Source of the DNA: Candidatus Woesearchaeota archaeon | GTDB taxonomy: Archaea; Nanobdellota; Nanobdellia; Pacearchaeales; GW2011-AR1 | Assembly: GCA_964598635.1 (NCBI GenBank) | Contig: CAZRCO010000001.1 | Span: 1 to 52,696, forward strand | DNA length: 52,696 nucleotides | Direction: 5' to 3' | In this document: positions 1 to 52,696 of the stretch, piece by piece | Layout: every line of letters begins with the position of its first letter | How positions within the stretch are numbered: position 1 is the stretch's first letter | Notes under the pieces: model-generated | What the model saw: only the letters and a program-made list of their open reading frames with translations | Told to the model about the DNA's origin: nothing | The model's database searches: none | Translations under genes and position numbers: made by a program

Positions 1-1600
1 CAACATCTAAGGTAGCAGGAACTCCTGCTGAAACATCAAAAGTTGTTTTTTGACCTGGACCAATAACAACTGTTGGGGGGGGAGTTGGAGGGGTTGGAGG
101 AGTTGTGGAAGTACCTATTGTAAAACTAACACTTGTTGTATCATTTCTGTTTCCCGCCATATCACTACAATATGCATTTACTACATAATTACCATCTGGA
201 AGAGAGGTTTCAGTGCTGCTAAAGAAAGAAATATCAGCACGATAATAACTAAAAGTTTTATTTGTTTGTCCGCCGTCAAGACTATACTCACAATAACCCT
301 GCTCATTTAATATTATATATATAAAAACGTTCCCAGGCACAGAACTATCCGGAGATGCGACTAAGAACACTGCTGGTGGCGTCAAATCGGTTATATTAAA
401 TAAACTAAGATTTGAAGCATTTACCTGATAGAAATTAAAGTTTCCATTCCCAAAATATATATAGCCTTTTGCATATGCTGAAGAATAAGCCTCTCCTCCA
501 ATATATAAAGTTCCAATCAATTGGGAAACGTTTGAAGCGTTTAATTGATATATATAAGTATCTGAAGCTCCAACATATACAGACTCTCCAACAACTGTCG
601 GAGAATTTAAAGCATAACCCCCAAGAGTATAATTTGCGATTTGTTGGGAAATGTTTGAAGCGTTTAATTGATAGAAATAATAAGGAGAAGACCCCGCACC
701 CCCACCAATATAAACATAACCATTGGCAATTGCTGGAACCATATAACCAAATTGAGTCCCTAATGAAAAATTAGCAATTTGTTGGGAGATATTTGAAGTA
801 TTTAATTGAAACATATAACCTTGATGTGAAGCTACTTTATTTGAAATATAAAGAGAACCATTATAAACTGCCGAGGGAATGTCAAAGGCATCAGTCCCAT
901 ATGTAAAATTAACACTTAAATCTGAATTGGAAACGTTTGAGGCGTTTAATCGATAGACTCCAAAAGCACCAACAGGACCACCACCAACGTAAAGATATCC
1001 ATTGGCAATTGAAAGAGAATTGGCTGGAATTGTATAATTTGCGATTTGCTGAGAAACATTTGAAGCATTTAACTGGAACAAATAACCAACACTTTCAAAC
1101 GGACCTCCAATATAAGCATAACCATTGGCAATTACCGGGTCTGAGGTAAAACTAGTGCTTAATGTAAAATTAGCAATTTGTTGAGAAACATTTGAAGCGT
1201 TTAATTGATAAAAAGTTGAACCACTATCAAAATAAACATAACCATAAGCAACTGCTGGAGAATCAGGATACCCCGCACTAATTGAATAATTTGCAATTTG
1301 TTGAAAAACGTTTGAAGCGTTTAATTGATAAAAAGTACGAGTACCATCGCCAGTGTAAACATATCCATTAGCAATTGCTGGAGAATACCAGCCGATATAA
1401 TCAGTTGATGCAAAGATTGAATAATTCATTCCAGAAATAAGCGGAAAATCAGTCCCATCATATGCTGTGTGATTCAGATATTTTCCCCACATCCACCATT
1501 CTGTAGCATTTTCTGAGTTTTCTGCTTTAACTAAGAAGCTTAATAGAATAATTAAAATAAGTGCAAAAAATAATAATCCTTTCTTTTGTCCTCTTTTCAT
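1..1600 (-). CDS. Secreted 8-bladed PQQ-like beta-propeller repeat protein with C-terminal Ig-like domain and Pro/Thr linker (3' end lies beyond the window)
   Basis: Absent from the ORF track because it has no in-window stop. I reverse-translated 1600 down to 2 codon by codon: ATG at 1600-1598, MKRGQKKGLLFFALILIILLSFLVKAENSENATEWWMWGKY..., 533 codons with no stop. The N-terminus looks like a signal peptide. Eight units end in [FY]YQLNASN[VI]SQQIANY[ST]. The tail reads ...CEYSLDGGQTNKTF...NAYCSDMAGNRNDTTSVSFTIGTSTTPPTPPTPPPTVV. Confidence 0.75.
   Translation of the reverse strand, partial: MKRGQKKGLLFFALILIILLSFLVKAENSENATEWWMWGKYLNHTAYDGTDFPLISGMNYSIFASTDYIGWYSPAIANGYVYTGDGTRTFYQLNASNVFQQIANYSISAGYPDSPAVAYGYVYFDSGSTFYQLNASNVSQQIANFTLSTSFTSDPVIANGYAYIGGPFESVGYLFQLNASNVSQQIANYTIPANSLSIANGYLYVGGGPVGAFGVYRLNASNVSNSDLSVNFTYGTDAFDIPSAVYNGSLYISNKVASHQGYMFQLNTSNISQQIANFSLGTQFGYMVPAIANGYVYIGGGAGSSPYYFYQLNASNISQQIANYTLGGYALNSPTVVGESVYVGASDTYIYQLNASNVSQLIGTLYIGGEAYSSAYAKGYIYFGNGNFNFYQVNASNLSLFNITDLTPPAVFLVASPDSSVPGNVFIYIILNEQGYCEYSLDGGQTNKTFSYYRADISFFSSTETSLPDGNYVVNAYCSDMAGNRNDTTSVSFTIGTSTTPPTPPTPPPTVVIGPGQKTTFDVSAGVPATLDV
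400..1400 (-). repeat. In-frame tandem coding repeats (roughly 135-150 nt period) that encode the propeller blades
   Basis: The + strand string aaacgtttgaagcgtttaattgata and close variants recur near 527, 650, 930, 1186 and 1306. This is the reverse complement of the YQLNASNV codons. Confidence 0.8.
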
Positions 1601-1687
1601 AAACTTATATAGAAATCTTATTTAAAAATATTTCTACTCCAAATTTTTCTTATAGTTATATAATTATAATAATTACACTTTATACAA

Positions 1688-3991
1688 TTATCCCAAATAA
1701 CTGCCTGCAGTAGGTACTGCTGCTTTTGTGGTTTTTAAGAAATCTTCTTCAATCCTTTTATATACTTCAAGTGTTGATTTTGTAACACTTGGCCTAACTT
1801 TCTGCAAAGCTTCTTCAAAATGTTTTTTCTTAACTTCCTTAGCATCAGGAGATTCCCTTAATGCAAGCATTCCCGCTTCTCTGGCTAATGATTCTAAGTC
1901 TGCTCCTGTATACCCTGCTGTTTTCTTAGCAAGTTCTTTAACATTAACATTTCTTGCTAATGGCATTTTTTGTGTATGAATTCTTAATATATTCTCTCTT
2001 CCTTCTTCAGTAGGAGCATCTACAAGTAAAATTTTATCAAATCTGCCAGGTCTTAATATAGCCGGATCAATCATATCTGGCCTGTTTGTTGCCGCAATAA
2101 CAATAACATCATTCAAATCTTCCAAACCATCCATCTCTGCAAGCATTTGATTTAAAACACGCTCTGTAACTCTTGTTCCTGCTTCCACCCCTCTTCTGCC
2201 TGCAAGAGCATCTATCTCATCAAAGAAAATAATACATGGTGCAACCTGTCTTGCTCTTTCAAATATTTTTCTCATACCTTCTTCAGATTTACCAACCCAC
2301 ATACTTAATAATGATGGCCCTTTAACCTGAATAAAATTTGCTTCGGATTCTTTTGCAACAGCTTTTGCAAGCAAAGTTTTTCCTGTTCCCGGAGGACCGT
2401 AAAGCAAAATACCTTTAGGAGGCCTAATTCCCATTCTCTCGAAACTTTCGGGATACTTTATTGGCCATTCTACCATCTCCCTTAATTCTCTTTTAACACT
2501 TTCTAATCCTCCAACATTTTCCCAGCTAACATTTGGAGTCTCAACCAAAACTTCTCTCATAGCACTTGGACGGACGGTTTTCAAAGCTTCCAAGAAATCA
2601 TCCTGTCGGATTATCATTTTTTCCAATATTTCCTGTGGGATTTGTTCTTCTTCATCTAATTTGAGATTTGGTAAATGTTTCCTTAAAACATTCATAGCTG
2701 CTTCTTTTGTTAAAGCTTCCAAATCTGCCCCAACAAAACCATGGGTTATACTTGCCATTTCTTCTAAATTAACATTTCTTGCCAAAGGCATTCCTCTTGT
2801 ATGAATCTTCAAAATTGAAAGTCTTCCTTTTTTGTCCGGAACATTTATTGGTATCTCCCTATCAAATCGTCCTGGACGCCTTAAAGCAGGGTCAATTGCA
2901 TTAACCCTATTTGTAGCACCAATAACTATAACTTTACCTCTTGATTTCATACCATCCATCATTGTCAAAATCTGACTTACAACTCTCCGCTCTACTTCTC
3001 CAACAGTCTCTTCTCTTTTTGGAGCTATTGCATCTATTTCATCGATAAAGATTATTGCAGGAGAGGTTTTTTCAGCCTCATCAAAAATATCCCTAATCTT
3101 TTTTTCAGATTCTCCATAAAATTTAGACATAATTTCTGGTCCATTTAACAAAATGAAATTAGCATCAGATTCATTAGCAACAGCCTTAGCAAGCAAAGTT
3201 TTTCCTGTTCCAGGCGGTCCGTGAAGTAAAACTCCTTTGGGGGGCTCTATTCCCAATCTCTGGAAAATTTCCGGTCTTTTCAAAGGAATCTCAACCATTT
3301 CTCTTATCTTTTTGATTTCTTCTGTTAAACCCCCAATGTCTTCATAATTAATCTCCGGAACTTTTTCATCACTAACCTCTACAGCTTTGGGGCTTAATGT
3401 AACTTCGGTATTTTCAGTAATAACAACCGGCTGGCTTGGATTTGTAGAAACAACCAAAAATCTTATTTGAGTAATCCCTCCTCCAAGATTTCCAAATCCC
3501 ATTCCGCTGAATATATCATTTAGATTTCCGAAAATTTCATCCATATTTCCAAATTCATCTGAAATTAAATCTCTTCTTCTCTGAACACCCCCAAGAACAA
3601 CAACATCCCCTTTAACAACTGTCCTTCCCAATAAACCCTTTCTCAAATTGTCAGGATCTCCTTGAACCATTATTCCTTTTTGGGCAGGAGCAATCATTAT
3701 TTTTCTTGCTTCTTTTACTTCTGCCTTGGATACAGAAACAACATCACCAATACCTGTTTTAGCATTTCTTCTGAGTATTCCGTCAATTCTAATAATTCCT
3801 TCTCCAACATCTGCAGGGTAAGCTCTGTCAACAATTGCAACTGTTTCCCTGTTTCCTTTTATCAGAAGGACATCTCCTCTTCTCACTCCTAACTCTCTCA
3901 TAATCTCTCCGTCAATTCTTGCAATTCCTTTGTAAGCATCATCCTGCTGTGCTTCCACAACCTTTAATTTAACTTCTTTTTCTTTAGCCAT
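1688..3991 (-). CDS. cdc48: Cdc48/VCP-like AAA+ ATPase (two AAA domains)
   Basis: 767 aa. N-domain ([11 protein letters not shown]...), two Walker A motifs [15 protein letters not shown], two Walker B motifs (IIFIDEIDA and IIFFDEIDA), and second-region-of-homology arginines ([10 protein letters not shown] and [10 protein letters not shown]). Confidence 0.95.
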
Positions 3992-4346
3992 TTTTTTCCT
4001 TTCCTTTTAACTCAGTAAAACTTAAACTTAACTTTCCAAAATCTTCAAAGCATAATCTTACTATGTTATCCATAATTTTCTCCTGTTCTCTAATAAAAGA
4101 AACAATTTCTTTTGGAATTGAAACAGCGTAACTATTTCCTACCAACCTCATCTTTACATGAAATTCTTTGTTCTTAAGATTTATGAATTTATCATATTCT
4201 TGCTTATCAATCGGATGAATTATCCTTTCCCCACACTTGGGGCAAACAACAGCCCGGAAAATAAAACCATTCTTGACTATTTTTGTTTTTTGCATTGCTG
4301 TGTTGCATTTTTTACAAAGTATCTTGTTATCAAATATATCAGCCAT
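3984..4346 (-). CDS. Zinc-ribbon plus AbrB/SpoVT/MazE-like DNA-binding domain protein
   Basis: CKKC...(17 aa)...CPKC zinc ribbon, followed by MRLVGNSYAVSIPKEIVSF, a typical AbrB/SpoVT swapped-hairpin motif. Its 3' end overlaps the cdc48 start by 8 nt. Confidence 0.6.
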   Translation of the reverse strand: MADIFDNKILCKKCNTAMQKTKIVKNGFIFRAVVCPKCGERIIHPIDKQEYDKFINLKNKEFHVKMRLVGNSYAVSIPKEIVSFIREQEKIMDNIVRLCFEDFGKLSLSFTELKGKEKNG

Positions 4347-4451
4347 TTTGTATATATCTTATTGTATACACAGGTAATAAACACTTTTTAAATATTTCGT
4401 TATCAAGTTTATAAAACAAAACTTTATAAATCAATTATAATCTAAAATCAA

Positions 4452-4913
4452 ATGGGCAAAAGAATAATGATATTCTCTCCTTATATAAAAGATCAAAATG
4501 GAATAGAAGAAGTACTAAGGGACTATCTACAAGAAAATCTTAGAAGATATTACAAGGGGATAGAGATTCAAAGATTCTCAGACATAAAAGACTCTATTAA
4601 CAGCGAAAGTAAAATTGGCATGGGTGGAGAAGTCTTAGTAATTTTTGACCGAAAATTATCCCAGATACGTAAAAAACCATCTGAATGGACTATGAATGAA
4701 CGGATATATTATGGGGGATTAAAACAATTATTTGAACTTTCTACTAAAATTTGTGATGAAAGAGAAATTCCTTATTTTAAATATGAAGGAGAAATGGAGA
4801 AGGATTCTGTTATTGAATTGAGAGAAAAAATAGCAGAGATGAAAGAAAGAATATTACAAAAATTAAATCAAGAAGAAAAAGGGCTTGAATCTTGCCTAAA
4901 GGAAGGACACTAA
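4452..4913 (+). CDS. Hypothetical protein
   Basis: 153-aa ORF with no overlap on a supported gene. I recognised no motif. Confidence 0.45.
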   Translation: MGKRIMIFSPYIKDQNGIEEVLRDYLQENLRRYYKGIEIQRFSDIKDSINSESKIGMGGEVLVIFDRKLSQIRKKPSEWTMNERIYYGGLKQLFELSTKICDEREIPYFKYEGEMEKDSVIELREKIAEMKERILQKLNQEEKGLESCLKEGH

Positions 4914-4950
4914 TAAAACATTTTAAAAACTTCTCTGATTAAATATTTTT

Positions 4951-5589
4951 ATGAATTTAAAAGAGGTTGATAAAAAGGTTAAGAATTTTTTAAAAAAATT
5001 CTGGTATTTGCTTTGGAAAGATAACTCATTAAAAGGATGGATTTTTTCAATTTTATTCATATTTATTTTTATCAAATTTATTTTTTTTCCTGGCTTAAGT
5101 TTAATAACAGGAACTTCTCTTCCACTGGCAATTGTTGAATCATGCAGCATGTATCACCAAGGAAATATTTTTTCAAATTACGATTTGTGGTGGGAAAGAC
5201 ACGATGAAAAATATTCTGAACTAAATATAAGCAAGCAGGGATTTGAGCATTTTAGATTTAAGAATGGTTTTAACAAGGGTGACATATTATTTGTTATTGG
5301 AACAAAACCCGAAAAACTGAAAATTGGTGATGTGATAATTTTCAATGCAAATCAGCAGAATCCTGTAATTCATAGAATAATAGACATAAAACAAAACAAT
5401 GGGGGATATATTTTCTCAACTATTGGAGATAATAATAATGGACAGTTATTTTTTGAACAAAATATTCAGGAAGATCAGATAGTTGGAAAATCTGTTTTCA
5501 GGTTAGTCCCTTATCTTGGGTGGGTAAAACTTGTCTTTTTTGAAACACAAAAACCAGTTTCTGAAAGAGGTTTTTGCAGGGAAAATTAA
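4951..5589 (+). CDS. Signal peptidase I, archaeal/Sec11 type (S26B)
   Basis: N-terminal TM segment. Catalytic-Ser box VESCSMYH, GDILFV and GDVIIF, His box PVIHRII, and the TIGDNNNGQ box typical of Sec11-type enzymes. Confidence 0.8.
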   Translation: MNLKEVDKKVKNFLKKFWYLLWKDNSLKGWIFSILFIFIFIKFIFFPGLSLITGTSLPLAIVESCSMYHQGNIFSNYDLWWERHDEKYSELNISKQGFEHFRFKNGFNKGDILFVIGTKPEKLKIGDVIIFNANQQNPVIHRIIDIKQNNGGYIFSTIGDNNNGQLFFEQNIQEDQIVGKSVFRLVPYLGWVKLVFFETQKPVSERGFCREN

Positions 5590-5661
5590 GAATTCTTTTT
5601 AGAAATTTAAAAACAAAACCTTTTTAAATAATCCCTCCAAGAAATAAAAGATAGTTTTAGT

Positions 5662-5669
5662 GGAGGTGA
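5662..5669 (+). promoter_or_regulatory. Shine-Dalgarno-like site for tfs
   Basis: GGAGGTGA lies 6 nt upstream of the ATG at 5676 and is complementary to the canonical 16S 3' end. Confidence 0.55.
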
Positions 5670-5675
5670 AAAACA

Positions 5676-5990
5676 ATGGAATTTTGTCCGAGATGTGGTG
5701 CAGTTCTAGTTCAGAAAAGAAAAAATTATAGTTGTCCTAGATGTAATTATTCTACAAAAGAAAAAATAAAATTAACAACTTCTGAAAAAGTAGAAGATAA
5801 AAAAGAAATAGCAATAGTCTTAGAGAAAGATACACAGGTTCTGCCTGTAACAAATGCTGTATGCAAAAAGTGTGGCAATAAAGAAGCATACTTCTGGACT
5901 GTTCAAACCCGTTCCGGAGATGAAGCAGAAACAAAGTTCTTTAAATGCACAAACCCCAAATGTGAGCACACATGGAGAGAATATAGGTAA
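5676..5990 (+). CDS. tfs: Transcription factor S (TFS, RNAP subunit M-like cleavage factor)
   Basis: N-terminal zinc ribbon CPRCG...CPRC. C-terminal ribbon CKKCGNKEAYFWTVQTRSGDEAETKFFKCTNPKCEHTW, containing the acidic TRSGDE hairpin. Confidence 0.9.
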   Translation: MEFCPRCGAVLVQKRKNYSCPRCNYSTKEKIKLTTSEKVEDKKEIAIVLEKDTQVLPVTNAVCKKCGNKEAYFWTVQTRSGDEAETKFFKCTNPKCEHTWREYR

Positions 5991-6012
5991 ATCGCTGAAT
6001 ATCTGTAAAAGC

Positions 6013-6022
6013 TTTTAAATAA
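6013..6022 (+). promoter_or_regulatory. TATA-box-like element for tRNA-Lys
   Basis: TTTTAAATAA is centred about 25 nt upstream of the tRNA 5' end (6043) and is preceded by the purine-rich GTAAAAGC (BRE-like). Confidence 0.45.
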
Positions 6023-6042
6023 TTATTTCTTTACAAAATCAT

Positions 6043-6148
6043 GGCTCTGTAGCTCAGTTTGGTTAGAGCACTGGACTCTTAAACTTTAAGGTTATCTCGG
6101 GGTGATGGAGATATCCAGGTGTCGGGGGTTCAAATCCCTCCAGGGCCA
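6043..6148 (+). tRNA. tRNA-Lys(CUU) with a 31-nt intron at the canonical 37/38 position (about 6082..6112)
   Basis: Acceptor GGCTCTG/CAGGGCC, D arm GCTC-AGTTTGGTTA-GAGC, anticodon stem CTGGA/TCCAG with loop C-T-CTT-A-[intron]-A, T arm GGGGG-TTCAAAT-CCCTC. The mature length is 75 nt including the discriminator. Confidence 0.85.
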
Positions 6149-6149
6149 C

Positions 6150-6154
6150 TTTTT
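6150..6154 (+). terminator. Oligo-T tract after tRNA-Lys
   Basis: TTTTT begins 2 nt after the discriminator base. Archaeal RNAP terminates at T-runs. Confidence 0.35.
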
Positions 6155-6159
6155 GAAAG

Positions 6160-6330
6160 ATGAAGAGAAAAAAGCGAGAAGCAATAATGTGGGTTATGGT
6201 ATGGAGTATAATAACTCTTATACCATTTTTAACTTGGAAATATTTTGGTTTTGTATGGATAATTTTACCTTTTTCTGGATTTATTCTGATTAAATTAATA
6301 ATAGGAATAATTAGAGGAGATTATAACTAA
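6160..6330 (+). CDS. Small hydrophobic protein (56 aa, about two TM segments)
   Basis: Translated by hand: MKRKKREAIMWVMVWSIITLIPFLTWKYFGFVWIILPFSGFILIKLIIGIIRGDYN*. It is shorter than the ORFs listed in the track. The listed ORF 6102..6293 overlaps the tRNA and is in another frame. Confidence 0.3.
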   Translation: MKRKKREAIMWVMVWSIITLIPFLTWKYFGFVWIILPFSGFILIKLIIGIIRGDYN

Positions 6331-6358
6331 TTCATTTCTTTTTAAAAATCTTAACAGC

Positions 6359-6592
6359 CTAAACCTCTTCAAGAATTGATTGTATCACCCACTTTTTGCT
6401 TTTCCTAAGCTTTCCGACAACAGCTTTTCCCTTTTTCTTTCCCTTATATTCAGTGTGACTTAAAGGAACAGTTCTGAAACTGGATTTTATAAACAAACCA
6501 GGAGATTTCTGACGCCATCTTTTGTATTTCTTTGTTTTTCTTGGATATTGCCCTTGCTTTCTAAATTCTACTATTTGTTTTTTTGTTGGCAT
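6359..6592 (-). CDS. Small, very basic hypothetical protein (77 aa)
   Basis: The ATG at 6592 (MPTKKQIVEFRKQGQYPRKTKKYKRWRQK...) lies 1 nt after the stop of the upstream ORF. The track start at 6619 is a TTG that overlaps the neighbouring ORF. Confidence 0.4.
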   Translation of the reverse strand: MPTKKQIVEFRKQGQYPRKTKKYKRWRQKSPGLFIKSSFRTVPLSHTEYKGKKKGKAVVGKLRKSKKWVIQSILEEV

Positions 6593-6593
6593 T

Positions 6594-6791
6594 TTATCTT
6601 CTATGCTTAAAAAATTCAATAGCTCTGAATCTTTTCAAAACTTTATTATAACCTGATTTTTCAACAAGAACTTTTGTCTTGGCTTCATTAAGCAAACGAA
6701 AATCATAATCTCTTACAGAACCCTTTATTTTATCTTTCCCAGGATACTTTTTCCACTTTCCTCCTTTTTTTGATTTATACTGCATCACCAT
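6594..6791 (-). CDS. Small, very basic hypothetical protein (65 aa)
   Basis: MVMQYKSKKGGKWKKYPGKDKIKG... Sits in tandem with the next small basic ORF. Confidence 0.4.
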   Translation of the reverse strand: MVMQYKSKKGGKWKKYPGKDKIKGSVRDYDFRLLNEAKTKVLVEKSGYNKVLKRFRAIEFFKHRR

Positions 6792-6841
6792 CTAATAAAT
6801 AAGAAAAAACAGACTTATAAAATTTATCTAAAAAATAATAA

Positions 6842-7612
6842 TTATTTCAAATCTTTAATCATCCCAAAATCATAAACTTTTTCATCATCTCCAAAAACAA
6901 AAACTTTGAATTTTAATAATGATTTTCTTGGTATTATTGAAAAATGATTTTCGTATTCTTCAATATAGTCGTTAACATTTATCCCCTCAACTATTTCAAA
7001 AAAGCTTGGAAGAATAACAATCTTCTTCCCCCTAAAATTTCCAATTAAAAAGCATTTGAACTTCTCTCTTTTTGCTCCCTTTTTTTCTGATAAAATAACA
7101 GAAGGATGTATGTGGGCCATTATAATAATACTAACTTTTTTGTCAAAAATCTCTTTAAAGGACTTATGTCCGTGAACAAAAACTATATTATTTTTTATAT
7201 AATAATTTTCCATCTTTTTTCCGCAGAAATCAAAAGTATCATGATTACCTTTTATAAGAATTATATTTTCCTCATTAACATACTTTTCGAGAAATTTGAG
7301 AATATTTTTGAAAATATATTTTTCTTCTTTCTCATATCCAAAAAAATGTTTTATATCTCCTAAAAAAACAATTTCTCTTAATTTAAACCCTTTTTTATTT
7401 ATATTTGAAATAATTCTCTTTAAATTCTCTTTTATATCTTTCAGCATAAATTCAGGAACCAAAATACCTAATTCCCTTAACATTTGTTCATATCCTAAAT
7501 GTAAGTCTCCAATAGCCAAAATTCCATGCTTAGGGAAAAAAACAGTTTTGTCTATGAAAATAAATTCCTTTTGCTTTTTCTTTTCCCCCTTGTATTGTTT
7601 TTCTAATCCCAT
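6842..7612 (-). CDS. Calcineurin-like metallophosphoesterase (MPE), Lhr-associated type
   Basis: Motifs GDLHLG, FLGDIKH, GNHD, HGH and AHIHP. Overlaps the 3' end of the upstream Lhr gene by 10 nt. Confidence 0.8.
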   Translation of the reverse strand: MGLEKQYKGEKKKQKEFIFIDKTVFFPKHGILAIGDLHLGYEQMLRELGILVPEFMLKDIKENLKRIISNINKKGFKLREIVFLGDIKHFFGYEKEEKYIFKNILKFLEKYVNEENIILIKGNHDTFDFCGKKMENYYIKNNIVFVHGHKSFKEIFDKKVSIIIMAHIHPSVILSEKKGAKREKFKCFLIGNFRGKKIVILPSFFEIVEGINVNDYIEEYENHFSIIPRKSLLKFKVFVFGDDEKVYDFGMIKDLK

Positions 7613-10197
7613 TCTTCTATTAGTCTTAAATGTTCTTTGTGAATTCTTTTTAAAAATTCATGTTTATCTTCAATTCTTATTAAATCTGAATGCCCCTGCA
7701 ATATTAAACTTGTCGCAAAAGGACTTGGAATCTCAACTTTTTCAACTTTTACTTTTACTTCTCCTTCTTTTATCCACGTTATAACTTTCCCGGCATTATC
7801 AATATCCATCAAATCTTCCAGAACTTCTCTTCTTGCCTCTCTCAGGATTGGAAATTCATTTGTTATTCTTTTAACAGCATGCAATAAGAAATGACTTTTC
7901 ATCTGCTGTTTTCCAACAGTTTTGCTTCTTCCTTTATAACTTCTCAAAATCATTAATGAACGTGTAGCACAATGCCTGAATCTTCTTGCCAAAACATCAG
8001 TCCTTTCTATCGCCTCTTTCAAAACTTCTTCTAAGTTCTCAGGATTAAGATATCTCAATGCTCTATCAATATTTAAATCACTTCCAGATAAATAAAAACC
8101 ATTATCATTAATTCCTATTTCAACATCTCTCCCTCTCCTTTTACCAACCAAAAAACCTATTGCTCTTGACAATGCATCGTTAACCCTTCTTCCATACATG
8201 CTGTGAAAAATTAAATAATTCTTTCCTTTAACAGAATCTTCATAGGATTCAACTAACATCAAATCCTTATGTGGGATTCCCAGAAACCTGAACTGTTCAT
8301 TAAAATAATTATAAATCAAACCTGCTGTCTTTTCCTTGACATATAAATGCTCCATAATAAATTCCTCTATTTCCTTTCTTTTCTCTCCAAAAATTAATTT
8401 TTCATGAATCAGTTTTCTAAATTCATTAACTTCCAAAGCAGAATCAAAACTTAAAGGCAACATTTCTGAAAACCATGACGGAATTGTCGGAGAAAGTCTT
8501 TCTCCTGAAGAAACATAAAGATTCATCCCTCTCGTGTACCTGTAAACATATTTTTTCCCTCCAAGGACAAAAACATCTCCTTTTTTCATTCTCTCCAGAA
8601 AAGTTTCATCAATCACCCCAATTTGCTCACCAGAAGGAGCAAGTTTAACTGTAACAAAAGACTCGTCCGGGATTGTTCCTATATTTGTCATATATAAAAC
8701 TCTTGCCATTTTTCCTTTTTTACCAATTTGCTTTGTTCCTGCATCATACCAGATTTTTCCATAAACATGGTTCTTATCCAAATCATATTCTCCTGCAAGA
8801 TAGCTTATTATATCTAAAAAATCTTTTTTGGTTAGCTTAGAATAACAATAACTTTTCTTTATAGTTGAAAATAATTCATCCCTGTCCCAGATTTTGTAAA
8901 TAGCCATACCATAAATCTGTTGTGCCAAAACATCCAAACAGTTTCTAGGAAATCTCACTTTGTTAATTTTCTTTTCTACCATCTCTTTTTGTATAACGCT
9001 GCATTCAACCAAATCATCCCTGTCAGTTACAAGAAATCTGCCTTTTGCCGTTTCATGAAGTCTGTGTCCTGCCCTTCCCAATCTCTGCAAAGCCCTTGAA
9101 CTTGATTTGGGAGAGCCAATCATTAATACAAGATCAATATAACCAATATCAATCCCTAATTCCAGACTTGTAGAACATACCACCACTTTCAGTTTTCCTT
9201 TCCTTAATCTTTCCTCTATATCAAATCTATGTTTTCTGCTTAAAGAAGAATGATGTGCTGCAATATTATCATCACCATATTCTGTTGGGAATTTTTCTTT
9301 CAGATAATTAACAAGTCTTTCGGTAGCTGAACGGGTATTGGTAAAGATAAGTGTTGTTTTATGTTTTCTAATTAAAGCAGATAATAAATTATAAAAATTA
9401 GGAAAAATATTCTCGTCTTCAATTAAATCCTCAGCAGGAGTTAAAACCTCTATGTCAATTTTCTTAATCATAGGAACTCTTATTATACTCACCTCTCTTT
9501 CTTCAGATATACCAACAAGAAATTTTGAAACTTCTTCCATCGGCTCAATTGTAGCACTTAAACCAATTTTAACAGGAAAGATTTTGCTTACTTCATTTAA
9601 TCTTTCCAGGGTTATGCTCAGATAAGTTCCTCTTTTGTTATCCAATGAATGGATTTCATCAACTATACAAAACTCAACAGCTTTTAATTTTTCAACAAAT
9701 TTCTTGCTTGTAAGAATTATTGCCAGAGACTCAGGAGTTGTTACAAGAATATGGGGTGTGTATTTTGCCATCCTTGCCCTTTCTGATACTGTTGTATCTC
9801 CTGTCCTTAAGCCAATCCTTATCTCCTGAAGCTTAATTTTCTTTCCTTCTGCGATTTCTTGAATTTCTGCAAGAGGTTCTATAAGGTTTTTATGAATATC
9901 ATTACTCAAAGCTTTTAACGGAGAAGTATAAACTGCATAAATCTTGTCTTCAAGCTCATTTTTTTCCGCTAATATTACAAGATAATTAAGTATCGACAAA
10001 AAAGCAGTCAGGGTTTTTGTTCCTCCAGTAGGTGCTGAAATTAGAATATTCTTCCTTTTCCAAATGTTTAAAACACCATATCTTTGGGGTAGGGAAAAAT
10101 CTTCAAATTTTGAAAAAAACCATTCTCTAACTAAAGGATGCAGGACTTTTTTAATTGAATTACTATTTGCTTTCTCAGCTTCAATGATTTTTGTCAT
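7603..10197 (-). CDS. lhr: Lhr-type superfamily 2 DEAH-like helicase
   Basis: 864 aa. APTGGTKT (motif I), VDEIHS (motif II), LSATI (motif III), TSSLELGIDIG (motif V), QRLGRAGH (motif VI), and a long C-terminal Lhr-core-like region. Confidence 0.9.
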   Translation of the reverse strand: MTKIIEAEKANSNSIKKVLHPLVREWFFSKFEDFSLPQRYGVLNIWKRKNILISAPTGGTKTLTAFLSILNYLVILAEKNELEDKIYAVYTSPLKALSNDIHKNLIEPLAEIQEIAEGKKIKLQEIRIGLRTGDTTVSERARMAKYTPHILVTTPESLAIILTSKKFVEKLKAVEFCIVDEIHSLDNKRGTYLSITLERLNEVSKIFPVKIGLSATIEPMEEVSKFLVGISEEREVSIIRVPMIKKIDIEVLTPAEDLIEDENIFPNFYNLLSALIRKHKTTLIFTNTRSATERLVNYLKEKFPTEYGDDNIAAHHSSLSRKHRFDIEERLRKGKLKVVVCSTSLELGIDIGYIDLVLMIGSPKSSSRALQRLGRAGHRLHETAKGRFLVTDRDDLVECSVIQKEMVEKKINKVRFPRNCLDVLAQQIYGMAIYKIWDRDELFSTIKKSYCYSKLTKKDFLDIISYLAGEYDLDKNHVYGKIWYDAGTKQIGKKGKMARVLYMTNIGTIPDESFVTVKLAPSGEQIGVIDETFLERMKKGDVFVLGGKKYVYRYTRGMNLYVSSGERLSPTIPSWFSEMLPLSFDSALEVNEFRKLIHEKLIFGEKRKEIEEFIMEHLYVKEKTAGLIYNYFNEQFRFLGIPHKDLMLVESYEDSVKGKNYLIFHSMYGRRVNDALSRAIGFLVGKRRGRDVEIGINDNGFYLSGSDLNIDRALRYLNPENLEEVLKEAIERTDVLARRFRHCATRSLMILRSYKGRSKTVGKQQMKSHFLLHAVKRITNEFPILREARREVLEDLMDIDNAGKVITWIKEGEVKVKVEKVEIPSPFATSLILQGHSDLIRIEDKHEFLKRIHKEHLRLIEEWD

Positions 10198-10328
10198 GTT
10201 TCAGAAAAATTAATTAGGATATAAAGTTTAAATTGGTTTTGTTAAACAACAGTATTGAATAGGTTGTAAAAAGGATAATTACAAATATTAAAAATTAACT
10301 CCAAGGGGCGGTAATCTTAACAATACAA

Positions 10329-10607
10329 TCATCTGACTAATTTTTTTATATTTTCTATACTATCTGCAACTTCTCTACCCTTTTTGGTTAGCTTTATTAG
10401 TTTAACTCGCCCCTTTTTTTCAAAAACAACTAACCCTAAACTCTCCAAAACCTGCAGAATCTTCACGGCATGGCTATACGTGCAGTCCACTTCCTTAGCC
10501 AAAAGACTACCATATCTCATCCTTGTGTTCTTTTTAAGAAAAACCAACATCAAAGCTGGCTTCCTTCTGAAAAAAATGTCAAAATTATCCTTCATTTTGG
10601 AACACAT
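10329..10607 (-). CDS. Winged-helix transcriptional regulator (ArsR/MarR-like)
   Basis: 92 aa. LAKEVDCTYSHAVKILQVLESLGLVVFEKKGRVKLIKLTKKG has the HTH-plus-wing pattern. Confidence 0.55.
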   Translation of the reverse strand: MCSKMKDNFDIFFRRKPALMLVFLKKNTRMRYGSLLAKEVDCTYSHAVKILQVLESLGLVVFEKKGRVKLIKLTKKGREVADSIENIKKLVR

Positions 10608-10712
10608 ATGTTTTATTACATATATCCAGATAGGTATTTACTTTTAAATGTTTCGAAATAGTAAAATGGGGGATTCAAAACCTATAAAAACTTGTTTTCT
10701 TCCATTAAAATC

Positions 10713-13079
10713 ATGCTCCGTAAAAGACAAAGAAAATCACATGAACAAAAAATAGCTGAAGAATTCTTTCCTGTCGATAAAACAGATTTAAGATATTCCA
10801 TTGAAAAACCGTATAAAACCAAGGTTTCTCCACAACAGATTAATAAAAAACAAAGAAAATTCGGAAAAAAGAGAAGCAAAGAAAATATCTCAAAAAGGAC
10901 TCAAAGAAAAAAGGTAGAGTATAAATCAAAAAAAATTTCGTTAAAAAAAGGAGGATATGAGCTTATAATCACAGAGAAACCACAAGCTGCTTTGAAAATT
11001 GCCTCTGCTTTAGGAGAACCCTTAAAAAAGAACCCGAACCGAAATACAATACCTTATTATGAGCTTTCAAGGCAAGGAAAAAAAATAGTTGTGGCATGCA
11101 CTGTTGGGCATCTCTTTACATTAAATCAGAATTCTTCAGGTTCAGATATTCCTGTTTTTGATATTTCATGGGTTCCAAATTACTTAGTAAGAAAAAGGGA
11201 TTTTACAAAAAAATATCATGACACTTTACTGAAATTAGCAAAAAATGCAGGAAGCATAACAATTGCAACAGACTATGATGTTGAAGGAGAAGTTATAGGA
11301 TTAAATGCAACAAGATATATCTGCGGACAGGAAGACGCAAATAGAATGAAATTCTCCACACTTACAAAAAAAGAATTAGAAGAAGCATATAAAAATAAAT
11401 CCAAAACCTTAAACTGGGGGCAGGCAATTGCAGGAGAAACAAGGCATTATTTAGATTGGTTCTATGGTATAAATCTCTCCCGTGCATTGATGAATGCAAT
11501 AAAGTCCCTAGGAAAATTTAAAATAATGTCAATTGGAAGAGTGCAGGGACCAAGCCTGAACCTGATAGTTAAAAAAGAAGAAAAAATTCAGAACTTCAAA
11601 CCAAAAGCATATTGGCAGGTGTTCATAACCATAATAAATTCCCATAGATTAGAGTTAAAATATAACAAAGATATCTTTGATGAAAAAAAACTTGAGAAGT
11701 TTAAAGATCTTGTAGGAAAAACCGCAGAAGTAAGCACAAAAAAGACAGAACAAACTCTTTCTCCTCTTCCTCCGTTTAATTTAACTGCCCTGCAAATGGA
11801 ATCTTACAGAATATACGGAATAACTCCCGTAAGAACATTACAGATTGCTCAATCTCTTTATCTTTCCGGACATATTTCTTACCCAAGAACTTCCAGCCAG
11901 AAACTCCCTCCTTCAATTTCCTATAAAGAAATATTAACAAAACTTTCAAAACAATATGGGGTTGAAAGACTCATAAAAAGACAAAAGCCAGTGGAAGGTA
12001 AAAAAACTGATCCAGCCCATCCATCAATTTATCCAACAGGACAGAATCTAGATGGTATAAACAGTAAAAATAACGGGCTTTCTGTGGATGAACAAAAAAT
12101 ATATGATTTAATTGCTAAAAGATTCCTGGCATTATTCTGTGATGATGCAATAATTGACAACAAAAGAATTACCGCGAAAATTGATACTAATAAAAGGAAA
12201 GTTGATGGTCAAGGAAACCTTGGTGTCCTTACCTTTTTGGCAAAGGGTTCAATGATAAGGAAAAAATCATGGCTTGAATTCTATCCTTTAAAAACAAAAG
12301 AGCAAAATCTGCCTGACCTTGAAGGAGAGATGAAAATAATTAGTGTCAGAACCGAGGAAAAGGAAACTCAGCCACCAAAACGTTATACTCAAGCTTCAAT
12401 AATCTCAGAACTTGAAAAAAGAAATCTTGGAACAAAAGCGACAAGAGCTTCAATAATCCAGACTCTTTATGACAGGGGTTATATAAGAGAAAAAAGCATA
12501 CAAGCAACTTATTTAGGAATTTCCTTAATAAAGTCTCTGGAAAAGTATTCTCCTATAATAATTGATGAGAAATTAACAAGAAGCTTTGAAAAAGATATGG
12601 AAAATATTGAAAAAACCAGGAAGGATTTTGAAGAGAAGAAAAACAACGTCATTAAAAAAGCAAAAAAAACAATAACAGAAATTTCCCAGGATTTTAAAGA
12701 TAATGAAGAAGAAATCGGCAAAGAACTGGTAAAAGCAAATGAAAAAATCAGATTGCGGGAAAGAGAAGAAAACAAACTGAATATTTGTCCTGTCTGTAAA
12801 AAAGGAATTTTGACAATAATTTATTCTAAAAAAAATAAAAGGCAATTTGTTGCCTGTGACAAATACCCAGAATGTACTAATACTTACACTCTTCCTCCTA
12901 ATGGCTTAATAAAACCTTTAACGCCGAACAAGATCTGCGAAGAATGTGGTTTTCCATTACTAATGAGGATTTCAAAAGGAAAACGCCCATGGACTTTCTG
13001 CTTTAATCCTGAATGCCCGACAAACAAGGAAAGAATTGAGAAATATAAGAATAGGAAAGAGGAGAATAATAATTCTTAA
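10713..13079 (+). CDS. topA: Type IA DNA topoisomerase with polybasic N-terminal extension and C-terminal zinc ribbons
   Basis: TOPRIM motifs ELIITEKP and DYDVEGE, active-site SGHISYPRTSSQ, C-terminal CPVCKKG...CDKYPEC and CEECGF...CFNPEC. The track start at 10692 is a TTG. I prefer the ATG at 10713, which lies about 27 nt downstream of the TATA-like CCTATAAAAA (10681-10690). Confidence 0.9.
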   Translation: MLRKRQRKSHEQKIAEEFFPVDKTDLRYSIEKPYKTKVSPQQINKKQRKFGKKRSKENISKRTQRKKVEYKSKKISLKKGGYELIITEKPQAALKIASALGEPLKKNPNRNTIPYYELSRQGKKIVVACTVGHLFTLNQNSSGSDIPVFDISWVPNYLVRKRDFTKKYHDTLLKLAKNAGSITIATDYDVEGEVIGLNATRYICGQEDANRMKFSTLTKKELEEAYKNKSKTLNWGQAIAGETRHYLDWFYGINLSRALMNAIKSLGKFKIMSIGRVQGPSLNLIVKKEEKIQNFKPKAYWQVFITIINSHRLELKYNKDIFDEKKLEKFKDLVGKTAEVSTKKTEQTLSPLPPFNLTALQMESYRIYGITPVRTLQIAQSLYLSGHISYPRTSSQKLPPSISYKEILTKLSKQYGVERLIKRQKPVEGKKTDPAHPSIYPTGQNLDGINSKNNGLSVDEQKIYDLIAKRFLALFCDDAIIDNKRITAKIDTNKRKVDGQGNLGVLTFLAKGSMIRKKSWLEFYPLKTKEQNLPDLEGEMKIISVRTEEKETQPPKRYTQASIISELEKRNLGTKATRASIIQTLYDRGYIREKSIQATYLGISLIKSLEKYSPIIIDEKLTRSFEKDMENIEKTRKDFEEKKNNVIKKAKKTITEISQDFKDNEEEIGKELVKANEKIRLREREENKLNICPVCKKGILTIIYSKKNKRQFVACDKYPECTNTYTLPPNGLIKPLTPNKICEECGFPLLMRISKGKRPWTFCFNPECPTNKERIEKYKNRKEENNNS

Positions 13080-13273
13080 AAAGGAAGAAATGTATTATAA
13101 ATAATGGATAAGAATTATAATGGGGTTTCTTGGGAAGATGTTTACTCTAATGAAGAACTAAGAAAATCCACACAAATTGATGCCTATTTCTTCAGAGAAT
13201 GTGAAGTCAAATTAAGAAATGAGAAAAGAAAACAAGAAGCATTAGCAAGAAATTCTTTGGATAATTTAACTAC

Positions 13274-14488
13274 TTAAAACCATTCTGCTAATCTTCTTTG
13301 GGTATTAACCTGACTTAATATTTTGCTTCTGCTTAATATTTGTGCAGGATTGAAATTGTATTTTATTATGCCAACTTTTTTAGCACTTTCAATAAGTTCT
13401 TCTTTACTATTAAATTCTATTTTCCTGTTACTTAGGGCTTTTCTAACTGATTCGCGAACAACCCATACTCCCAAAGCAGCCCAATAACTTGGTGTTTCTA
13501 TTCTAATAGCTAAAACAGAACCTTGCCTTTTTACTTTATCAAGGTATTCCAAAATAGGAAGTCTTGAAGCATAATAACCCCCGCCTGTATTGGAAGCATA
13601 ACTTTTTCTCCCTTCAAAAGACTCAAAATCTGTCGCAGCCTTAATCTCCTGGCTTGGATTCCATGAGCTCCCTGGCAGATAAAGTTCAAAGAGTTCATAA
13701 CTCAATATTCCTGGAAAAAACAAAATAAGATAACAGTTTCCCATAAATTCCCCAAAAAAAAGCTCAAAATTTTCTATCTCCCTGTAACCTCTTATCTTTT
13801 TCAGCAAAAATTTTCCTATTGTATCATCTGTTGCAGTAATGCTCCACCTTGTAGGAACAAGCCTTTTATTTTTCTTCAGTCCAAGAACGCCAACACTTAA
13901 TATTTTGTTTAAAGTATATTCTCCAAAATTATTTTTATACAAATACTCAATTCCTTCAGAAGCCTTTATTTCATCATTAATAATCTTGTCAACTTTTCTA
14001 TCTATTTTTACATTTCCTGTTATTTTGGCTTTTTTTAAACTTCCCCTCATCCCCTGAGGAGTTACAATTCTGTCTTTTTTTCTTCCGACATTCAACCTGT
14101 TTTTCAGTTCAATTTCAACATCCACAGGCTTGGAAGCAACTGCAATTTCCTTGGCAATTTGTAAAAATTTTTGACTATTTTTACTTATTCTTACGTCCTG
14201 AACTTTTGACTGAAACCTTGAATTTAACAAACTATCTCTTAACTGAATAACATCAGTAATTTCAAAATTATTATCTGCCCAATATTTCTCATCATCATAA
14301 ATCCAGGCATCTTCATCTCTCTCCAAGGGGCTTAATATCCCAACATTTACTAAAGGATATCTAAGCTTACTGCCAACAAAAACACTTGGAGGAGAACTTG
14401 AGTCAAGTTTATTTATGTTTTTTAGTTCTCTAATTCTAAAATTAGCTTCAGCAAGTTTCTTAACAACTTCAAATCTAATATCATCCAT
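13274..14488 (-). CDS. nreA: Archaeal Nre-family DNA repair protein
   Basis: 404 aa. SPPSVFVGSKLRYPLVNVGILSP matches my memory of the Nre N-terminal signature. Recognised by recall only. Confidence 0.7.
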   Translation of the reverse strand: MDDIRFEVVKKLAEANFRIRELKNINKLDSSSPPSVFVGSKLRYPLVNVGILSPLERDEDAWIYDDEKYWADNNFEITDVIQLRDSLLNSRFQSKVQDVRISKNSQKFLQIAKEIAVASKPVDVEIELKNRLNVGRKKDRIVTPQGMRGSLKKAKITGNVKIDRKVDKIINDEIKASEGIEYLYKNNFGEYTLNKILSVGVLGLKKNKRLVPTRWSITATDDTIGKFLLKKIRGYREIENFELFFGEFMGNCYLILFFPGILSYELFELYLPGSSWNPSQEIKAATDFESFEGRKSYASNTGGGYYASRLPILEYLDKVKRQGSVLAIRIETPSYWAALGVWVVRESVRKALSNRKIEFNSKEELIESAKKVGIIKYNFNPAQILSRSKILSQVNTQRRLAEWF

Positions 14489-14530
14489 TTTAATCTTAAT
14501 AGTAGAAACTTCAAACTTTATATTTTTATA

Positions 14531-15196
14531 TCAAGTTAACTTTTTAAAAAACCCCTTTTCCCTTCTTACAAAAAAATCAAATTTGTTGTGTTTGTTATTC
14601 CTAACTAAGTTAAAATAAAGATTTCTCCATGCATGAAGAATACCAAAGTCATTAGAAGCCAATGCCGTGTCTCCTCTTTTTTGAGATAAAATCTTTCCTA
14701 AAATTAAAAAATTATAATCTGTATCACTTAATTCATATCCTTTTTGTAGCCTATCATATTCTTTTCTTTGGGTATTATATAATTCCAGCTCTTCTTCAGT
14801 TAATTTATCTAATCCAAGAATTCTACCTTGCCCTGAAAACATTTCAATCAGTCTCCTTATTTCTCTGCAACAATATCTTCTCTCTCTTAACAAATTTAAA
14901 ACTCCTTTATCTGAATGCGAGCCTCTTCTTCTAACAGCCTTCATATAAGGATAATGAGAAATTTCTGAATATTCATCACAAACTTCAGGAGTAATCCAAC
15001 ACGAATCTCCTCTCATAAGATGGTCCATCAATAAATTTCTAAAAAAATGTTCATCCTCTATCTTTTCTCTTTTTTCCTTACAAGTAAGAATGTCCTTATT
15101 GTATTTCATCCCATTTCCCATAACACAAGTATCTAATAAAAGAAAATCATATTCATTAGTCAGTTCTTCTAAAGTCCGTAAATTGTTCCAATTCAT
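14531..15196 (-). CDS. PIN-like nuclease-fold protein with Cys/His-rich insertion (hypothetical)
   Basis: FLLLDTCV (first acidic motif), ITPEVCDEY, LSDTDYNFLILG, and ALASNDFGI (C-terminal T/S-x-D motif). Confidence 0.4.
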   Translation of the reverse strand: MNWNNLRTLEELTNEYDFLLLDTCVMGNGMKYNKDILTCKEKREKIEDEHFFRNLLMDHLMRGDSCWITPEVCDEYSEISHYPYMKAVRRRGSHSDKGVLNLLRERRYCCREIRRLIEMFSGQGRILGLDKLTEEELELYNTQRKEYDRLQKGYELSDTDYNFLILGKILSQKRGDTALASNDFGILHAWRNLYFNLVRNNKHNKFDFFVRREKGFFKKLT

Positions 15197-15252
15197 CTAA
15201 AAAGAGGATAAAAATTAAGAAATATAAAGATTATTATCCAATAAAGAATATG

Positions 15253-15984
15253 TTATATCCATCCTTTTTTAAATACTCCTTTATTTTTTATCTCAAAAAA
15301 CATCTCTTTTTGGGGAAGACTTCGATGCTTTAATAAAATAGCTTTTTTCTTTCCCCTGTCGTTTCTTAATTCAATTATACATTTACTCCAATATTGAAAC
15401 AAATTTCCCCCAACAATATTAACTTTCCTTTCCTGACCTTTCTTTATTTCTTCTTCAGGTAAAAACTCTGTGTAAACCTGATTTGTGATAATAATCGGAA
15501 TTCTCTGACTTCTTGAAATTTCAGCCAAAATCCTCATCTGCTTTGCCACTTCCCTGTTAACTTCCCTGATTTTTTCATCATCCCTGGACTTAACCGCATC
15601 TCCGAACTCAAGTCTGTAAAGCATAGCCATCCCATCAACAATAATAAGGTTTATTTTTCCTTTTTTAACTTGGTTTAAAAGTTTTTCAAAAACCCCTTTT
15701 TGCTCATTGAAACTTACGGGAGAGAAAATTACAATATTTTTCAAAATTTCTTCGTAATTCTCCCCAACAATCTGCCTAATCCTTTCAATACTAAACCCCC
15801 CCTCTGTATCTATAAAAATTACTTTGTTACCTTTTCTTGCCTGACTGCATGCGACAAGGATTGTAAAATTTGTCTTCCCGCTTCCAGGGGGACCGGCAAT
15901 CATAGTTATAACATCGTTTTCATAACCCCCATAAAGCCATTTATTAAAATCATAACTTCCTGTTGAAATTTTGTTCTTACTCAT
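15253..15984 (-). CDS. radB: RadB recombinase paralog (RadA/RecA family)
   Basis: 243 aa. Walker A GPPGSGKT, Walker B LIIVDG, and no N-terminal HhH domain. Confidence 0.85.
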   Translation of the reverse strand: MSKNKISTGSYDFNKWLYGGYENDVITMIAGPPGSGKTNFTILVACSQARKGNKVIFIDTEGGFSIERIRQIVGENYEEILKNIVIFSPVSFNEQKGVFEKLLNQVKKGKINLIIVDGMAMLYRLEFGDAVKSRDDEKIREVNREVAKQMRILAEISRSQRIPIIITNQVYTEFLPEEEIKKGQERKVNIVGGNLFQYWSKCIIELRNDRGKKKAILLKHRSLPQKEMFFEIKNKGVFKKGWI

Positions 15985-16040
15985 AGTATCTAAAAATCTC
16001 AGGAATTAATAAGAATTATTATAGTCAATTTTCTATTTCT

Positions 16041-16304
16041 TTATTCCAACTTCTTGAAATCTTTTTCGAATTTTTCCAAATCCTTAGTTATAGCAGAAAC
16101 AGCATCATTTATTGCTTTCTTGGCAGTTTTGCCTTTTGTTTGAACTTTTAGTATCGGCCTTTTTGTCGGATGCTCTCTTCTCCACGCCACAAAACTTACT
16201 CCTGTGTTCTTATTCAAATAAACCCTGAGAATTTCTGCAATTGTCAGATTTTCAACCTCCATTTCTAACTCATCCTTTGAACTCTTAAGAATATTAATTT
16301 CCAT
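16041..16304 (-). CDS. rpoL: DNA-directed RNA polymerase subunit Rpo11 (L)
   Basis: 87 aa. ELEMEVENLTIAEILRVYLNKNTGVSFVAWRREHP is the Rpo11/RpoL pattern. Confidence 0.8.
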   Translation of the reverse strand: MEINILKSSKDELEMEVENLTIAEILRVYLNKNTGVSFVAWRREHPTKRPILKVQTKGKTAKKAINDAVSAITKDLEKFEKDFKKLE

Positions 16305-16430
16305 AATATTTGAACTCGTTTAATTAACACAAAAACTCGAAGAGTTTAAATGCTTGGAAATCTTTGATTTCCATAGAAAGAATTCTTTATTTAAATTTAT
16401 AAAGATTGCGTTTTTTGTAAATTTCAGAAA

Positions 16431-17186
16431 TCACCAACTCCAGAAAAATCTTTTCTTTTTTCCTTCTTTAATGGCTTTCATTTCTTTAATTTCTTTCAAA
16501 TCAGCAATTGTCAGATTTTCAGAATTCAATAAATCAAAATTTATTTCTGCCCCATTTTCATTAAAATTCCCATCAAGATTTTCATCAGCCTCTCCCGGCT
16601 CTGGAACATTTAAAACTGATTCCTCTTTAAATTCATCTTGTTCAGCGCTTGGCTCAGCAGGTTGTTTTTTTGTAATCTTTATTCCTAAACAACTTTCAAT
16701 TTTTTTAATTAAATTTTCTGGATTATTAGGAACAACACCCTGCTCCATTGTCCTAATTGCAATTTCAGGAACAGATATTGCCTCTGCTAACTGCTTCTGT
16801 GTAAGATGTTTAATTCTCCTTGCTCTCATAATAATCCAGTGAAAATTTCTTATTAAACCAGAGTCCTGAGGAGGATTAATATCTTTCAAGTCTCTTTTAA
16901 AATTCTCTTCTACAATACTTCTTAGATTTAATTCCTGTTTTAGTAATTCCTCACTTTTCAATTTTTTTTCGCGCATTTTCTCTGGACTTAATCCTGAAAG
17001 GGAAGAAAGACGTTCGTAAACTGTTTGTTTTTTCTCTGGTTTTTCCGTAAAATGGTTAATTTTAACTAAAGGCGGGTCTTCCTGAAAAAAACAATTTTTG
17101 CATACCTTAACAATCCCTTCATTTGAAATAACATCAAACAGCAATGCTTCACTCTCTGAAACCCCGCATATAAAACATTCATCCAT
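16431..17186 (-). CDS. Zinc-ribbon plus Cro/C1-type HTH protein (MBF1-like architecture) with acidic C-terminal tail
   Basis: CFICG...(22 aa)...CKNC, then IMRARRIKHLTQKQLAEAISVPEIAIRTMEQG (an XRE-type HTH). Confidence 0.5.
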   Translation of the reverse strand: MDECFICGVSESEALLFDVISNEGIVKVCKNCFFQEDPPLVKINHFTEKPEKKQTVYERLSSLSGLSPEKMREKKLKSEELLKQELNLRSIVEENFKRDLKDINPPQDSGLIRNFHWIIMRARRIKHLTQKQLAEAISVPEIAIRTMEQGVVPNNPENLIKKIESCLGIKITKKQPAEPSAEQDEFKEESVLNVPEPGEADENLDGNFNENGAEINFDLLNSENLTIADLKEIKEMKAIKEGKKKRFFWSW

Positions 17187-17239
17187 CCAAAAAGGAGAAT
17201 ATACCTATTTTTTAAGATTTTTATAGTGGAGTGATAGTA

Positions 17240-17908
17240 TTAATACAAATAATCTTTTAATTGATTAACTGAATCTAATTTGTAAACAGTCTCTCTGCCA
17301 TCAATAATCAGTGCAGGAGAATCAGAAATCTCATACTTTTCAATAAAGTAATCCAAAGAAGTCAAATTACTGTTAACAGCTATTGGGATTAAAACAACCC
17401 CATTGCCCTTTTCCTGTTTAAGTTGGAATAAGATTTCAGACCAGACCCTTTGTGTGGCTTTTTTAACCAAATCATCAGGGTCATATTCATATAAATAGAC
17501 TATATAAGAAAAATTACTTTCACATTTATCTTTTATTTTTACTGTATTGGTCCATAAAAAAGTTCTTAATAAATCATATTTCCTATGTGCTAATTTCATA
17601 CTCTCGCTAATTTTTCCTGATTGTTCATATTTTTCCAAAAGCAGAGCCTCATCGTAAATTGTATCTGCAAATTTGATGTTAGAATCAATTAATTTCTCAC
17701 AGCTAAGATTTCCAAAATCATTTATATTATTAAAGACAAAAATATCCATTAAGAAAATTTCTGATTTAGCATAATATTGGTTTATATCATCTAATTTCCT
17801 TGCTTCAAAAGAAACCCCTAAAAGCAGTCCCAAAACGAACATAATACCTGCTAAAAGAAGAGCTTCCCAAAATGCATTTTTTGGATTTCCCAATTTCATT
17901 TTTACCAT
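17240..17908 (-). CDS. Membrane-anchored hypothetical protein
   Basis: 222 aa with one N-terminal TM segment (FWEALLLAGIMFVLGLLLGV). Overlaps the upstream GT2 gene by 7 nt. Confidence 0.5.
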   Translation of the reverse strand: MVKMKLGNPKNAFWEALLLAGIMFVLGLLLGVSFEARKLDDINQYYAKSEIFLMDIFVFNNINDFGNLSCEKLIDSNIKFADTIYDEALLLEKYEQSGKISESMKLAHRKYDLLRTFLWTNTVKIKDKCESNFSYIVYLYEYDPDDLVKKATQRVWSEILFQLKQEKGNGVVLIPIAVNSNLTSLDYFIEKYEISDSPALIIDGRETVYKLDSVNQLKDYLY

Positions 17909-19134
17909 TTAACCTGTCTCTTTAGGAATTTGTATCCTGAAACAATTAATACTATGGGGTATAATAACAAATAACCAAAGGTATATGTCAAAAGATCAAA
18001 CAAACTGTGCTTTTTAAATTCTTTTTCTTTTGAGTATGATAAAGCTATAATTGTGAAAGAAATACCCAAGATAAAAATCAGCCATCCGAAAAATATAAGC
18101 ACATTTGGGGTAAGGTTTATTTCTCTTAAAGTCAAAATAGCTACCTGACTTTCTACGGAAAAACGAGTGGAAAGATAATAAAAAAAGATTCTTCTGAAAA
18201 TCCTGTAAGCCAAAACAAAGATTCCAAAAACAGCCAAAATCCATGAAGAAACAAAAAGAGGCAGAACAAAATTTCCTAACATTCCTCTTTTAAGGAATGA
18301 TTTTTTATATTTACTAATTGTCTGAATTCCTCCTAAATTCCATCTTATTCTCTGATTAAACCATTCCTTAAGATTATTGGGAGCAATTGTATAAACTCTT
18401 GCAAGATTACACATTCCCACATTATATCCTTCAGAAATTAAATGCCAGGTAATTTCTATATCTTCAGTTAAATTGCCCTCATCAAACCCCCCAACTTCAT
18501 CAAAATATTTTCTTTTGTATATTGCCAAAGGTCCTGGAGTAACATAAACAGCGTCTACAAATCCAAGAAGTCTTCTTGTAAAGGAAATAATTTTATATTC
18601 TATTGACTGAAGTTTTTCAATAAATTTATTTCTTCCCTTAACTAAAATCATAGGAGTTACAGCTGCTATTTTTTCATCATCAAAGAAACCAATCATTTTT
18701 CTTATTGATTCCTTCTGGGGAAATGAATCTGCATCAGTAAACCCGATTAATTCTGAATCTGAAAACTTTGTACCATAATTTTTAGCCCCGCTTGCTCTTC
18801 CTGTATTTTTTGGGGTTCTGACTACAATAACTTTGGGGTACTTACCTGCAAATTTTTTTATAATTTCATATGAATTATCTGTGCTGCAATCATCGACAAC
18901 AATAATCTTCTTCAATCCCCTATAATCGGAATTCAAAAGAGACTTTACACTTTCCACAATATTTTCCTGCTCATTATAACACGGAATAACCATATTCAAA
19001 GAATACTCTCTTGATATTTCTGGATAGGAAAAAAAACGTTTTCTGTTTGAAATATAAATTAGGCTGAAAAGAAAGAAAAAATAAAATGCTATGAAAATGT
19101 AAACAAAAAAAACAATGGTTAAAAATTCAGGCAT
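17902..19134 (-). CDS. Family 2 glycosyltransferase, processive-synthase type (membrane-integrated)
   Basis: VVDDCSTDNS, FTDADS, LTEDIE and QRIRW (the D, DxD, TED, QxxRW set), flanked by multiple TM segments. Confidence 0.85.
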   Translation of the reverse strand: MPEFLTIVFFVYIFIAFYFFFLFSLIYISNRKRFFSYPEISREYSLNMVIPCYNEQENIVESVKSLLNSDYRGLKKIIVVDDCSTDNSYEIIKKFAGKYPKVIVVRTPKNTGRASGAKNYGTKFSDSELIGFTDADSFPQKESIRKMIGFFDDEKIAAVTPMILVKGRNKFIEKLQSIEYKIISFTRRLLGFVDAVYVTPGPLAIYKRKYFDEVGGFDEGNLTEDIEITWHLISEGYNVGMCNLARVYTIAPNNLKEWFNQRIRWNLGGIQTISKYKKSFLKRGMLGNFVLPLFVSSWILAVFGIFVLAYRIFRRIFFYYLSTRFSVESQVAILTLREINLTPNVLIFFGWLIFILGISFTIIALSYSKEKEFKKHSLFDLLTYTFGYLLLYPIVLIVSGYKFLKRQVKW

Positions 19135-19135
19135 A

Positions 19136-19690
19136 TTAATCCTCCAAATCCCCTCTTTTCTTTAAAAAATTTTCTGAATCACTCCCTTCTTTGTGTCCCA
19201 AATTAAAATAATTATAAAAGTTTTCAGCCAGAGAAAGTTCGTAACTTCTTCCCAGCTTTTTCTTTTTAACCAAACCAAGCTCTGCAAACTTTCTTATATG
19301 GTCATATCCTTTATTACCTCGGATTTTAATCAAAACAGATTGCTTGATTGGCTGTTTAAAGGCAATAATTGCCAAAGTTTCCTGCTCAGCTTTGCTAAAT
19401 TCTGAATTCCCTGTAGCAAGCTTATTTATAATATTAGAATACTCCTGTCTGACATCCATCTTCCATAATTCATTTTTTTCAACAATTTCAATAGCAGAAT
19501 CATCATCATATTTCTCCTGTAACTTCTCGATTAATTCTCTGATAATGATAGGATTTAAGTCACTTAGAGATACTAATTCCTGCATTGACAAAAATCTCCC
19601 AGATACAAAGAAAATTGCCTCTAATCTCTTCAAATATTCTTTTTCTCTCGCATCATCAATTTCATCCGCAGTTTTGGATGATATTTCCAT
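19136..19690 (-). CDS. scpB: Segregation and condensation protein B
   Basis: 184 aa. LEAIFFVSGRFLSMQELV and ETLAIIAFKQPIKQSVLIKIRG are ScpB winged-helix repeats. Confidence 0.75.
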   Translation of the reverse strand: MEISSKTADEIDDAREKEYLKRLEAIFFVSGRFLSMQELVSLSDLNPIIIRELIEKLQEKYDDDSAIEIVEKNELWKMDVRQEYSNIINKLATGNSEFSKAEQETLAIIAFKQPIKQSVLIKIRGNKGYDHIRKFAELGLVKKKKLGRSYELSLAENFYNYFNLGHKEGSDSENFLKKRGDLED

Positions 19691-19763
19691 AAAATAAAGA
19701 AAGGAATAGCGTTTAAAAGCATTTTCAAAAAAAATTTATAAACGCCTTTAATATTATTATTTA

Positions 19764-20603
19764 ATGAAATGGAAAAAGGGGTATACTTACATTCTCTTAG
19801 TTTTAATTATCAGCACTACAATCTTTACTGTTTATGCTCTTGTAACTGCAACAGGTTCGGGACATCCTTATACAGAAATCTTAGTTACAGTAAATGGGTA
19901 TAATGTAACACTACAACAGGCAATTAATAATGGGTGGCTTAAAGGTACAGGCCAGCCAACTTTTTCCACTCTTTTTGCAGTCCCAAATCCCGGGCATAGT
20001 GCAAGTGAAATTTTGATTACAGTAAATGGATACGATGTAACATTACAGGATGCAATAAATCAGGATTATTTTAAAGGAACAGGCACAATATCATCTTCTT
20101 CGTCAGTTCCTTCAAAAGGACATCCTGCAACAGAAATTGAGGTAACTGTAAATGGTGTTAAAAAGTCTTTACAAGATGCTCTTCCTGAAATTAGCCAAAC
20201 TTGTGCAGCAAATTATGGGCAAAGTTGTCCTTCCGGTGATGCTTCATGCATTAATCCAGGAACAATACAGTGCGATGGAACATGTTCAGGAAGTTACAAA
20301 ACTAAAGGAACAAACTGTGCTGCTGATGACTGGCATGCATGTAATGGAACAGGAAGTTGTTTAGGTTGGACCGGTTATGGTTGTCCAAAGTGTCCATTTG
20401 GATTCACCCAATTCGCATGTTGTCCGGGTGGAGCAAGTTCATGTGCAACAGGCTGGGTTTGTGGAGCATGTAAGAATTTAGGCATATATCAAGGAACGCC
20501 AGATTATTATAGTGGGGGGTGGGCATTATCTTCTCCGATATGTGGAGTTGCAAAACCAGCACAGCAGATAGTTATTAGTAATACATGGAAAATGAAACCC
20601 TAA
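19764..20603 (+). CDS. Secreted or membrane-anchored protein: three GH-x-x-x-EI...TVNG...LQ-x-AI repeats plus a Cys-rich C-terminal domain
   Basis: N-terminal TM/signal segment YTYILLVLIISTTIFTVYALV. Repeats: GHPYTEILVTVNGYNVTLQQAINNGWLKGTG, GHSASEILITVNGYDVTLQDAINQDYFKGTG and GHPATEIEVTVNGVKKSLQDAL. I count 16 Cys in the last 130 or so aa. Confidence 0.6.
   Translation: MKWKKGYTYILLVLIISTTIFTVYALVTATGSGHPYTEILVTVNGYNVTLQQAINNGWLKGTGQPTFSTLFAVPNPGHSASEILITVNGYDVTLQDAINQDYFKGTGTISSSSSVPSKGHPATEIEVTVNGVKKSLQDALPEISQTCAANYGQSCPSGDASCINPGTIQCDGTCSGSYKTKGTNCAADDWHACNGTGSCLGWTGYGCPKCPFGFTQFACCPGGASSCATGWVCGACKNLGIYQGTPDYYSGGWALSSPICGVAKPAQQIVISNTWKMKP
19860..20183 (+). repeat. Three in-frame coding repeats (about 40-44 codons each)
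   Basis: Repeat units start at residues 33, 77 and 119 of the 19764..20603 protein. Confidence 0.7.
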
Positions 20604-21688
20604 ATCTCAAATCTTAGAATTGCTCCTATACCTCCGAGATTTTTGAATTGTTGCCCTTCTTCTGTTTCTATAGAAATAATTTCAACTTTTGCTCCTGTAT
20701 TTTCAGCCATTTTCCTAAGCTCTTTAACTATATTTTTATCTAAACTTTTGGACAGAAAAAGAGTTTCAACAGCACCATATTTTAGAGCTTTTTCAGTATT
20801 TTTTCTTTTCAGAGTTGCCATTTCTGGCCTTTCTCCAAGTGTTTCAAAAAATCTTTCTAAAAGTTTTTTCTCCTGAATTATTTCCTGATTTGCTAAAATA
20901 TCCTGAGATTTTTCAACTAGTTCATGCAAACCCGATTCATCAGAATCTCCTATATCTCTTACACCAATAACTTTTTCTTTTAATTTCGTGACAAGGTAAT
21001 TTCCCTCTAAAAATTCATCTTTTGTTGGAATCGGCCCGCCTACCAAAACCCCTTTGAGTTTTGGCATATCAAAAAATATCTTTTTCATCTCTTCAGCAAT
21101 TCTCTTATAAAATTCTTTTGTCAGACCTTCTGTAATTCTATGAAACCTCTGGCTGCTCTGGCCTCCTGCCCTAACTTTGCTTGGTACCCCGGAAGTCATT
21201 TTTTGTAAAACTTCTATTCTCTTTCCTTCCAATAAACCAATAGTTGCTTCTTTCCTGTCCATAACAAGCAAGCCAAAAACCTCAGAAACCTCAAGCATTT
21301 CTGTTAAAGGTTCAAGAACAAATTCTTTATCACATCTGTATAACCTTGATTTTAAAGGCATTGGAGGCTCTATCACCCACAATTGCAGATCCTGCTGCCC
21401 TTCTGTTTCAGAAATATTCCCGCAAAATATAGCCAAGCCATTTTCAGGAGTTTTCTTTAATCCTTTTAATTCCCTAATAATTTTCTCAAGAGCATCAATA
21501 ACATTTTTTCTTGTTGCAGTTGATTTAATATTTTTTGCTGTTGATTTTTCTGCTTCAAGCTGTTTTTGAACACTGTTAACATCATAACCGGCAGGAATGT
21601 AAACTGTAATCAATTCTGTATGCCTGCCTTTATAGCCTTCCAGTTCAGAAACAATTTCTTCTAACTCTGGTTTTGTAAGCTGTGTCAT
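20600..21688 (-). CDS. prf1: Peptide chain release factor aRF1
   Basis: NIKS (AKNIKSTATRKN) and GGQ (RAGGQSSQRF) motifs. The start overlaps the valS stop by 4 nt. Confidence 0.9.
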   Translation of the reverse strand: MTQLTKPELEEIVSELEGYKGRHTELITVYIPAGYDVNSVQKQLEAEKSTAKNIKSTATRKNVIDALEKIIRELKGLKKTPENGLAIFCGNISETEGQQDLQLWVIEPPMPLKSRLYRCDKEFVLEPLTEMLEVSEVFGLLVMDRKEATIGLLEGKRIEVLQKMTSGVPSKVRAGGQSSQRFHRITEGLTKEFYKRIAEEMKKIFFDMPKLKGVLVGGPIPTKDEFLEGNYLVTKLKEKVIGVRDIGDSDESGLHELVEKSQDILANQEIIQEKKLLERFFETLGERPEMATLKRKNTEKALKYGAVETLFLSKSLDKNIVKELRKMAENTGAKVEIISIETEEGQQFKNLGGIGAILRFEI

Positions 21689-24111
21689 TTTACAAATTTC
21701 ACATTAAACTTTCCTTCATTTATTTCTTCAGCACTTAAAACAGATTTTAAATCAGATAAAACAGATTTTAAAATTTCCTTATCCCTTTTTTCAACAGTTA
21801 AAATAATCTTGGAATTAACTGATTTTTTAGCTTTTGATTTTTCTCTCCTTACGTTAGATATTATTTCAAGCAACAGTTTAAATTTTTCATTGTCATTTTT
21901 GTGTTTCTCTATCTCAAACAAAAATGGCCACTTACACAAATGTACACTTTTTATTTCCTCATTTTTCTTGAAATATTTTTGATAAATTTCTTCTGTAATA
22001 AATGGAGTAAAAGGAGCCATAAGTTTTAAAATTGTAAGCAAAGAATGATAAAGTGTATAATATGCTGATACTCTTTCTTTTTCATTTCCGTTATAAACTC
22101 TGTTTTTAACAATTTCCAGATAATTATCTGTAAAAATTCTCCAGAAAAAAACATCTATTTCTGTTTTAGCATTAGAATAATTATATAAATCAAATGATTT
22201 AGTTGCACTCTCAATTAAATTATTTAGTTGTATCAAAAACAAACGGTCAGTTTCATGAAAGTCTGCTTTTTTAGGTTTTTTGGGTTTATTTTTTAAGTTC
22301 ATAAAAACAAACTTTGAAGCATTGAAAATTTTCGTTACAAATCTTTTTCCTGTAATAACATCTTTTTCCTGATAATCAAAATCTTCCCCAAGCTTTGAAG
22401 AAGCAGCCCAATATCTTAATGCATCTGCCCCGTATTTTTCTATAACTTCCTGAGGGCGGACAATGTTTCCTTTTGATTTTGACATCTTCTCCCCTTTAAG
22501 TGTTACAAATCCAGAAATAACCACGTCTTTCCATGGATTTTTTTTGTAATGGAGCCTTGATTTCAAAAGAGTATTAAACAGCCAAAAAGTAATTATATCA
22601 TGCCCCTGAGGACGAAGAGACATGGGAAATAATTTCCTTTGCACTCTTTTATCCATCAGTTTTATTGCAATCTGCGGACTCATGGAAGAAGTAAACCAGG
22701 TATTCAAAATATCTTTTTCAGGAATAATATCTTTGGACTTGCACTTTGGACATTCATCAACAGGGGGTTTGTCTTTCAAAGGATCCACCGGAAGCTGTTC
22801 CTCCTTTGCAATTATAATCTCCCCACACTTATTGCAATACCAGACAGGGAAAGGAATCCCGAAATATCTTTGATTGCTAACAAGCCAATCCCATTGCAAT
22901 CCTTTAACCCAATTATTATATCTGTGCCTCATATATTTTGGGAACCAGTTTAATTTCTGCCCCCATTTTAACATCTCTTTTTTTAAGTCAAGATATTTAA
23001 CAAACCACTGTTTACTTTTTATAAATTCAATTTCTGCCCCGCATCTTTCATGAACATTTAAAACATGTTTTATCGGCCTCTGTTTAACCAAAAGCCCTGC
23101 CTTTTTCAAATCCTTTAATATCTCTTCTCTTGCCTTTTTTATGCTTAATCCTTTATACTTCCCAGCCAATCCAGTCATATGCCCTTCTTTATTAATTGCC
23201 ATTTTTATTGGAAGATTATGCGCCTTTTGCCATTCCATATCCGTTTGATCGCCAAATGTACAGCACATAACTATTCCTGTTCCTTTTTCCGGATCTGCCC
23301 TTTTGTCTTCTAAAATAGGAACTTCAAAATTAAAAAGAGGAACCCTTGCTTTTTTCCCCTTGTATTTTTTAAATCTCTTATCATCAGGATGGTAAAACAC
23401 AGCAACACATGCAGGCAATAACTCTGGACGCGTTGTTGCAATTACCAAATCTTTTCCTTTCCCAGAACCAAAATTGTCATCATTAGCATCAATCTTGAAA
23501 ATTATATCACTAAAAATAGATTCTGTTTCTTTATCCTGAACTTCTATTTGCGCTACTCCTGTTCTGCATTCCGGACACCACATAGCTGCAGCATCTTTAA
23601 GATACATTCTTTTCTTTTTATATAAATCCAAAAAAGACCATTGACTGATTCTGCGGGAATGTTTTTCTATAGTAGAGTACATTATATTCCAATCACAGCT
23701 TATTCCTATGTTTTTCCAATCCTGAATAAATTTTGGTCTTTCTTCTTTCAAAAATTGTAAACAAAGTTTAACAAATTCGTCTCTGGACATGTCTCTGGAC
23801 TTTACTTTTTTCTCTTTTTCAACAAGTCTTTCTGTAGGCAAACCATTATCATCTGTTCCAAAAGGATAAAAAACTTCGAAACCTTTCATCCTAATATATC
23901 TAATTATAAAATCCTGCTGTGAATAGGAACAAGCATGCCCTATATGCATTTCTCCTGAAACTGTTGGGGGGGGAGTGTCAACAGAATAAATCTTTTTTTT
24001 GCTTTTCGGATTAAATCTGTAAATGTCTTCTTTTTCCCAAAAATTCTTTATTTTTTCTTCGATTTCTTTAAAATTAATTACATTTCCAGCCATGCTAAAC
24101 AATATTATCAC
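21685..24111 (-). CDS. valS: Valyl-tRNA synthetase (class Ia)
   Basis: DTPPPTVSGEMHIGHA (HIGH region), KMSKSKGN, CP1 editing insert, and size around 800 aa. A more likely start is the ATG at 24093 (MAGNVINF...). Confidence 0.8.
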   Translation of the reverse strand: MIILFSMAGNVINFKEIEEKIKNFWEKEDIYRFNPKSKKKIYSVDTPPPTVSGEMHIGHACSYSQQDFIIRYIRMKGFEVFYPFGTDDNGLPTERLVEKEKKVKSRDMSRDEFVKLCLQFLKEERPKFIQDWKNIGISCDWNIMYSTIEKHSRRISQWSFLDLYKKKRMYLKDAAAMWCPECRTGVAQIEVQDKETESIFSDIIFKIDANDDNFGSGKGKDLVIATTRPELLPACVAVFYHPDDKRFKKYKGKKARVPLFNFEVPILEDKRADPEKGTGIVMCCTFGDQTDMEWQKAHNLPIKMAINKEGHMTGLAGKYKGLSIKKAREEILKDLKKAGLLVKQRPIKHVLNVHERCGAEIEFIKSKQWFVKYLDLKKEMLKWGQKLNWFPKYMRHRYNNWVKGLQWDWLVSNQRYFGIPFPVWYCNKCGEIIIAKEEQLPVDPLKDKPPVDECPKCKSKDIIPEKDILNTWFTSSMSPQIAIKLMDKRVQRKLFPMSLRPQGHDIITFWLFNTLLKSRLHYKKNPWKDVVISGFVTLKGEKMSKSKGNIVRPQEVIEKYGADALRYWAASSKLGEDFDYQEKDVITGKRFVTKIFNASKFVFMNLKNKPKKPKKADFHETDRLFLIQLNNLIESATKSFDLYNYSNAKTEIDVFFWRIFTDNYLEIVKNRVYNGNEKERVSAYYTLYHSLLTILKLMAPFTPFITEEIYQKYFKKNEEIKSVHLCKWPFLFEIEKHKNDNEKFKLLLEIISNVRREKSKAKKSVNSKIILTVEKRDKEILKSVLSDLKSVLSAEEINEGKFNVKFVK

Positions 24112-24163
24112 TAATTTATAAAAGTATCATAACATTTTTATATTCATAAATCATCAAAGAGCT

Positions 24164-24325
24164 ATGGCACAAGATAATAGAATAAATCTCCCGGCAGGAT
24201 TCGGCGGATTAATGAGATTCAAGGAAGAATATGCCAGCAAATTTAATCTAAAACCTGTTCATGTTATAATATTCATAATTTTTATAGTTGCATTTAGAAT
24301 TTTACTAAACTTCATATATTCTTAA
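24164..24325 (+). CDS. secG: Preprotein translocase subunit Sec61-beta
   Basis: Translated by hand (53 aa; no ORF this short is listed in the track): MAQDNRINLPAGFGGLMRFKEEYASKFNLKPVHVIIFIIFIVAFRILLNFIYS*. It has the GL-x-R[YF] motif followed by a single C-terminal TM, as in archaeal Sec61-beta. Confidence 0.65.
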   Translation: MAQDNRINLPAGFGGLMRFKEEYASKFNLKPVHVIIFIIFIVAFRILLNFIYS

Positions 24326-24329
24326 CAAA

Positions 24330-24674
24330 ATGTTTCCAGGATTAAACCCAAGAAAAATGAATTCTGTTATGAAACAACTGGGAATAAGTCAGGAAGAAAT
24401 TCCTGCAACAAAAGTAATAATTGAAAAGGAAGGTAATACAGAAAAAATAATAATACAAAATCCTTCTGTAACAAAAATAAAAATGCGGGGGCAGGAAACT
24501 TTTCAGATTACCGGAAAAATTAAGGAAGAATTTATTCAACAGGATATTGTAATCTCTGAGGAAGATATCAAAACAGTAATGGGAAAAACAAATGTAACAT
24601 ATGAACAAGCAAAAAAAACTCTGGAAAAAACTGGAGACCTTGCTGAGACTATTTTAGAATTGAGTAAAAAATAA
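24330..24674 (+). CDS. nac: Nascent polypeptide-associated complex protein (NAC domain plus UBA)
   Basis: MFPGLNPRKMNSVMKQLGI...QETFQITG (NAC), then EEDIKTVMGKTNVTYEQAKKTLEKTGDLAETI (UBA). Confidence 0.85.
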   Translation: MFPGLNPRKMNSVMKQLGISQEEIPATKVIIEKEGNTEKIIIQNPSVTKIKMRGQETFQITGKIKEEFIQQDIVISEEDIKTVMGKTNVTYEQAKKTLEKTGDLAETILELSKK

Positions 24675-24773
24675 AAATGGGTAAAAAATTCAATAAATGA
24701 TTTTTTAAGATAAATATAAAAACCCAAAAATCTTAATGATACATAGTTCTGAATTGGAATATAAGCAAATTTC

Positions 24774-25217
24774 ATGATGGAAGAAATAATTCAAGAGAAA
24801 ATAAGAGCAGATCATCTTTTATATGTTAGTTTAAAATATACAAAAACATGCGATGTTATAATAAATCTTCTTCTAAGATGGAGAAAAATGGTTGAAACAG
24901 CCATACATGAAATTTTAAAACACGCAAAAAAGAAAAAAGTCATTTCTGAAATACCAACAAGTCCTGTTGGAGAAATAGATGAGGTAAGAAAGTTATTCAA
25001 AAAGGATAAAGAGTTTCTGGAAGTAATTGAACTTTACGAAATGTTGAGAAAACTTGAAGGATTAAGAAAAGAAAGTATTGGTGAATTCAGAAAAAATGTT
25101 ACTCTAAAAGTTTTCTATATGGGAAAAGAAATTAACATAAACCTGGATCAACTGAAGATATATGCAAAAATGTTAGAAAAGTTTATAAGCACTACAAAGC
25201 AATTTCTTGTAAGTTAA
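24774..25217 (+). CDS. Hypothetical protein
   Basis: 147-aa helical-looking ORF with no motif I recognise. Confidence 0.45.
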   Translation: MMEEIIQEKIRADHLLYVSLKYTKTCDVIINLLLRWRKMVETAIHEILKHAKKKKVISEIPTSPVGEIDEVRKLFKKDKEFLEVIELYEMLRKLEGLRKESIGEFRKNVTLKVFYMGKEININLDQLKIYAKMLEKFISTTKQFLVS

Positions 25218-25262
25218 ACCCTATAAATCCCAAGCTTATGCAAGGAAAAAAGGGAATATATT

Positions 25263-26054
25263 GTGGAGGAATTTACTTTAAACATGAAGGAATTAATTGT
25301 TATCACCTCTGGGAAGGGGGGCGTTGGAAAAACAACTACTGTTATAAACCTCGGTGCAGCTTTCAATTATTTAGGAAAAGATGTTCTAATTATTGACGGA
25401 AACCTCTCAACCCCCAATATAGGAGTCCTTCTTAACTCTCCTGAAGTTCCTGTAAATCTCAATCATGTATTATCAAAAAAGGCAGACGTATTTGAAGCTG
25501 TTTATGAGCATGATTCTGGTGTAAAAATTATTCCTTCTTCATTATCAATAAAAGAATTAAGAAAAATAAAGCCGGAAAAATTAAAGGATTTTAAAGAAGA
25601 TTTCAAAAAAGTTTCTGAATATATTATTGTAGATAGTGCAGCCGGGCTTGGTCATGAAGCTGTGGCTGCTATTTCATTAGCAGATAAATTAGTTATAGTT
25701 ACAAATCCCGAACTGGCTGCAATTACAGATGCATTAAAAACAATAAAACTTGCAGAGCAAATGAAAAAACCAGTTTTAGGTATAATTATAACACGCGTCA
25801 AAAGAAATAAAATAGAAATGCAGCCCGAAACTGTAAAAGAGATGCTTGAAGTACCCATCTTAGGAATGATTCCTGAGGATATTGATGTACAAAAATCTTT
25901 AAATCTAAAAGATGCGGTTATACACACCCATCCAAAAAGCAAAGCTGCAAGAGCTTATAAAGAAATTGCTGCCAAGATTCTTGATATAGAATATGATTCC
26001 AGTAAAGATAAACCAAGTCTTTGGGAGAGGATTTTTGGGAGAAAAAGTTACTAA
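25263..26054 (+). CDS. minD: MinD/ParA-family P-loop ATPase
   Basis: Deviant Walker A SGKGGVGKTT, plus DSAAGL. The listed start is a GTG; the ATG at 25284 (MKELIVITSGKGG) is more likely. Confidence 0.8.
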   Translation: MEEFTLNMKELIVITSGKGGVGKTTTVINLGAAFNYLGKDVLIIDGNLSTPNIGVLLNSPEVPVNLNHVLSKKADVFEAVYEHDSGVKIIPSSLSIKELRKIKPEKLKDFKEDFKKVSEYIIVDSAAGLGHEAVAAISLADKLVIVTNPELAAITDALKTIKLAEQMKKPVLGIIITRVKRNKIEMQPETVKEMLEVPILGMIPEDIDVQKSLNLKDAVIHTHPKSKAARAYKEIAAKILDIEYDSSKDKPSLWERIFGRKSY

Positions 26055-26081
26055 ATAAATTATCTGATATTAATCCTCATC

Positions 26082-26423
26082 TTATCTGATTCTGCTTCCA
26101 ACTTCAATGTCTTTTTCAGGGGAAATTAAAATGACTTTATCATTTTCTTCATCAACAGCAGCTAAAATCATTCCCTGACTTTCAATACCCCTGATTTTTC
26201 TCGGAGCCAGATTTGTAAATAAAATTATTTTCTTCCCTTTTAATTTGTTTACAGAATAATATGGTTTTATTCCTGCACAAACAACCCTTTTCCCAATTTC
26301 CTCTCCAACATCTAAAATTAATTTGTAAAGTTTATCAGCACTTTCAATTTCTTCAACCTTTTTTACTTGTGCAACTCTTAAATCCAATTTCTGCCAATCA
26401 TTAAATGATACTATGCCTTCCAT
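26082..26423 (-). CDS. Stand-alone tRNA-binding domain protein (Trbp111/CsaA/MetRS C-terminal-domain type)
   Basis: FNDWQKLDLRVAQVKKVEEIESADKLYKLILDVGEE..RVVCAGIK...NLAPRKIRGIESQGMILAA is the OB-fold tRNA-binding pattern. Its ATG overlaps the MetRS stop (TAATG). Confidence 0.8.
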   Translation of the reverse strand: MEGIVSFNDWQKLDLRVAQVKKVEEIESADKLYKLILDVGEEIGKRVVCAGIKPYYSVNKLKGKKIILFTNLAPRKIRGIESQGMILAAVDEENDKVILISPEKDIEVGSRIR

Positions 26424-27817
26424 TATATTTTCTTAAACAAAATTTCACCTTTTTTAATTTTCTTAGCAGAAAATTGCTTTTTAATTTTCTCACTTGTCTC
26501 TGGAATAAATGGAAATAAAAGTTCAGCAATTTTCAAAATGCTTTCCTTAAGTTCAAACAAATCCTTCTTATTTCCAGTTTCCCAAATTTTTTTACTCTGA
26601 ACATACCAGTTACAGTGATCAACAAATGCAAAAATCTCACTTAATGCCTGATCAAATTTAAATTCATCAATCAATTTTTCTATCTCTTTCAATTTCAGCT
26701 TTTTTATTAATTTATTTTCTGTTTTTTGTATTCCGTTTTTCTCTATCAATCCAGCAACTCTGCTGACAAGATTTCCAAGCTTGTTGGCCAATTCATTGTT
26801 ATGCCTATCTATCAAAGCCTGTTCTGAAAAATCACCATCTTCTCCAAAAGCTGTATTTCTCAGCAAGAAATATCTTGCAGAATCAACTCCTGCAATATCC
26901 AAAAGTTCATTAACATTAATCACTTTTCCTCTTGACTTTGAAATTTTCTCTTTATCAAAAGTCCACCACCCATGGGCAAAAACTTTTTTGGGCAGACTAA
27001 TTCCTGCAGAAAGTAAAAATGCAGGCCAATAAACTGTATGAAACCATAAAATGTCCTTTCCAATTAAATGAACATCAGCAGGCCAGTATTTCTCCTTGCC
27101 TTTTTGCCTTGTAGCAGAATAATAATTAAACAAAGCATCAAACCAGACATAACAAACATGTCTTTTATCAAAAGGCAGAGAAATCCCCCAGTCAAAATTT
27201 GCTCTTGAAATTGACAAATCCTTTAACCCTTCTTTAACCCTGTTAATTATTTCCTGTCTCCTTTTTCTTGGTGAGATAAATCCGGGATTTTCTTTATAGA
27301 ATTTTAACAAATCTTTTTGATATTTACTAAGTCTGAAAAAATAACTTTCTTCTTTTAATTTTTCGATTTTGGTTTTATGTATCGGACATTTTCCGTTAAC
27401 TAAATCCTTTTCTGTGTAATATGCCTCACATCCTGTGCAATAAAATCCCTCATACTCCCCTTTGTAAATATCTCCTTTATCATAGACTTTTTGTAAAACC
27501 TTTTTAACAACATCTTCATGGTCTTTATCAGTTGTTCTGATAAATCTGTCATAACTTATATCTAGTTTTCTCCAGGCATCTTTAAATTTTGGGATAAGAG
27601 AATCAACAAATTCCTTTGGTTTTTTTCCGTGCTCTTCTGCTGCCCTTTGTATCTTCTTACCATGCTCATCTGTTCCAGTCAGAAAAAAAACATCTTCTCC
27701 TTTAATCTTGTGCCATCTAGCTAAAACATCTGCAACTATTGTTGTGTATGCATGCCCGATATGTGGGACGTCATTTGGATAATATATCGGGGTTGTAACA
27801 TAAAATTTTCTTGCCAT
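26423..27817 (-). CDS. metG: Methionyl-tRNA synthetase core (lacks the C-terminal tRNA-binding domain)
   Basis: PHIGHAYT (HIGH), KISKSRG (KMSKS), and the zinc knuckle CTGCEAYY...CPIH. Confidence 0.9.
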   Translation of the reverse strand: MARKFYVTTPIYYPNDVPHIGHAYTTIVADVLARWHKIKGEDVFFLTGTDEHGKKIQRAAEEHGKKPKEFVDSLIPKFKDAWRKLDISYDRFIRTTDKDHEDVVKKVLQKVYDKGDIYKGEYEGFYCTGCEAYYTEKDLVNGKCPIHKTKIEKLKEESYFFRLSKYQKDLLKFYKENPGFISPRKRRQEIINRVKEGLKDLSISRANFDWGISLPFDKRHVCYVWFDALFNYYSATRQKGKEKYWPADVHLIGKDILWFHTVYWPAFLLSAGISLPKKVFAHGWWTFDKEKISKSRGKVINVNELLDIAGVDSARYFLLRNTAFGEDGDFSEQALIDRHNNELANKLGNLVSRVAGLIEKNGIQKTENKLIKKLKLKEIEKLIDEFKFDQALSEIFAFVDHCNWYVQSKKIWETGNKKDLFELKESILKIAELLFPFIPETSEKIKKQFSAKKIKKGEILFKKI

Positions 27818-27830
27818 AAAAGAATTAAAA

Positions 27831-27838
27831 TATAAAAG
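27831..27838 (+). promoter_or_regulatory. TATA-like box upstream of tRNA-Gly
   Basis: TATAAAAG is centred about 27 nt upstream of the tRNA 5' end. Confidence 0.3.
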
Positions 27839-27861
27839 CTATAAAAAACTAACTAATAAAT

Positions 27862-27932
27862 GCAGCTTTAGTTAAATGGCAAAATGTGAGCTTCCCAAGC
27901 TCAAGATGCGGGTTCGATTCCCGCAAGCTGCA
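27862..27932 (+). tRNA. tRNA-Gly(CCC)
   Basis: Acceptor GCAGCTT/AAGCTGC, anticodon arm TGAGC-TTCCCAA-GCTCA, T arm GCGGG-TTCGATT-CCCGC. The D stem is weak (3 bp). Confidence 0.75.
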
Positions 27933-27971
27933 TCCCGAAATATTTTTATACTATTTCTCATTATTATCTTT

Positions 27972-28307
27972 ATGTCAGTGGTGATACCCCTCCTTATTGT
28001 AGCAGTTGCAATAACAGCTATATGGTTAATAATAGAATTCAAAAGATTCAGGCACAAATTACTACTTATTTTCCTAATAGTTACAATCCTGTCAATTTAC
28101 ATCAGTTTTACCTGGGTTCTCAGGAATAATAATGTGGATTTAACAACTCTTTCGGGGATAAAAGAAGCTTCCAAATTTTATTTTTCCTGGCTTGGATCTG
28201 TTTTTGGAAATTTTAAAACTATTACATCAAACGCTGTAAAATTAGACTGGGGTATAAATGAAAATACATCTCTTAAAAAAGGAGAAAATAATACAGTTAT
28301 TAAGTAA
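27972..28307 (+). CDS. Small membrane protein
   Basis: In-frame ATG (M33 of track ORF 27876..28307). The listed 5' part overlaps tRNA-Gly, so I trimmed it. Two TM segments. Confidence 0.4.
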   Translation: MSVVIPLLIVAVAITAIWLIIEFKRFRHKLLLIFLIVTILSIYISFTWVLRNNNVDLTTLSGIKEASKFYFSWLGSVFGNFKTITSNAVKLDWGINENTSLKKGENNTVIK

Positions 28308-28340
28308 AATTTAAATACTCAAAAAGATTATTAATAAATA

Positions 28341-28652
28341 ATGGCTAAAAGAAAAAAGAGGGTGAAAAGAAGTAAATCTAAAACTAAAAAAAGAAAAAGA
28401 AAAGGGATTAGAAGAACCCCTGGAAAAAGTAAAAAACTTGTTCGTTCAAGCAAAAGAAAAATCTTTCTCCTTTTGAGAAATTTAATATTATTTGTAATTT
28501 TGTCTTTGGCTTCCTTTGTTTTGTATAGGGTTTTAAATTCTGGCGCATTCAAAAATTTATTTTCTATTTTAGCAATTGTATTCGGTTTTGTTTCTGTTGC
28601 ATTATTAATAGTCTTTCTTATCTTTTTATTTATGAGATTGCTTAAGAAATAA
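28341..28652 (+). CDS. Membrane protein with polybasic N-terminus
   Basis: MAKRKKRVKRSKSKTKKRKRKGIRRTPGKSKK..., followed by two hydrophobic segments. Confidence 0.4.
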   Translation: MAKRKKRVKRSKSKTKKRKRKGIRRTPGKSKKLVRSSKRKIFLLLRNLILFVILSLASFVLYRVLNSGAFKNLFSILAIVFGFVSVALLIVFLIFLFMRLLKK

Positions 28653-28782
28653 TTGCAGTAATTTAAACTGTCAGTAATAACTATAAATTTTTATATATTG
28701 ATTCTTAAAAATACTTGTTTTGTATAATGCCTCAATTCGGCACCATACTCGGATTGATTAGGTATAAGTGTCATCGTATAAT

Positions 28783-28856
28783 GCCTCAGTAGCTCAGCTG
28801 GTTAGAGCGCGACATTGGTAATGTCGAGGTCCTGAGTTCAATTCTCAGCTGAGGCT
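28783..28856 (+). tRNA. tRNA-Thr(GGU)
   Basis: Acceptor GCCTCAG/CTGAGGC, D arm GCTC-AGCTGGTTA-GAGC, anticodon arm CGACA-TTGGTAA-TGTCG, T arm CTGAG-TTCAATT-CTCAG. 74 nt. Confidence 0.9.
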
Positions 28857-28895
28857 TATCAATAAGTTTATAAGAACAGGTTATTAGTTTGAAAA

Positions 28896-29384
28896 ATGGG
28901 GAAAGACGAACATAACTTAGATAGGTTGAAAGAGGATTATAAGAAAATCCAAACCAAATACAACCTTCCTAGTTTTACAGAACTAAATGAAGATTTTCAG
29001 ATAGAAAAAATTTGTGATATAGAAACAGATATCTTAATAAGGGAGATAAGAAAATTTATGGCAGAGAAGATATCAAATTATCTGAGATTTATTGAGACAC
29101 TCTTAAACCCAGTAAATGCACCAATGTTCTTTTTTTCTATGATTAAAGTGGTTGAAACAGATGAAAAGCAAAAGATACCTGAAATTTATAAAAAACTATC
29201 AAAAATTGAATTAAACATAATTGAGCTGGATATATCTTTCTCTGAGCAAAAAGAAGCTGAATTTATTAAAGAATCTTACAAAACATGGCAGGAGATTAAA
29301 AAAGATTTATTAGATGTCATAGAAAATATAAAAAAGAACTGGGACAACAAAATTGAACCAGATAGCAAAGGATACTTTGGATAA
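28896..29384 (+). CDS. Hypothetical protein
   Basis: 162-aa ORF with no motif I recognise. Confidence 0.45.
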   Translation: MGKDEHNLDRLKEDYKKIQTKYNLPSFTELNEDFQIEKICDIETDILIREIRKFMAEKISNYLRFIETLLNPVNAPMFFFSMIKVVETDEKQKIPEIYKKLSKIELNIIELDISFSEQKEAEFIKESYKTWQEIKKDLLDVIENIKKNWDNKIEPDSKGYFG

Positions 29385-29422
29385 GCACTAAAACTTATAA
29401 ATTTTAAAATCTTATTGAATTT

Positions 29423-30517
29423 ATGTATAAAAGAGGTATTTCTGGGATTGTAGTCGCTTTAATATTAATTTTGCTTTCATTGGTTGCTGCAGGAATTGTT
29501 TGGGCAGTTATCAAAAATATTCTTACAAAAGAAACAGAAGAGATTTCTTTAGGAAAATTCCTCATTGATTTGGAAATAGAAAAAGCGTATTTTGGGGGAA
29601 ATGGTATTATTGTAAATATCAAAAGAAATGTGGGGGGTGGGGACCTAACAGGAATAAATTTTATTGTATCAGATGGAGAAAATAGTAAGGTAATAAAAAG
29701 AAAAATAAATTTACAAGAATTAGGAAAAAGCAATTTTAACCTTTCTCAACAAGAATTTGAAGGATTGGGATTTATTAAAGAAGTTTCAATAGCCCCAATA
29801 GTCAAACTGGAATCTGGAAAAGAATCCGAGGGTAATATTGTAGACACCAAAGAAGTTTCTGCTAAAGAGTTCCTTGTAAGCCTTGGAGCAGTTTCTTGGT
29901 GGAGACTTAATGGTAATGCTAAAGATGAGATTGGAGGAAATAGTGGAACCTTGCAAGGAGGAGTTAATTGTGATATTCCAGGAAAATTTAGTAAAAGCTG
30001 TGAATTTTTTCAAGAGGATGAAGGTGGTAACTATAGGGAAGATTATATTGAACTTTCATCACCAATCCAGTATGATATTCCTTGGACAGTATGCTCCTGG
30101 GTTTATTTAAAACAAAATTTTCCAGATAGAGCACATGTATTTTTAGATGATAGTGATGGTGAAAGTGCTGATCTTTACTCCTTAAGATTTTCTATGCATA
30201 ATAATACGAAAGCAGGATTTACTGATTATCTTGTACAAGATTACTATCTTAATTATGAATTTCCTATAAAAGAATGGAAATTTGCTTGTTATATAGGAAA
30301 TCTAAGTGGTGTTTATCTCTATGTAGATGGGCAGTTTAAAGATAAAAACCCCGATATTATTAAACTTCCTGTTAAATATGTAGCTCACAGTCCTCTTCGT
30401 AGCAATGTTACATCGGGAACCCCTCATGGGACTATCGGTATAATAGATGAAATTATGATATTTGATAAAGACTTATCTTCAGAAAATGTGGAATCTTTAT
30501 ATAAATTAATGAACTAA
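29423..30517 (+). CDS. Type IV pilin-like surface protein, paralog A: class III signal peptide, stalk type 1, LamG/concanavalin-like head
   Basis: MYKRG|ISGIVVALILILLSLVAAGIVW resembles the archaeal prepilin/archaellin N-terminus KRG-IS-hydrophobic. Head motifs are typical of LamG: AVSWWRLNGNAKDEIGGNSGTLQGG...W..CSWVYL...IDEIMIFDKDLSSENVESLY. Confidence 0.7.
   Translation: MYKRGISGIVVALILILLSLVAAGIVWAVIKNILTKETEEISLGKFLIDLEIEKAYFGGNGIIVNIKRNVGGGDLTGINFIVSDGENSKVIKRKINLQELGKSNFNLSQQEFEGLGFIKEVSIAPIVKLESGKESEGNIVDTKEVSAKEFLVSLGAVSWWRLNGNAKDEIGGNSGTLQGGVNCDIPGKFSKSCEFFQEDEGGNYREDYIELSSPIQYDIPWTVCSWVYLKQNFPDRAHVFLDDSDGESADLYSLRFSMHNNTKAGFTDYLVQDYYLNYEFPIKEWKFACYIGNLSGVYLYVDGQFKDKNPDIIKLPVKYVAHSPLRSNVTSGTPHGTIGIIDEIMIFDKDLSSENVESLYKLMN
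29435..29550 (+). repeat. 116-nt segment identical to 34303..34418 (direct repeat; 5' ends of paralogs A and B)
   Basis: I aligned it by eye base by base: ggtatttctgggattgtagtcgc...acagaagagatttcttt in both copies. Confidence 0.85.
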
Positions 30518-32157
30518 TTAATATTTTTAAAAATCTCATCTAAATTTATTTCAAATAAAGACACAGGCATTTTTATTTTCCAGTTCCTAAGAATTTTGGG
30601 GTAAACTTCCCCGATAAATCCTATTTTTTTATTATTAAATATTACTTCAGCTACCCTTCCGTCAACAAAATAAGGTGGGAATTCATTTGATTCCTGCAAA
30701 CTTACCTTCATATTAACCACCCTGAAAAAATATTCTAAAATCTGCTTTATTTCTGTGAAATTTCCTGGACTAACTGCTACAGCAAGATTTTCCTGTTCCT
30801 GGATTTTATTACCTGGAAGAAAAACTTTTCCTATTTCAAAAATCCTTTGAGGATAATCTGAATCTGTATTTTCTGATAAAATTTTAAGTAAAAAATGAGC
30901 CAAATCCTGCCTCAGAATTTTATAATCTGTTTTTGATTCCTCAACTTCAATAAGATTAATTTTTCCCTTTTTGGAAATTCCCATCTTTGCTAACTGATCA
31001 TTAGCATTAGTTAAATGATAATTCGATATCTCCAATATATTTAATCCTGTAAGAATTTCTGAAAGTTTCCTCTTAATGAATTCTCTTACATTCTCCTGTC
31101 CAATAGTGGAAATCTTAGGAATTTCTGGTATAAAATTCTCATAACCATATGCTATTGCAATATCTTCAATTAAATCAACTTCATGAAGAATATCCACTCT
31201 CCATGCAGGAATTTTCACAGTCTTTTTTTCATAATCATAACCCATTTTTTCAATCAATTTTTTAATTTCTTTTTCATTAAGCTCTAAACCTAAAAGCTTA
31301 TTTGTATTTTCTATGGAAATTTCCCTGGTTTCTGGCTTCAGGTCAGGGGTTATCTTCTTTCTTCTATATCTTAAACCCATCTGGAAAATATTCCCCCCCA
31401 TATCTGCAAGAACAGTTACAATTATATTAAGACATTTCTCTAAAATCGTCATATCAAAACCAGAACATTCAATAAAAATATCTCTTGTCTTCTCTGTTAT
31501 TTTTCCTGTTAATTGTGAATTAATTATTGGGGGCATACTTAAAACGTTTCCTCCCGAATCTACAAAAATTGGGAACTTAGCTTTTCCTGCCAGAAGGGAA
31601 GCATATTTTTTTCCTGTTGGATGTCTTCTAAGAATTTCAAAGGCAGACATTTCTCTGTCAGATTCCAAAGGAATAAATTTTATCTTGTCTGGTTCTAATG
31701 CTTTGAATGTTATTGGCAGTTTAATTTTTTCCAGGGGATAAATTCCTATAGCAACCTTTCTTCTTTTTCTGCCAAGAGTAATATGCAATTTTTCCTGTAT
31801 TTCCATTAACTCTTTTATTTTCTCAGAATTAAATCTCAATTTTTTAACAATTGCACAGGCCGTATAAGGACGAATATTTTTAACAGATGAGTCTATTATA
31901 ATTTTATAATCCTTTTCTGGTTTGTTTACTTTATAAGTCTTCAGACCTGTTTTTTTTCCTAGGAAGGCAAGAAAGGATCTCTTGAACCCCTCATAAGAAA
32001 GTAAATCCGGGCGATTTGGAAAAATTTCTATCTGAATTTCTTTATCATTAATACTTTCTATTGGTGTTCCAAACATGGCAATTTTTTGTTTCATTCCCTC
32101 TTCTAATTTTCCAATCTCTTTCTCAAATTTTCTTTTATTGATATTTATTATCGCCAT
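30514..32157 (-). CDS. pheT: Phenylalanyl-tRNA synthetase beta subunit (archaeal type)
   Basis: 547 aa. FPNRPDLLSYEGFKRSF, with B3/B4- and B5-like regions. Adjacent to pheS. Confidence 0.85.
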   Translation of the reverse strand: MAIININKRKFEKEIGKLEEGMKQKIAMFGTPIESINDKEIQIEIFPNRPDLLSYEGFKRSFLAFLGKKTGLKTYKVNKPEKDYKIIIDSSVKNIRPYTACAIVKKLRFNSEKIKELMEIQEKLHITLGRKRRKVAIGIYPLEKIKLPITFKALEPDKIKFIPLESDREMSAFEILRRHPTGKKYASLLAGKAKFPIFVDSGGNVLSMPPIINSQLTGKITEKTRDIFIECSGFDMTILEKCLNIIVTVLADMGGNIFQMGLRYRRKKITPDLKPETREISIENTNKLLGLELNEKEIKKLIEKMGYDYEKKTVKIPAWRVDILHEVDLIEDIAIAYGYENFIPEIPKISTIGQENVREFIKRKLSEILTGLNILEISNYHLTNANDQLAKMGISKKGKINLIEVEESKTDYKILRQDLAHFLLKILSENTDSDYPQRIFEIGKVFLPGNKIQEQENLAVAVSPGNFTEIKQILEYFFRVVNMKVSLQESNEFPPYFVDGRVAEVIFNNKKIGFIGEVYPKILRNWKIKMPVSLFEINLDEIFKNIN

Positions 32158-32226
32158 GGTAAGACCCCTACCCTGTGCTGGTTTGAGACAGGATCAACTT
32201 CCCTTTTATTTAATTTTATTTCCATT

Positions 32227-33744
32227 TTATTCCTTTATCCAAAATTTAATTTTTCTTAACTGCTCAATATTATTCTTATACAAATCTCTTAAATCTTCTA
32301 TTTCATAATAATCCATTAAAATTCGGTCAAATCCCGGCCCCCAAGCAAGCACAGGAATATTTTGTCCTAAAAGAGGAACAGTAACCTCAGGTCTAAAAAT
32401 ACCAGCCCCCCCTAATTCTAACCATGCGTCTTTTTTTGGATGCCATATATCTATTTCAACACTTGGTTCAGTATATGGAAAGTAAGCTGGCCTGAATCTC
32501 ACTTTTTTAAAACCCATTTTCTCAAAGAATTCCTGCAAATATCCGAGTAAATTTCTAAAATTAGCATTTTTATCAATAACAATTCCCTCTGTCTGGTTAA
32601 ACTCAAAACCATGACTCCAGTCAAGAGTTTCATTTCTAAAGCATTTTCCTAATGCAAAGAATTTTGCTGGCAAATCTTCTGGTTTAAGTTTAGCCAGAGT
32701 TTGAGAAGATAAGCATGTGGTATGCGTTCTTAATACTAATTTTTTAGCTTCTTCTTCATCCCATTCATATTGCCACCCTTTACTGCCGGAGACACCACTT
32801 TCATGAGATTTTTTAACAGATTCTACTATTTTTTTATCTGGAAGTTCGCCCTTTTGAACTTGATTAGATATGAAAAATGTATCCTGCATTTCTCTAACAG
32901 GATGGTCTTGCGCTGTAAAAAGTGCATCGAAATTCCAGAAAGAACTTACAATTAAAGGTCCTGTCATTTCCTTAAATCCCATATCTGTCCAGATTCTTCT
33001 GGCATAGTCTACAGCCTGATTTACAAAATGCCTTTTTCCTCCATTAATTTCAGGAACAGGGGAAATAACATCATATCTTCTAAATTTTTTTCCTTTCCAC
33101 AATTTTTCATTTCTCAAAATCTCGGGAGTTATTTGCTCTATTAACGGCCGTGTTTTCAGTTTTGAATGAATTACCTTTTTCCCGAGTTCAGTTATTTCAA
33201 TGCCAATTATTTTTTTATCCCTAAGTTTTACTATTTCTTTTCTTTTCAACAGAGACTTTAAAACAGAAAGTTGCTCAGGAGATAAGGAATCATAATTAAG
33301 AGGAAGAGATTCAATAAAAATTTCCTCTGGCATTTTTCTAGCTATTTCTGCCTTATTAACATTAAGAATCATTTTTTTACTCCTTAATTCAATCATAGAT
33401 TTTTTCTTCAAGATTCCAATAGAGACCTTAAATTCCCCATCTGACAAACCCTTCCTTGCTTCATCAAAAGACAAAATTCTTCTTTCATTTAAAACATTTA
33501 AAAGCCTTCTTTCGGGTAAACCCTTTTTCCTGTATAACGCCCCATTAATTCCAATTTCAATTATCTTTTTAGTTTTATAGGAAAGTCTTATTATTTTCTT
33601 GTTTTGCAAATATTCCAAAGCCCTTAGAACAGAAGTCTTATCCAAATTAGATTTCTTACAAATATCAATTATCTCCTCTTCTAAATACGGAAGGATTTTC
33701 ACTTCATTAGGGCTTAAAGATTCAATTATCTTACCTATGTCCAT
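32227..33744 (-). CDS. pheS: Phenylalanyl-tRNA synthetase alpha subunit (archaeal/eukaryotic type)
   Basis: 505 aa. N-terminal winged-helix repeats, class II core HPVREMQDTFF, FRNETLD and GGAGIFRPEV. Confidence 0.9.
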   Translation of the reverse strand: MDIGKIIESLSPNEVKILPYLEEEIIDICKKSNLDKTSVLRALEYLQNKKIIRLSYKTKKIIEIGINGALYRKKGLPERRLLNVLNERRILSFDEARKGLSDGEFKVSIGILKKKSMIELRSKKMILNVNKAEIARKMPEEIFIESLPLNYDSLSPEQLSVLKSLLKRKEIVKLRDKKIIGIEITELGKKVIHSKLKTRPLIEQITPEILRNEKLWKGKKFRRYDVISPVPEINGGKRHFVNQAVDYARRIWTDMGFKEMTGPLIVSSFWNFDALFTAQDHPVREMQDTFFISNQVQKGELPDKKIVESVKKSHESGVSGSKGWQYEWDEEEAKKLVLRTHTTCLSSQTLAKLKPEDLPAKFFALGKCFRNETLDWSHGFEFNQTEGIVIDKNANFRNLLGYLQEFFEKMGFKKVRFRPAYFPYTEPSVEIDIWHPKKDAWLELGGAGIFRPEVTVPLLGQNIPVLAWGPGFDRILMDYYEIEDLRDLYKNNIEQLRKIKFWIKE

Positions 33745-33783
33745 ATTACCTTTAAATGATTTGCATTAAAAAGTTTTATTATC

Positions 33784-34239
33784 TTATAAATCTTTTATCA
33801 TCCAAGTAGGCATACTAAGAACAGAGCCTAATGATTTTATATCATACCTGTCTCTCCAATTTTTCTTATCAACAGAAATAAATCTCATTTTTAATTTATT
33901 CTTTTTGCAAAGTTTAATGTTCTGCGCAACACGAGCCAGAATTTCGGATTTGTTTTTCTGACTTGAATTTATGATTTCATCCAAATTTATTCCGATAGTT
34001 ACATTATTTTTTTTAGCAATTTTTGCCATAACCTGATTAAACCCGGAATCTCTTTGTTTTAACCTGTCTTTTCTGCCTAATTGATTTAAGAGAAGAACAT
34101 CTATCTTTCCTTTTTCCAGAATTTTCCTGTTTAATTCATTATCACTGCTCAAAAAAATAATCTCTTTGCCCTGATTTTTCCTTATCTCACTTCTGGCTTT
34201 TTCAAAATTATTTGACCAGATTAAAAAAGAATCTTTCAT
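33784..34239 (-). CDS. rnp3: RNase P protein component 3 (Rpp30)-like, short form
   Basis: RDSGFNQVMAKIAKKNNVTIGINLDEII...ILARVAQNIKLCKKNKLKMRFIS...DIKSLGSVLSMP resembles the C-terminal two thirds of archaeal Rpp30 as I remember it. Only 151 aa. Confidence 0.5.
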   Translation of the reverse strand: MKDSFLIWSNNFEKARSEIRKNQGKEIIFLSSDNELNRKILEKGKIDVLLLNQLGRKDRLKQRDSGFNQVMAKIAKKNNVTIGINLDEIINSSQKNKSEILARVAQNIKLCKKNKLKMRFISVDKKNWRDRYDIKSLGSVLSMPTWMIKDL

Positions 34240-34290
34240 TTTATAATAAAAATAATAGATTTTTTAAACTTTTAAATCATTCTAAAAGGT

Positions 34291-34722
34291 ATGGATAAAA
34301 AGGGTATTTCTGGGATTGTAGTCGCTTTAATATTAATTTTGCTTTCATTGGTTGCTGCAGGAATTGTTTGGGCAGTTATCAAAAATATTCTTACAAAAGA
34401 AACAGAAGAGATTTCTTTCGGAAGTTTTTTTCTGGATTTGCAAATACAAAAAGTGAATGTAGAAAGGGATCAGATTAAAGTTACTGTAAAAAGGGGGGCG
34501 GGAGACGGAGAAACTGAGATAACTGGGATAGCTTTTATTATTTCTGATGGTGAAAAGAGCCAGACAATTAAAAAAGAAACAACATTAAAAGAGCTAGAAT
34601 ATGAAACTTTTACCATCTCTTCCTCTGAATTTGCAGATATCGCATTTGTTAAAGAAATTTTAATTGCTCCCGAAATCATTTCTGAAAGTGGAAAGGAAGA
34701 ATTTGGAAGAGAAGCGGATAAG
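34291..34722 (+). repeat. About 430-nt module (signal peptide plus stalk type 2), an inverted repeat of 42530..42964
   Basis: Most positions are identical by eye, including an 84-nt perfect run (34324..34407 versus 42848..42931). Similarity stops right after the GREADK codons. Confidence 0.8.
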
Positions 34723-35358
34723 ATTACTGATAAAGACTCAAAAGAACTCACATTAGAAAATCAATGGTGGACAAAAAATCCAGAAGAAATAAAAATCTTA
34801 ATTATCGAAAGAAGAAGTGAAACAGGTTGGACGGATGAGATAAATAACTTAGGATATAATATAGAAATAAAAGATTCAATAAATTCAAAAGAAGAACTGG
34901 AAAATTATCTGTCTACATTAGGGGAAAATGAAAAGCCAGATATAATTGCATGCATTGAAACTGCTTGGAGTTGTTCTAAATATAATCTGCTCAACTCCCT
35001 TTATGATTCTGGTTATTATATATTTACTGAAGGAAATGATAACACAGCATTAATTTACCCTATTTTAACTTCGGAATATACAACCTCTTCAGCAGGAAAG
35101 ATATTATCTACCAATGAAGGATGTGCTGAACCCCTAATTTATGGGTGGACAGAAACTTCAAATTCTGGAGGAGATTCTAGGAGGGGAACTTTAAGTGTTC
35201 ATCCTAAAGCCTGCTCAATTGCAAAAGATAACACTTTAAATTATATAGAAGCGATTTATCTGGAAGAATCTGGAAAAGGGAGATGGTATCATCATCAGCC
35301 AAACAGTATCGCCCCAGAAGAATTAATTAATAATTTTTTAAAGTATCTTTCTAGATAA
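34291..35358 (+). CDS. Type IV pilin-like surface protein, paralog B: class III signal peptide, stalk type 2, unassigned head domain
   Basis: MDKKG|ISGIVVALILILLSLVAAGIVW. The stalk is near-identical to paralog D. The head (from about residue 145) has alternating hydrophobic-strand and helix patterns (KILIIERRS..., DIIACIE..., YYIFTEGNDN). Confidence 0.7.
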   Translation: MDKKGISGIVVALILILLSLVAAGIVWAVIKNILTKETEEISFGSFFLDLQIQKVNVERDQIKVTVKRGAGDGETEITGIAFIISDGEKSQTIKKETTLKELEYETFTISSSEFADIAFVKEILIAPEIISESGKEEFGREADKITDKDSKELTLENQWWTKNPEEIKILIIERRSETGWTDEINNLGYNIEIKDSINSKEELENYLSTLGENEKPDIIACIETAWSCSKYNLLNSLYDSGYYIFTEGNDNTALIYPILTSEYTTSSAGKILSTNEGCAEPLIYGWTETSNSGGDSRRGTLSVHPKACSIAKDNTLNYIEAIYLEESGKGRWYHHQPNSIAPEELINNFLKYLSR

Positions 35359-35360
35359 TT

Positions 35361-36050
35361 TTATCCTGAAATAACAGTTCCTTTAAATTTCCTATTATTC
35401 AACAGATTGTCAAGCTGTTTTAAATCTTTTCCAAGTATATATGTTATAATTTCATTTTTTAATATAATAGCTGATGCTGTTTGATCTAATACGAAATGCT
35501 GTCCTGGTTTAAACTTTCCTCTATGTGTCATTTCAAAAAAATTTCTCCATGAAATTTTAGGTATAAATTTGGCATTTTTATACTTCAAAGGATTTCTATT
35601 ATACAATCCAGATACATTTGTCAAATTTATAAAATCTGTCTTGAAATGTTTTGCAAGTTCTGCAGATGTTGAGTCAGAAGTTTGCTTTGGTCTATACTCC
35701 AAGGCTCCGCAAAAAACAACATCCTGTTCTCTTATATCACTTTCAACTTTTTTGAGAGTATGAGGAATCCCTTGTTTTGGGTTTATTTTGAAAATATAAC
35801 TCATAAACCTAGCGTTCGTTCTTGTCGCACTAATGCCAGAAAAGCTCTGAAATTCCTCATTTAATCCTAATTTCCTTAATGCGTTAATATATTTTCGTGC
35901 AACACTTCCTCCACCGCAAACAATAATAAATTTGTGTTTTTTAGTATTTTTTAAAATAACTCTTTTAAATTCCTTAAGAAATTTCAAATCTATTTTTTCA
36001 GGAACAATCAAGCTTCCGCCCAAACTTAACACGATAAACCTCTTTTTCAT
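35361..36050 (-). CDS. pyrH: Amino-acid-kinase-fold enzyme, probably archaeal UMP kinase
   Basis: 229 aa. LSLGGSLIVP, IVCGGGSVARKYI and GISATRTNA. Confidence 0.55.
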   Translation of the reverse strand: MKKRFIVLSLGGSLIVPEKIDLKFLKEFKRVILKNTKKHKFIIVCGGGSVARKYINALRKLGLNEEFQSFSGISATRTNARFMSYIFKINPKQGIPHTLKKVESDIREQDVVFCGALEYRPKQTSDSTSAELAKHFKTDFINLTNVSGLYNRNPLKYKNAKFIPKISWRNFFEMTHRGKFKPGQHFVLDQTASAIILKNEIITYILGKDLKQLDNLLNNRKFKGTVISG

Positions 36051-36086
36051 AAAGAAAAAAGAACTTCCCGGTTTTTATATTTTCCT

Positions 36087-36368
36087 CTATTTAACTGTAA
36101 ATAACTTATTATTTCTCACGTCGAATACATCCAGCCTAACACCGGCATCCAACCATCCATGAGCATAATTCAAAGAAGCAAAGGAATTTACATAATCCCT
36201 GTCTTTCCGAAAATATTCTGCATCTGAGAGATAATTTGAAACCATATCAATTATTTCTTTAGCATATTTTTCCTTGCCTTTAATTACCTTTTTTTTAGCT
36301 TCCCTTAACGCAGCAAAAGTAATTTTAAAATACTTATTAAGTTTTTGTTTTGTTATCTTGTTTTCCAT
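36087..36368 (-). CDS. DUF357-like small helical protein
   Basis: YLSDAEYFRKDRDYVNSFASLNYAHGWLDAGVRL fits my memory of DUF357. Confidence 0.5.
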   Translation of the reverse strand: MENKITKQKLNKYFKITFAALREAKKKVIKGKEKYAKEIIDMVSNYLSDAEYFRKDRDYVNSFASLNYAHGWLDAGVRLDVFDVRNNKLFTVK

Positions 36369-36466
36369 TTTTATTTTACTATATAATTATAATTTTTAAC
36401 TTTATCTGTTAATTACTTGTCTGTATAACAAAAAAGCTTTTAAATTCTATTAAGTTTCAATATAAA

Positions 36467-36748
36467 ATGAAAAAAGAGTTTGGGCTGGGGCAAAATAAAA
36501 GGATTATTTGGATATTAATATCTGTTATAATAGCTCTCTCTTTATTATTAATTTATTTGCTTGCTATAAGACCTGCAATAAGTGGTTATATAATTAATGC
36601 ACAAAATCAAGGATATGCTGCTGCAGTAATTTCAATTATGCAACAAGCTGTAACTTGCCAGACAGTTCCATTAACTTTTGGAAATCAAACTATCAATTTA
36701 ATTGCTATTGAATGCCTCCAACAACCACAAGTTAATCTTCAAGGATAA
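36467..36748 (+). CDS. Small membrane-anchored protein
   Basis: 93 aa, one TM segment (IIWILISVIIALSLLLIYLLAI). Ends 35 nt upstream of paralog C. Confidence 0.4.
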   Translation: MKKEFGLGQNKRIIWILISVIIALSLLLIYLLAIRPAISGYIINAQNQGYAAAVISIMQQAVTCQTVPLTFGNQTINLIAIECLQQPQVNLQG

Positions 36749-36753
36749 AATAA

Positions 36754-36767
36754 TTTATAAATATAAA
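36754..36767 (+). promoter_or_regulatory. TATA-like box for paralog C (short or absent leader)
   Basis: TTTATAAATATAAA is centred about 24 nt upstream of the ATG at 36784. Similar TTTATAAA-type boxes sit 20-35 nt upstream of the ATGs of paralogs A, B and D. Confidence 0.35.
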
Positions 36768-36783
36768 ATTCTATCATAGATTA

Positions 36784-37917
36784 ATGAGTAAAAGAGGTAT
36801 TTCTGGAATTGTAGTTGCTTTGATACTGATTCTTTTGGCATTAGTTGCAGCAGGAATTATTTGGGTTGTTATAAGAAGTACTGTCTCTGAAGGAGTAGAA
36901 GAAGTTTCTTTGGGAAAATTCCTGATTGATTTAAACATAGAAAGGGCTTATATTGAAGGTAATAATCTCGTTGTAAATGTAAAGAGAAATCCAGGAGCAG
37001 GAGATTTAATTGCAATAAATTTTGTTGTCTCTGATGATTCAGAAACTGAAGTAGTCAGGCAGGATACAGACCTGAATGAATATGAAGGAAGAGAATTTAA
37101 TTTTACTTTACAAAATATAAATCTCAGTTCTATAAAAGAAATTTCTGTTGTCCCTGTTTATGTTTCCGGGGGTAAAGAAACTTTGGGAAGTATAACTGAT
37201 ACTTATAATGTAGGAGAAGAATCTCTTGAAGAAATTGAAGGAGATGGTATTGGTGAGACAGGAGGAACATGCACTGATGAAGAAACACAATCCTGTCCTT
37301 TCCAAAACGGAGTTTGTTCTGGTTCTTTACAAACATGTACTGGGGGAAGCTGGCCAGGATGTGATTATACTCCAATATCTGAATATGAATTGACAGAAAT
37401 AACTTGTAATGATGGTTTAGATAATGACTGTGATGGAAATACAGATACTGCAGACTCAAACTGCCAAATATCGGGATGTACCCCTGCTCCAGACCCAACA
37501 CTTCCCGGAATCTGTGGAGCAAGAGAATGTGGAAATGCTGAAAATGGAACTTGTGGAACAGTTAGTTGTGGGGATTGTCAACAATTATACGGTTCAGTAT
37601 ATATCTGCGATACAGACACAGGACAATGTGTTGTAGAAACTTCAGTTAATTCTGGAATCATTTATTCAGTTTGGCCTTCTGATGCTCCGAAATATCTTGA
37701 AAGTGAGAACTTGCCAAAATCCTCTGAAGGATACAATTATATTGGGTATTTTGTTAAATTCCCCGGCTCTGCTGAAACAGGTTGTATAATGATAACTTAT
37801 TTTGATTATCTGGCACAAAATGATAGAAGTTACATCAGGCTGGACAGAGTTGCTACAATAGCTTCCCCAGATAACTATGAAATATGGGCAACACAACAGG
37901 GATGCGAGGGAGTATAA
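36784..37917 (+). CDS. Type IV pilin-like surface protein, paralog C: class III signal peptide, stalk type 1, Cys-rich head
   Basis: MSKRG|ISGIVVALILILLALVAAGIIW. The stalk is similar to A (SLGKFLIDLNIERAY...). The head has about 18 Cys by my count and includes CNDGLDNDCDGNTDTADSNC. Confidence 0.7.
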   Translation: MSKRGISGIVVALILILLALVAAGIIWVVIRSTVSEGVEEVSLGKFLIDLNIERAYIEGNNLVVNVKRNPGAGDLIAINFVVSDDSETEVVRQDTDLNEYEGREFNFTLQNINLSSIKEISVVPVYVSGGKETLGSITDTYNVGEESLEEIEGDGIGETGGTCTDEETQSCPFQNGVCSGSLQTCTGGSWPGCDYTPISEYELTEITCNDGLDNDCDGNTDTADSNCQISGCTPAPDPTLPGICGARECGNAENGTCGTVSCGDCQQLYGSVYICDTDTGQCVVETSVNSGIIYSVWPSDAPKYLESENLPKSSEGYNYIGYFVKFPGSAETGCIMITYFDYLAQNDRSYIRLDRVATIASPDNYEIWATQQGCEGV

Positions 37918-37952
37918 CTAGTGCAAATTCTGATAAATTCTTAACAGAACTC

Positions 37953-38669
37953 TTAATAAATTCTTGTTTGAGGGAGAGGCATCATTTTCTTAATCACAAA
38001 CTTTGTCCCGATTACATCTGAAATTATTGCTGATAAAATTAATTTTCCAATTACTACTTTATAAATCCCAAAATCTATAGGGATTTTAGATACTTCAGAA
38101 AATTTATCTATTATTTCATCAATTTCTTCTCTATTAAGTATTATATTTGTAGGCTTAACCCCCATTGAGCCTATAACAACAATTCTTTTTTCAGGACCAT
38201 TGCACTCTATGGTTTTCACCGCAGGGTCTTTTATTAAAGGGTTCAATTTACCTAAATCTACTTGTCTCTCACCAGGAACTGGTCTAAGATACTGAAATTC
38301 AGGAGGAAGTTTTGGTTCTGGTATTCTTAAAACATAATCTGGTCTTATTTTTAATGGTGGTCTTGGAATTACTTTTGGGGTAATTTCTCGTCTCAGGGGC
38401 TTTGAAATAAGTGATGTTGTGGGTATCGTAGGCATTGAGATAAGGGGCTTTGATATGGGCATTGATGGTGTTGAAGGAAGTAATTTTGAGATTGGTGGTT
38501 TTCCGATTTCCCCTTCTTTCCTAATACCTTCTCTAACCTCTCTTTCTAAAGTTTTTTTTAATTCCAGAATTCTCCCTTCTCCTGAATTTTTGATTAATTC
38601 TTTTGTAAACGTTATTAGAAAAAAGGCTCTTTTTTCTTGGGATTCCAAATCCAAAGATTGTTTTGCCAT
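37953..38669 (-). CDS. Proline-rich protein ending in a FlaI/PilB/VirB11-type secretion-ATPase N-terminal domain, with no ATPase domain
   Basis: The C-terminal 90 or so aa, DPAVKTIECNGPEKRIVVIGSMGVKPTNIILNREEIDEIIDKFSEVSKIPIDFGIYKVVIGKLILSAIISDVIGTKFVIKKM, align by eye with the conserved D-P-x-[VL]-x-D-I-x-x-N-G...T-N...E-E...F-x-I-R-K block that precedes the Walker A domain in this ATPase family. The ORF stops 11 aa later. Confidence 0.45.
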   Translation of the reverse strand: MAKQSLDLESQEKRAFFLITFTKELIKNSGEGRILELKKTLEREVREGIRKEGEIGKPPISKLLPSTPSMPISKPLISMPTIPTTSLISKPLRREITPKVIPRPPLKIRPDYVLRIPEPKLPPEFQYLRPVPGERQVDLGKLNPLIKDPAVKTIECNGPEKRIVVIGSMGVKPTNIILNREEIDEIIDKFSEVSKIPIDFGIYKVVIGKLILSAIISDVIGTKFVIKKMMPLPQTRIY

Positions 38670-38671
38670 TT

Positions 38672-39193
38672 TTAATAAACTCTTTCTTGTTCGAATTCTT
38701 CTGGAGAAGAAATAGACTTTTGATATTCTTCTGAACTAACTTCTTTACCCTGACTTTGAGGAATTCTTTGTTTTGATTGAACTGTGGTTGGTATCCCCCT
38801 CATTTCTGTTCCTGTTCTGGTCTCCGCCCCTGTAACTGTTCTTTGATTCGTCTCATGCAACAATGTCAGACCTCTCGAAATAATTTTATTTTGTTCCAGA
38901 AGATTATCCAGTTTTTTCTCAATCTCTTTACTTCCCATTCCTGACTTTTCTGAAAAATCTTTTTTCATAATTGTTTTGGCAGAAAATTCAAATAATTCAA
39001 GCAACTTGGATATTTGCTTGCTAAGTTCTTCAAACTTTAAGGACAAATTTGTCATTACTTTCTGCATAGAAACAAAATTTTCGATGAGGATTCTTTCGGT
39101 GTTTCTATTCTTTTTTGAAAGTGAAGATTTACTTGCACTTCGCCCGGTTTTTGAGCCCTTTTTTGAACTTTTTTTTGAACCCCTTTTCACCAT
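38672..39193 (-). CDS. Hypothetical coiled-coil protein with basic N-terminus
   Basis: 173 aa, MVKRGSKKSSKKGSKTGRSASK..., then heptad-like segments. Ends 2 nt before the next ORF. Confidence 0.45.
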   Translation of the reverse strand: MVKRGSKKSSKKGSKTGRSASKSSLSKKNRNTERILIENFVSMQKVMTNLSLKFEELSKQISKLLELFEFSAKTIMKKDFSEKSGMGSKEIEKKLDNLLEQNKIISRGLTLLHETNQRTVTGAETRTGTEMRGIPTTVQSKQRIPQSQGKEVSSEEYQKSISSPEEFEQERVY

Positions 39194-39250
39194 ATTTTAA
39201 ATAAAGCATAGTTATTTATAAATTTTTAGAATTGCTTAAAAAAGAATTGT

Positions 39251-41758
39251 TTAGAAAATGTCTAAAACTTTTTCATCATTACCTGCTTCTGAATATGCAT
39301 ATTTGTTTTCTTCAGATTCTGTTTCTTCACTTTCCTGGAAATTTTCAAGAGGAAGAGACTCTGTTACAATCTTTTCTTCTTTATTTCCCTCAGGAGTTAA
39401 ATTCTCGGTTTTTGTAGATTCTGAAGGCAAAGACTTTAATGGACCTTTATCATTTCCTCCCTCCAAATTTTTCTCCAAATCTCTGGTGTAATTAGCTATA
39501 TCTGCTGCCATATCTGCATTAACACTTATGCTATCAATTCCTCTTTCAACTAAAAATTTAACCATATCTTTTCTACTTCCTGCCTGTCCGCAGATACTTG
39601 TCTCAACATTATATCTCTTACATATTCTTATTACGTATTCCAATTGATATAAAATTGCGGGATTCATTTCGTCATATAAACTCTGCACTTCCTCATTCCC
39701 CCTATCAACAGCCAGAGTATATTGAGTTAGATCATTAGTTCCAAAAGATACAAAATCTATTCCTTCATCACACAAATCTTTTATTAATTGAACAGATGCC
39801 GGAGTCTCTATCATCACTCCCACTTTTGCTCTTGGAAAATCTATTTTTTTCAAAAATTCTTTTACTTTTTTAACTTCATCAACAGCAATAATCTGCGGCA
39901 ACAATAAACCAATTTCCTTGTTCTGTTTTGAGATTCTTTTTAATGCCTTAAGCTCTGCACTTAATATTTCTGGTTTTTTTATGCCTGCTCTAATACCATG
40001 CATTCCTAACATTGGATTTATTTCAACTTTTTTCGGAGCTCCTTCCAAATTCTTAAATTCATCACTTCTAATATCTGAAGTTCTAACCCACAAACTGTCA
40101 AAAAATTTAGAAATTTCACTTACTCCTTTGTAAATTATTTCTTCATAGTCTCCAATTTTATTTTTTGCCAGAAAATAATTTGGATGCTTTCCTGATTCAG
40201 CAATAATTCCCTCAATTCTTAATAATCCAACTTCTTTTATATCTGATTTAGCAGCTCTTTTTGCAAAACTTGGTAAGTCAATTATAACTTTTATTTTGGT
40301 TTTTGTTTTCACGTTTACCGGCAAAACTTCTTTTTTCTCTGATTCTGCAATTTTTCCTTTGTATACTTTTCCTGTATATCCATCCACAGTTATTACTTCT
40401 CCCTCTTTTAATTTCATTGTAGCTTCTTTGGTTCCGACAATAGCAGGAATTCCCATCTCCCTGGAAACAATCGCAGCATGTGCTGTAAGCCCCCCTTCAT
40501 CTGTTACAATAGCAACAGACTTTTGCATTGTAACAACCATGTCTGGATTTGTCATCTTAGTTACCAATACATCCCCCTCACCAACTTTCCCCAAATCTCC
40601 TAAATCCAAAACAATTTTTACTTTCCCAGAACCAATTCCGGGAGAAGCACCAAGTCCCTTTAATATAATCTCTCCTTTAATTTCTCCTATAGACTCTTTC
40701 TCAACTCTTTTTTCAAGAGTTGTTATTGCCCTGGTTTGGACAATATAAATCCCTTCGCCTTCAATTGCAAATTCTATATCCTGGGGTTTTTTGTAGTGTT
40801 CTTCTAATTTCAGTGCAAACTCAGCAAGCTTATTTATCTCAAATTCCTTTAATACCTGTAAATGAGACTTTTCCTCAGGCAGTTTTATCTCAATTTTTTT
40901 TCCTCCAGGGTCTTTTGTTATAGCAATTTTTTTGTCTGCGATTTCTTTTTCAAGTATTTCAAAATCTTTTGACACTATATATCTATCAGGACTGATTCTG
41001 CCAGAAACAATACCCTCTCCCAAACCAAAAACAGCTTCAATTATTATATTATCATTTTTAAAAGACGGATCTTTTGAAAAAATAACCCCTGACTTATCCG
41101 AATCAACCATTTTTTGAACTACAACTGCAAGCCCTGCATCATGCTTAAATCCTTTCTTCTGTCTGTAATATGTCGCACGGGCAGTGAATAAAGATGCAAA
41201 ACATTCTTTTATTTTCAATAGTAGCTCTTCATTACCATGCACATTTAGAAAAGTTTCCTGCTGTCCTGCAAAACTTGCATCTTCTAAATCTTCTGTTGTT
41301 GCACTGCTCCTAACAGCAACAAAATTATATTCTGACTTTTTTTCAATGATATCCAAAGCTGTCCTTTCTTTTTCCTCTCCGCCAGAATCTTCAATATCCA
41401 GATTTTCGTAAGATTCAATAATCTCCTCTTCCAAATCTTTAGGCAGTTTTGAATTTACTATCAGTTGTCTAATTTGTTTTGTAGTATTTTCCAACTTTTT
41501 GGTATTTTCATAATTTATTTTTTCAAGAAGTTCCTTAATTTTTCCCTGTACACCGGATTTTTCTATAAAATAATTATATGCCTGAACTGTAACAACAAAA
41601 CCAGGGGGGACAGGAATTTTTAGATTATAAATCTCCCCTAAATTAGCTCCTTTTCCTCCAACAATGTTACCAGAATTCCTGTTCAGTTCAGAAAACCACT
41701 TAATAAAATCTTTCCTTTCACTTCCCCCTTTTTCACCAGCCTCTTTTTTCTCTGGCAT
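39251..41758 (-). CDS. ppsA: Phosphoenolpyruvate synthase (pyruvate, water dikinase) with acidic C-terminal tail
   Basis: GGKGANLGE (ATP-grasp N-domain), phospho-His domain GGLTAHAAIVSREMGIPAIVGT, and PEP-utilising TIM barrel FVSFGTNDLTQYTLAVDR. Confidence 0.9.
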   Translation of the reverse strand: MPEKKEAGEKGGSERKDFIKWFSELNRNSGNIVGGKGANLGEIYNLKIPVPPGFVVTVQAYNYFIEKSGVQGKIKELLEKINYENTKKLENTTKQIRQLIVNSKLPKDLEEEIIESYENLDIEDSGGEEKERTALDIIEKKSEYNFVAVRSSATTEDLEDASFAGQQETFLNVHGNEELLLKIKECFASLFTARATYYRQKKGFKHDAGLAVVVQKMVDSDKSGVIFSKDPSFKNDNIIIEAVFGLGEGIVSGRISPDRYIVSKDFEILEKEIADKKIAITKDPGGKKIEIKLPEEKSHLQVLKEFEINKLAEFALKLEEHYKKPQDIEFAIEGEGIYIVQTRAITTLEKRVEKESIGEIKGEIILKGLGASPGIGSGKVKIVLDLGDLGKVGEGDVLVTKMTNPDMVVTMQKSVAIVTDEGGLTAHAAIVSREMGIPAIVGTKEATMKLKEGEVITVDGYTGKVYKGKIAESEKKEVLPVNVKTKTKIKVIIDLPSFAKRAAKSDIKEVGLLRIEGIIAESGKHPNYFLAKNKIGDYEEIIYKGVSEISKFFDSLWVRTSDIRSDEFKNLEGAPKKVEINPMLGMHGIRAGIKKPEILSAELKALKRISKQNKEIGLLLPQIIAVDEVKKVKEFLKKIDFPRAKVGVMIETPASVQLIKDLCDEGIDFVSFGTNDLTQYTLAVDRGNEEVQSLYDEMNPAILYQLEYVIRICKRYNVETSICGQAGSRKDMVKFLVERGIDSISVNADMAADIANYTRDLEKNLEGGNDKGPLKSLPSESTKTENLTPEGNKEEKIVTESLPLENFQESEETESEENKYAYSEAGNDEKVLDIF

Positions 41759-41842
41759 GTTAAAAAAGAAATTATAAAAGTTAATAAAGGTTTTTGTTAA
41801 CTTTTTTGTTAATTCAAAAGAACGATTATTTTCTGGATAAAA

Positions 41843-42964
41843 TTAACTTAAATCTAAATTATAGAGTCCTTTAACTTGTTGTTCCATGAGGGCTTTATTA
41901 AAAATCATTACTTCATCTATCTGGCCTTTAAAATAACCTTTTCCTGTAGGGCAACCGCTGTTAACTCCTCCCCCAATCTTTACATTTTCACTATTTGTAA
42001 TAACTAAGTTTCCACTAGTAATATCCTGCGAATCAAGTTCCCCATCAATATATGTTTTTTGTTCAGATGTATTAATATCATAACTAAAGGCTAAATGTTT
42101 CCATTCATCAGCAGAAGCTGGTGAATCAGTCCATAATCTATATGTGTCATCTTCTAATTTTAGAGTAAAACCAACTTTCCCTTGGGGACTCCAATCAGCT
42201 TCCCAGATTAAATGATATACTCCCCAATCTCCTTTGTTTAATAAATATCTCCAATTATTATTGTCATTACAATCCATTCCAGAACTTGGCTTTATCCACA
42301 TAACAAGAGTAATCCCTTCTCTAATGTCCAAACTTTGGTCATTTCCTACATCTACATAATCATCATTCCCGTCAAAATTTGCAGCTTGACCAAAATTACT
42401 ATCAATAAAACCTATACCCCCTTGCGTTGTCCCATGATTTCCTCCAATTTCATCGCTTGAATCTCCGTCAAACTTCCACCAAGAGACAGCTCCTAAATTC
42501 TCTAAAATTTGCTTGGTTGAAAACTCTTCTTTATCTGCTTCTCTTCCAAATTCTTCCTTTCCACTTTCAGAAGTGACTCCAGGAGCAATTAAAATTTCTT
42601 TAACAAATGCTATATCCCCAAGTTCAGAATAAGAAATAGTAAAAGTTTCATATTCAAGCTCTTTTAATGTTGTTTCTTTTTTGATTGTCTTGCTCTTTTC
42701 ACCATCAGAAATAATAAAAGCTATTGAAGTCATCTCGGTATCTTCACTTCCTGACCCTCTTTTTACTGTAACCTTCACATCACCATTATCTTCGGTTTTA
42801 ACTTTTTGTATTTGCAAATCCAGAAAAAAACTCCCTAAAGAAACCTTTTCTGTTTCTTTTGTAAGAATATTTTTGATAACTGCCCAAACAATTCCTGCAG
42901 CAACCAATGAAAGCAAAATTAATATTAAAGCTACTATAATTCCAGAAATACCTCTTTTATACAT
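41843..42964 (-). CDS. Type IV pilin-like surface protein, paralog D: class III signal peptide, stalk type 2, LamG/concanavalin-like head
   Basis: MYKRG|ISGIIVALILILLSLVAAGIVW. The stalk IAFIISDGEKSKTIKKETTLKELEYETFTIS...SESGKEEFGREADK is almost the same as B. The head reads AVSWWKFDGDSSDEIGGNHGTTQGG...FDGNDDYV...WKHLAFSYD...IDEVMIFNKAL (LamG pattern). Confidence 0.7.
   Translation of the reverse strand: MYKRGISGIIVALILILLSLVAAGIVWAVIKNILTKETEKVSLGSFFLDLQIQKVKTEDNGDVKVTVKRGSGSEDTEMTSIAFIISDGEKSKTIKKETTLKELEYETFTISYSELGDIAFVKEILIAPGVTSESGKEEFGREADKEEFSTKQILENLGAVSWWKFDGDSSDEIGGNHGTTQGGIGFIDSNFGQAANFDGNDDYVDVGNDQSLDIREGITLVMWIKPSSGMDCNDNNNWRYLLNKGDWGVYHLIWEADWSPQGKVGFTLKLEDDTYRLWTDSPASADEWKHLAFSYDINTSEQKTYIDGELDSQDITSGNLVITNSENVKIGGGVNSGCPTGKGYFKGQIDEVMIFNKALMEQQVKGLYNLDLS
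42530..42964 (-). repeat. Inverted copy of the signal-peptide plus stalk type 2 module (partner 34291..34722)
   Basis: See the partner feature. It also shares an 84-nt perfect run with paralog A (29456..29539). Confidence 0.8.
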
Positions 42965-43036
42965 ACCTTTTTATAAGAGATTAAAGTTTATAAAATTATT
43001 AGTTAGTTTTATAAATTCATTTTTATTTTATTTATC

Positions 43037-43588
43037 ATGGCATTATTATGGGTATTAATTTTGGTTGCTGCATTAATAGTCCTAATATTTTTTATTTATT
43101 TCAACAGGTTTGCTATCCTAGGAAATAGGATTGATAACTCATTAAGCCAGATTAATGTGCAGTTAAAAAGAAGGGCAGATTTGATTCCTAATTTAATTGA
43201 GACTGTGAAAGGCTTTGCAAAACATGAAAAAGCTGCAATAAAAGAAGTTACAGATGCAAGAAAAGCTCTTGTTTCTGCCACAGGAATTGAAAAGAAAGTT
43301 AAAGCTGATGAAAGGCTTGAATCTGCATTAAAAACAATTTTTGCAATTGCAGAAAACTATCCTGATTTGAAAGCAAATCAGAATTTCCTCGAATTACAGC
43401 GGGAATTATCAGCAACAGAAGATAAAATTGCATATGCAAGGCAATATTATAATGACAGTATTTTAACTTATAATAATTTATGCAAAACATACCCCGGAGC
43501 ATTTTTTGCAAAGTTATATGGCAAAAAACCAAAAGAATATTTACAAATAGCAGAATCTGAAAAAAAACCGGTAAAGGTTAAATTTTAA
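43037..43588 (+). CDS. lemA: LemA family protein
   Basis: N-terminal TM segment, QLKRRADLIPNLIETVKGFAKHEK, and YYNDSILTYNN. Confidence 0.85.
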   Translation: MALLWVLILVAALIVLIFFIYFNRFAILGNRIDNSLSQINVQLKRRADLIPNLIETVKGFAKHEKAAIKEVTDARKALVSATGIEKKVKADERLESALKTIFAIAENYPDLKANQNFLELQRELSATEDKIAYARQYYNDSILTYNNLCKTYPGAFFAKLYGKKPKEYLQIAESEKKPVKVKF

Positions 43589-43612
43589 ATAATAATTTCA
43601 CTACAGCTTTCT

Positions 43613-44494
43613 ATGGAAAGAATATATTTTCAGGATCAAATCTCGCGAAACAAATTGAAATCATTCTTCTTAATGTTCATTATTTTCATAATAATTATTG
43701 TTTTAGGTTATGTTATATCCCAAGCCTTTGATCCAAGTTATTTTTTCTTTATTATGATAATTGCAATAATTTTCTCAATTTCGTATATTTTAATTACATA
43801 TTATAATTCTGATAAAATTGCCCTGGCAAGTGTGGGAGCAAAAAAAGCTAATAAGCTAGAGCACAAGAAATATTATGATGCTGTTGAGGGACTTATTATT
43901 GCAGGAGGATTACCAATGCCCAAACTTTATATTATGCCCTCAGAACAAATAAATGCTTTTGCTTCTGGAAGAAATCCCCAAAATGCAGTTATATGTATCA
44001 CTGAAGGTGCTTTGCATAAACTTGATAAAAATGAAATTGAAGGAGTTATTGCCCATGAACTAAGTCATATAGGAAATTATGATATAAGATACATGACTTT
44101 AGTTGCAGTAATGGTTGGAATGATTGCAATTATCTCACAAATTTTTCTAAGAAGTTTATGGTTTAGGGGTGCAGGCGGCAGCAGGGACAGAGGTAAGGAG
44201 ATTTTTATTTTAATCGGAATTGCTTTAGCAATTCTCGCACCAATAACAGTTTATTTTGTGCAATTAGCAATTTCCAGAAAAAGGGAATTTGCTGCAGATG
44301 CTTCTGCTGTCAAATTTACTAGATACCCTCCCGGTTTAATAAGAGCCTTGAAAAAAATTAAATCCGATTCTTCCCCTCCCGAAACAAAAATCAACAAAGC
44401 AGTTGCCCCATTATTCTTCGCAAATCCCTTTAAGAATCTTGGAAGCACACATCCGGCAATAGAAAAAAGAATTGAAGTCTTAGAAAGAATGTAA
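43613..44494 (+). CDS. htpX: HtpX-like M48 zinc metalloprotease
   Basis: HELSHIGNYD (HExxH), four TM segments, and EFAADASA. Confidence 0.85.
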   Translation: MERIYFQDQISRNKLKSFFLMFIIFIIIIVLGYVISQAFDPSYFFFIMIIAIIFSISYILITYYNSDKIALASVGAKKANKLEHKKYYDAVEGLIIAGGLPMPKLYIMPSEQINAFASGRNPQNAVICITEGALHKLDKNEIEGVIAHELSHIGNYDIRYMTLVAVMVGMIAIISQIFLRSLWFRGAGGSRDRGKEIFILIGIALAILAPITVYFVQLAISRKREFAADASAVKFTRYPPGLIRALKKIKSDSSPPETKINKAVAPLFFANPFKNLGSTHPAIEKRIEVLERM

Positions 44495-44533
44495 TCATGT
44501 TAATTTTATAAATCCCTCTTCCTTTTATCATCC

Positions 44534-45433
44534 ATGGGTTTCATAAGGGGTGGGCTATTAGTTATTGTAATCACTTTTCTTTTTCTATCTATTTTTGTAG
44601 GAAATTTCTCTTTTATATTAACCTCTTCTTTAAAATATGAAAATGTCCAGCCGCAAATCCTTTCAATAATAGACCAAATATCTCTCGGAGAAGGTCGGGA
44701 AAATTTAAGACAGGAATTGGAAGAGCAGATAGATGTTATTGAATCAGATTGTAAGACTAATTCTGAATATATTTTTAACTATGGAAGTCAGACATTTCAG
44801 ATTTCTTGTGAATCAATAAACGAGGAAATAGAGAAAATTAGCAATTTATCTCAAGAATTATCTCAGGATGAAAAAGTAGAAATATTAATTAATGAGACAC
44901 TTAAGGGTTTTGTGAAGGAAATTTATTATCAGGAATATGACTGCAACTATTGGGATTGTTTTGAAAAGACAGAAAATCCCCTCTTTTTAGTGTCTGAGAA
45001 ATCGAGAGATTATTGGAAAAATATTTTCTATATTTCACTGGGAGCATCTCTGGTTTTAATAGCTCTTTCATTCTTTTTAATGGAGAAGAAAACAAATCTG
45101 CCTATTTTGGTTGGAAGTTTATTAATAATTTCTTCTCTTCCTTTAATGAAACTAAATACCATAATGTCTTCTCTGACTGGCCCTTTAACACAAATGTTCA
45201 CTTTTGATATCACTTCCCTTTTCTTCAGTAAATCATATTCAGCATCTATAAAATTCTTAATAATGGGCATTATTATCTTAGCAATAGGGATATTATTAAA
45301 AGTATTTAAAATTGGTTTTAAAATCTCAGAAATAATTTCGAAAATCAAAAAAGATAAAGAAAAATCTTCCAAAAAAGAAATCCCTCAAAAAAATATCAAA
45401 AAAATTACATCCAAAGAAAAAGGGCAGAAATAA
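44534..45433 (+). CDS. Multi-pass membrane protein with Cys-containing extracytoplasmic loop and Lys-rich tail
   Basis: 299 aa: TM1, then a roughly 150-aa loop with 4 Cys, then 3-4 TM segments, then KKDKEKSSKKEIPQKNIKK. Confidence 0.5.
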   Translation: MGFIRGGLLVIVITFLFLSIFVGNFSFILTSSLKYENVQPQILSIIDQISLGEGRENLRQELEEQIDVIESDCKTNSEYIFNYGSQTFQISCESINEEIEKISNLSQELSQDEKVEILINETLKGFVKEIYYQEYDCNYWDCFEKTENPLFLVSEKSRDYWKNIFYISLGASLVLIALSFFLMEKKTNLPILVGSLLIISSLPLMKLNTIMSSLTGPLTQMFTFDITSLFFSKSYSASIKFLIMGIIILAIGILLKVFKIGFKISEIISKIKKDKEKSSKKEIPQKNIKKITSKEKGQK

Positions 45434-47488
45434 TTATTTTTTTCCTCCTTCTAATCTCTTAAGAAATTCACTTATAAATTTTTTATCCTCTCCCCTAACC
45501 TTTCTAATATCTTTTATAATATAAGCTTCAACATCTTTCATATTACATTTTTCTGTTTTTACATCAGAAAGTAGCTTCTCTCTGGCTTCCTTGCTTAACA
45601 GAACCTCTCCTTCTGAAACTGCTGAAAGTTTCTTTGCTGTATTTATTAATGTTCCCAGACTCATAAATTTCAATCTATCTTTATCCTGTTTTGCAACAAT
45701 CTGGCCGGTATGCAAAGAAACCCCAAATTCTATTTTTTGTTTTGCTAATTTATTATAATCTTTTAAGAATTCTGAAATTTTCTCTGCAACATCCACTGCT
45801 ATTCTTTCGTTTTTGAATGTTTTTGTTTTTATTGGAGCAATTATAAAGAATATATTATCCTGATTCTCATAAGTAAATGCTTTACTATTTTCCGCTATAT
45901 TAATTACATTTTGTAAAGTCTCTAAAACATTTCCTTTTCTTAAATCTATATCCTTAAGATTTTTTATCTTAATACATACGACACTTGTGTTTTGTTTATC
46001 TCCTTTAAGAGATAAAGAAAGTTCTGCCTTATTTTTAGCTCCAGACATTAAACTTCCACTATAAGATTTAGAGGAAATCAATTTTTCTCCAATAGCGCCC
46101 CTGCCTGTCATTTCCCCTACTCTTTTCCTTTTTCCGGGGAGAAATCTTCCAAAAAAACTTCTCTTATATCCCTTCGTGAAAACCATAAATAATACAAATC
46201 CCAAAACAAGTATTATAAAAATCCAGACAAAAGGATATCTCAATAAACCAACCCCTGAGCCTTCTTTAATATCTATCACTTTTCCTGTCAACATTGTTCT
46301 TTCACTAAATATTTTCTCTTCATCATCCATCACTTCAACATGATATTCTCCATCCGGGGCAGTTAAAATATATTTTTGGACTTTATCAACTTCCAAATAA
46401 ACATCTAATTTCAATGATTCATTTCCTATTTTAATAATAAGGCTTCTGTTATATGGAACGTTCCCCACATTTGTTATTGTAACACTTTCATTAATTAACT
46501 CAACTTTAACACCTTCTTTCTCCTGTATTGTAAATGTTGCTTCACTTGTTAATCCGTTTGAACTGGCAAGAACTTTCCAAACTGCCGGAGGCTGATTATA
46601 CGCAATTGGAAGCTCAAATAGTTCATCTGTCATTTTTTCAGTTTGTTCAAAAATTTCACTTTTATTATTTTTTACAGTCAAAACTGCATTTGATTCTATC
46701 TTTTCTCCAGTCTGATCATGAAGAATTGCTTTAACTTGCAGACTTGTACCCGGCTCTACTTCCTGATTATTAAATAAAATTTCCAAACTTGTAGGCACCT
46801 GTAGTATCTGCAAGTTGTAATTTCCAAAGCCCTGGTTTGTTCTTTCATCATATTTATCTATCTCATACACATTAATCGCAATAATATATTTACCAGCTTT
46901 AAGATCATTAGGAAGAGATATATTCACAGAAAAAAAACCATTCCTTACAGTATCTGTTTTTGTTAATACTGAAGAATTCCCTTCTCTTATTTCTAAATTC
47001 ACAAAACCACTTTTGACCGCTTCTCCATTTTCTTTAATCGCCTCTCCTTCTACTAACACACTCTCGCCGGGTTTAAATTCTTCTTCATTGCTTAAAATTT
47101 CCAATATTATCAAATTTGATACTTCAAATTCCTCTGTTATTTCAGGCTCAAAACCTTCTAAAGAAAATTTTACAACACAATGGCCTGTTGTTCTTCCTAA
47201 ACGTTCTTTAGTCAAAATAAAAGAGAGTGCTATTGTCTCTTGTTCTCCACTGGAAAGAATGATGTCCTTTGAAAAGACAGTATTTTGCAAACCGTTACAG
47301 ATTACGTATACATCAAGAGAACTTTTTAAATCCTCAAGGGTGCTTATTTTAGCATTTGTATTTACAACATCTCCAATATTAAAGGGTCCTTTTGGAGATT
47401 CACTTAAAGTAATTTCAGCAGCAGAAATAACAGATATAAGAAAAACTGCAAGGATTAAACTTAATACCACTCTTTTCATTCTATACAA
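45434..47488 (-). CDS. Receptor-like single-pass membrane protein: signal peptide, about 400-aa Ig/MG-like ectodomain, TM, cytoplasmic class III nucleotidyl-cyclase-like domain (degenerate)
   Basis: The cytoplasmic tail (residues about 501-639) follows the cyclase-homology pattern: VVCIKIKNL (in place of F-x-D-I-x-G-F), QDNIFFIIAP, FGVSLHTGQIVAK and FMSLGTLINTAKKLSAVSEGEVLLSKEAREKL. Confidence 0.5.
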   Translation of the reverse strand: MYRMKRVVLSLILAVFLISVISAAEITLSESPKGPFNIGDVVNTNAKISTLEDLKSSLDVYVICNGLQNTVFSKDIILSSGEQETIALSFILTKERLGRTTGHCVVKFSLEGFEPEITEEFEVSNLIILEILSNEEEFKPGESVLVEGEAIKENGEAVKSGFVNLEIREGNSSVLTKTDTVRNGFFSVNISLPNDLKAGKYIIAINVYEIDKYDERTNQGFGNYNLQILQVPTSLEILFNNQEVEPGTSLQVKAILHDQTGEKIESNAVLTVKNNKSEIFEQTEKMTDELFELPIAYNQPPAVWKVLASSNGLTSEATFTIQEKEGVKVELINESVTITNVGNVPYNRSLIIKIGNESLKLDVYLEVDKVQKYILTAPDGEYHVEVMDDEEKIFSERTMLTGKVIDIKEGSGVGLLRYPFVWIFIILVLGFVLFMVFTKGYKRSFFGRFLPGKRKRVGEMTGRGAIGEKLISSKSYSGSLMSGAKNKAELSLSLKGDKQNTSVVCIKIKNLKDIDLRKGNVLETLQNVINIAENSKAFTYENQDNIFFIIAPIKTKTFKNERIAVDVAEKISEFLKDYNKLAKQKIEFGVSLHTGQIVAKQDKDRLKFMSLGTLINTAKKLSAVSEGEVLLSKEAREKLLSDVKTEKCNMKDVEAYIIKDIRKVRGEDKKFISEFLKRLEGGKK

Positions 47489-47567
47489 TAATCAGATATT
47501 ATTTAAAAATTCTTCTGTGATGAATTTTTAAGCTAAGGTTTAAAAATAAATCTTCATTTAGTTAATC

Positions 47568-48698
47568 ATGAAGAAAAATCTTAAATTTCAGGTTACGCCT
47601 TGGGAAGTTTCTGGAGATATAAATTACAAAAAACTGATTAAGGAATTTGGTATCAAACCAATGCCAAATCTCCCGGAAGAATTCAGTAAAAATATCTTAT
47701 TCAGGAGAAAAATCGTCTTTGCTAATAGAGATTTTGATAAAATTCTGGATGCCATAAAGAATAAAAGAAAATTTGTTTTGATGACCGGACTAATGCCTTC
47801 TGGGAAATTTCACCTTGGGCATATGATTTTGGCTCAGCAAATGATATTCTACCAAAAAATGGGAGCAAAGTTATATATAGCTGTTGCAGATTTGGAAGCA
47901 TATAATACCAGAAAAAAAACCTTAAAAGAGTTAAAAGAAAATGCAATAAACCAGTATCTTCTAAATTATATCGCACTTGGCTTGAAGCCAGAAAATTGTG
48001 ATTTTTACTTCCAAAGTGAAAGAAGCAAAAATTCCAAAAAATCAAATGCTTACTATACATTGGCTTCAAATTTTTCAAGATATGCTACTTTCAATGAATT
48101 TAAAGCGGTTTATGGAGAGATTTCTCCTGGAAAAATGAATGCTTCTCTTTTGCAGGCAGCAGATATGTATCATCCACAACTGCCCGAATTTGAAGGACGT
48201 CCTACAGCCACATTTATTCCTGTGGGGGTAGACCAAGATCCACATATAAGAATTGCCAGAGATATTGCTAACAGATATAAAAATTACAATTTCCTTCCAA
48301 TTGCTTCAACTTATCATATGTTTTTACCAGGATTAAAAGGGGGTGGAAAAATGTCAAGTAGTGATGAAAATTCATTCATTGCAATGACTGATTCTCCCAA
48401 AGAAGTTGAAGATAAAATTAAGAAATATGCTTTTTCAGGAGGCAGAGATACAATTAATGAACACAGAAAAAAAGGAGGAAATCCTGATAAAGATGTTTCA
48501 TTCCAATATCTAAAAATGTTTTTTGAGCCAGATGATGAAAAGCTTAAACAAATTTATGAAGATTACAAATCCGGAAAACTTTTGACAAGTGAATTAAAAG
48601 AAATCTTAATTGAAAAAATAAATAGATTTTTAAAAGAACATCAGAAAAAAAGACAGCTTACTAAAAAACAGATTGATAAATTTTTATTTAAAAATTAA
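47568..48698 (+). CDS. trpS: Tryptophanyl-tRNA synthetase (archaeal/eukaryotic type)
   Basis: VTPWEVSGDINYKKLIKEFGI, SGKFHLGHM (HIGH) and KMSSSD (KMSKS). 376 aa. Confidence 0.85.
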   Translation: MKKNLKFQVTPWEVSGDINYKKLIKEFGIKPMPNLPEEFSKNILFRRKIVFANRDFDKILDAIKNKRKFVLMTGLMPSGKFHLGHMILAQQMIFYQKMGAKLYIAVADLEAYNTRKKTLKELKENAINQYLLNYIALGLKPENCDFYFQSERSKNSKKSNAYYTLASNFSRYATFNEFKAVYGEISPGKMNASLLQAADMYHPQLPEFEGRPTATFIPVGVDQDPHIRIARDIANRYKNYNFLPIASTYHMFLPGLKGGGKMSSSDENSFIAMTDSPKEVEDKIKKYAFSGGRDTINEHRKKGGNPDKDVSFQYLKMFFEPDDEKLKQIYEDYKSGKLLTSELKEILIEKINRFLKEHQKKRQLTKKQIDKFLFKN

Positions 48699-48703
48699 AA
48701 AAG

Positions 48704-49357
48704 TTAATAATCTCTGTATTTCCCTTCCATTAGATTTTCTATTTCCCTAAGATACCCTTTTGTTCTGTCTGGAACTTTATTTAAATCCCATTTATTTTTT
48801 CTCAGTCTTCCGATGCCTGTATTATATCCTGCAGCAATAATTTTTCTTTTTTCTGAATCAGGAAGGTTTTCCCAGTCTGGATGCCAGATTGTGCAGTAGT
48901 CGTCAATCCACAACCCATATTTTATTCCTGCTCCTATGTTTTTTTCAGGATCAAAAGCTATTTTATAAAAATTATTTTCTCTCTCAACAATAGACCATGC
49001 TTTGGGAGTTAATTGCATTAGTCCTCTTTCCCCTACTTTACCTTTCGCTTTCGGATAATCCCTGGATTCAGCCCATATCTGCGCTCTGATAAATTTTTTG
49101 GTTATATATTCAGGAACCTTCATAGAATCATATGCATAGACTATATACCTAAATATTTCATCTTTTTTGGCTATTTCAAACTCTTTCTCTCTTAATTTCA
49201 TATATTCTTTTATAGAATCACTTAGTTCTGATTGGAATAATCTTTCTATTCCTGGTTTTTCATGATAAATAATTTCATGCCTTGTTGGAGCTTCAACTTT
49301 CTGGTTTATTAAAAATGCTCCAGACAACACCAAAATTGCTGTTAATTTCCTTACCAT
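48704..49357 (-). CDS. Secreted or anchored lytic transglycosylase (SLT / goose-lysozyme-like domain)
   Basis: N-terminal hydrophobic segment. Catalytic block AQIWAESRDYPKAKGKVGERGLMQLTPKAW (E-S...G-L-M-Q-L), plus AAGYNTGIG (the AYN-x-G motif). Confidence 0.75.
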   Translation of the reverse strand: MVRKLTAILVLSGAFLINQKVEAPTRHEIIYHEKPGIERLFQSELSDSIKEYMKLREKEFEIAKKDEIFRYIVYAYDSMKVPEYITKKFIRAQIWAESRDYPKAKGKVGERGLMQLTPKAWSIVERENNFYKIAFDPEKNIGAGIKYGLWIDDYCTIWHPDWENLPDSEKRKIIAAGYNTGIGRLRKNKWDLNKVPDRTKGYLREIENLMEGKYRDY

Positions 49358-49431
49358 AATTCTGCCTGTGATAACTATTTTTTAAAGATTTCTATAATTA
49401 ATTTTAAAAACTCCTTTATTCTATTTTGTCT

Positions 49432-51138
49432 ATGAAACTTTTGGCTTTGCATTGTGATTATATTAAATTCAAACCTCTAAAAAAAGCTCTAAGACAATCA
49501 GAACCCCTTTCTGAACAAGAAAAAAAAGAGAAAACAGTAAAAGAGGCTCTTGTCATTTTAACTGCTGTAGAAAAAAATGACAATTCTAAGAGTGTTGATG
49601 AACTTGTAAAAAATATAAAAGAAATTGCAAAGCAGCTAAAGGCAAAAAATCTCGTTCTTTATCCTTATGCACATTTATCTTCAAATCTTGCAAATCCAGA
49701 AAATGCTATCAATATTTTAAAAGAGACAGAAAAAACTTTGAAAAAAGAGAGAAATTTTAATGTAATAAGAGCGCCTTTTGGTTATTATAAAGAATTTGAA
49801 TTAAAAGTAAAAGGACATCCTCTCTCTGAATTAAGCAGAGAAATCGGTGTAGGAGAAAGGGCTTATGAAGAAAATTATAACCCTAAACAATTGTTAAAAG
49901 AAATTTCAAAAACAAAACTGGACAGAGAGAAATTAAAGAAAAATGACCACAGAATTATAGGACAACAAATGGATTTATTTTCTTTTAATGAAGTTGCTCC
50001 GGGGATGGTTTTTTGGCATAATAACGGTTTAATTATAAGAAACGAGCTTATAGAATTTTGGCGTGAAATGCACAGAAAAGCAGGATATGAAGAAATTTCT
50101 ACTCCCCAGGTTATGGACAAAAAATTATGGCAAATTTCAGGACATTGGGAAAAATATAAAGAAAATATATTTTTAACAGATTATGAAAAAAGACAATTTG
50201 CTGTAAAGCCAATGAATTGCCCAGGTGGGATGTTAGTTTATAAAAGCAGTTCTAAGAGCTATAAGGATTTACCGTTAAGGGTTGGTGAATTGGGTATTGT
50301 GCATAGAGTAGAACTTTCTGGTGTATTGGGAGGATTATTTAGAGTTATACAATTTACTCAGGATGATGCGCATATTTTCTGTGCCAATAAAAAGCAGATT
50401 GAGGAAGAAGTTGAAGGAGTTATTAATTTGATAAATCAATTTTATGATTTGTTTAATCTCAAGTTTGACCATGTTGAACTTTCTACAAAACCTGAGAAGA
50501 GAATAGGAAGTGACAAAGATTGGGACATGGCAGAAAAAATTCTTGAGAAAGTTTTGAAAAAAATGAAGATTAAATATAAAATTAACAAAGGGGAAGGGGC
50601 TTTTTACGGGCCGAAGATTGATTTTCATGTCAGGGATTCTTTGGAAAGAACATGGCAGCTCTCAACAGTTCAGTTAGATTTTGCAATGCCTGATAGATTT
50701 GAATTGGAATATACTGACAGGGACAATAAAAGAAAACGCCCGGTAATGCTGCACAGAGTTATCTACGGAAGCTTGGAAAGATTTATCGGGATTTTGCTTG
50801 AACATACAAATGGCAGATTTCCAACATGGCTTGCGCCTGTACAAGTCAGAATTTTAAGTTTTACTGACAGGAATATCAATTATGCAAAGGAGGTAATTAA
50901 AAAAATTAGTGAGCAAAACCAGGATTTAAGAATAGATGCAGATTTTACATCTACTACCATCTCTTCAAAAGTTAAAGATGCTGAATTAATGAGAATTCCA
51001 TACATTATCACAATTGGAGATAAAGAGGAAAAAGAGAAAACCTTGGCAGTTAGAATTAAGGGGAGTAAAGATATAAAACAAATGAGCATTGACGAATTTT
51101 CTGGGGCAATTAGGGGTGAAATTGAAAATAAAAAATGA
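49432..51138 (+). CDS. thrS: Threonyl-tRNA synthetase, archaeal type with N-terminal DTD-like editing domain
   Basis: MKLLALHCDYIKFKP... (archaeal editing domain), class II core FRVIQFTQDDAHIFC, and an anticodon-binding C-terminus. The listed start at 49426 is a TTG; I prefer the ATG at 49432. Confidence 0.9.
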   Translation: MKLLALHCDYIKFKPLKKALRQSEPLSEQEKKEKTVKEALVILTAVEKNDNSKSVDELVKNIKEIAKQLKAKNLVLYPYAHLSSNLANPENAINILKETEKTLKKERNFNVIRAPFGYYKEFELKVKGHPLSELSREIGVGERAYEENYNPKQLLKEISKTKLDREKLKKNDHRIIGQQMDLFSFNEVAPGMVFWHNNGLIIRNELIEFWREMHRKAGYEEISTPQVMDKKLWQISGHWEKYKENIFLTDYEKRQFAVKPMNCPGGMLVYKSSSKSYKDLPLRVGELGIVHRVELSGVLGGLFRVIQFTQDDAHIFCANKKQIEEEVEGVINLINQFYDLFNLKFDHVELSTKPEKRIGSDKDWDMAEKILEKVLKKMKIKYKINKGEGAFYGPKIDFHVRDSLERTWQLSTVQLDFAMPDRFELEYTDRDNKRKRPVMLHRVIYGSLERFIGILLEHTNGRFPTWLAPVQVRILSFTDRNINYAKEVIKKISEQNQDLRIDADFTSTTISSKVKDAELMRIPYIITIGDKEEKEKTLAVRIKGSKDIKQMSIDEFSGAIRGEIENKK

Positions 51139-51650
51139 ACCTACAATTTTATTTAGAAAAACTTCGTTCTTCAGACAGTTTCAAGAATTTTATTAAGATA
51201 AATCCTGATGCATTTTTATGTTCTGGATTTTTTGTAATTGATAAACAAAGTGGAGGCAGAGATAGTAATAGCCAACAACACTTTGATTTTTTTCTTCCGA
51301 AAGAGAATAAAATTATGAGTTTTCAGCTTGAAACCAATCAGATAGTTCAAATTGAACCAATAAATGATAAAATCCCTGAAAAGATTTTACTGGATTATGA
51401 TTTTGATTTTAAGGATATAGAAAAAATGATTTCTGAAAAAATAGAAAAGAAAGGGGTAAAAAATAAAATTCAGAAAATTCTTCTTTCTCTGCAAAGAGTT
51501 AACAAAAAAGATTTTTTAGTAGGAACCATTTTTATTTCAATGCTCGGCATGATAAAGATAAGTATAGATATCTCTGAAAAAAAGATTGTTGATTTTGAAG
51601 AAAAATCTTTTTTTGATATGTTTAGTATACTAAAAAAGAAAAAAGATTAA
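51135..51650 (+). CDS. Hypothetical protein
   Basis: 171 aa. Its start overlaps the thrS stop by 4 nt (ATGA). Confidence 0.45.
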   Translation: MNLQFYLEKLRSSDSFKNFIKINPDAFLCSGFFVIDKQSGGRDSNSQQHFDFFLPKENKIMSFQLETNQIVQIEPINDKIPEKILLDYDFDFKDIEKMISEKIEKKGVKNKIQKILLSLQRVNKKDFLVGTIFISMLGMIKISIDISEKKIVDFEEKSFFDMFSILKKKKD

Positions 51651-51689
51651 TTATTCTACGGGATTTATGTTTACCTTCTATCTCGTTTT

Positions 51690-52532
51690 CTATTCAGCTT
51701 CTTCTTCAGGATTATCAGCTTCAGGAAGAGAAACCAAAAATGCCCACCAAGGTCTATTAACTTCAATAACTTCTCCTGTCTCAGGATCAACCCATGTTTC
51801 CACTTTCATTGCTAATTTGAAAACTCCTAAAAATCTTCCATGCTGGTTTGCTTCAACATTATATACTACTTGAGGAACGTTATTATGAATTCTTTCTCTT
51901 AATTGAATTAATACATTTGATGCATTAACATTTCTTATCCTTTCTCTAATTCTCTCTCTAACTCTTTCCGGAGGAACTCTTATTCTTGTCCTGTTTCCAT
52001 CTGATAAAACCGCCTCAAGTTCAGATTCGTTTCCTTCAAACAAGTCATTAATTTCAATTTCTTCATCAACTTCAACCCCTTCTCCCCCTATCTCAATTCT
52101 TCTTGTAGTCCCATTCTCATCCCTTTCAATCTCAACTTCAATCTCTGTTTTAGTTCCATTGTAATATACAACAGTTCTCTTTATCTTTATTTTCAATTCC
52201 CCATCTTCAGATTCCACACTTCTTTCAACTGTAACAGTGCTTCCATTAACATCCCTAAACTTTCTAGTAAACTCTTCTCTTAATTTCTCCCTTAATCTTT
52301 CTCTTAGTGTATTAATTTCACCTGTCTTATTAAATTCACGTTCCTGTAATCCTTCTGAGTCTTCATCAGCCCCACCTTCATTTATTTCAATATTCCCCAG
52401 ACCAATTGCAACTTTATCTCCTGAAACAGAAACCTGATTATCCTGAGCAAGAACAAATGCAGAATTCAATAAAATTCCAAATAAAAATGAGTACAATATC
52501 AAAGCTGCCAAAAAAATCAAACTCTTTTTCAT
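51690..52532 (-). CDS. Secreted, highly acidic protein with PepSY-like C-terminal module
   Basis: Signal peptide MKKSLIFLAALILYSFLFGILLNSAFVLA, E/R-rich low-complexity regions, and a C-terminal VVYNVEANQHGRFLGVFKLAMKVETWVDPETGEVIEVNRPWW. Confidence 0.45.
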   Translation of the reverse strand: MKKSLIFLAALILYSFLFGILLNSAFVLAQDNQVSVSGDKVAIGLGNIEINEGGADEDSEGLQEREFNKTGEINTLRERLREKLREEFTRKFRDVNGSTVTVERSVESEDGELKIKIKRTVVYYNGTKTEIEVEIERDENGTTRRIEIGGEGVEVDEEIEINDLFEGNESELEAVLSDGNRTRIRVPPERVRERIRERIRNVNASNVLIQLRERIHNNVPQVVYNVEANQHGRFLGVFKLAMKVETWVDPETGEVIEVNRPWWAFLVSLPEADNPEEEAE

Positions 52533-52627
52533 ATTAGCAGTAATTTTTTTTTATTTAAAAATGTTTTGCCATAAGTTATTTTCTAGGGAATATAAATTTA
52601 AATAATTCTGCAATGTGATCTGTTAAT

Positions 52628-52696
52628 ATGAATGCGATAATACTCGCAGGGAAAAATGCTTCTAAACAAGTTGAAATAGAAATTTTAAAAAGAGCA
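52628..52696 (+). CDS. 5' end of an ORF that runs off the window (possibly a nucleotidyltransferase)
   Basis: MNAIILAGKNASKQVEIEILKRA... The MxAIILAG start resembles sugar-phosphate nucleotidyltransferases, but only 23 codons are visible. Confidence 0.25.
   Translation, partial: MNAIILAGKNASKQVEIEILKRA

Follow-up and report, generated by a model that had tools for sequence, protein, structure and literature searches.

A constant pilin-like module joined to interchangeable heads in four dispersed archaeal genes: candidate modular type IV pilin-like proteins

Four dispersed genes, here termed A to D, encode proteins of 355-377 amino acids built on a common plan in a stretch of 52,696 nucleotides from a Candidatus Woesearchaeota archaeon, which as a whole represents the window of this analysis (Table 1); the genome is small and of Pacearchaeota type. 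All four open reading frames lie where they had been proposed from the sequence, and the common N-terminus and interchangeable heads of the original prediction are also found. Indeed, the proteins share the start M-x-K-[KR]-G-ISGI[IV]VALILILL[SA]LVAAGI[IV]W, can be aligned up to about residue 146 with a mean column identity of 72%, and diverge completely beyond that point. The constant module of about 146 residues ends near residue 146, and the C-terminal heads, which are unrelated, start within about 10-20 residues. A six-frame motif scan retrieved exactly four copies of the N-terminal motif in the window, those of A to D.

Table 1. Positions of the genes and associated features, counted from the first nucleotide of the window
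Feature	Position	Strand	Description
Gene A	29423-30517	+	364 aa; pilin-like module aa 1-146 (nt 29423-29860) and LamG head aa 147-364
Gene B	34291-35358	+	355 aa; pilin-like module aa 1-148 (nt 34291-34734) and unannotated alpha/beta head aa 149-355
Gene C	36784-37917	+	377 aa; pilin-like module aa 1-144 (nt 36784-37215), Cys-rich head (18 Cys) and C-terminal domain
Gene D	41843-42964	-	373 aa; pilin-like module aa 1-149 (nt 42518-42964) and LamG head aa 150-373
Predicted class III signal of A	29423-29512	+	leader MYKRG, predicted cleavage after G5, hydrophobic tract I6-I30
Predicted class III signal of B	34291-34380	+	equivalent to that of A
Predicted class III signal of C	36784-36873	+	equivalent to that of A
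Predicted class III signal of D	42875-42964	-	equivalent to that of A
TATA-like box of A	29395-29401	+	TTATAAA, -28
TATA-like box of B	34262-34268	+	TTTTAAA
TATA-like box of C	36754-36761	+	TTTATAAA
TATA-like box of D	42987-42994	-	TTTATAAA
116-nt identical tract, copy in A	29435-29550	+	identical to copy in B; codons 5-43, no synonymous change; helix-coding region
116-nt identical tract, copy in B	34303-34418	+	identical to copy in A
84-nt tract identical in A, B and D	42848-42931		copy in D

In each of the four proteins the leader is short, basic and closed by K-[RK]-G, and a hydrophobic tract of about 25 residues follows. The processing motif was defined by the FlaFind-type expression [KR][GA][ALIFQMVED][ILMVTAS], applied as a regular expression rather than through the FlaFind program; the R/K-G-I-S of A-D fits it, and it matches nearly all relatives. 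In particular, 164 of 168 relatives keep K-[RK]-G/[LIM]-S (the slash marking the predicted cleavage) behind leaders that vary in sequence and in length (4-42 residues); position -1 is G in 157/164 and position +2 is S in 162/164. A conserved motif behind variable leaders is the pattern expected of a processing site rather than of a plain anchor, and all four N-termini follow the class III signal-peptide rules, as proposed. Position +5 is occupied by Val or Ile in the module family, with no Glu5, and the bacterial N-methylation motif (IPR012902) had no match in A-D in Pfam and NCBIfam.

The AlphaFold2 model of full-length B places a helix at residues 6-37 and then an eight-strand beta-sandwich (about 8 strands between residues 50 and 146; pLDDT 80-95), that is, the lollipop fold of a long N-terminal alpha-helix with a globular beta-sandwich. 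The best PDB matches of the module in Foldseek were 8fk7_A, a flagellar-like type IV pilus subunit of Pyrobaculum calidifontis (E 2.6e-4; 145 columns aligned to a chain of 136 residues), and the Halobacterium archaellins 9eq7; the structural scores are modest, with TM about 0.4 (target-normalised), and generic FN3/Ig domains come close behind in the Foldseek list. Since these best matches are an archaeal pilin and archaellins, the predicted "stalk" of about 110 amino acids is, on the modelled fold, the globular domain of the pilin, an Ig-like beta-sandwich: its beta-rich character is retained in the model, while its reading as a spacer is not. By sequence, the profile of 132 family members matches the 8fk7 chain at E 0.013, the aligned part covering signal, helix and first strands. 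None of the curated pilin and archaellin models PF07790, PF04021, PF01917 and TIGR02537 scored above threshold on any family member searched, and Pfam gave no match on the module in A-D or the 132 relatives; TIGR02537 (archaellin/pilin N-terminal domain) matches C only, where its 15.2 bits (E 0.011) stay below the cut-off of 20.

The module family is very large and without curated annotation. At E<=1e-3 its profile finds 3,112 clusters, of which 286 remain at E<=1e-30, numbers that exclude chance and set the family at no less than 3,100 clusters at 50% identity; the named members are Pacearchaeota or Nanoarchaeia. What was first described as a four-member family is only the local share of a much larger one in Pacearchaeota/Nanoarchaeia. 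The heads carried by 132 members include LamG (35), fibrinogen-C (11), COLFI (5) and CBM_4_9 (3), together with single cases of MAM, beta-helix, Big_7 and a neurotoxin receptor-binding domain, and this survey bears out the interchange of heads and their mainly adhesion- or lectin-type character. No substrate- or solute-binding-protein domain was found in A-D or the 132 relatives. Among 143 representatives 12 are headless, as are 4 among 61 complete metagenomic ORFs (about 7-8%), such members being 142-180 amino acids long; about 90% carry heads, a share that would be unusual if most members were minor tip subunits. One headless member is named "flagellin-like protein" by IMG, and a headless member occupies the slot between Rpp30 and PyrH where B lies in the window.

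The heads of A and D score above the PF13385 (LamG) gathering cut-off of 27.6 bits, as expected from their proposed LamG/concanavalin-like nature (A, aa 206-356, E 7.6e-9, 36.3 bits; D, aa 198-365, E 5e-24, 85.6 bits), and they are two different domains. The count of about 18 Cys for C proved to be exactly 18, all inside the head, where the CNDGLDNDCDGNTD stretch resembles, below threshold, the acidic double-disulfide repeat NF033662 (E 6e-6) and MopE (E 0.04); homologues of this head are P0024 and P0025. The head of B has no match in Pfam or NCBIfam; modelled alone by AlphaFold2 it reached a pTM of 0.74, and in Foldseek it weakly resembles IFT52 GIFT domain, OST48 and GATase1 folds. In other archaea the B head is fused to different pilin N-termini: the relatives P0172, P0174 and P0177 match Pilin_N PF07790 (E 6e-4 to 0.04), while P0173 and P0175 show K-[AS]-Q-x-A-M-E, where +1 is Gln and +5 is Glu, the pattern of EppA substrates (motif rule, PMC4371748).

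The nucleotide sequence points to exchange among the copies. Downstream of the 116-nt tract A/B identity drops at once to 5/15 codons, and the tract reads as the product of gene conversion or recombination. Gene conversion, on the same grounds, keeps the helix near-identical among the four paralogues. Modules and heads also recombine, their relationships being discordant: B and D have modules that are 80% identical and heads that are unrelated, and the relative P0002, whose module is nearest to that of D (68%), has a head nearest to that of A (72%).

Pfam confirmed the flanking genes as PheRS beta, PheRS alpha, RNase P p30, an amino-acid kinase (PyrH-type), DUF357, PpsA and LemA. The description of the four genes as sitting in gaps between essential genes is thus correct as to the flanks, and the arrangement itself is that of a conserved syntenic backbone with slots that vary, as is usual in streamlined genomes; a B orthologue with 80% identity is found in the same Rpp30-PyrH slot in loci L003-L005. 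A TATA-like box for each copy had also been proposed. Heptamers of this kind, with consensus resemblance only, are present at -28 to -30 in all four, and they are no privilege of these genes, as the same signal stands upstream of 14/43 other genes and in 4% of random 31-mers.

No secretion ATPase (PilB/FlaI), platform protein (TadC/FlaJ) or prepilin peptidase was recognisable in the 52.7-kb window, in agreement with the first reading of the sequence. A motif scan of limited sensitivity over about 0.83 Mb of the window and related loci gave no A24 peptidase and a single assembly gene, that of a T2SSE ATPase at locus L082 (PF00437 E 7.6e-33, plus PilB3_C), which immediately precedes a family member and has the same orientation. 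There are no fla operon genes near these genes, and no ABC-transporter linkage was seen at the loci compared. The literature on type IV pilus machinery in DPANN or Pacearchaeota is divided: according to one preprint, DPANN genomes lack type IV pilus components (10.1101/2020.05.14.094862), and FlaI/J/K or type IV pili are reported in Woesearchaeota, Nanoarchaeota, Micrarchaeota, Undinarchaeota and Nanohaloarchaeota (PMC8407392, PMC11606122, PMC8561730, PMC7414124, PMC9563170).

Taken together, A-D can be read, with a probability of about 0.6, as archaeal modular type IV pilin-like proteins (adhesins) that are processed and assembled as such, and the four genes probably provide a swappable set of surface or pilus adhesins. 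The modular adhesin repertoire of the original prediction stands as far as its architecture is concerned, with a constant pilin-like module (AlphaFold2, Foldseek and profile), interchangeable heads of adhesion type, and a B head that recurs on other pilin N-termini. In the proposed mechanism, the prepilin would enter the membrane via its helix, and a prepilin peptidase of the FlaK/PibD type would remove the leader after Gly5. A PilB/FlaI-type ATPase and a TadC/FlaJ-type platform, encoded elsewhere in the genome, would then pull the helix out into either a filament core or a short pseudopilus. The head would face outward, most plausibly at the tip or close to it, and the shaft below would be made of a headless family member. 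The shared helix could allow all paralogues to use one machine and one filament, while the reshuffling of modules and heads between genes and genomes gives each lineage an adhesin repertoire of its own.

It is possible, if doubtful, that these are pilin-derived surface adhesins that form no pilus, the helix serving as a membrane anchor, with the leader removed or not, and the beta-sandwich as a short stalk that lifts the head clear of membrane or S-layer. The lack of assembly genes in the window and in nearly all related flanks would fit such proteins, as would the curated pilin HMMs remaining below threshold, the type IV pilus components reported missing in DPANN (10.1101/2020.05.14.094862) and the bulky heads on about 90% of members, which suit individually displayed adhesins. 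However, a plain anchor hardly accounts for the strict conservation of K-[RK]-G/[LIM]-S after leaders so variable in length, members of 142-157 amino acids that lack a head would be left with no domain to display, one family member adjoins a PilB-type ATPase, and the homogenisation of the helix by gene conversion suggests a shared interaction partner. Quite unlikely is a bindosome-like or pseudopilus array, namely a peptidase-processed, PilB/PilC-assembled short envelope structure, comparable to the Sulfolobus bindosome, that concentrates binding domains at the surface for nutrient or ligand capture instead of attaching through long pili. There is an archaeal precedent in the large class III-signal proteins assembled by the Bas PilB/PilC homologues (PMC4371748), most family members are at least three times the size of a pilin, and many heads are of carbohydrate-binding types; nevertheless, bindosome subunits are substrate-binding proteins with the signal peptide only, whereas a complete pilin globular domain is present here, and ABC-transporter linkage and substrate-binding domains were both absent from the material compared.

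That the proteins are archaellins, the subunits of a motility filament, or arise from chance or an assembly artefact, is very improbable. Although Foldseek also matches Halobacterium archaellins and a headless member bears the "flagellin-like" label, PF01917 stays below threshold (best E 0.036, on P0186), the neighbourhood holds no fla operon genes, and bulky lectin heads are incompatible with an archaellum shaft; an artefact is at odds with the size and conservation of the family, whose proteins recur on independent assemblies. A broader proposal, speculative and itself unlikely, is that Pacearchaeota and related Nanoarchaeia attach to hosts mainly through this unannotated module family, as a combinatorial display of adhesins in which a single conserved carrier, kept uniform by gene conversion and recombined with dozens of lectin or adhesion heads, would set or switch host specificity. 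If this were true, divergent or minimal machinery might assemble the module family in lineages reported to have no type IV pili.

Among known systems, the reading of A-D as modular pilin-like proteins finds a close parallel in design in the bacterial modular type IV pilins PilB and PilC of Streptococcus sanguinis, with a vWA and a ConA-like lectin module, respectively (PMC8179133, PMC9934059). Like A-D, they consist of an N-terminal pilin module, a short linker and a grafted binding module, and that of PilC is lectin-type, of the ConA/LamG superfamily, as in A and D. Modular-pilin architecture in the sense of Raynaud et al. 2021 (PMC8179133) is present here in the LamG, Cys-rich and alpha/beta heads that follow the module. 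Both families have a large and diverse repertoire of modules, and adhesion from the filament tip is the role proposed. The published survey was described for bacteria and archaea are unmentioned in that paper (PMC8179133); its set is defined by IPR012902 and Glu5, which A-D lack. Bacterial modular pilins have this N-methylation motif, an alpha/beta-roll pilin fold and genes inside the pil locus, whereas the present family, known here from sequence and prediction, has an archaeal-type signal, an Ig-like beta-sandwich and dispersed genes.

Within archaea, the Haloferax volcanii adhesion pilins PilA1-PilA6 are likewise scattered paralogues, encoded away from the PilB3/PilC3 machinery and almost identical in their hydrophobic H-domain (PMC4371748, PMC4858521), as A-D nearly are, and the L082 ATPase beside a family member carries a PilB3_C domain that may be compared with Haloferax PilB3. 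They differ in being small, without grafted heads and recognised by Pfam Pilin_N, whereas the present family falls below that threshold and is mostly headed. The Pyrobaculum 8fk7 and Halobacterium 9eq7 subunits are the best structural matches, and 8fk7 is also the best sequence-profile match (K-G/L, helix, first strands), at about 14% sequence identity, TM about 0.4 and E 0.013 by sequence; these solved subunits end without a C-terminal head. A LamG-like domain in an archaeal filament subunit is also known from TafC of the Haloarcula Tat-fimbriae (NF052521; PMC11821415), which matches the LamG region of D at E 4e-13. D was rejected as a TafC member, with 49 bits against an equivalog cut-off of 410 (A, 14 bits), and Tafi subunits are exported via the Tat pathway and are not pilin-type. 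Finally, bindosome proteins are, like A-D, large functional archaeal surface proteins with a prepilin-type signal, and require PibD and PilB/PilC homologues; they are ABC-transporter binding proteins without a pilin globular domain, whereas A-D keep the full pilin module and carry lectin or adhesion heads.

The window is AT-rich (approximately 31% G+C) and contains archaeal housekeeping genes, including those for Cdc48, aRF1, several aminoacyl-tRNA synthetases, RNase P p30 and PpsA, and the relatives of its proteins, where named, belong to Candidatus Pacearchaeota or Nanoarchaeia. Four ORFs had been proposed to encode pilin-like proteins with a common N-terminus and exchangeable C-terminal heads, and each of them, here A to D, is found where the original prediction placed it, flanked by the genes that had been listed. 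They start with M-x-K-[KR]-G-ISGI[IV]VALILILL[SA]LVAAGI[IV]W and can be aligned up to about residue 146, with a mean column identity of 72%, beyond which they have nothing in common; scanning all six frames of the window for the motif reveals no fifth copy. A TATA-like heptamer does precede each gene at -28 to -30, as claimed, yet it is not distinctive, because about one-third of the other genes (14 of 43) carry one. Two further ORFs of the window encode a membrane protein in which 'SCSMYHQGN' recalls the S-x-S-M motif of type I signal peptidases, with no Pfam match at E<=1e-3, and a protein predicted to be secreted or membrane-bound, with three repeats of about 33 aa (GH[PS]x[ST]EI[LE]VTVNGY[ND]VTLQxAIN) ahead of a Cys-rich C-terminal region, again with no Pfam match.

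Coordinates of the genes discussed, in the window and in related loci
Feature	Location	Coordinates	Strand	Description
A	window	29423-30517	+	364-aa ORF
B	window	34291-35358	+	355-aa ORF
C	window	36784-37917	+	377-aa ORF
D	window	41843-42964	-	373-aa ORF
Membrane protein	window	4951-5589	+	212 aa
Repeat protein	window	19764-20603	+	279 aa
Ig-like/MG2-like repeat protein	window	45434-47488	-	684 aa
DUF2341 + LamG protein	L003/L004/L005	11875-14631	+	918 aa
P0180, truncated module	L006	10001-10402	+	133 aa
DUF4215/LamG ORF	L006	10468-12381	+	637 aa, 66 nt after P0180
Secretion ATPase	L082	38-1069	+	T2SSE PF00437, E 7.6e-33; PilB3_C, E 2.5e-5
Family pilin-like gene	L082	1226-1489	+	about 155 nt downstream of the ATPase, same strand
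PF06550 SPP homologue	L029	7592-8509	-	E 3e-11; 8 predicted TM segments; GGGD motif
PF06550 SPP homologue	L064	16159-17085	-	E 1e-13; 8 predicted TM segments; GGGD motif

The constant module has a prepilin-type N-terminus. By definition, a class III signal consists of a short hydrophilic leader with Gly at its end and at least 21 hydrophobic residues after it (PMC9934059), a definition that A to D fit as anticipated, and the module likewise agrees with the archaeal FlaFind-type motif (PMC4371748). The motif K-[RK]-G|[LIM]-S-x-[IV]-[VI]-x-T-L is present in 164 of 168 relatives, with Gly in 157 and Ser at +2 in 162 of these 164, and is preceded by leaders of 4 to 42 residues whose sequence is unconserved; being invariant at a variable distance from the start, it looks like a processing site. 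Given full-length B and a 47-row alignment, AlphaFold2 predicts a helix at residues 6-37 and, after it, an eight-strand beta-sandwich (pLDDT 80-95), for which the top Foldseek match in the PDB is a subunit of the archaeal type IV pilus of Pyrobaculum calidifontis (8fk7_A, E 2.6e-4), ahead of Halobacterium archaellins (9eq7) and then generic FN3/Ig domains. Independently, a profile of 132 family members matches the 8fk7 chain by sequence alone (E 0.013), over the K-G|L site, the helix and the first strands. Thus, the beta-rich region that had been called a stalk is real, but the fold and profile matches indicate that it is the globular domain of an archaeal-type pilin.

The module is shared by a large family. 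A profile of 147 positions matches 3,112 clusters, counted as representatives at 50% identity, at E<=1e-3, 1,396 at E<=1e-10 and 286 at E<=1e-30, while a search of genome contigs with the four-sequence profile gave one locus only, because the patterns obtained from it were overly specific. With A to D and their relatives, the curated models for pilins and archaellins (Pfam, NCBIfam) give sub-threshold matches only, so that membership by curated model is not claimed; members are named 'hypothetical protein' or 'LamG domain-containing protein' in their sources, and two short ones, a headless 143-aa member (the module without a head) and the truncated P0180, 'flagellin-like protein' (IMG). To judge from these sequence searches, current annotation does not cover the module family. 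Its architecture, its predicted pilin-like fold, its processing-type motif and its size can be regarded as established.

The heads are diverse. Those of A and D are LamG domains (PF13385, above threshold), that of C has 18 cysteines and resembles, below threshold, an acidic double-disulfide repeat and MopE, and that of B matches no Pfam or NCBIfam family, all of which agrees with the earlier assignments; PDB sequence searches with the C and D heads gave nothing useful. The best 143 representatives span 142-1,323 aa (median 368) and include 12 headless modules of 142-180 aa, and among 61 complete family ORFs in 80 metagenomic loci 4 are headless, 34 have 191-450 aa and 23 are longer. Pfam heads among 132 members include LamG_3 (35), Fibrinogen_C (11), COLFI (5), LamG_2 (4), sialidase-N (4), CBM_4_9 (3) and DUF4215 (2), together with one each of MAM, Big_7, beta-helix, peptidase M64, MopE, neurotoxin receptor-binding and pentraxin domains; nearly all are folds for binding or adhesion. 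In the related locus L006, P0180 lies just downstream of a 372-aa family member and is followed by a DUF4215/LamG ORF without any N-terminal signal, and the two may represent one modular pilin that a frameshift or an assembly error has divided.

The head of B has only about ten homologues. The full-length AlphaFold2 model is poor over this region, while a head-only model is better (pTM 0.74) and gives weak Foldseek matches (best E 4e-3) to the IFT52 GIFT domain, OST48 and class I glutamine amidotransferase (GATase1) folds, so that the fold is assigned only tentatively. Among the homologues from other archaea, P0172, P0174 and P0177 match Pilin_N (PF07790, E 6e-4 to 0.04), and P0173 and P0175 start with ...K-[SA]-Q-x-A-M-E-F-L, so that Gln stands at +1 and Glu at +5, as is typical of pilins processed by EppA (PMC4371748); in P0174 and P0177 the B-type head follows the Pilin_N-like N-terminus and precedes an additional C-terminal domain. 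The occurrence of one cargo on three kinds of pilin carrier is good evidence that the carrier serves for display.

Modules and heads have distinct histories. The modules of B and D are 80% identical and their heads unrelated, whereas A and D both carry LamG heads that are only 36% identical, on modules that are 60% identical; P0002, a relative from another sample, has a module closer to D (68% vs 53% to A) and a head closer to A (72% vs 39% to D). In addition, A and B share an identical run of 116 nt (CDS nt 13-128), in which codons 5-43 have no synonymous change, while 5 of 15 codons are the same directly downstream, and a run of 84 nt is identical in A, B and D. These runs are a gene-conversion signature limited to the helix-coding region.

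The genomic positions vary as well. The backbone ORF162, PheRS beta, PheRS alpha, Rpp30, PyrH, DUF357, orf93 and, further on, PpsA, LemA, M48, orf299, orf684, TrpRS is kept at 60-70% amino-acid identity in related contigs, and its gaps gain or lose family genes. In particular, the Rpp30-PyrH slot is occupied by B in the window, by B at 80% identity in L003-L005 and by a headless 157-aa pilin in L018 and L019; in L016 and L017, a headless member of 143 aa lies between PheRS alpha and Rpp30. The PpsA-LemA slot, occupied by D in the window, is empty in L018 and in L001 contains, in place of a family member, only two small genes that are unrelated; a LamG member of L001 lies between orf684 and orf299. 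Family genes also form tandem triplets (L053, L054, L056), and in L012 a headless member adjoins a LamG member. Head diversity, shuffling, gene conversion and variable slots can likewise be regarded as established. In the PyrH-DUF357 gap of L003-L005, adjoining the B-type orthologue, there is a DUF2341 + LamG gene that is absent from this position in the window; DUF2341 proteins of archaeal pilus loci have been predicted to be PilY1-like pilus-tip adhesins (PMC4858521). The 684-aa window protein has Ig-like/MG2-like repeats in its N-terminal part (DUF4469, E 2.9e-7), what looks like a TM segment, and a weak match to adenylate/guanylate cyclase at its C-terminal end (E 7e-4); it is syntenic and 40% identical in L001, where it lies next to a LamG member of the family.

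No pilus machinery had been seen in the window, and the motif scan and family searches of the window likewise found none; around 11 relatives, all neighbouring genes are of the housekeeping type. In 827 kb of related sequence, motif scans detected no A24 peptidase and one secretion ATPase, on the 1.5-kb metagenome contig L082, directly followed by a family pilin-like gene. Two GxGD membrane proteins encoded 5-6 kb from family members were rejected as prepilin peptidases, as they are of the presenilin-type SPP (PF06550) and not of the A24 family; their linkage may be coincidental synteny. The literature does not agree on type IV pili in DPANN: FlaI/J/K or type IV pilus genes have been described from Woesearchaeota, Nanoarchaeota, Micrarchaeota, Undinarchaeota and Nanohaloarchaeota (PMC8407392, PMC11606122, PMC8561730, PMC7414124, PMC9563170) and unrecognisable 'dark-matter' pilins in DPANN pilus loci (PMC6393860), whereas a groundwater study states that DPANN lack type IV pilus components (10.1101/2020.05.14.094862).

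The modular pilin-like gene set is a real and well-defined feature, and a modular-pilin mechanism explains A to D with a probability of roughly 60%. The leader would be cleaved after Gly5, the protein would be extracted by a PilB/TadC-type machine encoded elsewhere, and the heads would be displayed on a filament or pseudopilus. Pilin-derived adhesins that stay anchored in the membrane without a filament are a less probable but serious alternative. A bindosome-like envelope array is improbable, and archaellins or an artefact are very improbable. The original prediction is largely right on architecture, while assembly is unproven.

Pacearchaeota have a minimal metabolism, and we know of no mechanism by which they attach to hosts. 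Their unusual enrichment in the large-cell size fraction of one groundwater study suggests strong host attachment (10.1101/2020.05.14.094862). Several DPANN genome papers that describe pilus machinery find "no annotated pilins", and they regard LamG proteins as adhesins of a separate kind, secreted through Sec (PMC9563170, PMC7414124). In this lineage, pilin and adhesin appear to coincide in pilin-like carriers onto which adhesion domains are grafted. If confirmed, the modular-pilin principle would extend from bacteria to archaea, candidate host-specificity determinants would become available for uncultured episymbionts, and a new profile model would be justified, improving DPANN annotation. 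The principle itself is what a specialist would expect; what deserves follow-up is how large the unannotated family is, with at least 3,100 clusters at 50% identity that present curated models do not recognise, together with its gene-conversion signature and its bearing on host attachment in Pacearchaeota.

A limited literature search found no published description of the module family. Identity with TafC was rejected, as the match covers only the LamG region and is far below the cut-off (PMC11821415), and the family matches neither the bacterial N-methylation motif nor curated archaeal pilin models and is therefore kept out of those families. In genome organisation it resembles Haloferax PilA1-6, which are dispersed and have almost identical H-domains (PMC4371748, PMC4858521), so that pilins encoded away from their machinery are not unprecedented. 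The closest systems in working principle are the bacterial modular pilins, catalogued as >1,200 proteins in 264 architectures and including S. sanguinis PilC with a ConA-like lectin module and PilB with a vWA module (PMC8179133, PMC9934059). The predicted fold of the module is archaeal (8fk7-like), and the family is classed as an archaeal variant of this modular-pilin principle.

Follow-up and report, generated by a model that had tools for sequence, protein, structure and literature searches.

The window analyzed here is a 52,696-nt stretch (52.7 kb) encoding 41 predicted proteins, and it contains four paralogous genes, designated A to D (Table 1). B and D are convergent and enclose the pyrH-like kinase gene, C, two conserved unknown genes (g238 and g173) and ppsA, an arrangement on which the ORF and Pfam map agrees with the initial annotation of the locus. 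Both reading frames are full-length, and each has a start codon of its own preceded by a TATA-like box (-29..-20).

Table 1. Features of the A-D region, listed by position in the window
Feature	Position	Strand	Basis or remark
RadA/RadB-like recombinase paralog	15253-15984
A TATA-like box	29395-29404		Pattern search, upstream alignment
Paralog A, 364 aa	29423..30517	+	LamG head, distinct stalk; first ~165 nt homogenized with B and D
RNase P p30 subunit gene (rpp30)	33784..34239	-	PF01876; outer left flank, divergent from D
Left repeat arm (D promoter and codons 1-144)	34241..34722	+	Repeat search, blastn, window identity
D TATA-like box, TTTTAAACTT, -29..-20	34262..34271	+	Pattern search, upstream alignment
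Paralog D, 355 aa	34291..35358	+	Class III signal peptide, type 2 beta-sandwich stalk, predicted GATase1-like head of ~190 aa
D signal peptide and transmembrane helix core	34303..34418	+	Longest common substring; identical to A 29435-29550 (116 nt)
Housekeeping block between the arms	35361..41758	-	C lies inside, on the + strand
pyrH-like kinase gene	35361-36050	-	Pfam
C TATA-like box	36755-36764		Pattern search, upstream alignment
Paralog C, 377 aa	36784..37917	+	Pilin-like N-module, Cys-rich head
g238	37953-38669	-	Conserved unknown gene
g173	38672-39193	-	Conserved unknown gene
ppsA	39251-41758	-	Pfam
Paralog B, 373 aa	41843..42964	-	N-module as in D, LamG (Laminin_G_3) head
Right repeat arm (B promoter and codons 1-145)	42530..43014	-	Repeat search, blastn, window identity
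B TATA-like box	42993-42984	-	Pattern search, upstream alignment
lemA	43037..43588	+	PF04011, E 5e-55; outer right flank, divergent from B, 72-nt spacer

Architecture of the four paralogs

The predicted products of A-D begin with the sequence M-x-K-[KR]-G↓I-S-G-I-[IV]-V-A-L-I-L-I-L-L..., and all 25 family members that were inspected carry a class III signal-peptide motif. Of 22 N-modules from the family, 13 are matched by TIGR02537 (archaellin/type IV pilin N-terminus; best E-value 2.4e-7) and eight by the UpsA pilin. Within the window TIGR02537 matches only C (E 0.011), which also matches NCBIfam acid_disulf_rpt, both under their cut-offs; A, B and D score under the curated cut-offs of pilin HMMs, and isolated N-modules yield only sub-threshold matches in Pfam (e.g. 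Arch_flagellin, E 0.039). When searched against PDB, a profile of the N-module returns archaeal pilin-like and flagellin-like subunits as its best matches, all of them weak (8fk7, E 0.003; 8fjs; 3j1r), and a single-sequence AlphaFold model of low overall confidence predicts a helix at residues 3-35 followed by seven strands (42-129), with pLDDT values of ~60-88. Since A, B and D lie below the HMM cut-offs, their membership among the pilins rests on the signal-peptide motif, the family-level HMM matches and a fold of moderate confidence. No genes for a prepilin peptidase (PibD/FlaK/EppA) or for a T4P ATPase or platform protein were detected by Pfam in the 52.7-kb window.

The plan common to the four genes would comprise a TATA-like promoter ~25 nt 5′ of the ATG and a class III signal peptide (KRG↓ISGIV...) that includes a hydrophobic helix; a beta-sandwich stalk of ~90 aa would follow, joined by a short linker to a head that can be exchanged. 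On this plan the TATA-like boxes are putative promoters, and the products would be processed as prepilins and displayed on pili or on the cell surface, where the heads may mediate adhesion to hosts or substrates.

One homologous N-module carries heads of three kinds that are unrelated to one another: LamG in A and B, the GATase1-like fold in D and a Cys-rich head in C. Laminin_G_3 (PF13385) is detected above its gathering score in A (E 7.6e-9, 36.3 bits) and in B (E 5e-24, 85.6 bits), and the two heads compared alone by blastp are 32% identical (E 1e-22). The combination of a pilin module, a linker and an independent domain that defines modular pilins is found with LamG in A and B and with the autonomous head of D. 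The stalks are less easily classified. A and C had been assigned a common stalk type, an assignment that holds locally, at nt 120-250, where A-C similarity peaks (63-80%), but not across stalk codons 56-145, where A is equidistant from B, C and D (43-44% amino acid identity).

The head of D

The initial annotation described the head of D as a LamG domain homologous to that of A. The Pfam scan finds no domain in D, Laminin_G_3 included, and the head alone has no significant blastp match to A, B or C. The full-length single-sequence model of D was too poor at the head, and an alignment-based model of the head was used instead. It predicts, with a pLDDT of 91, a class I glutamine-amidotransferase-like alpha/beta fold and not a beta-sandwich, with 2a9v as the best Foldseek match (E 1e-6, TM ~0.6); the fold came from this structure search, a profile of the D head returning only marginal response-regulator matches among PDB sequences. 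A LamG identity for residues 146-355 of D is ruled out by the Pfam scan, the head-only blastp search and the predicted fold, and the combination of stalk type 2 with LamG belongs to B, not to D.

The D head is an autonomous domain of ~190 aa, which is predicted to fold confidently alone as a GATase1-like domain and occurs also in unrelated architectures. Class I glutamine amidotransferases have a Cys-His-Glu catalytic triad whose cysteine sits at a nucleophile elbow; across 21 homologues of the D head the conserved residues include G103, N104, D105, W187, H189 and Q191, with no cysteine among the invariant or near-invariant columns. The GATase1-like domain is also seen in bacterial N-methyl pilins, presumably of CPR bacteria, and in giant surface proteins.

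The inverted repeat arms of B and D

The inverted repeat proposed at 34291..34722 and 42964..42530 is present: B and D align by blastn at 86.0% identity over 486 nt (E 1e-163), and the repeat search calls both arms (I1, 87%; I2, 85%). The similarity extends from ~50 nt 5′ of the ATG, taking in the TATA-like box, to the GREADK codons, and a codon alignment of 144 codons gives 87.3% nucleotide and 82.6% amino acid identity. The two arms agree without a mismatch over stretches of up to 84 nt (D 34324-34407 = B 42931-42848). As had been noted, similarity is lost abruptly after GREADK, where identity in 30-nt windows drops from 0.97 to 0.53 and then to ≤0.33, leaving a faint remnant in the linker ('LEN..WW'); the exact run that precedes this stalk/head junction is just 36 nt. 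The ~480-nt inverted repeat is real, and it is simply the common promoter and pilin module of D and B on opposite strands.

Module exchange in related genomes

Comparison with relatives, which the initial annotation had put forward as a way to find alternative stalk/head combinations, turned up one such combination at the locus of D. In the genome represented by L091 and L092, the gene that follows rpp30 in the slot of D (P0006) encodes a type 2 stalk, 68% identical to that of B, joined to an A-type LamG head, 72% identical to that of A at the amino acid level. Orthologues of D keep its architecture at 80-81% identity, with opposite rankings of the two parts: the stalk is closer in L001 (87% vs 80% in L094), and the head is closer in L094 (88% vs 82.5% in L001). 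The slot between g238 and pyrH is filled by C in many species, with C-head orthologues present there in at least 11 loci. The same slot in L001 holds a gene for a 918-aa protein with DUF2341 and LamG.

The best full-length homologue of B outside the window is just 48% identical, and the slot of B between ppsA and lemA is empty in the closest relatives. In the L001 species, of all relatives the best sampled, g299 lies directly upstream of ppsA, and neither B nor the inverted repeat is present. A metagenome scan with lemA mostly gave distant LemA-HtpX pairs; no gene occupies the slot of B in the four loci that were informative (L095, L096, L098 and L101). B is a lineage-specific gene, inserted between ppsA and lemA.

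The proposal that stalks and heads assort independently through recombination is borne out as a general idea by the three kinds of head and by P0006, but the D-with-LamG mosaic adduced for it is not. At the level of sequence comparison, module exchange is supported. In the course of evolution, recombination close to the stalk's conserved end, '...SGKE.G..D', would have swapped heads or moved them to other loci, and whole pilin-like genes, B among them, would have entered variable gaps between genes in a housekeeping backbone that otherwise stays the same.

Homogenization of the 5′ ends

Codon-partitioned NG86 estimates, sliding-window identity and counts of informative sites were used in place of GARD or RDP. 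Over codons 1-55, A, B and D are 90-93% identical to one another at the nucleotide level (dS 0.10-0.19), whereas D and its orthologues are 72-76% identical (dS 0.78-0.89); in numbers of differences, the paralogs stand at 11/165 against 46/165 for the orthologues (Fisher p 4e-7). The first ~165 nt of A are common to B and D, with exact runs of 116 nt (D) and 84 nt (B). C is outside the homogenized set (A-C dS 0.78 over codons 1-55). Comparable patterns occur in two related genomes, where tandem genes of L094 are 98.5% identical across 134 nt of promoter and 5′ end, and genes of L092 are 89% identical across 238 nt, but these homogenized regions are only 72-76% identical across genomes. The 5′ pattern of A, B and D, like that of the two related genomes, suggests that paralogs within one genome have converted each other.

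Under such a mechanism, non-reciprocal homologous recombination among paralogs of the same genome would keep promoter and pilin module alike. In A, B and D the signal-peptide zone would have been homogenized very recently, the stalk zone shared by B and D being about as old as the split between sister species. Taking these results together with the architecture of the proteins, we consider that A-D are probably paralogous modular type IV pilin-like surface proteins of a Pacearchaeota/Woesearchaeota-type DPANN archaeon, with gene conversion acting among the 5′ ends of A, B and D.

A simpler history would invoke a single inverted duplication and fusion, in which a copy of the D promoter and N-module was joined once to a LamG head and then diverged. 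The stalk-zone dS of 0.43 between B and D, which is near orthologue divergence (0.46-0.59), fits such an event, as do the lack of a close orthologue of B and its empty slot in relatives. Yet divergence within the repeat falls into two tiers (11/165 differences in the 5′ zone vs 44/267; p 0.003), the first ~165 nt are also common to A, whose stalk differs, and relatives independently show homogenized 5′ ends, so that we regard a single event as an improbable source of the whole pattern. Recent conversion is demonstrated for the first ~165 nt only, and the stalk similarity could stem from one old duplication or fusion.

Orientation of the pyrH...ppsA segment

The initial annotation took the two arms to delimit a possibly invertible, shufflon-like segment, in which recombination between arms would flip the 8-kb pyrH...ppsA interval and swap the promoter and N-module driving each head. 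Several features are favorable to this reading: the ~480-nt arms, at 86% identity and with an 84-nt exact run, suffice for homologous recombination to happen now and then, the window encodes a RadA/RadB-like recombinase paralog, and both heads lie inside the interval with both promoters outside. In every informative related locus (>25 species), the pilin-free backbone of L096 included, ppsA-g173-g238-pyrH nevertheless lie in the same conserved, ancestral direction with respect to lemA/htpX and rpp30/pheST, and an independent contig from another sample (L179, 99.83% identical) joins lemA, B and ppsA as in the window. The exact-sequence look-up gave independent contigs for A and for B, and no further contigs of the same strain for D. 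JGI samples 3300031257 and 3300031551 contain contigs that match parts of the window at 99.8-100% identity. Pfam scans of the 41 predicted proteins of the 52.7 kb detected no domain of a transposase, integrase, invertase or resolvase, and none of the tyrosine or serine recombinase families, and the interval carries conserved housekeeping genes. Moreover, because neither gene is truncated and the two hardly differ in TATA box and N-module, an inversion would change little: it would merely trade one N-module for a near copy, producing neither an on/off nor a specificity switch.

On this evidence an invertible segment is very unlikely, and the data lend no support to a programmed inversion switch; relatives show one orientation, L179 has the same right-hand junction as the window, and rare inversions may occur. 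The inverted repeat looks like a by-product of the evolution of an adhesin family, not like a DNA-inversion switch. Origins involving a DGR, a transposon or an integron were also considered and rejected, as no reverse transcriptase, transposase or integrase was found in the window.

Selection and assembly as possible sources of the pattern

Purifying selection might by itself hold the N-terminal helix to the demands of one peptidase and assembly machinery, with no recombination involved, and the precedent of Haloferax volcanii PilA1-6, whose hydrophobic domain is almost invariant and needed for pilus assembly (PMC4371748), lends this view some appeal. The similarity of A, B and D nevertheless reaches synonymous sites, runs without a mismatch for 84-116 nt and includes the non-coding promoter. 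Furthermore, orthologues of D are just 64-69% identical to it in amino acid sequence over codons 1-55, differing at 31-36% of the same residues. Constraint on the protein is therefore not enough to account for how alike the paralogs are in nucleotide sequence, and we find selection acting alone hard to credit. Selection may fix conversion tracts but cannot generate the identity pattern of the paralogs; selection for a common N-terminal helix, suited to one processing and assembly machinery, probably favors such fixation.

An assembly artefact, in which short reads collapsed or were mis-joined at the identical 84-116-nt core to give false mosaics or a false orientation, is the least credible explanation, for although such exact repeats exceed many assembler k-mers and contigs of relatives often end at pilin-like genes (L091, L092 and L094), the o162-A-pheT join recurs in L178 (100% identical) and the lemA-B-ppsA join in L179, contigs that come from two other samples, the arms have mismatches at 14% of positions and are hence distinct loci, the orientation fits conserved synteny, and the exact run before the stalk/head junction is only 36 nt.

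Implications for attachment in DPANN archaea

A host-attached way of life is generally assumed for DPANN archaea. Here, one DPANN genome would encode several pilin-like proteins in which a common, homogenized N-module bears different putative binding heads, and the LamG heads, the widespread GATase1-like head and the Cys-rich head are candidates for attachment proteins. The locus offers a simple evolutionary mechanism for changing attachment heads, one built on modular pilins and gene conversion among paralogs, both of which are already known.

A broader reading would see in A-D a recombination-based system of adhesin diversification in DPANN archaea, with a promoter and pilin unit kept uniform by gene conversion, heads swapped among loci and lineages, and an occasional inversion between B and D. 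We consider this unlikely as a whole. If it were true, the uniform unit would let any attached head be processed and displayed, and head swaps would change host or substrate specificity.

Comparison with known systems

Invertible-segment switches are exemplified by the Rci/sfx shufflon of R64 and by Hin, Gin and Cin. Like shufflons, the locus has inverted repeats inside putative pilus-adhesin coding sequence with variable C-terminal parts between them; unlike shufflons, it has no short specific crossover sites, and no site-specific recombinase was detected in the window, its 8-kb interval is made up of conserved housekeeping genes, and only one orientation is seen. Nor does it have a single expressed locus with silent C-terminal cassettes, B and D both being full-length. 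In the pilE/pilS system of Neisseria, non-reciprocal recombination between pilin paralogs of the same genome shapes a surface filament protein. Conversion at the present locus would instead homogenize the constant N-terminal part and not diversify the exposed one, and there are no silent promoterless cassettes, as every copy from A to D has a promoter-like box and a start codon.

The PilA1-6 proteins of Haloferax volcanii are paralogous adhesion pilins whose hydrophobic domain hardly varies (PMC4371748). They resemble A-D in being scattered paralogs with a near-identical N-terminal hydrophobic segment and a differing remainder; unlike A-D, they are small, serve as major pilins and carry no grafted head, and the work describing them reported neither nucleotide-level concerted evolution nor promoter sharing (PMC4371748). 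Archaeal T4P-associated DUF2341/LamG proteins are large putative tip adhesins encoded in T4P gene neighborhoods (PMC4858521). They are LamG-type adhesin candidates tied to archaeal type IV pili, as A and B may be, but A-D are small and scattered among housekeeping genes, away from T4P machinery.

The modular type IV pilins of Streptococcus sanguinis, PilB with a vWA module and PilC with a concanavalin A-like lectin module, are predicted to lie at the pilus tip and to mediate adhesion (PMC8179133, PMC9934059). A-D would share their layout of a class III signal peptide, a small pilin module, a short linker and a grafted head, and the head of PilC belongs to the ConA-like/LamG superfamily, as do those of A and B. 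Unlike PilB and PilC, A-D are archaeal, with an N-terminus of the form KRG↓I/LS as opposed to the bacterial N-methyl G↓FTLIE, and one apparently gene-converted N-module bears several different heads in a single genome.

Gene content and pilin-like identity

The window (31.8% G+C) is a chromosome piece rich in housekeeping genes, among which Pfam scans recognised aminoacyl-tRNA synthetases (Phe, Val/Ile-type, Met, Trp/Tyr-type and Thr), a topoisomerase, Cdc48, eRF1, an RNase P subunit and ppsA; the MAGs closest to it carry the labels Pacearchaeota, Woesearchaeota or Nanoarchaeota. Four paralogous genes, A to D, encode N-termini of the form M-x-K-[KR]-G|I-S-G-I-[IV]-V-A-L-I-L-I-L-L, the archaeal class III signal-peptide pattern, and all carry a TATA-like TTWTAAAYWT box at -29..-20. 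The family's N-module (signal peptide, helix and stalk) matches TIGR02537 in 13 of 22 cases (best E 2.4e-7) and UpsA pilin in 8 of 22; the best PDB matches of the family profile are archaeal pilin-like filament subunits, and in a rough model a long helix leads into a beta-sandwich. Since A, B and D fall under the curated cut-offs of the pilin HMMs, pilin-like family membership of the window proteins is well supported but not formal.

Coordinates of features in the window and, where a locus is named, in related genomes
Feature	Position	Strand	Remark
Paralog A	29423-30517	+	
Paralog D	34291-35358	+	
Paralog C	36784-37917	+	
Paralog B	41843-42964	-	
Inverted-repeat arms, D vs B	34241-34722 vs 43014-42530		from ~50 nt 5′ of ATG to directly past GREADK codons
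Divergent patch in arms	34455-34527		
Exact direct repeat, A / D	29435-29550 / 34303-34418		116 nt; flanks pheT-pheS-rpp30
D head	34726-35355		~190 aa
g238, g173	37953-39193		no significant Pfam match; one weak match under its cut-off
Lhr-type helicase, archaeal Nre, short RadA/RadB-like recombinase paralog	7603-10197, 13274-14488, 15253-15984		DNA-repair genes, loosely grouped
ORF running past window start	1-1620	-	at least 540 aa; secreted protein, N-terminal hydrophobic segment
DNA repeat families D2-D4	443-1382		tandem repeats of ~41-46 aa (Y.GA.D..IYQLNASN) in ORF 1-1620
Cyclodipeptide synthase (PF16715) of one relative	L176 7732-9906; L177 364-1119		directly 5′ of ppsA, position of B and lemA in window; adjoins radical-SAM gene in L176
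Promoter copy 5′ of second tandem pilin gene	L092 3224-3311 / L091 5152-5239		with remnant of antisense rpp30 5′ end
DUF2341+LamG protein in slot of C	L001-L010, ~11875-14631		918 aa

Homogenised 5′ ends

The promoters and N-modules of B and D form a genuine inverted repeat bracketing pyrH...ppsA (86% identity across 486 nt, blastn E 1e-163; also detected as repeats I1 and I2), as the initial annotation had described, and its abrupt end is equally real: past the GREADK codons, identity per 30-nt window drops from 0.97 to 0.53, and no more than 0.33 is left after that. Identity along the arms is uneven: exactly matching stretches measure 84, 36, 33 and 32 nt, and one patch is divergent.

NG86 estimates on a codon alignment were obtained for two zones. 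Over codons 1-55, A, B and D share 90-93% nucleotide identity (dS 0.10-0.19), while D and its orthologues in two related genomes (L094, L001) share 72-76% (dS 0.78-0.89) and just 64-69% amino acid identity; the paralogs differ at 11/165 positions and the orthologues at 46/165 (p 4e-7). Over codons 56-145, identity is 83.5% between B and D (dS 0.43) and 80-87% between D and its orthologues (dS 0.46-0.59), A being unrelated at this level (43% aa). Promoters and 5′ ends are homogenised within relatives' genomes too (98.5% over 134 nt in L094, 89% over 238 nt in L092), with 72-76% identity when these regions are compared across genomes. This two-zone divergence and within-genome likeness bear the signature of gene conversion; by analogy to the H-domain that Haloferax PilA1-6 conserve (PMC4371748), selection for a common N-terminal helix may contribute as well. 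The longest exact runs are 116 nt for A-D and 84 nt each for A-B and B-D. Because recombination between the A and D direct repeats would remove essential genes, their identity must be maintained through non-crossover conversion.

Heads and stalks

Laminin_G_3 is matched in A (E 7.6e-9) and B (E 5e-24), whose heads are 32% identical (head-only blastp, E 1e-22); the head of C is Cys-rich. The LamG head homologous to A initially assigned to D is not borne out, as Pfam returned no Laminin_G_3 match in D and head-only blastp no significant match of its head to those of A, B or C. An alignment-based AlphaFold model of the D head (pLDDT 91, pTM 0.88), from a family with 40 representative homologues, matches class I glutamine-amidotransferase-like (GATase1-like) folds (GMP synthase subunit A 2a9v, E 1e-6, TM ~0.6), and further IFT52-N and ThuA-like proteins; a LamG identity is excluded by this model as well. 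No cysteine occurs among the invariant or near-invariant columns of the family alignment. Stalk type 2, common to B and D, hence carries two heads (LamG and GATase1-like), and LamG heads sit on two stalks, those of A and B.

The D-head domain (P0031-P0069) is uncharacterised, lacks a Pfam model and displays the motifs KILVIE, PDI[VI]AC, F[TS]EGND, GW and GKGRW.H.QP. It accompanies archaeal pilin-like N-termini and bacterial N-methyl ('FTLIELL') pilins (P0042, P0044, P0055) and lies within giant 3000-5000-aa LamG-rich proteins, and so looks like a surface-protein module common to domains of life.

In two related loci (L091/L092; pheS 76% aa identical to the window's), the slot after rpp30 holds P0006, followed by another pilin-like gene. 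P0006 joins a type 2 stalk (68% aa to B, 66% to D) and a B-like linker and C-terminal tail to an A-type LamG core (72% aa to the A head, 36% to the B head). The D orthologue of L094 lies directly downstream of the 3′ end of a gene with an A-type head, and D orthologues rank differently by stalk and by head. These arrangements indicate that, on an evolutionary time scale, recombination does reassort heads and N-modules. The proposed stalk-head recombination is thereby upheld as a general idea, the mosaic ascribed to D being found instead in another genome. The rpp30 remnant in L091/L092 is a footprint of a duplication unit that took in the start of the neighbouring gene. The domain pair filling the slot of C in the L001 species has been proposed for archaeal pilus-tip adhesins (PMC4858521).

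Backbone and orientation

The backbone order is g684-g299-htpX-lemA / ppsA-g173-g238-(C slot)-pyrH-rpp30-pheS-pheT-o162, with intergenic slots variably filled by pilin-like genes (L016, L021, L028, L032, L046). Among Pacearchaeota/Woesearchaeota relatives the ppsA-g173-g238 trio is conserved, g173 and g238 always following ppsA on the same strand. No gene fills the B slot in the closest lemA relatives, and g299 adjoins ppsA in the L001 species, so that B is a lineage-specific insertion; as far as sampled, the inverted repeat is unique to the window's lineage. Two independent contigs from other samples agree with the window and span o162-A-pheT (L178, 100% identical) and htpX-lemA-B-ppsA (L179, 99.83% identical; 6 SNPs, 0 in B).

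Rare homologous inversion over the 84-nt exact run may occur. Inversion of pyrH...ppsA as a shufflon-like switch is not supported: relative orientations equal the window's in every informative locus (>25 species), including L096, all of whose slots lack pilin-like genes; L179 keeps the lemA-B-ppsA order; Pfam scans detected no site-specific recombinase or transposase domain in the window; and a flip would merely swap two 83%-identical N-modules and, B and D both being complete with near-identical promoters, would switch neither expression on or off nor specificity.

Discussion

The best description of the locus is a DPANN family of modular pilin-like adhesin candidates, which evolves through gene conversion of its constant 5′ unit and the occasional exchange and relocation of heads; the initial observation is confirmed in part, and its interpretation partly supported. 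Both modular pilins and gene conversion between paralogs are known already, the A-D family being new as a member. It has the same architecture as the bacterial 'modular pilins' (PMC8179133), and a ConA-like lectin module is found in S. sanguinis PilC (PMC9934059).

Follow-up and report, generated by a model that had tools for sequence, protein, structure and literature searches.

Can the N-terminal domain of a secretion ATPase persist as a protein of its own, and if so, what would such a protein do apart from the motor to which its relatives belong? The question is raised by a 238-residue open reading frame (ORF) on an archaeal contig of a Candidatus Woesearchaeota assembly (480 kb in 29 contigs, completeness ~80%). 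The whole stretch of DNA analyzed, 52,696 nucleotides with a low GC content of ~32%, is referred to here as the window. A first-pass annotation, made from the sequence alone, had likened the last ~90 residues of this ORF to the N-domain of secretion ATPases and had offered two explanations, namely (a) a stand-alone module for a pilus ATPase encoded elsewhere, or (b) the remnant of an assembly ATPase truncated when a pilin-like paralog was inserted. The elements of the locus are as follows.

37953..38669 (-), gene for an ATPase-less FlaI/GspE N-domain protein (the orphan), whole ORF, 238 aa
38672..39193 (-), gene for the hairpin partner, ORF, 173 aa
39251-41758 (-), PEP synthase/PPDK-type gene upstream of the pair, with a 57-nt gap to the partner ORF
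36784-37917 (+), pilin-like gene, convergent to the orphan gene
39213..39222 (-), TATA-box-like element TTTATAAATA, ~24 nt 5' of the partner ATG, inside the 57-nt gap

The extent and length of the orphan ORF are as the first-pass annotation gave them. So is the coiled-coil protein with a basic head ending just before it, which proved to be its invariant partner; 2 nt lie between the TAA stop of the partner and the ATG of the orphan. The element TTTATAAATA overlaps a promoter-like consensus match, and its position and sequence make it a possible promoter belonging to the two-gene unit. On the other side, 35 nt separate the end of the orphan gene from the convergent pilin-like gene, whose product has a class-III-signal-peptide-like N-terminus. 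A small TM protein encoded at 36467-36748 forms part of the pilin-side genes.

Homology and domain architecture of the orphan protein

A Pfam search with the orphan protein gave no match, PF00437 included. Searched as a single sequence against the PDB, it had afGspE and FlaI as its best two matches, with the expected residues aligned at a weak E of 0.2. A family profile of 36 members (alignment A1) gave E = 5.9e-4 for afGspE and 6.5e-3 for FlaI, and a broader profile (A3), which adds members from other Nanoarchaeia families, gave E = 8.2e-18 for afGspE (2OAP; residues 37-229, ending at FTIRKF) and 4.7e-10 for FlaI. The NCBIfam FlaI model NF058587 matched the window orphan at E = 3.4e-5 and, over positions 32-230 of its 527, a distant family member at E = 3.1e-25. 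The AlphaFold model, with pLDDT values of 88–95 across residues 120-230, was compared with the PDB by Foldseek; the top 12 matches were all afGspE, FlaI, CpaF/TadA or VirB11, with ~100 aligned columns and rmsd values of 1.7-2.4 Å, the identity to afGspE and FlaI being 24-27%. A column-by-column alignment with ATPase N-domains also supports the assignment of the alpha/beta domain. The C-terminal domain of the orphan is confirmed as homologous to the N2-like N-domain of FlaI, afGspE, CpaF and VirB11, and profile, NCBIfam and Foldseek results alike place it with the N2-like N-domains of the PilT/VirB11-like superfamily (T2SSE, PF00437). The alignment made by eye in the first-pass annotation was thus borne out, and the profile and structure searches that it had suggested as a check recovered the secretion-ATPase N-domain (afGspE, FlaI and VirB11). 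The protein is divided as follows.

38520..38651 (-), N-terminal helices, residues 7-28 and 31-50 (AlphaFold model)
38325..38519 (-), Pro-rich tether, residues 51-115 (pLDDT 47-67, without secondary structure)
38304..38324 (-), I-P-E-P-K-L-P motif, residues 116-122 (alignment with distant orphans)
37986..38261 (-), alpha/beta domain, residues 137-228 (sequence and structure match, ending F-V-I-K-K)

The N-terminal helices have the conserved motif F-L-L-x-F-T-K-E-L-I, and F21, L25 and I26 are invariant in A1; we propose these helices as the contact with the hairpin partner. The tether is variable in length and sequence and poorly conserved in A1. It contains the Pro-rich stretch PPISKLLPSTPSMPISKPLISMPTIPTT at residues 58-85, in keeping with the earlier description of the N-terminal half as proline-rich. 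In the motif that follows, all members of A1 share P117 and P122. Its aligned counterpart in distant orphans is N-I-x-E-P-x-L, and the afGspE profile alignment begins in this region. Distant orphans retain the helical part of the N-domain together with the E-P-x-L motif; in the window lineage, the helical part has shrunk to I-P-E-P-K-L-P within the Pro-rich tether. As judged from the aligned sequences, I-P-E-P-K-L-P appears to be the relic of the x-x-E-P-x-L that opens the helical part in distant orphans. The protein ends 10 aa beyond GTKFVIKK (one fewer than the 11 counted in the first-pass annotation), and all aligned orphans terminate just past the F-x-I-[KR]-K motif, which in true ATPases precedes the RecA domain.

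How does the orphan compare with known N-domains? It resembles those of afGspE (2OAP/2OAQ) and FlaI (4II7/4IHQ) at Foldseek E values of ~4e-6 and rmsd values of 1.8-2.4 Å over ~100 columns, and it has in common with them the motifs D-P-x-V-x-x-I-x-C-x-G, T-N-I, E-E-I-D and F-x-I-[KR]-K. Unlike them, it is without a RecA-like ATPase domain and conserved arginine fingers, it has an extra N-terminal helical segment and the Pro-rich tether, and its gene is paired with a hairpin gene outside pilus or archaellum loci. The N2 domains of PilB/PilT/GspE, CpaF/TadA (9E24, 8RKD) and VirB11 (2GZA) are of the same fold class (Foldseek E of 8e-6 to 8e-4), with an identity of only 12-20% between the orphan and the bacterial N2 domains; to our knowledge, these domains are always covalently tied to the ATPase core. 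Stand-alone or extra GSPII/T2SSE_N domains (N1, MshEN-type) bind c-di-GMP or GspL, and the orphan would be like them in being an N-terminal module of a secretion ATPase that serves as a separate interaction or regulatory domain. In contrast to the N1 domains, however, its domain is the N2-like one, the neighbor of the RecA core in ATPases, and neither the window protein nor the 36 family members matched T2SSE_N/MshEN (N1) PF05157 at E ≤ 1.

An intact family and the resident ATPases

The gene belongs, intact and under selection, to a large DPANN family of stand-alone proteins. At least 406 full-length homologues of 215-260 aa were found in a protein database clustered at 90% identity; the few source names given are 'hypothetical protein' from Pacearchaeota, Woesearchaeota or Nanoarchaeota MAGs. 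An exhaustive profile search yielded 1,642 clusters at 50% identity, with lengths of about 190-320 aa and a span of 137-321 aa in the 150 listed. The members in A1 and A3 have the length (~190-350 aa) and the end (just past F-x-I-[KR]-[KR]) by which the family was provisionally defined. Five relatives, with identities of 43-57% and contigs of up to 401 kb, carry the same short gene at the same site. The first-pass annotation had asked whether relatives have a full-length gene at this locus; the genes found at the syntenic sites are 215-260 aa long, and none of them is a full-length ATPase. Its statement that no Walker A domain follows on that strand also agrees with our results, as tblastn of the two full ATPases of the genome against the whole window, 36.7-38.0 kb included, detected no RecA-type remnant.

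A maximum-likelihood tree of the N-domain core was calculated for 27 orphans and 21 resident ATPase N-domains. One branch parts the orphans from the ATPases with UFBoot/SH-aLRT support of 100/99, and this split is present in 100% of the bootstrap trees; the tree is unrooted and so shows a single split, which is not in itself proof of monophyly. With orphans and ATPases on the two sides of one branch, a single old event is indicated and not repeated local decay.

The motor features are absent from the orphan, which has no RecA-like domain with its Walker A, atypical Walker B, Asp box and His box. The residues with complete conservation across the superfamily include two arginine fingers, and the N2D-CTD contact between adjacent chains is its principal interface, the 'packing unit' (PMC5424180; McCallum et al.). 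By an inferred mapping, based on motifs, of our alignment columns onto the published fingers, the finger 1 column is R in 21 of 22 resident ATPases and mostly I, V or K in 54 orphans, and the finger 2 column is R in 19 of 19 ATPases and K (33), R (8) or another residue (13) in the orphans. On this alignment, the two nucleotide-sensing arginine fingers appear not to have been kept.

Complete motors are encoded elsewhere in the genome. The source genome has two full ATPases, of 515 aa (contig 10) and 761 aa (contig 7), both with N-domains of their own, as have all 21 ATPases sampled for the tree; docking targets for the orphan therefore exist. Full ATPases, at least one per genome, were found in all orphan-bearing genomes tested. 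The type does not strictly track the orphan (the ~770-aa type is the sole one in genome G249, the ~515-aa type in G250), and ATPases are near-universal in the phylum, so their co-occurrence with the orphan says little. In 16 orphan-bearing genomes and the window's own, the PF00437 matches above the cut-off were all in frames of at least 490 aa, and no solid short match that would represent a CTD-only ATPase was found.

These results bear directly on two explanations in which the orphan is a piece of a motor. That an assembly ATPase was truncated when the downstream pilin-like paralog was inserted would account for an ORF that terminates exactly at the expected start of the RecA domain, with the convergent pilin-like gene 35 nt beyond it. 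We nonetheless regard such a remnant as scarcely credible, because hundreds of genomes keep this short gene complete, also where no pilin gene follows, and in every case it finishes just past F-x-I-[KR]-K, because the window holds no RecA remnant, and because the orphans form one group apart from the ATPases in the (unrooted) tree. Option (b) of the first-pass annotation thus falls to the short orthologues, the 1,642 clusters and the 100/99 branch. A split gene, in which the N-domain would act in trans with a separate CTD-only ATPase and so rebuild a normal motor, is very improbable too: with no CTD-only ATPase in the 17 genomes, and with an N-domain in each of the ATPases read, the orphan does not look like half of a split motor, and the arginine fingers that a reconstituted motor would need are lost. 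What stands is option (a) in its general form, an intact N-domain protein in a genome that encodes full FlaI/PilB-type ATPases elsewhere.

The hairpin partner and the gene neighborhood

The partner has a K/S/R-rich basic head (residues 1-26) that is predicted to be disordered, two helices (H27-79 and H87-121) modeled by AlphaFold with pLDDT > 90, and a P/Q-rich tail with the C-terminal motif E-Y-Q-K-S-I-S-S. At least 589 homologues were found, and in the family alignments the head is variable while the two long helices and a short C-terminal motif are conserved. In all 29 fetched loci, 10 of them from other GTDB families, it immediately precedes the orphan on the same strand (local HMMs). When coordinates from two phylum-wide searches were compared, the two genes were likewise adjacent on the same strand in 56 of 56 genomes, from 15 GTDB families, that had both genes among the matches listed. 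Of 301 Nanoarchaeota genomes sampled, 249 (83%) have the partner as a single copy, and a recognizable orphan occurs in far fewer, at least 56; the genome counts are lower bounds. We conclude that the partner is an uncharacterized near-core gene of Nanoarchaeota. The junction between the two genes is a 2-nt gap in the window and a 1-nt gap or an overlap of ~26-32 nt in relatives, hence there is no conserved recoding site, and a fusion of the two proteins by read-through or frameshift was ruled out.

What does the partner accompany when no orphan is detected? In 14 loci from such lineages, the product of the second gene is an all-helical coiled coil, 138-307 aa long, rich in K/E and without an N-domain. 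As the partner also pairs with such second genes, the core job of the module may not need the ATPase-derived head. The N-terminal amphipathic helix of the all-helical protein looks similar to that of the orphan; hhalign put the N-terminal helices of the two in register, but gave the match no support (probability 0.15%, E = 0.39).

Sequence and fold comparisons of the partner with the PDB gave nothing beyond coiled-coil noise, a weak match to ATF-4 (E = 0.038) included, and the window protein has no Pfam match. Within its family, the Pfam matches were all sub-threshold coiled-coil ones, most often FlaC_arch (PF05377; 5 of 26 members, best E = 0.0029, below the cut-off) and bZIP_1 (5 of 26). In archaeal type IV filament systems, the accessory proteins FlaC/D/E, FlaX and arCOG07564 are small cytoplasmic coiled coils presumed to work together with FlaI-type ATPases (PMC4858521). 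The partner is like them a small coiled coil, with FlaC_arch its most frequent weak match; it differs in that its gene is outside filament loci, and the sub-threshold FlaC_arch matches are typical of coiled-coil composition. A divergent prefoldin, suggested by the thermosome genes described below, was also considered; the partner has no PF01920 or PF02996 match. This reading was rejected because canonical prefoldins are encoded at other loci in the relatives (beta in 24 of 26, alpha in 22 of 26), so that the pair is not a prefoldin substitute.

Neither protein is recognized by Pfam or by source annotations, and two surveys of type IV filament systems in archaea (PMC4858521, PMC13705601) make no mention of such proteins. 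The orphan and hairpin-partner family is apparently undescribed in the literature.

Beyond the pair itself, the neighborhood changes from lineage to lineage. The PEP-synthase neighbor is upstream of the pair in all five close relatives, and pilin-like or small TM-protein genes are convergent downstream only in close relatives, relative locus L008 being without pilin adjacency. In 24 loci from distant families, a thermosome gene is upstream of the pair in 11, and the other neighbors include TFB (twice, upstream), RFC (downstream), Fic, TldD and MFS genes. Neither downstream of the pair nor between it and the thermosome gene was a conserved third gene found. In none of the loci, the 24 distant ones included, does the pair adjoin a gene for an ATPase, a platform protein or a prepilin peptidase, and none of these 24 has the platform, pilin or peptidase neighbors that would mark a pilus locus. 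A functional link to the PEP synthase/PPDK gene was rejected, as this neighbor is conserved only in close relatives and others differ; so was a link to the pilin-like genes, which are convergent and are missing at L008 and at the distant loci. The pilin-like neighbor pointed out in the first-pass annotation is therefore a feature of the close relatives, where it is indeed convergent, and not of the distant families.

Possible roles of the two-gene module

Since only the N-domain was kept and the partner gene is always upstream, the orphan is probably a docking protein that does not use ATP. The explanation we prefer, with a probability of roughly 65%, is that the pair is a co-transcribed, non-enzymatic, two-protein cytoplasmic module with an ex-ATPase docking head. 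The head would derive from a FlaI/afGspE-type N-domain, its RecA-like domain having presumably been lost once, early in Nanoarchaeia evolution. The N-terminal helices of the orphan may form a bundle with the partner hairpin, and the tether would then present the former ATPase N-domain as a protein-docking head unable to bind or hydrolyze ATP. A candidate docking surface is the face that packs the N-domain on the neighboring subunit. The heterodimer, the docking role and its target are parts of this scheme that we infer.

To what, then, would the head dock? From its ancestry, the resident FlaI/PilB-type ATPases can be suggested tentatively, with their RecA-like domain or their platform partner as the site, as a possibility we consider the less probable outcome; docking on a type IV filament ATPase draws no support from gene context, nor from the second genes without an N-domain. 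Exaptation of the head for some role that has nothing to do with pili is at least as likely as ATPase docking, and we would give it even odds.

Two other roles need to be weighed against this docking module. In one, the free N-domain would be a trans-acting regulator or decoy that occupies the packing-unit interface or the platform site and so controls the assembly of the pilin-like proteins encoded nearby. The N-domain ancestry, the N2D-CTD contact as principal interface between chains in such ATPases (PMC5424180), the presence of at least one full ATPase in every orphan-bearing genome tested and the convergence of the pair with pilin-like genes in close relatives are all consistent with such a regulator; yet the pair is never beside ATPase, platform or peptidase genes, the pilin adjacency is gone in distant families and at L008, the arginine fingers are lost and the partner also pairs with proteins that have no N-domain, which together leave a regulator of this kind rather unlikely. 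In the other, the pair would be a housekeeping factor, either because the basic-head coiled coil binds DNA or RNA in the manner of a bZIP protein or because the pair assists the thermosome, with the N-domain as a borrowed fold. This would suit a single-copy, near-universal partner, its neighbors in information processing and chaperone function (the thermosome in 11 of 24 loci, TFB twice, and RFC) and the weak bZIP-type matches (ATF-4 at E = 0.038, bZIP_1 in 5 of 26). These matches, however, are typical of coiled-coil composition, and the basic head is of low complexity, variable, predicted to be disordered and without the conserved bZIP basic motif; canonical prefoldin alpha and beta are present, so the pair does not replace prefoldin, and the order of housekeeping genes in reduced genomes can be maintained with no functional link behind it. 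We consider a housekeeping factor of this kind improbable.

For the docking module, the implications extend in several directions. We know the PilT/VirB11-type N-domain only as a covalent part of an ATPase; a large, old and conserved family consisting of the N-domain without the motor would show that the domain can exist independently. Should the orphan act on the resident ATPases, DPANN archaea would have a novel class of type IV filament regulator; otherwise, the orphan would be a clear exaptation of a motor domain. The surface filaments of DPANN archaea are believed to serve in host contact. In a more speculative proposal, which we hold with little confidence, the near-universal hairpin and its tethered second protein would be an undescribed cytoplasmic scaffold, and the N-domain head, found in at least 15 families, would switch FlaI/PilB-type ATPases or their platform in trans by imitating the contact that an N-domain makes between subunits; if this is true, host-dependent cells would have gained a switch for their pilus-like surface filaments. 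The hairpin partner, near-core in the phylum, merits a name and experimental study.

Start of the hairpin gene and the form of its partner

The sole protein-database entry for the hairpin gene, which lies directly upstream of the orphan N-domain gene, begins at Met47 and is 127 aa long (P0121; identity 100%, coverage 73%).

38672-39193, minus strand: hairpin gene, encoding a basic head and a helical hairpin

The alignment of the homologues begins at the first Met and the basic head is common to them, which makes the 173-aa start more likely.

The hairpin gene is near-universal. In 14 loci (L099-L112), sampled from lineages in which an N-domain orphan was not detected, the gene that comes after it encodes a K/E-rich, all-helical coiled-coil protein, 138-307 aa in length, the N-terminal amphipathic helix of which resembles that of the orphan. 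This coiled-coil protein may represent the second gene in its older form.

Genes on the pilin side and farther along the contig

36467-36748, plus strand: small TM-anchored protein
41843-42964, minus strand: pilin-like paralog; its head domain matches Pfam Laminin_G_3 (concanavalin-like lectin) at E=5e-24
45434-47488, minus strand: protein of ~610-684 aa with weak MG2/DUF4469 Ig-like matches and a weak cyclase-homology match

The small TM-anchored protein, 86-97 aa long and carrying the motif G-N-Q-T-I-N-L-I-A-x-E-C, is conserved in the loci L003, L005, L007, L008, L009, and L012. Its gene heads, or adjoins, the pilin-like genes that run convergently to the hairpin and orphan genes, and in L007 and L008 it directly faces the orphan gene in convergent orientation. 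At the place corresponding to the Laminin_G_3 paralog, the relative L007 encodes a Laminin_G_3 protein of 1,718 aa. The synteny of the ~610-684-aa protein is kept in the relatives L003, L005, and L007; it even occurs in L030, a locus of a distant family, where it lies close to the pair of hairpin and orphan genes (E=2.6e-26).

Secretion ATPases, prefoldin and thermosome

Two genomes of one GTDB family keep the pair with secretion ATPases of different types, only the ~770-aa type in G249 (2 contigs, 93% complete) and only the ~515-aa type in G250. Prefoldin alpha or beta genes were not detected in the whole assembly to which the window belongs, which is probably due to its 80% completeness; among 26 relatives, beta was found in 24 and alpha in 22.

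Of 24 loci in other Nanoarchaeia families, 11 (L025-L027, L030, L099, L102, L106-L109, and L112) have the thermosome (Cpn60/TCP-1) gene 0.05-2.6 kb upstream of the hairpin gene, with both genes on one strand. Thermosome followed by hairpin gene may be an ancestral gene order.

Follow-up and report, generated by a model that had tools for sequence, protein, structure and literature searches.

A small predicted lytic transglycosylase lies in the trpS-thrS gap of a DPANN archaeon, a variable site apparently enriched for murein hydrolase genes

In this study, we analysed a stretch of 52,696 nucleotides (the window), which is an entire contig of a 480-kb genome bin (29 contigs, approximately 80% complete, 0.18% contamination, 32% GC). 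On the minus strand of this contig, an open reading frame (ORF) with an ATG start (48704-49357) encodes a 217-aa protein of a small archaeal SLT family, predicted to be an exported single-domain lytic transglycosylase. The gene sits in a slot that is bordered on the left by trpS (47568-48698, plus strand), whose stop codon lies 5 nt from the SLT stop in convergent orientation, and on the right by an archaeal-type thrS (49426-51138, plus strand), which is divergent from the SLT gene. The thrS product possesses the archaea-specific editing domain PF08915, and the contig harbors further archaeal genes (Nre, CDC48, Lhr, archaeal-type PheRS) and other housekeeping proteins. In a six-frame search of the whole bin, one SLT match was detected (45.3 bits). 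Because the bin is only approximately 80% complete, absences from this genome are soft, and the genomes compared with it are likewise incomplete metagenome bins with mechanically called ORFs.

The divergent intergenic spacer between the SLT gene and thrS (49358-49425, 68 nt) is a probable archaeal promoter of the SLT gene. It contains a BRE/TATA-like element, AAAGGAG-TTTTTAAAA (49402-49417), and a second element, TTTAAAAAAT (49377-49386). A promoter scan found a loosely conserved 'RAGTTTWTAAAATTA' / 'AGTTTWTAAAATTA' element upstream of several orthologues, in DNA so AT-rich that TATA-like words occur everywhere. The start of thrS was called at a TTG (49426); an ATG two codons on (49432, M-K-L-L-A-L-H) is likelier and would stretch the shared promoter spacer to 74 nt. 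The stop of thrS is overlapped by 4 nt by an ORF of 171 aa (51135-51650, plus strand) that has no Pfam match. Homologues of this ORF come after thrS in most related census loci, and it is probably a conserved, co-transcribed partner of thrS. On the other side, a 684-aa receptor-like protein with an Ig/MG2-like ectodomain, one transmembrane segment and a cyclase-homology domain (rec684; 45434-47488, minus strand) is encoded directly upstream of trpS. The gene is conserved in this divergent position in many genera of the family, and therefore the arrangement rec684 <- trpS -> <- X thrS -> frames the variable slot. Elsewhere in the window, Rfam detected a tRNA of 106 nt (6043-6148, plus strand; 59 bits) that was not reported by ARAGORN and is probably an intron-containing archaeal tRNA.

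The first-pass annotation had described the product of 48704-49357 as an SLT-type enzyme on the basis of its motifs, and a search with the family model confirmed this: Pfam SLT (PF01464) matches residues 84-189 (48791-49108, minus strand) with 44.8 bits against a cut-off of 21.3, and the whole lysozyme-like fold extends over about residues 46-211. Pfam gives SLT alone, with no wall-binding domain detected in the 217-aa protein, and NCBIfam adds weak partial matches to MltF and Slt. The motifs W95-A-E97-S98, G109-E-R-G-L-M-Q-L116 and A175-A-G-Y-N-T-G181 include the catalytic Glu97 (GAA codon of the E-S motif, 49067-49069, minus strand) as well as motif II (G112-L-M-Q115, 49013-49024, minus strand) and motif III (Y178-N-T-G181, 48815-48826, minus strand) of family-1 lytic transglycosylases. 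In an alignment of 71 family sequences, E97, G112, Q115 and N179 show no variation, and conservation reaches at least 90% at S98, Y178, G181, W121, W162 and K170; motif III reads G177-Y-N-T-G181 in the window protein, whereas the family consensus is A-Y-N-G-G. A single-sequence phmmer search of the PDB gave no match, but the family profile retrieved MltC (1e-15) and Slt70 (8e-13), and also MltE and MltF. In this profile search E97 aligned with the Glu of 'RQES' in E. coli Slt70 and of 'QIES' in MltC, so that the catalytic Glu on which the annotation depended is present after alignment.

The AlphaFold model, computed from a deep alignment, is all-helical with a pLDDT of 89.9, exceeding 96 from residue 50 on. 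The best 50 Foldseek matches in the PDB are all family-1 lytic transglycosylases, namely MltC, MltE, Slt and MltF (probability 1.00), with MltE at a target-normalised TM score of 0.63 and an rmsd of about 3.5 A; g-type lysozymes appear among the weaker matches. Goose lysozyme uses extra conserved acidic residues after its catalytic Glu to activate water. By-eye reading of the family alignments revealed no conserved second acidic residue of this type: G-L-M-Q is followed by L-T and not by Asp, and where the window protein has E110 the consensus of the family shows Ala. On sequence grounds, transglycosylase rather than hydrolase chemistry fits this family. Sequence and fold comparison thus confirm the assignment to lytic transglycosylase family 1 (GH23), with an intact catalytic set and predicted activity.

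Among 1.84 billion representative proteins, HMMER detected 622 relatives, including 239 clusters at E<1e-10, and nearly all members of the latter group are 175-280 aa long. Together, these sequences appear to define a distinct, lineage-specific family of about 200 aa. In comparison with an orthologue of 73% identity, the SLT gene has a dN/dS of 0.23 over its whole length, with 0.18 for the catalytic part, versus 0.095 for the neighbouring trpS. The SLT gene is under purifying selection.

Export of the protein, also proposed in the first-pass annotation, is supported by a rule-based reading of its N-terminus. Residues 1-23 (49289-49357, minus strand) would form a Sec-type signal peptide or N-terminal anchor, MVRK / LTAILVLSGAFLI / NQKVEA, followed by Pro24; two basic residues, a hydrophobic core of 13-15 residues and a V-E-A motif give the n/h/c layout of such peptides. 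By the same rules, K/R followed by an uncharged hydrophobic stretch (median 17 aa) was found in 98% of 123 full-length family members. Residues 24-45 (49223-49288, minus strand) are, with low confidence, a probable flexible linker, the block-mean pLDDT being about 49-66 in residues 1-40. Pro directly follows the predicted cleavage site (residues 23-24, 49286-49291, minus strand) and is conserved in the subclade, and A-P is found at this site in 26% of the family. Pro at the +1 position blocks bacterial signal peptidase I. Ala-Pro members may be membrane-tethered or processed in another way.

The SLT gene is a native, old resident of the archaeal genome and neither a chimera nor a recent transfer, on account of its typical composition, conserved synteny and separate, well-supported tree branch. 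Its GC content (0.329) and GC3 (0.248) are close to the genome means (0.324 and 0.236), and among all genes of the genome it ranks at the 59th percentile for GC, the 66th for GC3 and the 85th for synonymous codon use. Homologues were detected in 24/201 genomes of the same archaeal family by protein search, and a profile search found the small SLT in 42/401 genomes, all 42 within this family. The homologue adjoins trpS and/or thrS in 14/19 loci, usually as trpS -> <- SLT thrS ->, and this arrangement is found in at least 14 genera of the family and once more on a metagenomic contig. Since it recurs so widely, the contig is not chimeric at this locus, in agreement with the archaeal nature of trpS and thrS on which the annotation had relied. 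In a domain tree, a branch with 98% SH-aLRT support separates the small family, together with metagenomic hits, from 54 bacterial SLTs, and six other archaeal SLT domains, taken from the relatives' giant and mid-size ORFs, group with the bacterial sequences. The proposed acquisition from bacteria is plausible as an old event, but not as a recent one, and no bacterial donor lineage can be named from this tree with its 54 sampled bacterial sequences. A viral origin was rejected: no relative of the SLT protein was found in IMG/VR, and matches to phage virion proteins do not exceed 29% identity. In PHROG, the protein matches an endolysin family best, and neither an integrase nor a tRNA adjoins the gene.

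The gap between trpS and thrS is differently filled in other genomes of the family. In three genomes without the small SLT, trpS and thrS are approximately 30 nt apart, and in two others the gap contains an opposite-strand ORF of approximately 205 aa with a Hydrolase_2 domain (Pfam; SleB-type cell wall hydrolase). Hydrolase_2 was found in 17/201 and 41/401 genomes. At 11 of 18 loci and at 10 of a further 20, its gene adjoins trpS and/or thrS and is oriented like the SLT gene. Both proteins together were found in none of the 401 genomes (42 SLT and 41 Hydrolase_2 carriers; 4.3 overlaps expected; P=0.008, hypergeometric, not corrected for phylogeny). Within three genera, there are species of both kinds. 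In genus g131, the alignment of the SLT-bearing genome G134 with the Hydrolase_2-bearing genome G339 covers trpS as far as its stop codon and resumes some 35 nt ahead of thrS, so that approximately 700 unrelated bases lie between two clean breakpoints. We also considered that the Hydrolase_2 occupants might be diverged SLT homologues; this was rejected, as hhalign detected no homology with the small SLT family (probability 0.4%).

To survey the slot more widely, we collected 100 more regions downstream of trpS; 93 of them could be used, and in 54 of these thrS was in range. In this sample, which is not random and whose fractions are not unbiased because genomes already examined were left out, 17/54 slots are empty and approximately 18/54 contain a recognisable murein hydrolase. 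These occupants are Hydrolase_2 (5 slots), SLT-type proteins (4), Phage_lysozyme/GH24 (4 above threshold and 2 assigned by similarity), Amidase_3 (1; 150.7 bits) and Peptidase_M15_3 with a Tat-like signal (1; 69.9 bits), in addition to a weak match to DPBB_1. Hydrolases also adjoin trpS where thrS was out of range: in three genomes SLT is fused to PG_binding_1 (SLT+PG_binding_1), and other such loci encode a 298-aa SLT, an SLT-like protein that contains LysM, or additional GH24 proteins. In the 201-genome sample, 8/14 GH24 matches lie less than 600 nt from trpS on the same contig; GH24 carriers do not overlap with SLT carriers, and with Hydrolase_2 carriers they do so in a single exceptional case. 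A single GH24-like family suggested by a blast cluster was rejected as a single-linkage merge of GH24 and SLT+PG_binding_1 proteins. All slot occupants whose N-termini were read start with a hydrophobic or signal-like segment. About one third of the occupied slots contain ORFs without a Pfam match, and in some genomes the occupant is non-lytic (a KaiC-like ATPase or a methyltransferase). Judged by these gene contents, the gap is a variable site that appears enriched for murein hydrolases; it is not exclusive to them, because some occupants are non-lytic and many have no Pfam match. A full-text literature search returned no paper on SleB in archaea or DPANN and no description of the slot. The multi-family murein hydrolase slot between trpS and thrS is what is new here.

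Regarding the substrate, Mur ligases are absent from the SLT-bearing genome and 30 relatives, although the same search detected them in bacterial and even in archaeal control genomes. Because none of the 31 genomes has a Mur ligase, the substrate is not self-made murein or pseudomurein, and remodelling of the own wall was rejected. For the same reason, foreign bacterial peptidoglycan is the likely target. A phmmer search with the other slot hydrolases detected nothing else in the SLT-bearing genome. The substituting occupants would hit three different bonds of peptidoglycan, some of them with the help of binding domains, and this is strong indirect evidence that the activity under selection is damage to bacterial peptidoglycan. 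We consider it probable that the gene, as one 'allele' of the slot, specifies a native family-1 lytic transglycosylase with a single domain, which is exported and cuts foreign bacterial peptidoglycan to breach walls. In this model, the protein would be made from its own promoter in the spacer divergent from thrS, exported by Sec and then released or tethered via its N-terminus. Glu97 would protonate the MurNAc-beta-1,4-GlcNAc bond of peptidoglycan and help the C6-OH of MurNAc to close the 1,6-anhydro ring. Most likely, the enzyme would act at the cell surface and thin or breach the wall of a bacterium that is the archaeon's partner, prey or competitor, feeding on muropeptides being less likely. 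It counts against breaching that a free enzyme of 22 kDa cannot, unaided, get to the sacculus of diderm bacteria. The slot itself may be described as trpS -> <- X thrS ->, where X can be SLT, Hydrolase_2, GH24 lysozyme, Amidase_3, Peptidase_M15_3, SLT+PG_binding_1/LysM or nothing, and its occupant is probably exchanged through recombination in the conserved flanks. It is tempting to speculate, though we do so only tentatively, that the gap is a recombination-exchangeable 'lysin cassette' that sets the breachable wall chemotype and with it the host or prey range, and that the alternation within genera reflects an arms race against the walls or inhibitors of bacteria.

Other explanations have to be weighed against wall breaching. 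The archaeon might solubilise peptidoglycan debris and import and use the amino sugars and peptides as nutrients, as would suit a tiny, metabolically poor genome. Uptake of bacterial wall material by Pacearchaeota has been raised before, and muramoyltetrapeptide carboxypeptidase is abundant in some of them (PMC11537232). LdcA is indeed present in 1 of 21 related genomes, but it is absent from the SLT-bearing genome and 19/20 relatives, and AnmK, without which the 1,6-anhydroMurNAc product cannot be used, was missing from the SLT-bearing genome and from 20/20 relatives searched. Moreover, amidases and peptidases occur in the slot as alternatives and not as additions, which suits breaching better than a catabolic pathway. 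Thus, of the bacterial-wall interaction proposed in the first-pass annotation, the foreign substrate stood, whereas scavenging was disfavoured, and we consider the latter unlikely. The same annotation had suggested a role for a pilin-like apparatus, in which the SLT would act as a 'space maker' similar to VirB1 or EtgA and open the host wall for a type IV pilin-like filament. Genes for pilin-like adhesins are indeed located in the same window (29-43 kb); however, the nearest lies 5.7 kb from the SLT gene with unrelated genes between, and the neighbours conserved across genera are trpS and thrS and not pilus genes. In addition, the four pilin-like paralogs of the window start with M-x-K-[KR]-G-ISGIVVALILILL..., whereas the N-terminus of the SLT protein has neither this K/R-G class III signal nor their long hydrophobic helix. 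The suggestion was therefore not upheld, and we regard such a role as improbable.

A substrate other than murein could be chitin or chito-oligosaccharides, or a GlcNAc glycan of the archaeon or of an archaeal host, including pseudomurein. In pseudomurein, however, the talosaminuronic acid is beta-1,3-linked and carries a carboxylate at C6, which precludes a 1,6-anhydro product. Goose-type lysozymes, which appear among the weaker structural matches, also belong to GH23, MltE binds chitopentaose (PDB 4hjy), and the DPANN hosts known from culture are archaea (PMC8204110). On the other hand, the small SLT family has kept all family-1 motifs, and N-acetylmuramoyl-L-alanine amidase, M15 peptidase and SLT+PG_binding_1/LysM proteins in the slot point to true peptidoglycan, leaving a non-murein substrate with very little probability. 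Finally, SLT domains are overwhelmingly bacterial and phage-borne, and together with the endolysin match in PHROG this would be expected from a chimeric contig, bacterial contamination or the very recent arrival of a viral or mobile-element lysin. This explanation is hardly credible in view of the synteny across genera, the typical composition, the low contamination of the bin and the lack of IMG/VR relatives, of close phage virion matches and of an adjoining integrase or tRNA.

Wall breaching by an archaeal enzyme has to be seen in the context of earlier work. An SLT gene in an archaeal genome, the headline of the first-pass annotation, is not new, and the surprise was overrated, because SLT/GH23 proteins of Pacearchaeota and Woesearchaeota have been published (PMC8204110, PMC9723730, PMC11537232). 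Castelle et al. (2021; PMC8204110) described large extracellular SLT proteins (fam00969), up to 3000 aa long and with many domains, from the smallest genomes of Pacearchaeota and Woesearchaeota; according to that paper, earlier SLT sightings are limited to just three DPANN genomes (Rinke 2013 and Castelle 2015). GH23 was reported for Woesearchaeota together with a predation hypothesis (PMC9723730), and for 'many Pacearchaeota genomes' (PMC11537232). The window protein shares with the fam00969 giants the broad lineage, the type of catalytic domain and the proposed bacterial peptidoglycan target. Unlike these multi-domain proteins, it has 217 aa and one domain, and the 98% branch separates the small family from the SLT domains in the relatives' giant and mid-size ORFs. 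The accessible sections of PMC8204110 and PMC9723730 make no mention of the trpS-thrS context for fam00969 or the Woesearchaeota GH23. Recently, archaeal peptidoglycan hydrolases were shown to kill bacteria, with homologues prominent in Nanoarchaeota (Strock et al., 2025; PMC12352652). Common to both cases are exported murein hydrolases directed against bacteria in archaea that lack murein themselves. However, the enzymes of that survey are modular (catalytic plus wall-binding domain) and haloarchaeal M23 peptidases were tested (PMC12352652), whereas the window protein has no detectable binding domain and its activity is predicted; PG_binding_1 or LysM is carried by other occupants of the slot.

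Bacterial family-1 enzymes (E. coli MltE, MltC and Slt70; P. aeruginosa Slt and MltF) have the same fold, the same E-S, G-L-M-Q and Y-N-x-G motifs and a single catalytic Glu, and MltE is, like the window protein, a single domain of about 190 residues. They differ from it by an identity of only 17-22%, and the small family has its own helix pair with a conserved Trp162 and Lys170, and the window protein lacks a lipobox. It is not a housekeeping enzyme of wall remodelling, because the archaeon that produces it has no murein. To phage lysin modules and virion transglycosylases (T7 gp16, lysin domains of tape-measure proteins) the relation is one of remote SLT homology, and the exchange of unrelated lytic enzymes at one fixed trpS-thrS position resembles module swapping in phage endolysins. 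In contrast to phage lysins, the slot is chromosomal, lies between tRNA synthetase genes and has no phage genes nearby, and no viral relatives of the small family were found. VirB1 and EtgA are also small SLT-domain enzymes, thought to open peptidoglycan locally; however, they are encoded inside an apparatus cluster and act on their own wall, whereas the window gene lies outside such a cluster in a producer without murein.

At least five Pfam families of predicted exported murein hydrolases replace each other at this one fixed slot and almost never co-occur; with the SLT fusions included, the number of architectures is higher still. Replacement of the occupant and its alternation within genera provide independent genomic evidence that the selected function is the cutting of bacterial peptidoglycan. 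The small single-domain SLT family is the simplest murein-directed enzyme of DPANN archaea to express and assay, and makes the long-standing claim that some of these archaea engage bacteria directly testable. Potentially, the slot can serve as a marker locus, since cassette type, compared with the bacteria that co-occur in metagenomes, could predict the partners of uncultured DPANN lineages. If the 'lysin cassette' interpretation is true, the occupant would be a determinant of host or prey range in archaea that live on bacteria.

Several further slot loci deserve mention. At L121 (genome G111), L186, L212 and L261, the slot is occupied by the gene for a KaiC-like ATPase (about 290-340 aa; PF06745 at up to 190 bits), which has the orientation of the hydrolase genes and is not explained by a hydrolase slot. 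In genus g131, loci L145 (G379) and L146 (G407) contain two tandem Hydrolase_2 genes with a homologue of the ORF at 51135-51650 between them. The genes adjoin a rec684 homologue, trpS and thrS being out of range, and the block appears to be rearranged and the hydrolase duplicated. Exported slot ORFs without a Pfam match include L245, L247 and the second ORF of L196, in which a Cys...His pattern resembles NlpC/P60 by eye, and L214 and L221, in which an 'E-N-G' segment recalls lysozyme-like enzymes; both groups are candidates for new murein hydrolase families.
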